From the NCBI GenBank assembly GCA_963514005.1, contig OY740787.1, forward strand, positions 69,378,001-69,442,000: a DNA stretch of 64,000 bases. Direction: 5' to 3'. This document shows, piece after piece, positions 1-64,000 of this stretch (the stretch's first letter is position 1; each line of letters starts with the position of its first letter). The notes under the pieces were generated by a model. The model was not told the origin of the DNA. It did no database searches and saw nothing but the letters and a program-made list of their open reading frames with translations. This DNA comes from Raja brachyura. Lineage: Eukaryota. Both the position numbers and the translations under genes were made by a program.

Positions 1-12891: not shown

Positions 12892-12981
12892 GTAAAAATA
12901 TGGTTCCAAAACCAACGACAAAAAGAGAAAAAACTTCTTCGTGTGCACCAAACGACGCATCCAAGTTGCCTTGGCCTGTAA
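12892..12981 (+). CDS. hoxd14: HoxD14 exon 3 (helix 3 and stop)
   Basis: Acceptor ttttcag|. Encodes VKIWFQNQRQKEKKLLRVHQTTHPSCLGL*. WFQNQR and the intron inside the homeobox are PG14 hallmarks. Confidence 0.93.
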   Translation, partial: VKIWFQNQRQKEKKLLRVHQTTHPSCLGL

Positions 12982-13631
12982 AATGGAACACCTTTACTCA
13001 AAGAAAGCAGTTTACAAAATATTGTTTCCAGCATGTCATGCTCAAAACCTCTCTTCAGATAAACACAAACCTAAACCATTCATCGTGCAGCTGCATTTTC
13101 ATGTATTTTACACAACTGCCCACATGAAAAAGTTATATTTAACCATAATATAAGATTTACCGTTCATTTTGCATTGAACACTATTTACAGGTTGGCTTTG
13201 TTAAACATAGGAAACGAGGAATAATAACATCATCATTTTAGTTCTTAATATCATGATATTCCGCATGATTTTCAAATATATATATTATCTCGAAACTATT
13301 AATTTTAACATGTATATGACTCTTTAGAGTGAGATAATTGCTTTTCTGAGGGTTATGTTTTGTATTAAAATGATTTTGTCAATAAAGGTTGAAGAAGAAG
13401 TTACAGATGAATGTTTGAAAAAATTAATTTTTTTATTTTCAAATTTAAAATAATTTGAAACATTGAATATGTAAAGTAATTCAATGTACTAACATGTATT
13501 TTAATAAAATTGCCAGCTTTGTACAGGCGCTATATTGCAGTTGATTTACATTCGAAACAGTGTTTTTTCCTCTTTCAAACAAAATGCAATATGTACAAAA
13601 CAGAATTTATTGGTTGAGGACAAAAGTGGCT

Positions 13632-14925
13632 NNNNNNNNNNNNNNNNNNNNNNNNNNNNNNNNNNNNNNNNNNNNNNNNNNNNNNNNNNNNNNNNNNNNN
13701 NNNNNNNNNNNNNNNNNNNNNNNNNNNNNNNNNNNNNNNNNNNNNNNNNNNNNNNNNNNNNNNNNNNNNNNNNNNNNNNNNNNNNNNNNNNNCGCACCCA
13801 GCCCCTCCTGCCTGTGTCCCAGCCTGCCTCCCTCCCTGCCTCCCAGCNNNNNNNNNNNNNNNNNNNNNNNNNNNNNNNNNNNNNNNNNNNNNNNNNNNNN
13901 NNNNNNNNNNNNNNNNNNNNNNNNNNNNNNNNNNNNNNNNNNNNNNNNNNNNNNNNNNNNNNNNNNNNNNNNNNNNNNNNNNNNNNNNNNNNNNNNNNNN
14001 NNNNNNNNNNNNNNNNNNNNNNNNNNNNNNNNNNNNNNNNNNNNNNNNNNNNNNNNNNNNNNNNNNNNNNNNNNNNNNNNNNNNNNNNNNNNNNNNNCGC
14101 ACCCAGCCCCTCCTGCCTGTGTCCCAGCCTGCCTCCCTCCCTGCCTCCCAGCNNNNNNNNNNNNNNNNNNNNNNNNNNNNNNNNNNNNNNNNNNNNNNNN
14201 NNNNNNNNNNNNNNNNNNNNNNNNNNNNNNNNNNNNNNNNNNNNNNNNNNNNNNNNNNNNNNNNNNNNNNNNNNNNNNNNNNNNNNNNNNNNNNNNNNNN
14301 NNNNNNNNNNNNNNNNNNNNNNNNNNNNNNNNNNNNNNNNNNNNNNNNNNNNNNNNNNNNNNNNNNNNNNNNNACCCCCTGCCTGGCCTNNNNNNNNNNN
14401 NNNNNNNNNNNNNNNNNNNNNNNNNNNNNNNNNNNNNNNNNNNNNNNNNNNNNNNNNNNNNNNNNNNNNNNNNNNNNNNNNNNNNNNNNNNNNNNNNNNN
14501 NNNNNNNNNNNNNNNNNNNNNNNNNNNNNNNNNNNNNNNNNNNNNNNNNNNNNNCGCACCCAGCCCCTCCTGCCTGTGTCCCAGCCTGCCTCCCTCCCTG
14601 CCTCCCAGCNNNNNNNNNNNNNNNNNNNNNNNNNNNNNNNNNNNNNNNNNNNNNNNNNNNNNNNNNNNNNNNNNNNNNNNNNNNNNNNNNNNNNNNNNNN
14701 NNNNNNNNNNNNNNNNNNNNNNNNNNNNNNNNNNNNNNNNNNNNNNNNNNNNNNNNNNNNNNNNNNNNNNNNNNNNNNNNNNNNNNNNNNNNNNNNNNNN
14801 NNNNNNNNNNNNNNNNNNNNNNNNNNNNNNNNNNNNNNNNNNNNNNNNNNNNNNNNNNNNNNNNNNNNNNNNNNNNNNNNNNNNNNNNNNNNNNNNNNNN
14901 NNNNNNNNNNNNNNNNNNNNNNNNN
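13632..14925. repeat. Mostly N-masked C-rich minisatellite / low-complexity array
   Basis: An identical 55-nt unit CGCACCCAGCCCCTCCTGCCTGTGTCCCAGCCTGCCTCCCTCCCTGCCTCCCAGC is visible at 13793, 14098 and 14555 between N runs. Confidence 0.75.
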
Positions 14926-15069
14926 CTTGTCTGTCTGTCTACATAATGCTCAACGTTAGAGAATCAAACATCGTTTCGATTATGTTTCTCGTGTCTTTAT
15001 TTCTGAATTACGATGCAAAAAATAACACCAAGGATTAAATTTAAGTTGAAGCACTATATTCAGATACCT

Positions 15070-15189
15070 AAGGTAGACAAAATGCTGGAGTAACTCAGCG
15101 GGTCAGGCAGCATCTCTGAAGAGATGGAATGGGTGACCATTCTTGAGAATATTCCGGTCCTTCTTCAGAATATATTCTTCAGAATATTC
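15070..15189 (-). mobile_element. Rearranged PLE-like repeat copy with 14-bp flanking direct repeat
   Basis: Family core GCTGGAGTAACTCAGCGGG...GGAATGGGTGAC; ATATTCAGATACCT at 15056-15069 and 15190-15203. Confidence 0.8.
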
Positions 15190-15451
15190 ATATTCAGATA
15201 CCTGTTACATGTACTCAAATAAAAACTTAGAGAGATAGTAATCTTCGCATTAATCAGAAAGAACACAGATCGTTATTCGCCAATTAAACCGGAATCACTT
15301 GTCATGCGGCACCGTTTTCAAATGTATGACTAAAGGTCTAGCCAACAAAACACTTCATGAGCAATGACTGCCATACCGGGTCATCTTTTATGTGGAGCAG
15401 ATAATTTGTAAACACTGTCGTCCTACCGTTGAACAGTATTGTCGAATGAAT

Positions 15452-15550
15452 GAAGACACAGTGCAGATGCTAGAATCTTGAGCAAAACACAAAGTTCTGG
15501 AAGAACTTAGTAGGTCAGGATTAGTGGAGGACAAGCATTGGCGACGGTTC
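15452..15550 (-). mobile_element. Older, degenerate relative of the same repeat family
   Basis: TGCAGATGCTAGAATC...ACACAAAGTTCTGGAAGAACTTAGTAGGTCAGG aligns loosely to TGCAGATGCTG...ACACAAAGTGCTGGAGTAACTCAGCGGGTCAGG. Confidence 0.55.
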
Positions 15551-15635
15551 TGCTTGGGTAACTTTCCGATTGTCTTTAACTATGGATGCGCGTTTGGTTG
15601 CATGTATTTATGTAAGCATATACGTATGTATGCGT

Positions 15636-15738
15636 CGAAGGTAGACACAAAGTGCTGGAGTAACTCAGCGGGACAGGCAGCATTTCCGGAGAGAAGGGAT
15701 GGGTGACGTTTCGGGTCGAGACCCTTCTTCAGACTGAT
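15636..15738 (-). mobile_element. PLE-like repeat copy with intact hammerhead-like core
   Basis: - strand AGT-CTGAAGA-A-GGGT-CTCG-ACCC-GAAA-CGTC-ACCCAT (core 15705-15732). Confidence 0.85.
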
Positions 15739-15870
15739 GTATAAATGCGTCTGCCTTTCTGCTTGTTTAGCAGGCTATCAGCGTGTCAATCTATTCAATT
15801 TCGAAGTCTGCTTCATGTTGAGTTCTGCCTTGAGCATTTGGTATTCTTTACATATTTTCAGCTTTATGTA

Positions 15871-16037
15871 AAGGGTCTCAACCCGATACGTCACCCATTC
15901 CTTCTCTCCAGAGATGCTGTGTGTCCCGCTGACTTACTTCAGGAAGAAGGGTCTCGACCCGAAACGTCACCCATTTTTCCTCTCCAGGGATGCTGCATGT
16001 CCCGCTGAGTTACTCCAGCATTTTATGTCCACCTTCG
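15871..16037 (+). mobile_element. Tandem dimer of the PLE-like repeat, inverted relative to the 15636 copy
   Basis: AAGGGTCTCAACCCGATACGTCACCC at 15871 and AAGGGTCTCGACCCGAAACGTCACCC at 15947 (76-nt offset). Confidence 0.85.
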
Positions 16038-16380
16038 CTTTATGTTAATTCGCTCGCTGATTTCCGAATAAAAAGTATACTTTCAATTTGTGTTTAGGTG
16101 GGACTTCAGTTCATAGGATATTATTGTGATTCTGCTCAGTATTATTTAACCCACTACACTAACGGCTGAATGTTTCACATGCTATGTTATATTCGATTAG
16201 AATGGATATTGATCATTATTCTATAACAAAGGAGTGATCAGCCTAATCCTCCACGTGCAATCAAATTATTTCATTAATACCTGTGGATTTATTTTCTGAT
16301 TGTGCTATCTGTTCTCTGAAATGTTACTTTTCGACTGTCGCGGTGTTTTCTCTCTTTCTCTCTCTCCATGTATTGTGACA

Positions 16381-16533
16381 TTGAGGTACTTTTAGATAGG
16401 AACACGATGTGCAGGGAATGGAACGGTGTGCATCACGTGCAGGCGGAGGATAATAGTTTAATTTAGCATCATTATTTGCGAGGACATTATGGGCCGAAAG
16501 GCCGGTTCCTGTGCTACACTGTTTTATATTCTA
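16381..16533 (+). mobile_element. 5'-truncated CR1/HER1-type LINE 3' end
   Basis: TTTTAGATAGG...GCAGGGAATGG...GGACATTATGGGCCGAAAGGCCGGTTCCTGTGCT. Shares the GGGCCGAAnGGCC 3' stem-loop with the SINE tail near 10010. Confidence 0.7.
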
Positions 16534-17462
16534 CGTGTTATTTAATGTCATGACTGTGTCAAAATCTTTTTTTTTAAACGATAAAGGATGTTGGCACCTG
16601 AATAATCCGTTCACATTTGTACTTGGAGTCTTTCCGCACACCTATTTTGCTTATGTCAGATAGTTTTGACTTTGTTATGTCTTTGGTTCGACGTTTAATA
16701 CCAACTGCAAAAGGTACAAATGGCCAAAAAGGTCATGGCCAGCAGACCCCCAGAGGAACAAACCCATCATTGTATCATTTGTCAGCGAAGAGCTTCCTTA
16801 CTGACGAAAAATAAACATGTCACCTCTTTTTTCGTCCTTTCATGGCATTCAAAATACCCGTCTGGAATTTGGTTACAACTTAACTTCGAATTGATGCCAT
16901 TGTATCTTGTGCATCTGCCTGAGTGGGCTGATGGGATTCCAGTTCAACCTCTCATTTGAAAGACGCTACTTCTGACAATGTAGCACATCGTCGACACGGT
17001 ACTAGAACATCAAACTAAAATGTTGTGCTCCAATGTAAGGAAGTTGTAGGAATCGATATTCTGCGAATGTGCGCGTCGAGATGTCTTAACTGCAATGCGC
17101 AAGATCACAGAAATTTGGGCTTAATTTGGTCTTAATTTAATTTTATCACCACATCCCAATATTTGCTGTGCATTAGCAGAGGGCCGTTTTTACAGATAGA
17201 TAAAACGGTACAATAATCAAAGAGAAACGCACTCCTCATTAGCTAATTACAATTAGATTCATTTGAATCAATGCTTGTCAGATGAAATCACCTTCAAATG
17301 CATTACACAGGATTAAAGGTTCCATCTCAAATGCCATTTGATTAAAAGGTACATAAAGCACCCAATTTCACTTAACAAATCAAGTCACAAAATACATTAT
17401 ATTTTGGTGTCATCTTTTTGCGCAGAGCAGATTATCCAAGACCATTATAGTCCGAAAATGAA

Positions 17463-17710
17463 GATACAAGGAATGGCAGATGGTGGAATTCTGCGTAGAA
17501 CAGAAAGTACTGGAGTAACTGCACAGGTCAGGCAACATACATGGAGAACATGGATATGTGAGGTTTCGGGACGGGGCTCATCTTTAGACAGTCTGAAGAT
17601 GGGTCCAGACACGAAATAGTGCGAAGAAGGATACCGACCAGAAACGTCACCTATCTATGTTCTCCGGAGATACTGCCTGGCCCGCTGATTTACTCCAGCA
17701 CTTTGTGTCT
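17463..17710. mobile_element. Diverged inverted pair of the PLE-like repeat
   Basis: - strand arm to about 17590, then + strand GTCTGAAGATGGGTCCAGACACGAAA and GAAGAAGGATACCGACCAGAAACGTCACC...CCCGCTGATTTACTCCAGCACTTTGTGTCT. Confidence 0.75.
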
Positions 17711-20699
17711 AATATTATAGTCCTAATAGTTAACAGTACTGCCGAGTGAAGGTTCCAATATTTTTTACATGGTTTTGTAGGCGAAAATTGTAAAAGACCA
17801 TAAAGGATTCCAGCTTACTTGTAATTCAGTATTGGAGTTCCATTGGAAACCCTACCATTTTTAACATCGATTATTAGACTGCTACGGACATGGAAAACAT
17901 CAGGGTCTACTTTTTATAAGAACATTTGAAATATAATCAATACATTAAATAGTCAATTGTGCAGGGCAATTCTTACCGTTTCGGAAGAATATTCATTAAC
18001 TTGTCTCTTCATCTCTGCCTATTCCTGGCAACGTTTTCCAGACCCGTAATTCGACTTTAATATTTGAAACCAGCATTCAATTTTGCCGCCCTGAAATTAG
18101 GTACGCCCACCAGCTCTGGACATCATAGCCACTTCTATGATAATTGCATTATGACAATTTACACATTCTCAACATTAATCAAGAGAAGGTAAAAAGTAAA
18201 TATTGGTTACTTTAAAATGAATACTGGGCCTGCACTCTTAACCAATTAACCATGTCGTGGGAGGTCCCCCGATGGCTCCTGTTGTACAATAGGAAAGGCC
18301 AACCATTTATGCTGAAGTGCACAAAACCTTAGTGAAGAACGTTACCGTGCAACAATCTTTCTTCAGGTTCATTAATGATCACGGGGAAACCGAATTTCCA
18401 GTATAGAATGCTTTCGAGGATGCGATGTCCTATAAGATATTGTTAAACATAGTTGAGAATGTTTAAGTAGAATATTGTCAATATAATTTGAATATTTGAG
18501 CTAATCCTTTTAAACACTAGACAGTGGGATTTATTTATCACGTCATCACTCTCAAGTAGAACGACTCACGGTGGTACTCTAGCATAATTGCAGTAGTGTA
18601 TAGATTTTTTTATCGTTTTATTTTGCAATTTTGAAATTCATTAAAATAGAGGTCAGAAGTATATTTGCATGCGCACCACTCCAATTCGACAGCTCACGCC
18701 TAGATTCTGCATTTTATGTGTATTCGAATTCTACGACCTTTCACGGGACATTTATTTCTGCTTATTGAAAAATGTATATCTATCCATAGGTAATACTATT
18801 CTGTTCTGGGATTAGATTTTGTTGCAAGAGGTGAATTCATTTCCATAGAAAATATATGATCCTCAAAGAATCTTCTGGTTTAAGATACTGTTTTAAACTC
18901 AAATGGAGGTCTTGGAATTGGATGCAGGCATATACGTTTTTAAGATGCAAACATTCCGTCGGCTGGATTTTAGCAGGCTCGCTCCCCACAACAAGAGTGC
19001 TACGTTTTTAGTATTTTCGTTGTGCGAACGAAGTATATTTAACAACCGCTTTTTTGATTTAGATAATGGCCTTAGTTTCCAAATTCTCTACAGATGCGCA
19101 GGCACAAACCGTAGAAATTTGTGATACTTGGGGCAGAAGGTATAGTTTTGTGGCTTGCAAAGTAGTAAATTACTTCCGTTGTTCCAACTCGAACACACGC
19201 ATATAGGTCGAGGCAGGAGGCGCTCATTTTAAGCGTTTAATCGGTTGCTAATGACGGTAGATTAAAGACATCTTTCGTTATCCTGATTATTGTTGATAGT
19301 TTAAATCCATTTTAGTTCTAAGTCCGCCATGTTTTCACGGTTATTATTGATGCAATTCGGCAATGTCGCAAAGAAAATCTATTTCATATCAGCGATTGTC
19401 AAAAGTTTATATTCAATTACATATATTGTGTCAGAAAAAAAATGTATACGGGGTAGCCAGGCCTTGATGGGAGTTTGTTTTGCATTTGCAAAATATTTCT
19501 GGAGAGTAATCTGGTTTCATTCAGGTATTAATATCGTCCATCGCGTTTGACAAAAAAGACATGTTTACGAGAATGTGTAGTCAAACGGGGCTTATATAAT
19601 CTGTTACATAGTCAGATTCACTTATGAATACCTGGATGTATATTATATCAATTGATCCTGCTTTTAAGAAGATGCCTGTTAACGTTAACAAAGTAAAGAT
19701 GATACTTTTGCATAATAACATAAAATTTACCTTGGGTGCAGCATAAATTGCATCGAATTGCTTCGCGTGAGCTGAATGGCCCCACCATTACTTTAAAAAA
19801 CATCTAAATGTGTAAAAACCTTCTGATTAGAATTAGAAACATATCTGACATACTATCAAATGAACGGAATTGAACTTGGTAATGGATACTGTCCATATGT
19901 GGGCATATATTACCCATATACAAGATATACTTAAGAACCGAAATATTGTTAATGCGTTAGGTTTATGATTCGCTCTATGGATCTTGCCATCCGGAATGAC
20001 ATTCAGCAAACATGTTAAACAATAACTACCTTATGCTACTTGCAGTAGCCCCAACGTCACGAAAACGGTGTAGAATTAACCAAATGCTGTGCGTTCGAAG
20101 CAAAAATACCCAAACTACAATTCTCAACACCATCCACAATGTGACTGAGAGAAGTTTTCTGTTTAAGTTTCCACAAGAATAGGAAACAATTAAAGAAAAT
20201 AATCCTGGATCCAAATAACACCCAATAAATGCTTTTAATGTTCATGTAAATCATCTGCTCGCTATATAACATTAACATTTTGCAAGGAAATACGACCAAT
20301 CTACTTGAATAAAATGGAGATTTATATTTGCCTCGATCGCCTCTGTATTTTTGATTTGATCTAGATACTGGCGATGCTTCAAGGCCACGTTCTTTGCCAT
20401 GATAAGTTGACCATGGGTCTTCTGGTGAAATCCTACTTGAATTCTTACTCAACTTGTTAATGAAAATGGCGTTTTACTTTTACAACCAATTGAATAAGCA
20501 AAGTAACACATCCCCTGTTTGTAAATTAGAGCCTCGTTTCACATAGTTCTACACGAATACTTGTCTTCAACCCATGATTGGACATATTAGAAATAAAACA
20601 TATATTTTAGAATCTGTTATAATTCGCACCTAACGTCATTTTTTCAAATTGTCACGTAACTCCCACGGAGCTGTGGAACTGCTTTTAACCGCTATTTAC

Positions 20700-20832
20700 C
20701 GTCCTTCTCTCTCTCCCCCGCCCCCCCCCCCTCTCCCCCCCCCCCCCCCCCCTCCCCGTCTCTCTCTCGCTCTCTCTCTCCCTCTCACTCTATTTTTCTC
20801 CTTGTTCACCCCACCCCACCCCCTCTCCACCT
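20700..20832. repeat. Poly-C/(CT)n polypyrimidine tract upstream of HoxD13
   Basis: Long C runs and CT repeats, flanked by GTCACGTAACTCCCACGGAG and a triple nuclear-receptor half-site. Confidence 0.8.
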
Positions 20833-23009
20833 TGACCTTGGCCTTCATCTACTTCCGGAAAGAACCCCTTTGTCTGCATACCAGAGATGCGAGCAACTTG
20901 AAAGAGCGACTTGTTTTTTTAAAATCCTCTCCTGCATTCCCCCTACTCCCGGATTTCTGAACAACAGCTACCCGAAAGCAAATGTTAGCATATGCTTTCT
21001 CCATTGCGAAAGTAGGAGCAACTCATTTCATATATATTTTGATACATAACGAGGGATGCCATTCGAATGGTCTTAAATAAACGAGCTGCATTTCTTTTCC
21101 AATTATACTTGGGTGCAAAGGATAAGCATTGAATTCGCTGTTCAGAAATAATTCTCTCTGATTTTTCTAAACACTTTTGTAGATTTGTCTCCAAATATTA
21201 GCGGAGTGTACCGCCAGATCAGGAAAAATGTGCATCTTTAAATGAAGAAAGTAAACCAAAGGATTCACAGAAATTAATGTATTTGAGTTAATGCAAAATC
21301 GTGGATTCCGCTTGTTTTCTAAGCACCGAATCTTGCAGGTAGATTCCGTTTTGTCTCACTGAAGTAACTGCTTGTATATTTATGTTATTTGCCCCGCCTG
21401 GGTGGAGGGATGGGGTCGCCAAGAATCGCCATTCAAAACGACTTTTAGAAATCTCGTCACAATCCTAATCTTGCTCCTATATGCGATATCTAATAGCTCC
21501 TATATACCATATCTAATCTAAATCATTGTTTCTCGAAAAGTGCCATGTTTCTGAGAGTAGCAACATGATCAAGACATTTGCTGGCGCACATAATCTAACT
21601 TTGGAGGGGTTGGGAGGACATCTTCTCTGTAAATGGCCAGCTCAGCCCTTCAGACTGCCACAATATTCCATGCTCACAACGAGATCACAGTCTTATTTCT
21701 TTCCACGATCCGATTAGTTGAATTATACCATTACCCTTTTTTTAGCTGCATATAATTCATAACCTTTATGTAAAATCTGTCGCTTTCTTCGTTTAAGCCT
21801 CGATGTGAATATAACATCTAGTGCGCGTACAAACAATCTTTAAACAGTGTATGGTTTGGTGTGATTTGATGTACTGCATTAGTCGTAACATGCATACGTC
21901 GTGTAAGTAAATTGTGGTAGAGAATTAGATAGACTTTTACATCACATTGCATTGTCCTCGGGCTTGCCATAATCTAAAGATGTTTTATTCCATATTATCT
22001 GGTATATATTTTCATGCTTCTTGTATGTTTCTGCCCTGAGGTCTGACATAACAATGAGGTAAAATGGGTCAGGCACTCGAATTATGCTAGCTTGCTCAAG
22101 CAAAAGCAAGGTATTTTTGAATCTTTGCTAAAGCGGGGTTTGTTAAGAAAACCTATGACTCTGAAATCATATTTTCGCCTACTTGACGCAAATAAGTTAA
22201 AGTTCTGGCACGATCATGTTGCGCTGGGCGAGTGGACAATTTGGAATAACAGCTTTTTCGTTACAAGATATAAAGATACAAGATATAAAACATTGCCCTC
22301 AAATGCTACCATGCAATGATTTCATGCGATTTATTTTTGTACCAAACATCAATAGCACAATGCAATGATAAAATATCAGTTCTGAGTGTGATTAAAGTGT
22401 AAATTTAAGTAACTGCATCTCAGTATTTATCCCCCATAATATAACATGCTTCTATAACCTGAATGGAAACCAGTGTAAGTGTAATCGATTTAAGGCTCAA
22501 TTAGTAAAAAGGAGAATATGTAATCTTTAAAATCTGCTTGACGCTGGCGGTATAGATAGGATTGGTATATGCAATCACATATTATGATGCAAAAATGGTT
22601 GCTGCCGAGATCTTCATCAGAATACAAGAAAAGACAAAATCGGTCACAAAACGTTGCCAATCCAATAATAACGCGTGATGATACCACAATTCCATTTTCA
22701 AAATGGATATGGCAATTTTCCAAAATGTCTTCAATACTTAATTTTAACTGATAATTCAGTCAAACAAACACCTGATGTGTTCGACACATATGTGTAACTG
22801 ATTCTTCAAATTGTAGAATACATTTATTAAGTTATCACTATTTTCCAATTTAAATCTCAGCTCTATCGCATCGGTTCAAGTGTTGACGAAGAAAAGGCGA
22901 TACACGTCAACAGTGCTGGATTATTTACTATTATTTTTTTGGGGGGTGGGGGGAACAATGATTTTAAGATCGGGAGCGGAGTGCAATGGGAACTGAAGGC
23001 AGATCAGTT

Positions 23010-23120
23010 GCGTTGCGTCACGTGGTTGGGATCGACCTATCGCGTTTCACTTGCGCAGTGCACTCTAATCAGTGAAAATAAGCACCTCTTCTCACTGCCG
23101 AGCCTGCTTTTATAAAGCAC
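23010..23120 (+). promoter_or_regulatory. HoxD13 promoter (E-box, TATA-like)
   Basis: GTCACGTGGTTGG at about 23017 and TATAAA at 23111-23116, upstream of ATG 23146. Confidence 0.5.
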
Positions 23121-23145
23121 TACTTAGTTTGCTGTGGGACGTGAT

Positions 23146-23830
23146 ATGACAGCTCTTCTTTCAGACCCTTGGAGGACTGATACTATCAGATACTTGCACA
23201 GCAGAAACGACGCGAATAAGCCGGAGATGGAAGGACTGGGTGGGAACGTCCCTTCAAATCAATGCAGGAATTTTCTATCTCCCTCTGCATTTGGAGCACA
23301 TCACAACTCTTTATCTTCGGGACCTGCTTACTCAGGCGGAGATCGGACGCATTCTGTCATTTCTGAATCAGCTAAGCAATGCAGCCCATGCCCAGCTCCT
23401 ACAAGCCCTCCAAATCCAGCTTTCAGTTACGGCTATCATTTTGGAAGCAGCTATTACAGTTGTCGAAATGTTGGTATACAGCAAAGTGGATTGAAACCTG
23501 GTGCTCATGCATCATTAGCCGGCTACCCAGTGGACAAATACATGGACGTTTCGGGGTTGACCAACAGTCCTGTCCCCACTGACGATGTATCAACTCGGGC
23601 AAAGGAATTTGCTTTTTATCAGAGTTACCCTAATCCATATCAACGGGTATCTAGTTATTTGGACGTTCCCGTAGTCCCTACCATAAGTGGCCACGGAGAG
23701 CCAAGGCATGAAGCCTTATTATCCATGGAGGGTTACCAGCCTTGGACATTTACTAATGGCTGGAATGGTCAAGTGTACTGTCCTAAAGATCAGACGCAGT
23801 CTTCACATTTTTGGAAATCGCCACTTTCAG
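23146..23830 (+). CDS. hoxd13: HoxD13 exon 1
   Basis: Encodes [58 protein letters not shown]. Donor TCAG|GTATCA, phase 1. Alternative start ATG at 23227. Confidence 0.95.
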
Positions 23831-24189
23831 GTATCATGAAATATTTTGCGCTGGATAATATATTCTGCTCTTTAACGTAAAATAAAGAAAAATAAACGAA
23901 ACTTCCATTTAGTTTATTTTACCTTTTCAGGAATTGTCTAGAGTTTTTTAATTTGCAAGATTTAAAATTATTAATGCATGGGGTTCATTTATCAGAATTA
24001 ATGTATGTTTGACCGAGTGCTGAAATGTCGCAAATGAGTTATCCAATGTACCCTGTAGACAAAGTATGTGAGTTGTCATTTTTATTTCTTTGTAACCTTC
24101 CCTCTGTCTCCTCCCTTTTCTTTTCCTGGCCCTTTTAACTGCAGCCGCTTGAAGTTTATGTTCTTATAATTTGCATTTTTCCCCCTCAG

Positions 24190-24440
24190 GAGATGTGATG
24201 CACAATCAGACAGATATAAACATTTACAGGCGAGGGAGGAAGAAAAGGGTTCCCTATACGAAAACGCAGCTTAAAGAACTCGAGCGAGAATATGCCACCA
24301 ACAAATTCATAACCAAGGAAAAAAGACGAAGGATATCTACAGCCACCAACCTCACCGAAAGACAAGTCACCATTTGGTTTCAGAACAGAAGAGTCAAGGA
24401 GAAAAAAGTCGTTTCCAAAGTCAAAGAAAATATACCTTGA
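24190..24440 (+). CDS. hoxd13: HoxD13 exon 2 (homeobox)
   Basis: Acceptor ctcag|. Encodes [65 protein letters not shown]. Confidence 0.97.
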
Positions 24441-26959
24441 TTGCACCGACATCACTAGCCAGCAATGGCGCATTGTAAATTATACATAATGGTCTTTTAG
24501 AAACGGAAGCTACATGAACGTGGGAGACTTTAAAGCAACATCTTCGGATTTATAACATAAAAAATCTTGAAGTGACAAGTTCTGTGAGATGTTTTGCAAA
24601 AACTTTGCCAGAATGCTTGTTGTGACTCATCACCACATGCGAACAAATAAGACACTCATCTTGAGAACGCGCCCTCTTCGTTATTCGTATATTTGTATTG
24701 CTTTAACGTGCTGGATCATTTTCACGAGCCACATTGCAGAAGTTGCAAAATAATGCAACTCCTTAACAGCATTCTATGGATTCAGATAAATTACGAAAGG
24801 TTTCACAATCTAAAGATAAAATGGCGACTACAAGCGATAACACATTTACACCTAAAAGCTGACATTAAGTAAAGTTTGACCTTAGCCTTCTTGATGCACG
24901 GCGATATTTATTTACATTTTAATTTTTGTCATGTTTTGCAAGATGTACCATGGGTGCATTGTGAATGGGTTCAAATGGTAATCGCATATGCTAGCAACAA
25001 TCATTTAATGATTGAAAATATAGTGGTAAAATGCCATTTTAAGTATATGGCCGTAAAAAGTTGTTTGCAATAGAGATACATGCATACTAAGTGCGGCGAA
25101 CACCGTACTATGTTATTATATTAATCGGTAGCGAATTTACAATCATGTACATAACAAATTATTTAGCCCATATACCAAAAAAAACGCCTTCTGTTGATTT
25201 ACATCAGAAAATTCTGCAGTAACATATTTCGTGGAGCAAATGTCGACATTGTAGAGAAATTTCGGTTTCAAGTGAAATATTTGTCAAGTTTAAACGTCTT
25301 AATGTATCTATATGTTATTAATTAAAATATGAAAGACTTTGTTCTGCCTTTTGAATATTTTGTTCTTTGAACTGTTATTTTCAAAACAAAAGCTAATATA
25401 TTTGAACGCTCCATTGACGTTTTGAATGCGGAGTCTTTAAATGAACCCTGTTCAGCTGTTTTCTAATTAATAACTTGTTACGCTGTGTACTTAAATTACT
25501 TCTTTATTGTAATCGCGGTTACTATATGAGTAAATAGTGAAAATCATTCCTGTAGTTTATGTATATTTTTCAAATAAGCCTTGTTGATATTTCCCTCCGT
25601 CCTTTAACAGGAAGAATTAAAATTGACCTTGCGTAGTTTTCTTACATGGATTTATGGTATGTAAAGAAAATTAAAACAAATCGCACTTCAACTGTCTCCA
25701 AGTTTTTAATTTCTTGTAAATTAATTCGGTTTTTTTTTACCACATTATCATGTGTCATATTAGACTGTACAATGCTCTGATGTACGTTTCAGAATTTAAC
25801 GCAATGTTGCGCTTTTTTCGACGAAATTCAAATAAAAGTTGAATAAATATATATTGTTGCATTCATAAATTTAAAGGAATTAAAACTGTTGCTGTTGAAA
25901 TAGTTTTGTTTTTTTAATAGACACTTTAGCCTATCCAATATTTGCTTCCTGGGTATTTTTGTAAACATGATGTGAGCTTCTAGAAATATGCAATAGATCC
26001 AGGTTGCTGAGCTTTAAGAAAATAACAAATACGATAATTAGACAGCAATAACAAAACATGACGAGTAAATTTCAAAATAGTAATTGTAAGTGCACTAGAA
26101 TGAAATCCAATGAGATCTTAAAATATCTTACTCAATTGCACCACCTCATTTTCGCATTTGCCGATTAATTCAAAACAAAGTAACATTAATTTCACACAAG
26201 TCATCCAACATTGTGTAAAGATCGCCACAAATATGTTTGGTGGGTGAATAAATTGGAATGGCATGTGGATATCAGAAGCAATTACAACAAAGCTTTCCAA
26301 AATATTCGCAATGATATTCTCTCTCTCCCCCCGTTTATTATTTATAATTAAATGTCGACACCATCCAGCTAATTTAATTTATCCTGAATTTATACTGAAA
26401 CATTTGGAAAGAAAACGACCCCCCCCCCCCCCCCCCCCCGCTCCAAATGGGCAAGGAAAGTATGAATTGTACAATTGCTGTTAGCTGCCCTGCATAAATA
26501 ATACAAAAACATGATGATATGAATTACGTGTTGAAAGCAGCCAAAACATAGCCTGGGTATGCCCGCGCCCCTTGAAGGGAAAAATAAGGGGAGCATATTA
26601 CAGTGGCACGGAAATGGGGAGGGGGCGATAAATTACTTCCTAGTTTTGAAAATAGACATATTATGTGATGAAATTTAGAATTAAGTGAGATTCATTGCTT
26701 TTATATGAGCACGAACTTAGTAGGTGATAATGCTGTTGACCCAGTCATCTTTATTTACCAGCTGCTAACAATTGCAAACCATATTCCTGTGGCATTGTGA
26801 TAAGTTTTGTTGGTCAACCGTAAGAACAAATTATAAAGATTCATGCTTTCTCGTGTTGAATTCAAACTCCGTCATCTTTGGTTATCTGCATACGTCGACT
26901 TTACATCCTTTTTTAAAAAACTTTGAGACATTAAAATATAATTTTGGAGGGTTGCTCGG

Positions 26960-27090
26960 CTCTCTGACGTCAGATTTCTATTTACCATTGACCTTGACTA
27001 TCGTTATAGTCTTTGACCTTGACTTTATTTAGCATCATGAATAATAAAGTCTGACCTGATCACAGAACTAGTTCGCCATCTGCTGGCTAA
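26960..27090. promoter_or_regulatory. D13-D12 regulatory block (RXI-like position): CRE, DR0 sites, CTCF motif
   Basis: TGACGTCA at 26965; TGACCTTGAC at 26989 and 27014; TGACCT at 27052; - strand GCCAGCAGATGGCGAA at 27072-27087 is a strong CTCF consensus match. Confidence 0.65.
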
Positions 27091-29865
27091 ACCGCTGTAA
27101 AACATGGGGCCGCACAGTTGTTGCAGCCGAAGCGCGGGCTTCAAGATGGTCGGTCGGTCGTACTTTAATGTTGCAGACCAATGTGAGAATTGGGCCAACT
27201 ATTCAGTTTTACTTCCATGCTCTTAATGATGTGCAATTTAGAGAGCAACGATTTTGTTTTCAAGATAGACACGACGAAATAAGTTTTTGAATAAACTGAT
27301 TTAAGTGAGATTTTCGAAGGCGGATGCAATGTGTTAATAACCGAGGTCTAATATTTCACATAATTTAAATTTAGCGCGTTTCACGAAGTTATGCATTATG
27401 TGGTATTTCTATATCTAGGTCAATTTTGTGCCATGCCCCTGATGCCCGGAAAACAAAGCACATCCCGGTCATGGCGTTATGTTGTAAGTAAACCTGCCTT
27501 TCTGCGCCGATAGTTGCTGTGAAATGTAAAACATAGAAATGTCCCCGTTCTGTGATTATTCAGTATTTTTCAACGCGTAGCGATAACATCTAATAAACAG
27601 AACTTAAAGGTTAACCGGGATCGTGCAAGCGGTTTGAGAAACGTCATTAACAATAAAGCAGCTTTTGTTGTAGAGAGTGCAAAGTGAGAATTCGTGACCC
27701 AGTTGCATTCCTTGGTTACATTAAATCAAATGAAAATTTCATTGTGTGCAACCTGACACCAGCTACCAAACAAAATGGCAAAACACATATTGATCTTAAA
27801 CATTGTGAGTATATTCTCAATAAACAAAACAGCGATTTGATCCAGTTCGACATTGACCTTGAACTGAGCCACAGTTTAATTTTCGGGTAATTTCAAGATT
27901 TTCGAAAGTTCGGTAGAGATCCGGCTTCGGTCAACCGCCTTTGTTTGTAATTCCTTTTAGATTTTGAGGTCTTACTAAAGTAAAATCTTTTCGGGACTTC
28001 TGTAGGGAATCGTGAGACCATAAAATGACTAGAGACAAACAGTCGTTTTTCCTTCCGGTGAGGATGTGGTGGCGGTGTCTGCTTTGATTTTACTGCTCCT
28101 GATTTTAGCTGAGAAGGATCATTTTTTGTCAAGTTGCAGGTAAGTATCCATCTTAAAGAGTAAAACACGTTGTTAAATTATAGACTTGGGAACATTGATA
28201 GTAGAAACAAAAACTGACTATTATGTTTCTGCAATAGACGCTAGTTGTGTTACTTTAAAAAACAGGAGTGACTTTGGATTATCTTGTTCTCATATTCGAC
28301 ATAATAAATTGTATGTTTCGATAACCATATACGCATTTGGATTACTGTTGTTACGTTTGCATTGTTGGTGGTAAATGAAAAAGTGACATGATAATATTAT
28401 ATATTATATAGAATCATATAGAGTTTTGATTCATGTAAAAAAACAGCTAAATTTTAAATTAAAAAAACAAAAAACTCAAGACACATGTATGTTGATGCCA
28501 GCGTCGGCAAACTCATTGGGATTTACAACAGCAGGCGTATTGCACCATTTGCTTTCGTTTAGATTTAAAATAAAGTTTGCGGTGTTCGAATTTACCGATA
28601 CCAATCTTTTTTCTCTACTAAAAACCTTCAAATTAAGGAGAGATTAAATTCAATTTACTGTATTCTATTTAAATACACGCATTGTAAACACAAAATTCTA
28701 ATGTAATTTAAGATCCGTATTTTAAACCCAGTCGTAAACGTTAGGCGCAGGGGAGCTACACTATCCTTTTCTGCTGGACAGACTGGGAGCAGAGCCATTT
28801 TACTTTCCACCTACAAATCAATTGTAAACTTTAACGTAATTCCAACACTCCCTCTGTAAATGATTTTTGGTTGATTTTTAAAAATCAAATGACTTAATAT
28901 GTTGCATTTAACGCTGGGGTTGAGGGACCGACTTCCGGCAAAAACAACGGTAATGTATAGTATTGTTTAATTTTATGATTAACGTGTATATTCTTGCTAA
29001 ATCCCCAAACCAGATTTTGCACATTGTATTCAGTTTTTTTTTGAACTGGCGTATTCGTTTTCATGGACTCATCCATAAATTCGACACGGAATTTATTTTC
29101 TAATCGCGTTAGAAGATTTAGATTGGCGTTCACGTGTCTGATTTTGAACCTAGTCTTCGTTTATTCGTCGTTTTGCGAGCACACGGAAACAAAACAAAAT
29201 ATGTAGTATGCAAGATTTACACTTAGATGCGGTCATCATGGGATTTGGACGGTACAAAAAATACTCACTAAGACACGAATAAAATAAGCGTGTCAAATAT
29301 AAATTGTCCAGAAATTTTTGATTGTAATGTTAAACGTTTATTCGACCTAAATATACATCACTATTGTATAATATTGAGGACTAATATATTATCTCTATGA
29401 ATTATCTCTATGAACAATATCTTTAATGTTCTTTAATGTTATTTTCTTTAATGGTCAAATCATTTTTGAAACTGGTTTGCAATACTTTAGCGAAAGTGGG
29501 ATTATTTCGGTTTTAAACCAAAAACAATATGTGTATATCAAATATAGAATGTAACCAAAATAGCAATTATTCTGTGAAATATATATGTGTTTGTAGGTCG
29601 GAATGATCGCGTTAAAGAGTTTTCCTGAACTACATTTGCACCCCGTTCCCTTCAGCGAGCAGCGTCGCCCTCACAGCCGGCGAGTACACATGGACGTGGA
29701 CTTGGCTATTTCAGTTGCGAGTTGTATTGGGACGTAGGCGGTGCCAAAAAAAGCTGCTTCCGCTTGTCTTGTGACCCTCCAGGAGCCAATAGACGAGCGC
29801 CTTTCATTTATCTCTGTCTGGAAGCTAAATAGGAGACAGAGAAGATCTGATCGCGCTTCTCGGAA

Positions 29866-30445
29866 ATGTGCGAGCACAATCTGCTAAATTCAGGCTATGT
29901 CGGCTCCCTGTTAAATTTTGCCAGCCCGGAGCCTTTCTACTTTCCCAACCTGCGTCCGAATGCGGCTCAACTGGCAAGTCTGTCACCCGCACTCTCTTAC
30001 ACCCGCCGGGAGGTGTGCTCGCTCCCGTGGACTTCGAGTCCATGCGCATCGCCGCCGCAGAGCCGCGCCTTCAGCGGCTACTCTCAGTCCTATCTCAGCA
30101 ATTCTGTCTCCATCAGCATCAATAGGCATGGATCAGACAAAGCAGCGGCCGGCGAAGAGCCCACCAAATACTACTTCCAAGACAGCAGCCGAAAACTGGA
30201 GGAGAGATGCAGACACAGTCAGTCCTATCCAAGTGAAACCAGTATCCCTTCTTCAGTCAATATCAACCCTGCTAAGTACGAGTACCCAAACGTGGAAACA
30301 TCTCTCCATGGCTCCTCCTTACATAATCAAGGCTTTGAATTGAATTCCAACTCTCCCTCTGTAAATGAAGGCGTCAAGCAATGCGTGAGCCTCAATATGT
30401 CATTACAGTCACCAGTAACGCCAGTGTGCAACAGATCCTCTGATG
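29866..30445 (+). CDS. hoxd12: HoxD12 exon 1
   Basis: MCEHNLLNSGYVGSLLNFASPEPFYFPNLRPN is a PG12 N-terminus. Donor GATG|GTACAG, phase 1. Confidence 0.96.
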
Positions 30446-30937
30446 GTACAGTATCAGTGCAGTATTAAAACGATAACCGTTTGAAACAAAAATGTGGTAT
30501 CCGTCCTCGTTCAAAGTGCTACCTGTCATCTTCATTTGTTGAACATCGGTGATCTTGGAACAAATATGCTTAAAGCAATCAAAATCACCATGAAATAATT
30601 ATTGTAATTACATTACGAGATAATACAAACGTAGATCAAACCATAGGTGATAACTAGTTATTGCACCTAAAGCGTATAATTACAACGTCGTTTTTTTTTA
30701 AACTTTAAACGTTAGTCAACTTAAACGACAAAGAGAACATAGCATATACCTGATTTTGTTTTGTAATTTTATTTGGAGGCCAAAAAAAATCAAAAGATCT
30801 CTTTGTTATGATTTAAATTAGTTAGTTTTTGTACGTTGACGATGACAGAATATTTAGATGATCGGATGCCTTGTTTAAATATTTGTGTTTATTCTATTTG
30901 TCTTGGGGAATACTTAAACTGCTTCGCAGCGTTGACT

Positions 30938-31169
30938 GTTACACAAAAAGCTGGAGAAACTCAGCGGGTGCAGCAGCATCTAAGGAGCGAAGACTGTTGT
31001 TTGTATGATTAAAGGCCAGCAAAGTAAAGAATATGGTATCGAATAATAACCAAATTATGAATCGTGCAAAAGAGTCTGAAGAAGGGTCTCGACCCGAAAC
31101 GCCGCCTATCTCCTTCGCTCCTTAGATGCTGCTGCACCCGCTGAGTTTCTCCAGCTTTTTGTGTAACCC
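30938..31169. mobile_element. Inverted pair of PLE-like repeat copies inside the HoxD12 intron
   Basis: 30938-30992 and 31113-31167 are perfect 55/55 reverse complements. The right copy is flanked by TATGAATCGTGCAA (31056-31069, 31170-31183). Confidence 0.9.
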
Positions 31170-31301
31170 TATGAATCGTGCAATGTTGACAATGTTAGCG
31201 CGCGAACTAACAGACACATTAAAGTATCGACTAGCTTGCGATGATAACGTGGGTAAAGTGCGACAATGTTTTCAACGTTTTTTTCCAATTTCGATTTGCA
31301 G

Positions 31302-31540
31302 GGCTCTCCTGGTGCCCGACCCAAGTGAGGTCAAGGAGGAAACGCAAGCCATACACAAAGCAACAGATAGCTGAACTTGAAAATGAATTCCTCGCGAACG
31401 AGTTTATCAACCGACAGAAGAGAAAGGAATTGTCTGACAGGCTAAACCTGAGCGACCAACAAGTCAAAATTTGGTTTCAAAACCGGCGCATGAAAAAGAA
31501 AAGACTTATTATGCGCGAACAAACGCTATCACTCTTTTAG
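31302..31540 (+). CDS. hoxd12: HoxD12 exon 2 (homeobox)
   Basis: Acceptor ttgcag|. Encodes [68 protein letters not shown]. Confidence 0.97.
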
Positions 31541-34500
31541 ACCAAAGTAAAGTTTAAATGTGAGTTTCAAGGTCGTGAATTAAACTTTTTTAATGGTAAT
31601 TAAGCTTGCTCGCAGAAAGCATGTAGATCAAGAATATCCATTGTTTTAATGGAAAGGTGCTCCTTTGATGTGCTGTCATATAAAACAGCAATCTACCATT
31701 ACATTGCCACTGCCACTAGTCCAGGGCGTGTTGGTTTAGTTTAACCTCAGCGGCATAAAGGGACTGAGATGCAAACTATGGATACCTCGTGAAATATTGT
31801 TATAGCAGGAAATTGAACGCCGGGCAAAAAAAAAAGACTTTCGGTTGCCTGTATCTTGCTGTCCGTGGATGACATACCAGCGCCTTATCATCACCATTGA
31901 ATAGTTTCAAATGACATTTGTAGCTATTTCGTTTCTTGTTTGTTTAAATTGCTCCATGACTCTTCACTTGAGTAACAAGCAGATATTCTGCATTTTGAGA
32001 ATGTAAGTACAACAGGTAATTAGAATGGAACATTCGTATTTTAATCTTAAAAACATAAATATTATGCATGCACTCTACCTATGTAAATTGAGTAATAATA
32101 AAACGAATGTCGAAACAATTGTTCCTTTGTATATATGTCATACTCTTTACTAATTGAATTATAAAGGTAGAGCCGGTAGGCTGATTAATTGTAAGGTGTA
32201 TGCAGATCCTATCAAGATGCAGACTTAATCGTGGGTATTACATTCATCTTTGGAAAGCAGAGCGTGTTGGGGATATATGATAGCTATGGCTGCGGATTTT
32301 AATCAGGAGTAGGTGCGCGAAATATTTACATTCTGGCCACGCTTCAATATTGTGTGCTGCTCTGATTTTCAAGACTGCGCTTACTTCGGCTGCATTACTC
32401 TGTTACCTACTGAACCCAACTGAAATTACAGGTGAATCTGGTGCGTATAATAAAACAAGTAAGCAAATGTTGTCAAACAAATTAAAGAAATAAAACACAT
32501 GAGTAATAAACAGTTACAAATTTGTATTTTCCCTGGTTCTTTTAAAGACCCGCACTGAACAAAATAAGAAAGAAATGCGCTTCATTTTTTAAATAACATT
32601 GATTTATTGCTGTCATTTTAGTTCAGTAACGTAATTACTGAAGGAGCCATTTCTAAATGTTAGAATATTTATACACTAGCTTTTTAATTCGGATGTACAA
32701 TATTAACCCGCTACACGAGCCGCGGAACTGGGAAGTATCAATTGTCAAACAGCCAAATCACAAGGTACAAAGCTTCAAACTCAACGGCTTCCAAACAAAG
32801 CATTAATATTGCACCAACAATACACCATTAGTATACAAGCATTAGTATACAATTTTTCTCCGTATATTTAGTTTACCTATCAACTTGAATTTTTGATTGT
32901 TAAAAAAGTCTGATGAACACTTCGATATTTTGAAACGATGGGAATATAAGCACATCGAATCCAGACTAAACGAAACATATTTTCTCCCCTTATTAAAGCG
33001 GAAACTGTACCCAATAGAAATACTTCATAACATTAAGACACCCCGTGGTTTTTCTCTCCCACTTTCAATCGGTTGGCTCCTGATTTGATTAGAAGCCATT
33101 TAATACTTCCCGGTTGGGAGGTATTTCCTCAATTATCCATTTTTCATGCGCAATGGATCTTTTTTTTATTAAAAATAATATTAGCTGCCCCTACGGAAGT
33201 GTTACCAGCTAATTTCAAAGTATTCACTTATATCGCCAGAAAGAGTAAGCAACCTTTCCGTAAGACTATCGTTATTTGATCGGTTATGACGTGATCTATT
33301 TCATTTGAAGCAATAAATGGACATTTGTTAATTTAATGTCCTACCGTTTGGCGGCGATTCAATTATTGCCGAACAGTTTAGAAATTATTATTTCCTAATA
33401 AATGTAGCAATAATAATCGATATTCAAGAATGAAGCAAAGAGATCCGAAGGGGATCATTTCATGGGCCTTTTATGGACCACATCACCGCCGGGTCCGAAT
33501 GGATTCATTTATTAAAAAAGATGGATTCAAGTTTTTCACTAATTTCAATGCTGCTATGTAATTATGTTATGATTATTAATGAATGAGGGCTTTAACGGAA
33601 TCTCTGTATCTGTGCCTGAGCATTTACCAGACGATGTAAACGAGACCAAATGAGTTGCAGCCTCTTTAATTTTCTTTCCAGCAAATCAGGGCGTGGGTGG
33701 GCTGAAAGCAGGCAGTTCTTCCAATCCCGCCATTTGTTTGGCCTGCCATTAATTAAGCATGCGCCGGGCGATTTTCATGAATCTTTTAAAACCGTTTATT
33801 GAAACATATCAATTTCAAAATAAAAATGAATCTATTAAATGCAATTATTTGACACCGCATATCTTTTTTTGGGGATTCATCAACAATATTTCACGGGACT
33901 TAAATATGTTGAGATAATAAATGGTGAACGAACAGTTCTCAGGATTGTTACACTGTGCCTATGAAATTCAAATAGTGTTTTGTTTCAAACCACGTATGTA
34001 AATGAGAATTGCACTGCAAACTACGAAACGACACTGTTAACAGCATTAAAATAATTCGTGGGATATATTGAAATATTTCCTGGTGGCAAAACCACTGTTT
34101 ATGCCCTTGTTCCTGGGCTTCATCTTTCTTGCGAGCAAATAAAAGAAAAAAATAGGTGCCTGTAGCCCAGATGTTACATACATTTTCCTGTGTTCCTGTG
34201 AACTGGGTAATGAAAAGAGAAGTGCTGCCTTTGTCTGGGGCCTTTTCCATTTCAGGAAGACGGATTTTATGAGAGAAAATACTTTAGATTAGGAGACACG
34301 GAAGTAAAGTTTCCACCATTGCCACTGCATATAAAATATCGAATTAAATGTTTATATATCCCACCAAAATCAATTCTCGTAGGATTGGTATATATTTGCA
34401 TAATATTACGTGGATTGCACTAAGTGTGCTAGAAACGAACTCGTGAAGTAATACATTGCTCACTTGCTACCACAACTCCAAGTGCAATCACGATAATAAC

Positions 34501-35029
34501 GGTAGCCTTTCTACCGACTCTTTGTCTTCCATCATGGGCTGCACATTGATATACACAAACACCAAAATTTGTAGGCCTCGTCTGAGTCAGAAGATATGCA
34601 AACTGTGATACCATACATTGACGTTTCGTAAATTTTTTTGTTAATGTTATTATCATTCCGGTTCAAACATTACTTAGAAATAAAACTGCCTGGGATTCCT
34701 GTAGTTTAGCGTTGCAAATTCACGTGTAAATTGAATTATAAATTAACTTATTAAAAAGTCCTCATGCCGTTCCAACGACTGTTGGTGTCTTTTGGGGAAT
34801 GATTAGTCCTGCGCATGATGCTGAATTTCTAAATACTTTCCCAATGCATTAAACATAGACATTTATTTTAACTACGTTATTCACATTCATCTGTTGGATA
34901 AACCTAAGTCACACAAAATGCTTGGAAACCTAAATGCATTGCAACAATGTTATCGGATTTGCAGCAGTGCTAACCCAAGCTTTGGGAAATTGTCGACTTT
35001 CAGTCGAATCGCCTAGAATCTCTTTTTCA

Positions 35030-35120
35030 TTTCATTTTTATGGTCGAGCTGCCAGACGGTGTGTCTACATGTTTTCCAGATACCGGGGGCGCCATAACAA
35101 AGTTAAGGTCAAGTTAGTGC
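35030..35120. promoter_or_regulatory. D12-D11 regulatory block (RX-like position)
   Basis: TTTTATGG (Abd-B/Cdx site), CTCF-like ATACCGGGGGCGCCA, CCATAAC, and AAGTTA-AGGTCA-AGTTAG. Confidence 0.5.
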
Positions 35121-37684
35121 TTCTTTTTGGATCGCAGAAGTCTACCATACCGCTCACTGGTCGTGTACTTTGCCTGACCAATGAATGTTGCTTTCCACAT
35201 TGGAAAATATTATTTTTTCGTGCAGTGCAACACAAAAAATATATAACGAGGCGAATATTTTGCTGGATCGTCAAACTGAAAACAAAGATCGTGGTCTTGA
35301 TGAATTGCGTAAGAGAAGCAACGCCCTACAAACTAGATTCGTGCATCGCTTAATGTTGTATGTAAGAGAATGATGTCTGAACTTGTGCTACAAAGAAAAA
35401 CATATCTTGTAAAGCGGTATTAACGTTGATTTCCCCATCGCCGGTCTGCAGCGTGTTAGATTCTTGCAGACTATAAGCATTAAGTGCGCTCCGAACACGA
35501 GACGGGAACAAAGGCCACGCGTAATTCCCGTTCTATTCGCAGTTATTGCCAAGTTATTGAAGAGCGCTGGCTAATGCTATTTGACCGTTGTTTTTGATCA
35601 ATTAATACAAATTACATTGAGGGTTTGACCAGCACTTTAATCTTTTTTTCAAATAGCTGCATTGAACAACAGAAGTATTATAACCACAGAATAACTGATT
35701 AAATCGTGTAAGTCACGAGCCTGTGAACAGTAGTCGCAAGGATGAGACATATTAATGAAACATGGCAAATATTAGGTTCCAACGGAACGTTTAAAACCTT
35801 CATATGTTGTATAGTAGTGTGTGAGTGTGCCTATGTTAGAAGTGTCGTATTTCTAATAATTTACATGGCATGCTGCCGAACACCCTGCATTTAATCCTTC
35901 ATTGTGATTTGCCGTATATTTGTTATACCCTATTACCGTTAACGAGAAGATGGATCACTTAGTTGTATTAGGTTTTACATTTTTTATTTAACCTCCTCGG
36001 TATGCGGGGTTTAATCATTACGAGTAGTGAAATCAAATTCCGATCTTTTAGCATACTAGACTTTCTTTTTCAGGTATTATTATTATTTCTACAGCAAACA
36101 ACTGGAGGCTGGATCTCACTAATTAAACCAGTACAGTGTCACATGCCTGATGCTGACATCGACCGGATGTCACATTTTATATCTCTGTGCCCGTGGATTC
36201 AACGAATTTAAATTCGCATATTATTGTATTTAGAAGTTTCTGGTAATCTATATATGTTTCAGAAAAAAATATTTTGTTTCCAAAAATATAAACCTCAACA
36301 ATAGTGCGTGTCAGTTCGGTCAGTATAAGATATGTATTTGCATATTCTTGTTAATCGAGAGTTCCCAATTTAATTAGGTGTCATTCTCAGATTGCTCGAA
36401 TTTGTGGCACAGAATTTTTGATCTAAACCGCCAGCTGTAAATGTGCTCAACTATGGATTTTAATCCGTCAAACATTGATCATGCATAATAGGGGAGAATA
36501 ACAGAAAAATAAAAATGTTATGCTGCACTGGTGAACTTTTTTTTCTCTCTGTGAAGCTATTTTTCCTATAGAACAATTTAGATTTGATAGTTACTTGCAA
36601 CCTTCCTCTGGTTTAATTTTCGCCTGACTGGTGTTCCACTAAGAGAGCTGCAGTGTAGCCCACGTGTGTAGATTCAAAGACTCTTCAAATCAAAATTTCG
36701 CTCTCGTGCAAATCAAACTATTTTTTTAAAGATCCAGGTTATCGGAATTGAGCGAATTACGGAAAATCGCATCAATACAGGGCCTTTAATCCTTAAGCGT
36801 ATGAAAGCAATTTCTCATATTTTTAGCATACCAGACTTTCATATTACATTTCCGTTGTTTTAATTTGAAAGGAAGCCTCGCAATAATAGCGTACCTAGAG
36901 TGACTCTCGTGTCCTGAGAATATTCTAACTTTTGTAGCACGACCATATTTTGATGTTAGTCGTAATGGTAGTGGTTGCTGTGGGGTGGAGTTCAAGCAGT
37001 TCACGAGGCTCCAACCTTCAAAATCCTGTGATTTATACACACCCTGTTAGTGCTAAAATATAATATTAAATTCACACATCCTGGACAGTCGGCTTACGAA
37101 ATGTAAATTATACATTATCATTTAATGTAGTAAAACAAGATAGGTAATTGCATATTCCTGTCAGTAGCAAGTTCCTAATTTATTTAATATACTGAAGCAG
37201 AAGCAAAATAATTAAAAACTAGCCATTTCAAAATAATTGCATTATCCTTTACTATGATTGGCATTTCCACACGTTTCTGTATGATACATATTTTGAAAAT
37301 TGTATTCATAGAATTTATAAATACATAATTTAACCATGATGTAGTTTAGTCTGCAAGTAACATTTGCATTTGTTAACAGCAAATTATTACGAAATGTAAA
37401 AGATAATCATTTATATTCTTTCTGACAGACTGTCTCGCGTTATTATGAATATGAATTCACCAGCTAATGAACCCCAATTGATGGTTTTGATGTTTTCAAA
37501 AGTCCAAATGCAAATATGACAGACTACGATACGGACACTTCATTTTTTATTGTAGTTTTTTTTCCCCCAATCAGAGCACAAATCCTCGATCATGGGAAAG
37601 AAACGCAGCTAACATGTAACTACTGAAAGCCAATAGGCTAATTTCGAATTATCTACCGGTTCCCAAGGATGGATCTTAATGACC

Positions 37685-37775
37685 AAAACTGATATATGGT
37701 AATTTCTACATTGGATCACATGACTCGTTTACCCTCAGAATCAATCAAGATGAATTGCACGTCAGCTTACGTTCC
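37685..37775 (+). promoter_or_regulatory. HoxD11 promoter / 5' conserved block
   Basis: TTCTACATTGGATCACATGAC (CCAAT box plus E-box) and AATCAATCAAGATGAATTGCACGTCAGCTTACG, directly upstream of the CDS. Confidence 0.6.
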
Positions 37776-37888
37776 CAATCTTTTTTTTCTTTCGCCGACC
37801 CGTTCATACGCCTTTAGAGTAGAATAGATGGAGCATGCTTAACGCCATCAATCCTGATAATTTGTTCTCGAAACCACGAAAACAAAAC

Positions 37889-38492
37889 ATGACTGAGTTT
37901 GAAGAGCGTGGTAGCTGCAACTCCAGCATGTATCTACCCAGCTGCACCTACTATGTTTCAGGCCAAGATTTCTCGGCAGTGTCAACGTTCTTACCGCAGA
38001 CGACTTCTTGCCAAATGACATTTCCGTACTCCTCTAATTTAGCTCAGGTCCAACCTGTTCGCGAAGTATCGTTCAGAGACTACGGGTTAGAACTTCCGAC
38101 CAAGTGGCATTACAGGGGCAACTATACTCCTTATTGCCCCGCAGAAGAGATCATGCACAGAGACTATATCCAGCCACCGGCCAGGACGGGAATGTTGTTT
38201 AAAAATGATAATGTATACAGTCAGCGTGCAAGCTCAAATCCATCTTGCAATTTCTACACCACAGTTGGCAGGAATGGAATACTCCCGCAAGGTTTTGATC
38301 AGTTTTTTGAGACAGCCTATGGGATTCCCGACAATTCTAATTATGAACATTTGACCGAAAAGTCCGTGTCTACGTGCCAGAGTATTACAACGTCTGATAA
38401 AGTTTCTGTGGATCAGACGAAAGAAAGTGCAACCGAAAAGAACACTGGCGAATCCTCCGGCAACAGTGTGGCCGACAAAGACAGCCTATCCA
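37889..38492 (+). CDS. hoxd11: HoxD11 exon 1
   Basis: Encodes MTEFEERGSCNSSMYLPSCTYYVS...QPVREVSFRDYG...GRNGILPQGFDQFFE. Donor TCCA|GTAGGT, phase 1; an alternative in-phase donor follows 38504. In-frame upstream ATG at 37835. Confidence 0.95.
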
Positions 38493-38547
38493 GTAGGTGC
38501 ACTGGTAACCCAGGGGTAGAATATAGGGCCAACACATTTTGTCTCAC

Positions 38548-38632
38548 AGATTTTATGTGAAATTTTATAAGCAGACGCAGGATTTTATATACCCTATAAG
38601 ATCTGCTTTAAAGCTGTAAAGATTGTTTACGA
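38548..38632 (+). promoter_or_regulatory. Cluster of Abd-B/Cdx-type sites at the start of the HoxD11 intron
   Basis: TTTTATG, TTTTATA (twice), CTATAA, GTAAA and TTTACG within about 85 nt. Confidence 0.5.
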
Positions 38633-39018
38633 TGGGAAATCAGTTTAGGTGGGCTTTTTGAATATGCAAAATCATGATTACTCGATGTGCAAGTTCCTGT
38701 ATTAATTTCTGTAATGTGACTATTATTTGTGCGATGATATTTTTGTTCTATGTTTCGCGAATCTTTTCGTTCGTGCAAACAAGACCGAGCTTAATTCAGG
38801 ATTCGTTTCTGGTACTTAACTTTCAATATGGGTATAACTATGCAATAAATTAATTAAACGCGCGATTACATATATTCATTGTATATCTCTATGGTGGCCG
38901 TGTGCGACCGTTATGTTTTGCGCCATTTTACATCAAGTTTAAATAGGTACAAGAAAATAAAGATCGCGTCTATTGGTTTAAGATAATTTGTAACTTTTTA
39001 AAAACACTTTTCCATCAG

Positions 39019-39251
39019 CTGCTCTGCGATCCAGAAAGAAAAGATGCCCCTATACCAAATATCAGATCCGGGAACTTGAGCGAGAATTTTTCTTCAATGT
39101 CTACATCAACAAAGAAAAACGCTTGCAGTTGTCGAGGATGTTGAACCTCACCGACCGACAAGTCAAAATATGGTTCCAGAATCGCAGAATGAAGGAAAAG
39201 AAACTTAGCAGAGACCGCCTGCACTTTTTCACTGGTAATCCTTTATTGTGA
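39019..39251 (+). CDS. hoxd11: HoxD11 exon 2 (homeobox; missing from the supplied ORF track)
   Basis: Acceptor tccatcag|. Encodes [76 protein letters not shown]. Confidence 0.97.
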
Positions 39252-40569
39252 CTATGATACAGCATACCCCGATGGATTCCCTTTGGCCGACTCTTCATTG
39301 CCTTAGTCAATATTTATTTACACAAGGAGGGACTGCAAGTTTGATGGAAACGGTTTTGCTGTTCTTGTATGGAAACCAATTTAAACGATTAACATAGAAT
39401 TGAATTTGAGATGACGCGATGGTGCAGATAACATGGACGTAATGTTGATTAGGAAACATTCTTACCTCAGCATAGATGTTATTCCGTTCGAAAGGAAGAC
39501 GTTTGATTCTGCTGCATATTCAGGGACAATAAACGGTTTTCATTTTAAACAGCAAACTGGGGTAAGGGAGGGCTAAAATTAAATATTGTTAGTTCACAGC
39601 GATGGGTCAATCACATAAGACAATGTGCTCGATTTCTTCTTTTGGTCGATGTTAGCCAAACTAACCAGAATTGTTTAAGTTGTGTATTCCGGTGAAAAGA
39701 AGAAATGCATATTTATTACTCTACCCTTTCAGTCTATGTCATGACATAATTGTAATATACTGTAGCTAGGGACGTTTAAAGCAGATGTGATGTTAATAAT
39801 AATGTTTCCGGGTTACCCACTAGTTGACATTTCACGGTAAACGCATGTGATAGGATGTCTTTCCTTTCCAAATAAACATTCAATATGTTAGTATTGAAAT
39901 TTCAATATGTTATTCCAAATATTCAAATAAAACATCTTTTTACGATAAAACGACCATTTGCGTCTTTATAAGAACATTCCGTGCAAATGGTTCCAAAGAC
40001 CACCGTCAAATAACATAACTATTATTAAATTCTGCAATATAACAAAAAGCAAACATTATAGTTTATTGGATTAATTACAAAATAGTGGAAACCGGAAATA
40101 TAATCCGTATTGCCTAATCTCTTGACTATTTTCGGCATATATGGATCCGAGGTTCTTATGTTTCACGTCTCTGTGAGCAGCCATTTAGCATACAGCCTTG
40201 ATACAAAAATGGAAACACAATGAGCCCTATTTTAGATGTAAAGCTATATGTAAAACTGAAGTTTTGCTTTTTAAGCATAATAGAAAGTTGTAATTTGTTT
40301 TTATAAATATTTGATTTAATATCATTACCAGTCATTACCTGGAAATCAATTGATGGGTCTATTTCGATTACTTGTGAAGACAAAAGACAAATAGCAACAT
40401 ATGTGAACAATTAGCTGAATTTCAGCTGAAGGGAGGCACTTAAATGTATACATAAGATCGGACAACTTGTAGCTCACCTCGGAGACTTATTAGAAGAGCG
40501 AGTTAAGCTTCGCAAAACTCTTCGAAAAAGAATTGCCAAATTTCCGTGCCGCATGACATAGCTTTGCTG

Positions 40570-40635
40570 TTTACAAAACCTTGAACTGTCTAGACAACAT
40601 CGTAAAGTTCACTGCTCCAAACAGCTTAATGGCGA
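40570..40635. promoter_or_regulatory. Candidate ortholog of Hoxd11 3' conserved region RVIII
   Basis: AAACCT-TGAACT, CATCGTAAA and TTAATGG, about 1.3 kb 3' of the HoxD11 stop. Assignment is by position and motif content only. Confidence 0.45.
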
Positions 40636-40934
40636 CTTATTGCACCTTCTAGTCACGAAGATGGGCTTCCGCATTCTATTCCAAACAAAAGGATGGAAGG
40701 AAATCAAAGTGAATAGGGCCGACTAGATGATTTTAAAAAGGAAGAAACCACAACATCAATTACATTTATAAAGTTTCACATTTGAAATTTTTTTTTTAAC
40801 AAAAACTGGATCGTGCATAAATTAAGTCAATTGAATCTGTCAAACTTAATGAAGACCAGGATGATGCTCAAAAAGTGGTGTCGTCTCCTGAGCATACTAA
40901 AGCATATTTCGTGAAGAGGATGCTTATAATGTTG

Positions 40935-41005
40935 CCTTTGAACTTCTATAAAGTCAAGGTCATCACCTTTAACCTTTTTAAAGACATAGGCGCCTGGTGG
41001 CTGTT
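40935..41005. promoter_or_regulatory. Candidate ortholog of region RIX (nuclear-receptor element)
   Basis: TGAACT at 40939; AAGTCA-AGGTCA DR0 at 40951-40962; TCACCT-T-TAACCT DR1 at 40963-40975; followed by a partial CTCF-like GGCGCCTGGTGGCTG. Confidence 0.6.
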
Positions 41006-43009
41006 GGGTTGCTCTTGCAGCTTCCCCAGCTCCAAAGTAAAACAGAATCTCCAATGTTTATAATATACTATTGTGTGCGCATGCTTAAGTACTCAACTAG
41101 TAAAAATTAAAAAAACAATACTCTTATTACTAAGCGTTAAGATTATATTCAACAATATTCTTGAATGTTGCCATGAACATCCATTTGCTCCTCGTTGGGC
41201 TTTACACAGTATAGTTTATTCACATGCGAACTGAACTAGTCAAAATATTCATCGTATGTCTGTACACTACACCAATCATCCGCGAGGGTCTTGGTTTCCA
41301 TGGGAATGGGAGAAAATGTAATTTATGACTCAGTGGTTGAAGATTTCCACGTATGTGTGACACCTCCACATATTCCGTGCTCTTATAATGTTTCATTCTT
41401 AACTATGTGAAGGTGACCCGGTGCAATTCTTCCTTCAATGACCTGTAACACATAATATAGTTAGCTTAAGGTTTTAAAAAATGAACGCAGAGCAGCGAAA
41501 ATAATTTTACAGTGATACTCTGAACATTGTCAAAGATGGTTGCTTTTATAAAGAGCCACATGGAGGCGCACTCCAGCCCATGACCACGACCGTACTTGCA
41601 AGCGAAGTCTGTGGCAATGGCTTTCGGAGATGAACATGAAATTAACTGAAATAATGTGAAGCCTTGCAAGCGGTAAAGTTCTGTTGCCATCAGATATCTG
41701 GAGCAGCAGGCCGACGAAGGCAGTTAAGTGAAAGGGAGTTCGTTGTAATGGTAAACTGCGATTTGTTTTTATTGGTTTGGTTTATTAGTCGCTTTGAAGA
41801 AAAAAAATCTTCATGTGCTCGCTGGAATGAGTACAAAATCATATTTATTAAAAAATGTCCCAATTATATTTCTCCAAGGGATACGTTCAATTTTACTTAG
41901 TTTATTTGTTAAAATCGTTGATCAGATGTGTTTGACGTAGAAATGTTGGACTTGCATCCATGGGGCCGAACAAAGCTTTTGTAACGAGCAGTAGAAAAAA
42001 TATAGGTTTGGGAATTATTTATCGAGCAATTTCAAATAAGAATTGTAAATGTATATAGTAAACTATAGGGAACATAATATTCCTAGTTCCATATTCCGAA
42101 TAACGTGAAAATTGCTAAGGCGAACAGATAAATGCTGAACAGTTACGTTCACATCCTGCTGATGTGGCCGGTTGAAATGCCAGCACACACTATTTTAACC
42201 AACGCTTTCTGATTACTGCTTCTCCAAGATCTCTCCTCATATCTTCCCCACTTTCCAGAGTGCTTTATAAAAGTATAAAGCATATAGTGACGAACACCGC
42301 CTAACGTTTCAGCTCATACATTCCACCTCGATAATAAAGAGTGTTAAACCACAATAGTAATTTCCTTAAAAAGAGGAAACAAATTCATGTCATCGTTGCC
42401 TTTGAATTTCTCCTTACTTTTTCAAAAGTGGAAATATTGGAGGAAACATGTACTTTAGCAATGAAAAATGTGCAGCTACCGCTTTATATCCCTGACAATA
42501 GAGACGAACTATATTTGTCAGTGACTTATATCATTCTGATCATATTCTATCAGCTGTTCAAGTGAAATAAAATGTGCACTCCACTGGTCACGTTTAAAAT
42601 GTGAAATGTTCATCTTTCTTTCAAAATGGGAATAGTTTTCAAGAATTATCTCTATTATACACAAATAAATACTCCTTAATCTGGCAATTCAAAAAAAATC
42701 TCCACATAAGCAATGTACTTCATAATAGGCAACCGTTGATCAGGGTAAATTGCAGAAATTACAACTTAATCTCCAATAATATGTTGACATTTATTGGGTG
42801 CATTTGCTTTTCACATCGGCCCATGCTAGCGAGCTTAAGATCACAGTCTGGCCGTGATTCCTTATTTCGCGACAACGGGGAAGTTCATCCTTAGCAGATT
42901 ATCCTCACATCATATCGCACTTTTTAGTCATTTTTTGTGGACATTTTTCGATCTGTCCTCGTAAAAATCACCTTCATTGCAGTTTAAAATGACGAGAAAC
43001 TGTTCTGGG

Positions 43010-43085
43010 AGAGTTTATTGTTTATCTGCCTGTTCATTTTATAAGGCCATAAAAATAGTGCGTGTCTTTTGCTCAGATAAAATCC
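43010..43085. promoter_or_regulatory. Abd-B/Cdx/GATA motif cluster between D11 and D10
   Basis: GTTTATTGTTTATCT, TTTTATAAGGCCATAAAA and CAGATAAAA. Confidence 0.4.
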
Positions 43086-46000
43086 CGCCGAAAATGCATG
43101 GACATGTATTATTTGAACAGAGGGAAGTTAATTCTCTGGTAAGAATAAGGGCTTACTTACATCGCCGATCGTTTAGTGATAGCAAAAATCGCAAAGGTTT
43201 ATTTGATGTGACAAGGAGTGAAGTGGTTTAAATATGAGGAGTTGTGTTAGTAATTTGCAATTTGTAGTCAAGCGTAATGAAAGCGGCAGCCGTGTACACA
43301 ATAAATTGGCTTTCAGACATAATTTAACTGAAAACATTCGATGAAGAAAAATATTTCCGAAGTATCTACAGGTGGTAACATTAAAACAAAGTTTGTCAAA
43401 GAGCAACCGCGGTGGTACTGCCGAACGCTTAACATGCATTTTGGCCGGATGTTTATGGAATATTGTGATAACAAGGAAGGTTTTCGAACAGTCCTTTTCA
43501 GTCTATATCCGAGGAGCTTTAAGCTGAAAGACCAGGTTGAAATTGATGGCATGCTCGTGATGATAATAATTTTCAAAATTGACATAGAAATATGGAGAAC
43601 GTCCGAATATCAGGTTAAAAGTGCAGGATATAAGTGGACGGCGGTTTCTGGGTCATAAGACCACCGCAGTTTAGGCTAATGAGGAAACCAAGTGGGATGA
43701 AAGAAATGATAATACGCTAATTAACTTCATAAGGAAAACAAAATAAATTTTATCCGACGAAATGAGGCAACGATTTTGAAGTGCTTGGTCAACATTTTTG
43801 GAGAAATTAGTCTTTGTATTATTTTGTTAGGAAAATTATTATTATAAGCTATGTGTTGGAGAATGGCGAATCTGTTATATGGCAAATCACTGCAAACGTA
43901 ATAAAGTTGCCTCCATGTTCCTGCTTAACTCTAATATCCATTTAGCTACCAATATATAAAATCCTTTCAGCAAAACACATTCCACATTGGTGCTTTAAAG
44001 TATTACGAGGTTTTAATTAAGCTCCATCATTAGAACTAATTTAAGGAGGATTGTACGTAGGTTTCCCCCCATAAACAGCTTATAACTACGTTATTAAACA
44101 TGGAAGTATCGTTCGGAGACTAATCACTCACTCTACTATCCAAGTACTACTAACACAACAATTCCTTTGCTGTAACTTGGCTCGTCTTCCAGTGAGCATA
44201 CCCAGACCATAACAGTGGTTTGATTCTATAATAGTCTCTCCTGCCTACTAGGACACTTTATATTGCAAAGAATACATATCCGTTAATTCCAGTGCATCTG
44301 TAGTCGTTATATTTTATGAGTTTTTTTCGTACAAGGGATTTTAGGATACATTTTTGCAGACACCATTTTACTTAAGTTCATTGAAATTACGAGTTGTCCT
44401 ATGTCATTGAGAACTTTAAAAAAAAGTTAATTTGTGTAGTTGACTTGTAATTTTCAGTGATTGGTACAATGCGATTGTCTGATGCACATAATATCCCATT
44501 ATTATTAGTTTTACTGAACATATTACAATAATTAACATAAATAAGTAATAGCCATGTACACAATTGCTGAAATTGCTTTGTAAATTTAATAAACCCTCTA
44601 CCTAGTCATTTATAACTGATACATATCCACACACATACACCAATATATGATTATGCCTTTCCACAGAATTTTGCGGTCACTAATGCATTTCATTTTAACA
44701 CATTTGGAGCAAGAGTAAATGTTATTCCGATTAGCATAGTATGCCATTTACTGAGCAACGCGGTGCCTTATTGTGGGTGGAAAGGAATGAGGTCCGTGGT
44801 GAAAATGCATTCGAACTATGCCTGGCCTACTTTAAGTTCAAAGGCAACACTTCCATCAAAGACGAGAAGATTTGGACACCACAATTTCTACAGGTAAGTA
44901 ATTTAATATAATGTCGGCCAGAATACGCCAAGTTCTCGGCCTTTCAAGGCAGAGCGAAGCATTTTTTGTCTGGAAAATGTGCAGCATTGGTTTCTAACGT
45001 AGGATTTCTCTTGGTTATATGCTTCTGTATACCCGTAATCACCACCAGGCTGCTTTGGTCAATGTTAATCTAAATAGCGTCGATATTAAAAAATGATATT
45101 GGACTACAGAGAAGTCAGGCGCGTTCTCAACTAACCGTGGCTTATGTACTCAAAACAACCGAGATTCTCTAATTGCATGTAGTAGTTATTTAGGTATCAT
45201 GTTCTCGGTATAGCGTGCTCTCTACATGTGTTTACTGAATGGCATCTGTAACATTTAGAGTCTGTTTCATTTTACTGACACGTATGCTACATTAGAATTT
45301 AGGTTGTGCCAACTTTAAGGTTTGAGGACTACAAATTGATGACGGAGAAAATAACAAATAATATTTAAAAATTGTATTTCCCTTGCATTTTACTATTAAT
45401 CCCCGCATTGGCATCCAGTGTTCTAAGACGACAAGTGAAGGAATATTTACATGTGTACTCCTGCTTTGCCTTCGGTTAGAAGGAAAGGTTTGCACATGAG
45501 CGCTAATAAGTTGCATGAACATTATCAATGACGAATTCACCAAGAATACCGCATGCACCTGGTCTCAACTGGATGCATGACATGCCCCTTCACATAGCCG
45601 TTAAAGACTTGGTCAATTTATTGTGTACGAAAATAAGGATGACCCAACGATCTTCAGGGTTAGTAACACGCTTTTTGGAACTCCTTTGTCAAGACAAATG
45701 TGGTTGCTGACCGAGCTATTTTGGAAATATATATATAAGCTCCCCAGGATCCAGATAATTGTACTTCGCTGCAAATGCTTATTGGATTTAATACCTTGTA
45801 TCAGTGGAATGTGGTATTAAACATCCAAGGGCTACGAAGTGGCCACATTCTGACTTGGAATAAACAACGTTGAACTTAAAATAGTAATGGGAAATAAGGT
45901 CGATTAGTTTACAAAACGTGGTACAAAATATACCAGTTGTCAACTGTAGGGATGCATGTTGTCTAATGAAAATGGTATACATTTGTGCCTGATGTGCATG

Positions 46001-47454
46001 ATCCACGCATGCTTACCTTATTATCAATGTTCACGGCCATTTTTGTATAATTTAAAATGTTTGGCGCAAGACTAAGATTAACCATATTCTGAATCAATTA
46101 CCGAGCGATGTAATTACATTTAAAAAAATAAAAGAAATGGCGCAGCCGTGACAACCTTGACCCTGAATCTGTCCCCTTCACACTTTTTGGTGTGAAGTAG
46201 GAAATATCGTTAGTTTTAATTGGATGTCAAATTGATCCTCCATAGCTGATCCCCATCGAGCTGGTTTTCCCAATAGTAAGCCGTGAATATGTGCTCTTAT
46301 TTGGCATTTTGCCTCGAGAAGCGCAGAGAGGTCAGAAAGCGCTTGCTACGGGTAAGAGCACAAATAGCATAAGCATCCGTCATACTAAATTCAACAAACA
46401 CCGAGCGGTGGACCCTAGGAGGGCGTTCTGGCAGCGTTTCTGTTACCTTACATGATAGTTCGATTTTGAGAGGCTGACACCTTTTCGTCCTATTATGGAA
46501 AATATTTCCACCGATCATCATCGGCGATGGAACAGGGAGAACGTGGTAAGAACTCAACCTTAAGGGAGAGTTTTTAGAATAAAGTAATAAAATCCCAGCG
46601 CCAATAATCTTCATTAAAGGTCATTCTCTGCCCTAACAAATTAATGAGAGGTTTTGCAAACGCGGCGCTTCCTCCCCCACAGTCTTAAATCTTGTATGTC
46701 CGTGTAAATTTTCGCACGCAAAATACCGCATTAAGAAGTGTGTATTGTCACCCCGAGGTGTTTCTGGCTTTTACCCAGCATTGACATTTTGTATAATAGA
46801 AAGCATAGGCGCCCACCGTGGTGAGGGTGTGAAATAGACATTTTTTTTCTCACGAAGATTTGGTTTAACTTGTAACGAAACATTTGCAGATGTGAAACGA
46901 TTATTTAGAGAGCAAGAAATGTACTGATGAATTCTGGAACGGATAAACAGGAGCAAGGAATCTACCGATGAATACCAATGTGGATGGAGATGTTGATTCC
47001 ACGCATCGATTTCACAACACACTTGTTCAATGCCAAAGCACCGAACGGCCGCATTGGTTTTATGTGGGGATAAGGTATCCTGCACACACTGGACACCCTT
47101 TTGGTTTATAAAATTACGATAGGTATCAGCACTCTGCTCTGCATTCGTTTAATTGCGAGGAGGTTTACGGTCGAGTAAGAAATGCCTGCAGTTAGTTTTT
47201 TATCGATCGACGTCTTTGTTGTTAGAATTTCTAGGAAATAAAATGTTGTTGCACTTTTAGCAAACAGAATACAACCAGAATGCTGATTACTTTCCCGTTT
47301 ATGGCAGGGATGAGATTATACAACGTAAACGCTGCATGCGTTGAAGGATTTGAGTGGGGCTCTGTGCGCAGATTAAAGTGAACAAGAGCGGGCGCCGCTT
47401 TGGCATTGGGTTTGTAGGTGTCGCTGTTGTCCACAGTTAAGATCAAATTCAACT

Positions 47455-47627
47455 GCCTGGCGATCATGTGATGTTCGGGGAGGTAGTGCCTCAAGGCCAC
47501 TTTCAAATTCCATTGGCTCAGTAGTCATGTGGCTGTACAGAGGCTTCCACAATTACACAGGGAATGTTTTGTTAGAGATGTCAGCTTACAAAGGACATCC
47601 TCTGCTTTCTTCAAATTGCTCTCCAAA
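47455..47627 (+). promoter_or_regulatory. HoxD10 promoter / conserved 5' leader
   Basis: TCATGTGA, TCAAGGCCA, CATTGG, TCATGTGG and AGAGATGTCAGCTTACAAAGGA (PG10-type leader). Confidence 0.65.
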
Positions 47628-48366
47628 ATGTCCTGTCCCAATAGCTCTCCCGCTACCAACTCGTTTTTAGTAGATTCCCTGATCAGTGCTTGCAGGGGTG
47701 ACAGCTTCTATTCAAACAGCTCCCTGTACACGCCGTCGAGTATGGACATGGGGACTTACGGAATGCAGACCTGTGGACTGTTCCCGACCATGACTAAACG
47801 AGGAGAGATCACCCATCAAAATATGAGCATGAGCGTTCATCCGTATTTATCTCAGGTAGATGGTTGGGCTGATCATTCCAGACCATGTCGAATTGAGCAA
47901 CCTGTTACTCCACAGATGCCCACGTGTTCTTTTCCTACTAGCATAAAGGAAGAAAGCACTTGCTGCATGTATAATTCTGATAAGCGGGCCAAAGTAAACC
48001 CTACCACAATTCCCACCTATTCCAGGCTGGTATCCGAAAGCTGTTCTATTGAGAACCCTGAGATTCCCATCCCGGGATATTTCAGACTCTGCCAGGCTTA
48101 CCCACTAGAGAAAGGTCTGGACTATAATCACAGCGGAGAGCTCAGTTCCAATGTAATGCCGCATTCAAACCCTGGGTTTATCAGTAAACTTCAGGTGTCC
48201 GACCCATCTCCAGCGGAAACGAAAGTAAACGAGAAACCAAACGCACAGGAATCCATAAAGGGGATATATGTGGAAAGTCCAGAGCCAAAGCCGAGTTTAC
48301 TGGAGGCCAATGCAACCGCCAAAGACGGCGAGTCTGGCTCGGAATTGTCGGACAAAGAGGCGGAAG
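47628..48366 (+). CDS. hoxd10: HoxD10 exon 1
   Basis: Encodes [29 protein letters not shown]...[11 protein letters not shown]...[12 protein letters not shown]. Donor GAAG|GTGAGC, phase 1. Confidence 0.96.
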
Positions 48367-49440
48367 GTGAGCGATGGAAAGATTTAATGTGAACATGGCA
48401 GTATTGTGCGCTGATACAAAACCTTACATTGCCATTGTAATGCGGGATCTATGGTGGCGATATATTTGGCAAGTTGTATGTACTTTTGTTCAATTATTTC
48501 CCTTTTAATAAAGACAAAGATCACATTGGATATTAAGGTGAACTGTTGGTAATTTTGCTTAATAACGACCATGCAATTGGCAAAGGCACAATAAAGGCCA
48601 GCACAGATGGTAGATAGGTATTGTACCAACCTTCCAGTACCAAAGACGATCTTTATGAAGAATAAATATTCATATATTAATTCTATAGACGTACTTTGGT
48701 GTCTTGCAGTGTAAGTTACTTGCAACATTTCTGACTTGAAAGGTTTGAAGGGGAAGTATTAACATTGTCAATTGGCTTGAAATACTTTACATTAAATTTA
48801 TAACATATTATTATAGCCTGTGGGGGGGGGGGGGGGGAGTTCAATTCAAATACATTGAAATATTGCTAGCCGTTTATAATCATAAATTGGAATCGAGCCG
48901 CTTTCTAAGAGCCAGCCGTGATACGTTTAACGTGAAGATTTACTTCTGGAATTACCATCAGCATATTTGTACTGTCGGTATTATAGAATCACTACATTTA
49001 GTTATGCATTTGAAAAAAAAAACCGACCTATTGGTGGGGGATAAAACCTGTGATCTGAAAGCAGCAGTTCACAGGTAATAACGTTACCTGCAAACCCATT
49101 GTGTTCGTGTGAGTAGGGTATATTTGGGTAGATTAACAAATCTCTGCTAAATTGTTCAAATTATGAAACAAAGTATTTTGTAGCATTATTTGCCAAACTG
49201 CAAATATATATTTTCAATAACTTTAATGAACCACCTTTCTTTTTCCAATTATAATAATTTGCATCGATTTTTAAAAATTCATTTGCCAATGAGTAACTTA
49301 TTAATTTGTTGGCGTTGCGAATAACTAATGAGGTCGTGATTTTTTTGTATTTAATCCTAAGTGTTGAGCCTTAAATGCACTGCACTGTGTAAGAGGCGTG
49401 TTTACCAGAATCTCATTTTGTTGTTTCTTACTTCTGATAG

Positions 49441-49712
49441 AAGAGACCAAAACTCCGATAAGCAACTGGCTAACAGCAAATAGTGGAAGGAAAAAGAGAT
49501 GTCCTTATACAAAACATCAAACTCTGGAATTAGAGAAAGAATTTTTATTTAATATGTATCTGACTCGTGAGCGCCGTCTAGAGATAAGTAAGTGCGTGAA
49601 TCTGACCGACAGACAAGTGAAGATCTGGTTTCAAAATCGCAGAATGAAGCTGAAGAAAATGAGCAGAGAAAACCGAATTCGAGGACTGACCACTAACCTG
49701 CCCTTCTCATGA
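49441..49712 (+). CDS. hoxd10: HoxD10 exon 2 (homeobox)
   Basis: Acceptor ctgatag|. Encodes [73 protein letters not shown]. Confidence 0.97.
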
Positions 49713-52700
49713 GCGTGAAAAACGGATTCGATAATGTCGTGTCTTACTGGGGGTTGTGGAATAGGGTTTGTTTATCCTCTCTGGGATATTATGGTTAATT
49801 CCGATTTCAGTGTTTTAGCGTTAAGGTTGTCCGAAAGTACAATAGCACGTTTACCTTAGCAAGAATATTTTCATTTAAGAATGTTCTATTGAATATAAGG
49901 CCAATCATTTTACTTTGCTCAGCAGGTCAAGTTTAAGTTGTTAACACGAAACGGTTTTCGTGCAATTTGAGTAACGTTTACCGTTTTTCACTACACTATT
50001 TGAATCACAGTGACACTTAAACCATGGTCCTATAAATACAATATTTAGGCCTGTAGACGAAATTATTTTGGCCATTTTCTAGAGAGTGCGGTGGAGTGGT
50101 AATGCACATTTCGTTTATTTATATGCATGACTGTTGCACGATTTATAAATTTAGGACACATATACATATATATTTAGGATATATTTAGGACATATATATA
50201 TCCTGAATTATATTTCAATACCTTCAACTCTTTTACAAGAAGGGTAGTCTTCACTAATATTCACCAAGTTACTCGTGGGCAAAATGTGATCAAAATGTTT
50301 TAACTACGCCAAATACTGATCTGGTTGAATAAATTAAATGTAATCATGCGATTCTGAAATAAATTCAATCTAATTTCCTAAAATATCATAAAGGAATGCG
50401 CATTTGTGAGTATCTAGTGGCCAACATTATATCCGAGGGTAGTTTCCTCTATTTAAATTAAAGCAAAGATCAGAATTATCCCGAAGAGTGAACGCGGTTT
50501 GAATACGAGCACATAATTTGTAAATTTGCGGATTAATTCATCCAAATAATGTTTATACTTTTCTCCCGAGGCATAAATTAATTTGAATAAATACGGAATT
50601 CATAATATTTATTGGTATAAATCATCTCCCAGAATAGAAATTGGTAAATATCAATGTTTGGGTTATGAAGTACAAAAAAGCCATTTGTCACAGAAATATG
50701 TACATATTGTAATAATAATGTGTTTTATTAACGAAGAAAAAGTTCACGGTTAAGCATTGTTTATTTGAGTTTTACTTTCACGGTATGAAAACCATATTTC
50801 AATGAGTCCTTGGGATAACCAAGACGAGATATTCCGACGGTTTCAATGTAAATGACAATTCCGCTGCTCACGTGTTAATATCCCGTCAGAAATAAAGTGA
50901 GTATATTTGGTGGCAGTCAGGATCAAATGTTATGAAATATTTCGTTCTTCTGACGAGTCGAGGTTGCAACCTGTAAATATTCCCCGCTGCAACTAAAACA
51001 AAAGAATAGTTTTAGTTTTAGTAATACGATTAGACATCTTGATATGTCTAATACTCTAATGCATGGTTTTAAGATGCAAATGCACTGGTGAAATAGAAGT
51101 TCTCACCAGATTTTAAAATAAATCAAACTGTAATTCAAAAATGAACAAAAAGGAACGGTGGGATAAAGGATGAATTCGTTGCATCCCATTTGACAAAAAT
51201 AGGTTGAATCTAAGCAATAAAGGGCTTCAAGAGCAAGTACCATGTATGTTTATAAAGGAGTGAAATTATATTAGGAGTGAAATTCTATTATTTCTAAAAA
51301 AAAAATTATAAAAAAATTTCACTCCTAATGGCCGGCCGCATCGTTAAAAAAAAGGGGAATTTACATTTACTTTTGAAATAGTAAGAATAACTATTCGACA
51401 AATGGTTGATATTACGAACTTTATAACATTGATAAATTAAATAAAATAGCATGGCTGCACGTATTTTATTATACTTCAAACATACCAAGATTCAGAAACG
51501 TTTAAAATTGCAGTGTGCACAAGGACACGTTGTAAGAAATTAAACCAGAACAAACGCACCAATGGGATTAATCGTGTCAAAGGGCAAAATAAAATATTGT
51601 TTTTACATAATGCGAACCAAAACCTGAACATTTGCAATGTTTGTTTTGTATAATATTTATTTCGACATTAATTCTGACTAATGCTAAATAAATTATTTTC
51701 ACCCAGTTTGTTCTTGATAAGGGGGCAAGGAACAAGTCTTTCTAATTTGTTATTAATCACTGTCGTCTATATTCAAATGGGAAAATAAATAAAATAGTGC
51801 TCTTTTGGTAAGTTTAAACTTGCGCATTTAATTAATATTCCTCCATAATAATAAGAATTTCGGTAGTGTTATACGTAGTTGGGTTTTATCGAATCCCGGT
51901 CGGTGCTGAAAGATGATAAAGTATTTAACAAGCCTGCTTCTCTTCTGAATAATACAATATAACACACATACACGATTATTTATCTCTAACATTATTATTC
52001 GAGCACTTACGTGGTACGGCATTGTGTTAACTACGTTAACTCTTTTGTAAATAGTAATTAATAGTAAATATTACTTGGCGAACAACAAAATGGCAGCCAA
52101 CGAAAAAATTATGCTCTTCGATTAAAGTAATTTTATGAATGACAGTAAATTTTACAAACATGAATGTGGTAAACAATGAACCTCATCTAACGTTTATTTT
52201 AAATAACTCTAAAGGCACACAAATGCAATCCTCGCTTCAGGCTCTGCTATCGCTGCATTTCTCCATATCAACATTTTATGTATAATTCTTTAAAGGCACG
52301 CGAGAAAGGTAAAATGTTGCATTTTTAATTTGCAAATGGCACGGGGCAGCAGCGTCGGACGTATTAGTATTCATTCAACGCACCAAACAAGTGACACTTT
52401 GGAAACAAACCATTCAATCAGTTAGCCGCCACAATGTACATATCCATATGTTGTCTCAATTCGGCAAGATGGTTATTTGATAATATTACCTGGCAGCCTC
52501 GAGTAGCAAACTAAAAAACAAAGATGTGTTTTCTAGAATGATCATAAATAGACCAAAGGGTCTCTGTGCAAAAAGTTGCGCAATGTGAAGTAATGTAACT
52601 GAACGGTTTACTCTGGAGAAGATTCTGGTCTTTCGCAATGATCTATTCAACTTTGTATTTTGCTTATACAGAACAAACATTAAGCAATAACGTTTGTGAC

Positions 52701-64000: not shown

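What the first reader, a model, noticed from the sequence alone, without database searches (positions are those of the whole stretch)
15636..16037. Repeat family with a Penelope-type minimal hammerhead-ribozyme motif has colonised the HoxD cluster
Seen: about ten related 50-130 nt copies at 9240, 9469, 15070, 15636, 15871, 15947, 17463 and 30938/31070. The best-preserved reads CTGAAGA-A-GGGT-CTCG-ACCC-GAAA-CGTC (- strand 15705-15732; + strand 31076-31103 ends in CGCC). This is CUGANGA, a 4-bp stem II, GAAA, then a palindromic ACGU in place of stem III, then UC. Known: Penelope-like element pseudo-LTRs and retrozymes carry minimal hammerheads with vestigial palindromic stem III, proposed to cleave as dimers, and often insert with inverted or tandem ends. 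Inference: this is a non-autonomous PLE/retrozyme-like family; the tandem dimer at 15871/15947 fits that biology. Caveats: stem I is only about 2 bp (GU/AC), there is one extra A after CUGAAGA, and both dimer units have damaged cores, so these copies may be inactive.
Basis: partly seen in the sequence, partly recalled or inferred. Interest (0 to 1): 0.85.

Follow-up and report, generated by a model that had tools for sequence, protein, structure and literature searches.

The report
Penelope retroelement stubs with hammerhead motif
The short repeats beside the posterior HoxD genes are truncated end-pieces of a Penelope-like jumping gene that carries a known kind of minimal self-cleaving-RNA motif; they are very common across this fish genome and rarer, not commoner, in the Hox cluster, so the finding is real but mostly ordinary.

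Summary
The repeats are real: 12 pieces in the window, most insertions with 7-14 bp target-site duplications. The motif fits the published minimal hammerhead of Penelope-like elements (PLEs). They are not a separate retrozyme family. The unit is the 3' end of the pseudo-LTR of autonomous Neptune-type PLEs: 31073-31167 matches intact elements (1,204-aa RT + GIY-YIG ORF) at 94 of 95 bases, and the one difference breaks U16.1. A 1.4-Mb sample gives about 1.1 million pieces (3.5% of the genome). The window is depleted (5 sites against 19 expected), and Hoxd11-d4 has none in 63 kb. The 15871/15947 'dimer' lacks both CUGA cores. Stem I is 2 bp, stem II shows no covariation above shuffles, and cleavage was not tested. 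Two side results are less ordinary: 222 of 324 copies that reach the hammerhead stop at its 5' edge, at an initiator-like YCAGTC, and none pile up at the cleavage site. This suggests run-off cDNA from an uncleaved leader. The scan reported this kind of element before, in a shark genome (e1-7857333).

The parts
15636..15744 (-). Solo pLTR stub of the older subfamily with the best-preserved hammerhead motif (C3 at 15732, predicted cut after C17 at 15705); no tail
   Evidence: 7-bp direct repeat 15630-15636 / 15745-15751 (null reaches 7 or more in 16 of 300)
15705..15734 (-). Minimal type I hammerhead motif: 2-bp stem I, CUGAAGA, extra A, 4-bp stem II, GAAA, palindromic ACGU, C17
   Evidence: sequence; not the minimum-free-energy fold; cleavage untested
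15871..16037 (+). Partial tandem of two 5'-truncated stubs (+6..+77, then +2..about +96), one insertion; both lack the CUG of the core, and the first has GATA in place of GAAA
   Evidence: 9-bp TSD 15861-15869 / 16037-16045
9240..9393 (.). Head-to-head inverted pair of stubs, both truncated downstream of the hammerhead; tail on the right arm only
   Evidence: 8-bp TSD 9232-9239 / 9393-9400
9470..9637 (.). Head-to-head inverted pair, tail on the left arm only, no hammerhead core
   Evidence: 8-bp TSD 9451-9458 / 9638-9645
15070..15137 (-). Solo stub (+25..+94), no hammerhead core
   Evidence: no TSD above chance (6 bp)
17463..17714 (.). Older, diverged head-to-head pair of another subfamily, tail on the left arm
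   Evidence: 10-bp TSD 17444-17453 / 17714-17723
30938..30992 (-). 55-nt stub of the young subfamily (+37..+91) in the Hoxd12 intron
   Evidence: exact match in intact array L085; 7-bp direct repeat 30934-30940 / 30992-30998
31073..31167 (+). Young-subfamily stub (-3..+91) in the Hoxd12 intron; starts at the A of the Inr-like motif; carries a private U16.1-to-C change
   Evidence: 94 of 95 bases identical to L085 and to the 3' pLTR of L084; 14-bp TSD 31056-31069 / 31170-31183
11099..12981 (+). Context: Hox14-type gene (Hoxd14); the insertions at 9.2-9.6 kb and 15-17.7 kb flank it
   Evidence: name from gene order and recall
29866..31540 (+). Context: Hoxd12, whose intron holds 30938-31167
   Evidence: name from gene order and recall
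31200..64000 (.). Context: Hoxd11-Hoxd8 stretch with no copy; the empty stretch runs on for 30 kb beyond the window

Best explanation
The repeats are 5'-truncated, inverted and partial-tandem end-pieces of the pseudo-LTR of autonomous Penelope-like retrotransposons with a Neptune-type linker, and they carry a minimal hammerhead motif that is predicted, not shown, to cleave and is broken or missing in all but one window copy. Shown: the unit lies directly 3' of RT + GIY-YIG ORFs and at both ends of intact elements; insertions have variable AT-rich TSDs; 3' ends fall in two clusters about 35 nt apart; inverted pairs usually carry the tail on one arm. Inferred (by analogy to the anole PLE in vitro): the element's protein nicks AT-rich DNA, often on both strands, and starts reverse transcription at two internal sites in the leader. 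Inferred from my counts (about 50% likely): most short copies are run-off cDNAs that reach the RNA 5' end at an Inr-like YCAGTC three bases upstream of the core, which would also explain why stem I can only be 2-3 bp. The RNA is copied uncleaved. In intact elements the hammerhead likely works only as a dimer or with protein help. The Hox copies are tolerated passengers at the relaxed posterior end of a cluster that otherwise excludes the family.
For: PLE link: all 40 scored of 13,970 candidates match ORF end plus unit (86-89% apart from the self hit). One search, four 1,203-1,204-aa open frames, L084 with hammerheads 3,971 nt apart flanking the ORF, and a head-to-tail array of 3,965-nt units., RVT_1 E 2e-4 and GIY-YIG E 1.7e-3., YIDD, CNRKRCYTC linker and YIGET. 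One search, intact ORFs 98.4-99.1% alike, window copy 94 of 95. PLE anatomy: tail on one arm in 40 of 57 inverted pairs (none 14, both 3). 3' ends cluster at +85..99 (222 of 562) and +115..129 (213 of 562)., TSDs of 8 bp or more in 5 of 8 window insertions and 20 of 106 sampled solo copies (null 1 of 300), 68% AT. Motif kept: commonest letter differs between six subfamilies at 3 of 32 hammerhead columns against 23 of 62 downstream (Fisher p 0.007); position 1.1 is A or G opposite U2.1. 5' boundary: 222 of 324 copies reaching +6 stop within about -6..+6; loose ends at -4..-2 in all 4 runs laid. No pile-up at the cut site: 22 starts at +25..30 against 21-33 in six neighbouring bins. Literature: PMC4209133, PMC11167929, 10.1101/2021.04.23.441226, PMC3846280.
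Against: Both Pfam matches are below the curated cut-offs, and no tree against named PLE clades was built, so 'Neptune' rests on the linker motif. Stem II and stem I pairs do not covary above shuffles in 223 copies. The hammerhead is not the predicted fold; GAAGG pairs with downstream CCUUC instead, with z-scores -1.1 to +1.4. Stem I cannot be extended. Conservation of this region could reflect promoter or protein-binding function rather than catalysis. The start-site reading has no RNA evidence: contigs cannot show 5' ends. The cap-G hint is weak (G at -4 in 8 of 16, p 0.048, uncorrected). 5' ends spread over about 12 nt rather than one base. The host/UTR classes are heuristic.
Confidence: 0.88

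Rival explanations
1. A self-standing non-autonomous retrozyme/SINE-like family: short hammerhead units that propagate from their own tandem or circular RNAs using PLE protein in trans.
For: Most copies are only 100-135 nt and start at the hammerhead edge. Tail-to-unit joints occur in contigs. One 3-unit tandem of truncated units was seen (L106). The preprint 10.64898/2026.07.22.740005 reports pLTR-derived retrozymes in one chondrichthyan genome.
Against: Short copies share subfamily sequence with ORF-bearing elements. Of 22 same-strand neighbours within 160 nt, none appeared by inspection to be a clean head-to-tail pair of complete units. Head-to-head pairs dominate (68, against 22 and 21 same-strand). 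No 5' ends cluster at the cut site, as cleaved monomers would give.
Confidence: 0.1
2. The 5' pile-up comes from reverse transcriptase stalling or fold-back at the TCAG-T-CTGA palindrome and the purine-rich core, not from a transcription start.
For: Many inverted junctions centre on this palindrome. Palindromes at inverted PLE junctions are attributed to self-priming in PMC3846280. The ends spread over about 12 nt.
Against: 117 solo copies without an inverted arm show the same boundary, with background-like bases upstream of -5, and 20 of 106 of them have TSDs that fix the start at -14..+3. The motif fits YYANWYY (recalled consensus).
Confidence: 0.35
3. The hammerhead-like sequence is a catalytically dead relic kept for promoter or protein-binding reasons.
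For: 2-bp stem I, a competing fold, no covariation, and no genomic footprint of cleavage. In the anole PLE, hammerhead mutants did not affect insertion (PMC11167929). 8 of 9 Xenopus dimers did not cleave.
Against: All catalytic bases, G10.1-C11.1, the extra base and the ACGU palindrome are kept across subfamilies, while loop II and 1.1 vary. The D. virilis motif also has a 2-bp helix I. The anole motif cleaves only when protein is added.
Confidence: 0.3
4. A DNA-transposon MITE with terminal inverted repeats.
For: Inverted arms up to 100% complementary.
Against: The arms differ in length and end-point. TSDs vary from 7 to 15 bp. 140 of 225 sites are single-armed. The unit is linked to an RT ORF.
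Confidence: 0.01

Closest known systems
Minimal hammerheads (min-HHR) in pLTRs of metazoan Penelope-like elements (Cervera & De la Pena 2014, PMC4209133; parts 1-2 of 4 read)
   Same: Type I topology, extra base between 9 and 10.1, G10.1-C11.1, palindromic 15.2-16.2 with no loop 3, both pLTRs of full elements, most copies solo and probably truncated; reported there from Neptune, Poseidon and Xena elements of fishes.
   Different: Stem I is 2 bp (typical 4-5 bp; 2 bp is described for D. virilis) and stem II is 4 bp. Hammerhead-bearing copies here number in the hundreds of thousands (187 pieces starting at or before +3 in 0.8 Mb) against 4,000-9,000 motifs in coelacanth and Xenopus, although the counting methods differ.
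Neptune/Nematis-type EN+ PLEs (Craig et al. 2021, 10.1101/2021.04.23.441226; passages read)
   Same: Single ORF with RT, CX2-5CxxC linker, C-terminal GIY-YIG; 5' truncation, partial tandems, adjacent inverted 5'-truncated copy, 30-40 nt tail on one end.
   Different: No clade tree was built here. The ORF has a long Pro-rich N-terminal part (1,204 aa in all).
Poseidon element of Anolis (PAc; Frangieh et al. 2024, PMC11167929; parts 1-2 of 4 read)
   Same: Two internal RT start sites that define the tail, AT-rich targets, both strands used, uncleaved RNA as template, no footprint at the cleavage site.
   Different: In PAc the ORF starts inside stem II. Here the first ATG lies about 165 nt downstream of C3, past the tail. 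Different clade.
Animal non-LTR retrozymes (preprint 10.64898/2026.07.22.740005; parts 1-3 of 5 read)
   Same: Short pLTR-related units with a type I hammerhead.
   Different: Defined as tandem repeats with complete hammerheads in at least two consecutive units; not met by the window's tandem.

Membership tests
EN+ Penelope-like element | Single ORF with RT and C-terminal GIY-YIG endonuclease | tested here: met
   1,203-1,204-aa frames; RVT_1 and GIY-YIG in that order, both below Pfam cut-off; motifs visible; homologue P0022 passes both cut-offs
EN+ Penelope-like element | pLTRs from partial or full tandems flanking the ORF | tested here: met
   L084, 1,416-nt direct repeat at 99.3%; array of 3,965-nt units
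EN+ Penelope-like element | Adjacent inverted 5'-truncated copy and a 30-40 nt tail on one end | tested here: met
   40 of 57 pairs with a one-sided tail; bimodal 3' ends
EN+ Penelope-like element | Variable-length TSDs at AT-rich targets | tested here: met
Neptune clade | CX2-5CxxC linker before GIY-YIG (shared with Nematis) | tested here: met
   CNRKRCYTC; definition
Neptune clade | RT phylogeny groups with Neptune | not tested
   No named PLE reference set was at hand; no PDB relative
PLE minimal hammerhead | CUGANGA, extra base, G10.1-C11.1 stem II, GAAA, palindromic 15.2-16.2, UH | tested here: met
   15705-15732 and intact pLTRs; kept across subfamilies
PLE minimal hammerhead | Helix I of 4-5 bp | tested here: not met
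   2 bp; pair 2.3-1.3 is A-C in 146 of 223; no extension. A 2-bp helix I is described for the D. virilis variant, so this fits the variant class
PLE minimal hammerhead | Compensatory changes in stems | tested here: inconclusive
   Paired counts equal shuffle means; 0-4 two-sided changes per pair. The copies decay neutrally and the parent lineages share one stem II
PLE minimal hammerhead | Self-cleavage as a dimer or with protein | not testable with these tools
   Needs an in vitro assay
Non-LTR retrozyme | Tandem repeats with complete hammerheads in two or more consecutive units | tested here: not met
   15871/15943 units start at +6 and +2; no clean complete pair seen by inspection among 22 near same-strand neighbours
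Non-LTR retrozyme | Abundant circular RNA | not testable with these tools
   Only contigs were available
MITE | Fixed TIRs and fixed-length TSD, no RT link | tested here: not met

The most novel reading that the evidence does not exclude
About a million insertions in this genome are run-off cDNAs of the PLE leader. Transcription starts at an initiator three bases before the hammerhead core, reverse transcription starts at two internal tail sites, often on both nicked strands at once, and the uncleaved leader is copied to its cap. An autonomous retroelement would thus produce its own SINE-like family (3.5% of the genome) with no separate master gene, and the start site itself would cap stem I at 2-3 bp. 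This would be a genome-scale natural test of the 2024 in vitro model and would argue that hammerhead cleavage is not part of insertion.
Probability: 0.4. Interest if true: 0.55.

Novelty: new member of a known kind. Interest (0 to 1): 0.3.

Why it matters
As a hammerhead-in-PLE finding it confirms a 2014 result in another cartilaginous fish. Its value lies elsewhere. (1) A very young intact family with near-identical ORFs and a perfect tandem array is a clean system for asking what PLE hammerheads do. (2) The ends of its stubs record where reverse transcription starts and stops, and they show no trace of ribozyme cleavage. (3) The family is dense enough (about 3 sites per 10 kb) to map constraint across Hox clusters: it is absent from 63 kb of Hoxd11-d4 but tolerated around Hoxd14 and once, recently, in the Hoxd12 intron.

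Tried and rejected
Rfam scan: no hammerhead family hit, only sub-threshold miRNA-like hairpins from the inverted pairs. Splicing idea: the pLTR has a 3'-splice-like YAG just before the core and a donor-like AG/GTATG at the ATG, which could make spliced hammerhead multimers. No such joint was among the 15 joints listed (1,302 not shown), the listed tail-to-unit joints also stand in the likely DNA run, and truncated copies share no upstream exon. Unsupported, not excluded. Transcription: runs X1 and X2 are only guessed to be RNA and are contigs, so I draw no expression claim. A 61-nt own-genome search to sample 5' ends returned nothing because common words are skipped; I sampled 140 evenly spaced 10-kb stretches instead. 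Extended stem I by duplex folding: none next to the cut site. Two metagenome hits (L171, L172) keep the core with other loop II letters, but the pattern fixed stem II, so they are no covariation evidence. PDB search: 0 hits. Lunse et al. on short-stem-III hammerheads was not held; it is known here only from a review passage. Papers on chondrichthyan PLE hammerheads: searches listed none devoted to them; Repbase and Dfam could not be searched, so the family may already be catalogued there. No supplements were opened; alignments in PMC4209133's supplement may include such motifs.

Full report
Numbering. Positions in the repeat are given relative to hammerhead C3 (= 0); the predicted cut is between +27 and +28.

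Observation. The cited copies are present. BLAST with the 15636 copy gives 12 pieces in the window, and shuffled sequence gives none. Only 15732(-) and 31076(+) have CUGANGA, a 4-bp stem II and GAAA. Rfam finds no hammerhead. Direct repeats group the pieces into eight insertions: 8 bp (9240 pair), 8 bp (9470 pair), 6 bp (15070, chance level), 7 bp (15636), 9 bp (15871-16037), 10 bp (17463 pair), 7 bp (30938) and 14 bp (31073). Random window positions reach 8 or more in 5 of 300 trials and 7 or more in 16 of 300. The window runs Evx2, Hoxd14, d13, d12, d11, d10, d9, d8 (names by order and recall, HoxA13_N confirmed). Named homologues of the element's protein come from sharks, rays and skates, so the host is a cartilaginous fish, probably a skate.

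What the repeat is. Among 30 loci from the first own-genome search, L006 and L025 continue upstream into broken RT and GIY-YIG coding sequence, and L004 and L005 into the end of it. A search with ORF end plus unit gave 13,970 candidates; all 40 scored matched nearly the whole 711 nt. A protein search found many long open frames. Four of ten fetched stretches hold 1,203-1,204-aa frames, 98.4-99.1% alike in DNA, with RVT_1 (E 2e-4) and GIY-YIG (E 1.7e-3), both below Pfam's cut-offs. They show YIDD, a CNRKRCYTC linker and YIGET. The linker fits the Neptune/Nematis motif; no tree was built. L084 is pLTR-ORF-pLTR with hammerheads 3,971 nt apart, and L085-L086 is a head-to-tail array of 3,965-nt units, 99.9% alike. 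Window 31073-31167 matches these at 94 of 95 bases; the difference turns U16.1 into C. 30938-30992 matches exactly. The other window copies belong to older subfamilies that are also ORF-linked.

Abundance and the Hox claim. In 140 evenly spaced 10-kb stretches I found 562 pieces in 414 sites, 3.5% of bases, which extrapolates to about 1.08 million pieces (the stretches come only from the larger contigs). By the same rule the window has 5 sites against 18.9 expected (bootstrap P 0.0009). There is no piece from 31.2 kb to the window's end, nor in the next 30 kb, which hold further Hox genes. The cluster therefore excludes the family except around Hoxd14 and in the Hoxd12 intron. A preprint passage describes elasmobranch HoxC (and stingray HoxB) as repeat-rich compared with the other clusters (10.1101/2025.06.08.657570, passages).

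Anatomy. 3' ends cluster at +85..99 (222 of 562) and +115..129 (213 of 562). In the first 80 stretches, close neighbours were mostly head-to-head (68, against 26 tail-to-tail and 22 and 21 same-strand). Of 57 head-to-head pairs within 60 nt, the tail is on one arm in 40, neither in 14 and both in 3. This is the published PLE pattern. In the anole PLE it is explained by two internal RT start sites and extension of both nicked strands (PMC11167929). The 15871/15943 tandem is one insertion of two truncated units starting at +6 and +2; neither has the CUG of the core, so it cannot be a working dimer.

The hammerhead. I clustered 223 copies (of 324; those with an intact 5' side and a 3' end at +83 or beyond) on downstream columns into six groups, one small and noisy. 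The commonest letter differed at 3 of 32 hammerhead columns against 23 of 62 downstream (p 0.007). The differences lie in loop II, at 1.1 (A or G, both pair with U2.1) and at 1.2 in the noisy group. Against an active ribozyme: stem I is 2 bp and cannot be extended, paired counts equal shuffle means for every pair, and the predicted fold is a different one. Only 28 of 223 copies keep the core, both stems and the palindrome. A 2-bp helix I is described for D. virilis, and the anole motif cleaves only with protein, so activity stays open.

5' ends. Of 533 pieces with a 3' end at +60 or beyond, starts at +25..30 number 22, against 21-33 in six neighbouring 6-nt bins. Cleavage therefore leaves no footprint, which agrees with the finding that uncleaved RNA is the template. 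In contrast, of 324 pieces that reach +6, 222 stop within about -6..+6 (117 against host DNA, 105 against an inverted arm) and 102 run on into the element's UTR (heuristic classes). That is about 9% per base against roughly 1% per base downstream (my estimate). TSDs of 8 bp or more in 20 of 106 solo copies (null 1 of 300) put the starts at -14..+3. All four runs laid show loose ends at -4..-2, though other subfamilies' UTRs contribute to these. The sequence there, YCAGTC, fits the initiator consensus (recalled), and Penelope has an internal TATA-less promoter in its pLTR (PMC2377424, passages). I infer a start near the A at -3, which would make the short copies run-off cDNAs and limit stem I to 2-3 bp. 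An untemplated G at -4 appears in 8 of 16 informative copies (p 0.048, uncorrected), a weak hint of cap copying. Stalling or fold-back at the TCAG-T-CTGA palindrome is the main rival. My paper searches listed nothing on this boundary, but I read only parts of the papers.

Earlier scan note. e1-7857333 reported the same kind of motif in an intact shark PLE and called it known. My membership reading was formed before that look-up and rests on my own calls; look-ups by sequence and by place found nothing.

Verdict. A real repeat and a correct motif call, but a new member of a known kind: pLTR stubs of an autonomous PLE, under-represented in HoxD. Interest 0.3, mainly for the end-distribution result and the young intact family.

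Noticed in passing
L085-L086 (G000:C18:46359500-46379300): Head-to-tail array of four full 3,965-nt PLE units plus a partial one, 99.9% alike, with five intact hammerhead motifs; the open frame in each unit is 1,033 aa rather than 1,204, so a shared frame break was copied along.
   Followed up: partly
L084:5553-5717 (- strand), leader of the intact element: The leader is bounded by a pyrimidine-rich CAG just before the hammerhead and a donor-like AAG/GTATG at the ATG, like a 163-nt exon; no splice joint was seen among the listed joints. Several NCBI 'isoform' models in rays and skates contain this ORF, which may be exonisation or misannotation.
   Followed up: partly
window 30938-31170 and 15636-16037: Opposite-strand insertions 80-130 nt apart, each with its own direct repeat, with host DNA between them; the Hoxd12 pair is 100% identical over 55 nt. 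Possibly one event priming at two separated nicks.
   Followed up: partly
window 11099-12981: Hox14-type gene; only the C-terminal homeodomain part ([10 protein letters not shown]) lies in the last exon, so the homeobox is split by an intron. It is flanked by most of the insertions and by a long simple-repeat tract near 13.6-14.9 kb.
   Followed up: no
window 3693-4328 (-): Evx2 last exon with long poly-alanine runs.
   Followed up: no
L171 and L172 (metagenome contigs): Same core and stem II with other loop II letters and CUGAUGA; L171 has a 3-bp stem I that begins at the A at -3.
   Followed up: partly
random stretches, cluster 1: A subfamily in which about half the copies read GUU at the cleavage triplet and some have a U-G pair closing stem II; the ACGU palindrome is kept.
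   Followed up: no
L004, L005, L034, L058: Other abundant LINE-like coding fragments sit beside or interrupt PLE copies; L034 also has a 271-aa transposase-like frame (named from recall).
   Followed up: no

What the first reader, a model, noticed from the sequence alone, without database searches (positions are those of the whole stretch)
30934..31183. Perfect 55-bp inverted repeat with TSDs inside the HoxD12 intron
Seen: arms 30938-30992 and 31113-31167 are 55/55 complementary around a 120-nt loop and end about 135 nt before the splice acceptor. The arms share private variants (TAAGGAGCGAAG, GGTGCAGCAG) not found in the other copies in this window. Each arm has its own flanking direct repeat: GACTGTT (30934, 30992) and TATGAATCGTGCAA (31056, 31170). 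The hammerhead-like motif lies in sense orientation in the pre-mRNA. Inference: a very recent coupled insertion or gene conversion, creating a dsRNA hairpin that could affect splicing or attract ADAR/Dicer. TE insertions in Hox introns are rare in gnathostomes.
Basis: partly seen in the sequence, partly recalled or inferred. Interest (0 to 1): 0.7.

Follow-up and report, generated by a model that had tools for sequence, protein, structure and literature searches.

The report
Two retroelement scraps in HoxD12 intron
The hairpin in this cartilaginous fish's HoxD12 intron is two short, oppositely facing scraps of a Penelope-type jumping gene that has tens of thousands of identical copies in the genome; they are missing in three related species, likely landed separately, and are probably close to harmless.

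Summary
The inverted repeat, both target-site duplications and the HoxD12 intron are real. Three related species carry the empty left site; in two, one contig spans both empty sites with the exact length predicted. The interpretation mostly fails. The arms are the terminal-repeat end of a Penelope-like retrotransposon. The exact 55-mer occurs 24,993 times in this genome, so the 'private variants' are subfamily markers and perfect identity shows neither recency nor gene conversion. Head-to-head pairs number 3,567. Those made in one event have a single outer duplication, and 44 of 45 carry exactly one tail. This pair has two inner duplications, no tail and native DNA between, like chance neighbours; two separate insertions are likelier (about 0.55) than one coupled event (0.3). 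The hammerhead is a lone minimal motif whose cleavage triplet is mutated, so it is probably inactive. One residual oddity: the sense copy adds the most pyrimidine-rich AG of the intron, and the antisense copy is predicted to bury it. No RNA evidence was available. The scan noted head-to-head Penelope units before in other genomes.

The parts
29866..30445 (+). HoxD12 exon 1 (coding part)
30446..31301 (+). HoxD12 intron, GT-AG, 856 nt; 172 nt of it are the two insertions
30934..30940 (+). First copy of the left target-site duplication GACTGTT; the last 3 letters double as the element's 3' end
   Evidence: joint 30933 to 30992 skips 58, 7 letters fit both sides
30938..30992 (-). Left insertion: 5'-truncated antisense copy of the Penelope-like terminal repeat, no hammerhead, no tail
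30992..30998 (+). Second copy of the left target-site duplication
30999..31055 (+). Native intron DNA, 57 nt, present in place in relatives
31056..31069 (+). First copy of the right target-site duplication TATGAATCGTGCAA
31070..31169 (+). Right insertion: 3 extra letters plus a 97-nt sense copy of the terminal repeat, no tail
31076..31103 (+). Minimal hammerhead motif (CUGAAGA, possible 4-bp stem II, GAAA); the cleavage triplet reads GCC where the family majority reads GUC (position 31102)
   Evidence: motif read by eye against PMC4209133
31106..31125 (+). Pyrimidine tract and TAG brought in by the right copy: acceptor-like, mostly inside the predicted stem
31140..31154 (+). Second acceptor-like CAG brought in by the right copy, inside the predicted stem
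31170..31183 (+). Second copy of the right target-site duplication
31302..31540 (+). HoxD12 exon 2 (homeodomain, to the stop codon)

Best explanation
Two short copies of the terminal repeat of an abundant Penelope-like retrotransposon sit head to head 57 native bases apart in the HoxD12 intron, each with its own target-site duplication and absent from related species; they likely inserted in two separate events and are probably close to neutral. Inferred mechanism: each time, the element's GIY-YIG nuclease nicked the intron and its reverse transcriptase copied from the inner start site of the terminal repeat. The right copy ran to the usual 5' end (97 nt); the left one stopped after about 55 nt. 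The arms match because both came from the same majority template. The pre-mRNA would fold into a 55-bp stem that loops out about 230 nt, may be edited by ADAR, and is then spliced out. The true acceptor and the candidate branch sites lie outside the stem.
For: Empty sites: in organisms B and C one contig has exactly 64 letters between window 30933 and 31170, against 236 here, which is what two removals of 58 and 114 nt predict. In B and D the contigs skip 58 letters at the left site and the middle piece stops at 31069. Family: 58,074 exact copies of a 16-mer of the arm, 24,993 of the whole 55-mer. Longer copies run upstream into a frame whose 42 homologues mostly carry reverse transcriptase (PF00078) and several GIY-YIG (PF01541) domains. 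One-event units look different: of 75 spaced head-to-head pairs examined, 45 have a single outer duplication of 10 or more letters, and 44 of those 45 have exactly one tail (33 of 33; 11 of 12). Pairs with two separate duplications were 3 to 5 of 49 and 3 to 6 of 26. Scaled to the 599 pairs of that distance band this is about 37 to 61, where uniform chance gives 61 and the tail-to-tail control gives 146 in a similar band. In the three unselected pairs made of two single arms (L038, L068, L164) the arms carry different subfamily letters, so they arose separately. HoxD12 is intact. Predicted accessibility of the true acceptor is unchanged by the left arm (0.52 against 0.50).
Against: These are the only two hits of the family between 18 kb and 64 kb of the window (one masked stretch at 52719-52889 cannot be read), so two separate landings 57 bases apart is a real coincidence. 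Both arms are of the same subfamily, which one coupled event predicts better. Both fall on the same branch, with no one-copy allele seen. The chance expectation is rough: long copies cannot sit this close head to head, which lowers it, and my samples are small (4 of 49 scales to 14-117 pairs), so a coupled class of up to a few dozen pairs is not excluded. Neutrality is inferred, not measured.
Confidence: 0.55

Rival explanations
1. One coupled event: a dimeric element complex, or two complexes loaded at the same open site, primed both DNA strands 57 bases apart from the same kind of RNA, and each end was resolved on its own, leaving two duplications. Still probably neutral.
For: Head-to-head pairs are about 47 times the uniform expectation (3,567 against 75). 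The related anole protein nicks and extends both strands in vitro and is modelled as a dimer (PMC11167929). The arms are identical, both are confined to species A, and the region is otherwise free of the family. Two similar same-subfamily pairs exist (L100, L106), though the search pattern selected for that.
Against: The family's one-event units have one outer duplication and one tail (44 of 45); this pair has neither. Four nicks are needed. Two-duplication pairs are not clearly above chance, and the three unselected examples are of mixed subfamilies. With tail-less ends on both arms, head-to-head matches number 21, of which about 3 to 4 distinct events are of this kind, against 15 tail-to-tail.
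Confidence: 0.3
2. Compensation: the sense copy came first and was mildly harmful because it adds acceptor-like sites upstream of the real one; the antisense copy was kept because it pairs with and hides them.
For: Of 43 AG sites scored in the intron, the one at 31125 inside the right copy has the highest pyrimidine content (0.88 against 0.71 for the true acceptor). Predicted unpaired probability of its tract drops from 0.56 to 0.18 with the left arm, and from 0.41 to 0.00 for the CAG at 31154. Read from the sequence, use of the first shifts the frame and use of the second meets a stop before the homeodomain. Opposite-facing intronic Alus can change splicing (PMC2533698, abstract).
Against: No consensus branch site (YTNAY) lies between 31001 and either decoy; the two found are downstream of the hairpin. 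The pyrimidine score is crude. Any antisense copy of this family would cover these sites by construction. The order of insertion is unknown.
Confidence: 0.06
3. Gene conversion between two older copies made the arms identical.
For: 55 of 55 identity.
Against: Both arms equal the majority sequence, found in 43% of 16-mer-bearing copies. No shared private change exists to be explained. 8 of the first 15 head-to-head loci also have 0 mismatches over these 55 letters.
Confidence: 0.03
4. Assembly artefact at a repeat.
For: Perfect inverted repeats of Penelope-like elements are known to trouble assemblies (PMC8557442).
Against: Both outer junctions are in run contigs of species A with 0 differences (X1: 30400-30961 and 31147-31500; X2 and X10 for the left junction), although sample S1 may be the assembly's source. 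The duplications match the empty allele of relatives to the base.
Confidence: 0.03

Closest known systems
Endonuclease-positive Penelope-like elements with C-terminal GIY-YIG, likely the Neptune clade (PMC8557442)
   Same: Reverse transcriptase followed by GIY-YIG, a CX4CxxC linker, a terminal repeat with a minimal hammerhead, heavy 5' truncation, inverted copies and an optional tail of about 35 nt at one end.
   Different: The paper describes the inverted copy as immediately adjacent to the 5' end. Here 57 native bases and two separate duplications lie between the copies, and neither has a tail. Clade placement was not tested with a tree.
Poseidon element of the green anole, PAc (PMC11167929)
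   Same: Two internal reverse-transcription start sites with the tail between them; copies here end at two fixed places about 35 nt apart.
   Different: Poseidon lacks the CX2-5CxxC linker (PMC8557442). Nothing biochemical was tested for this family.
Minimal hammerheads of metazoan Penelope-like elements (PMC4209133)
   Same: CUGANGA and GAAA boxes, an extra base before stem II, no real stem III; pairs on opposite strands 100-700 bp apart were noted in Schistosoma.
   Different: This copy has GCC instead of GUC at the cleavage triplet, and the left copy lacks the motif, so no dimer can form within the intron.
Inverted intronic Alu pairs (PMC2533698)
   Same: Two retroelement copies in opposite orientation in one intron that can base-pair upstream of an exon.
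   Different: The stem here is 55 bp, not about 300 (Alu length recalled), and the downstream exon is the terminal exon of a two-exon gene, so it cannot be skipped as a cassette. No splicing or editing data.

Membership tests
EN+ Penelope-like element (parent family) | Reverse transcriptase followed by a C-terminal GIY-YIG endonuclease upstream of the terminal repeat | tested here: met
   2 of 6 longer copies gave open stretches over 200 aa that read as RT and endonuclease. The L130 frame hits GIY-YIG weakly (E 0.0035, below the curated cut-off) and the L128 frame hits no Pfam family. 42 homologues, most with PF00078 and several with PF01541.
EN+ Penelope-like element (parent family) | [quoted passage not shown] | tested here: met
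   Read by eye in the L130 frame against the definition in PMC8557442.
EN+ Penelope-like element (parent family) | Tail of 30-40 bp at one end only; inverted 5'-truncated copies | tested here: met
   44 of 45 single-duplication units carry exactly one tail; 3,567 head-to-head pairs.
Neptune clade | CX2-5CxxC linker between RT and endonuclease | tested here: met
   CX4CxxC read by eye in L130; the motif is shared with Nematis.
Neptune clade | Placement in an RT phylogeny | not tested
   No tree was built.
Canonical one-event inverted Penelope unit (this locus) | Inverted copy adjoining the 5' end, one duplication around the whole unit, one tail | tested here: not met
   Two inner duplications, native spacer, no tail.
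Active minimal hammerhead (this copy) | Conserved core boxes and stem II | tested here: inconclusive
   Boxes present by eye. The lowest-energy fold does not show the 4-bp stem closing a 4-nt loop. No Rfam hit at gathering score anywhere in the window.
Active minimal hammerhead (this copy) | NUH cleavage triplet | tested here: not met
   GCC here; 149 exact 42-mers with GCC against 23,832 with GTC. The NUH rule was later widened to NHH (PMC3884650), so slow cleavage is not excluded.
Active minimal hammerhead (this copy) | A second motif in tandem to form the dimer; self-cleavage | tested here: not met
   The left copy starts downstream of the motif; single motifs showed no cleavage in PMC4209133. 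Cleavage itself cannot be assayed here.
Regulatory intronic duplex (inverted-Alu type) | Pairing in vivo shown by editing, and a change in splicing | not testable with these tools
   Only folding predictions.

The most novel reading that the evidence does not exclude
One transposon insertion rescued another inside a Hox gene: the sense copy planted a decoy splice acceptor with a stronger pyrimidine tract than the real HoxD12 acceptor, and the antisense copy fixed because it folds back and hides it.
Probability: 0.06. Interest if true: 0.65.

Novelty: new member of a known kind. Interest (0 to 1): 0.2.

Why it matters
As it stands it is a tidy species-level marker and an example of retroelement insertions tolerated in a Hox intron. 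Hox clusters are generally, not absolutely, poor in transposons (PMC3091776 passages; PMC6791295 abstract). It does not show a new mechanism: perfect hairpins of this very sequence are common in this genome. It would matter if the antisense copy masks a decoy acceptor, because that would be a clean, testable case of compensatory insertion in a developmental gene. The family-wide side result, one tail per one-event unit, is of more general use for the Penelope mechanism than the locus itself.

Tried and rejected
Rfam scan of the whole window at gathering scores: 0 matches. In runs X2 and X10 of species A no contig covers 31012-31075; the tool states that a hole proves nothing, so the two inner junctions rest on the assembly and on the fit to the empty allele. 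The right junction was seen only in sample S1. Paper searches for Penelope + hammerhead + inverted + shark and hammerhead ribozyme + Penelope + cartilaginous found 0 papers; one search listed none that describes this family in title or abstract start. The library lacks most subscription papers and Repbase or Dfam were not available, so the family may well be catalogued. No supplements were read. A direct genome count of perfect 55-bp pairs was not obtained; the estimate rests on 8 of 15 and 15 of 49 sampled pairs. The idea that the spacer was copied in from elsewhere by template switching, as in several one-event units (for example L032, L056, L080), was rejected because the spacer lies in place in relatives. 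Small-RNA mapping as a test was set aside: the arm is identical to about 25,000 other places. Look-ups of earlier findings by sequence and by place returned nothing.

Full report
Observation. The inverted repeat is as described: arms 30938-30992 and 31113-31167, 55 of 55, 120 nt apart, far more stable than shuffles. Both direct repeats are in place. The host gene is HoxD12: exon 1 is 91% identical to a shark Hox-D12a, exon 2 is a homeodomain, and the frame is open for 273 aa across a GT-AG intron at 30446-31301. Homeobox motifs elsewhere in the window run in the order expected for a posterior HoxD cluster (the group names are my recalled reading of the motifs). The organism is a cartilaginous fish by these homologues; I did not identify it further.

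What the arms are. The 100-nt right insert matches 36 other places at 100% over 96-98 nt among the 40 candidates scored of 1,174. A 16-mer of the arm occurs 58,074 times and the full 55-mer 24,993 times. Many copies continue upstream into a shared body. Of 6 such copies followed for 6 kb, 2 gave open stretches over 200 aa that read as reverse transcriptase and GIY-YIG endonuclease. Pfam supports the endonuclease only weakly and gives nothing for the other piece, but the 42 longer homologues mostly carry PF00078 and several PF01541. With the CX4CxxC linker and the cysteines inside GIY-YIG (defined in PMC8557442, passages), this is an endonuclease-positive Penelope-like element, likely of the Neptune clade.

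Empty site. In runs of organisms B and C a single contig covers 30400-30933 and 31170-31500 with exactly 64 letters between, against 236 in the window. Removing 58 and 114 nt gives 64. In B and D the contig skips 58 letters at the left site, the middle piece aligns with 1 difference each, and it stops at 31069. In B the record coordinates together show one copy of the 14-mer. So both duplications are true and the 57-nt spacer is native. Species A and B differ at 7 of about 865 flanking letters plus 2 gaps. The insertions are younger than that split. The left junction is in two samples of A and the right junction in one, which may be the assembly's source. The right copy differs from the family majority at 31102. 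Identity over 55 letters is what such an age predicts.

One event or two. Head-to-head pairs of the 16-mer at 60-300 nt number 3,567, tail-to-tail 146, and uniform chance gives 75. Inverted units are therefore a normal product of this family, as described for Penelope-like elements (PMC8557442, passages). I classified the first 49 distinct places of 599 with a gap of 105-300 and 26 further places of 258 with a gap of 190-300. Forty-five have one outer duplication of 10 or more letters, and 44 of these have a tail of about 35 nt on exactly one arm. That fits the two internal start sites found in vitro for the anole element (PMC11167929, first half of the text). The HoxD12 pair has no tail and two inner duplications, so it is not such a unit. 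Pairs with separate duplications were 3 to 5 of 49 and 3 to 6 of 26; 19 of the 75 showed no clear duplication and stay unclassified. Scaled up, the first sample gives about 37 to 61 pairs, near the uniform figure of 61 and below the tail-to-tail count, with wide limits. The three unselected pairs of two single arms have arms of different subfamilies. Against this, the family has no other hit between 18 and 64 kb, both arms are of one subfamily, and the expectation is rough. I put separate insertions at about 0.6 in all (0.55 neutral, 0.06 compensated) and one coupled event at 0.3.

Function. The hammerhead is of the minimal kind, which needs a tandem partner and did not cleave as a single motif in vitro (PMC4209133, first half of the text). 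The left copy lacks the motif. The cleavage triplet is GCC, seen in 149 exact 42-mers against 23,832 with GTC; NUH is the rule, later widened to NHH (PMC3884650, passages). It is probably inactive. The stem ends 134 nt before the acceptor; the true tract and the two YTNAY sites lie outside it, and the tract's predicted accessibility does not change. From general knowledge a 55-bp nuclear duplex is a plausible ADAR substrate, but editing of an excised intron need have no effect, and perfect pairs of this sequence are common here (8 of the first 15 head-to-head loci). The one locus-specific lead is that the sense copy brings the most pyrimidine-rich AG of the intron and a second CAG, both predicted to be buried by the antisense copy. 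No consensus branch site serves them, so I give compensation 0.06.

Comparison and verdict. The structure is made of known parts of a known kind of element. Transposons are generally depleted in vertebrate Hox clusters, with known exceptions (PMC3091776, passages; PMC6791295, abstract and opening), so a tolerated intronic insertion is uncommon but not unprecedented. Opposite-facing intronic Alus can alter splicing (PMC2533698, abstract), which is the precedent for the novel case. Two searches found no paper on this family's hammerhead in cartilaginous fishes, within a limited library. Interest 0.2; new member of a known kind.

Noticed in passing
L032-L091 and L142-L167 (head-to-head units genome-wide): 44 of 45 single-duplication inverted units carry the tail on exactly one arm, which suggests the two DNA strands are primed at the two different start sites of the RNA.
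   Followed up: partly
same loci; window 31073: 68 of 98 arms begin within a few bases of the same point just upstream of the hammerhead, as if reverse transcription ran off a fixed RNA 5' end. The commonest unit joins the two arms through a 7-letter near-palindrome at that point.
   Followed up: no
L007-L030, just upstream of the hammerhead: Longer copies have a pyrimidine-rich stretch, a CTGAC and a CAG directly before the motif, the place where the Drosophila Penelope intron ends according to PMC4209133. It may be the element's own 3' splice site.
   Followed up: no
window 9243-17708: Eleven older copies of related subfamilies (67-85% identical to the right insert), several as head-to-head pairs, cluster upstream of the homeobox at 24.4 kb. 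Masked stretches at 13632-14925 lie among them.
   Followed up: partly
L032, L039, L056, L080, L083, L088: Inverted units enclose 109-218 nt of non-element DNA, often with short fold-backs at the joins; the piece in L039 looks like 5S rRNA-derived sequence (recalled, not tested).
   Followed up: no
L092, L095, L097, L102, L123, L126: One composite locus with several nested insertions recurs on six contigs, so it has been multiplied as part of a larger repeat.
   Followed up: no
L107-L121: Among 15 tail-to-tail pairs the spacers cluster (164, 165, 164; 220, 220; 20, 20); in L111 both copies appear to share one duplication. May be chance.
   Followed up: no
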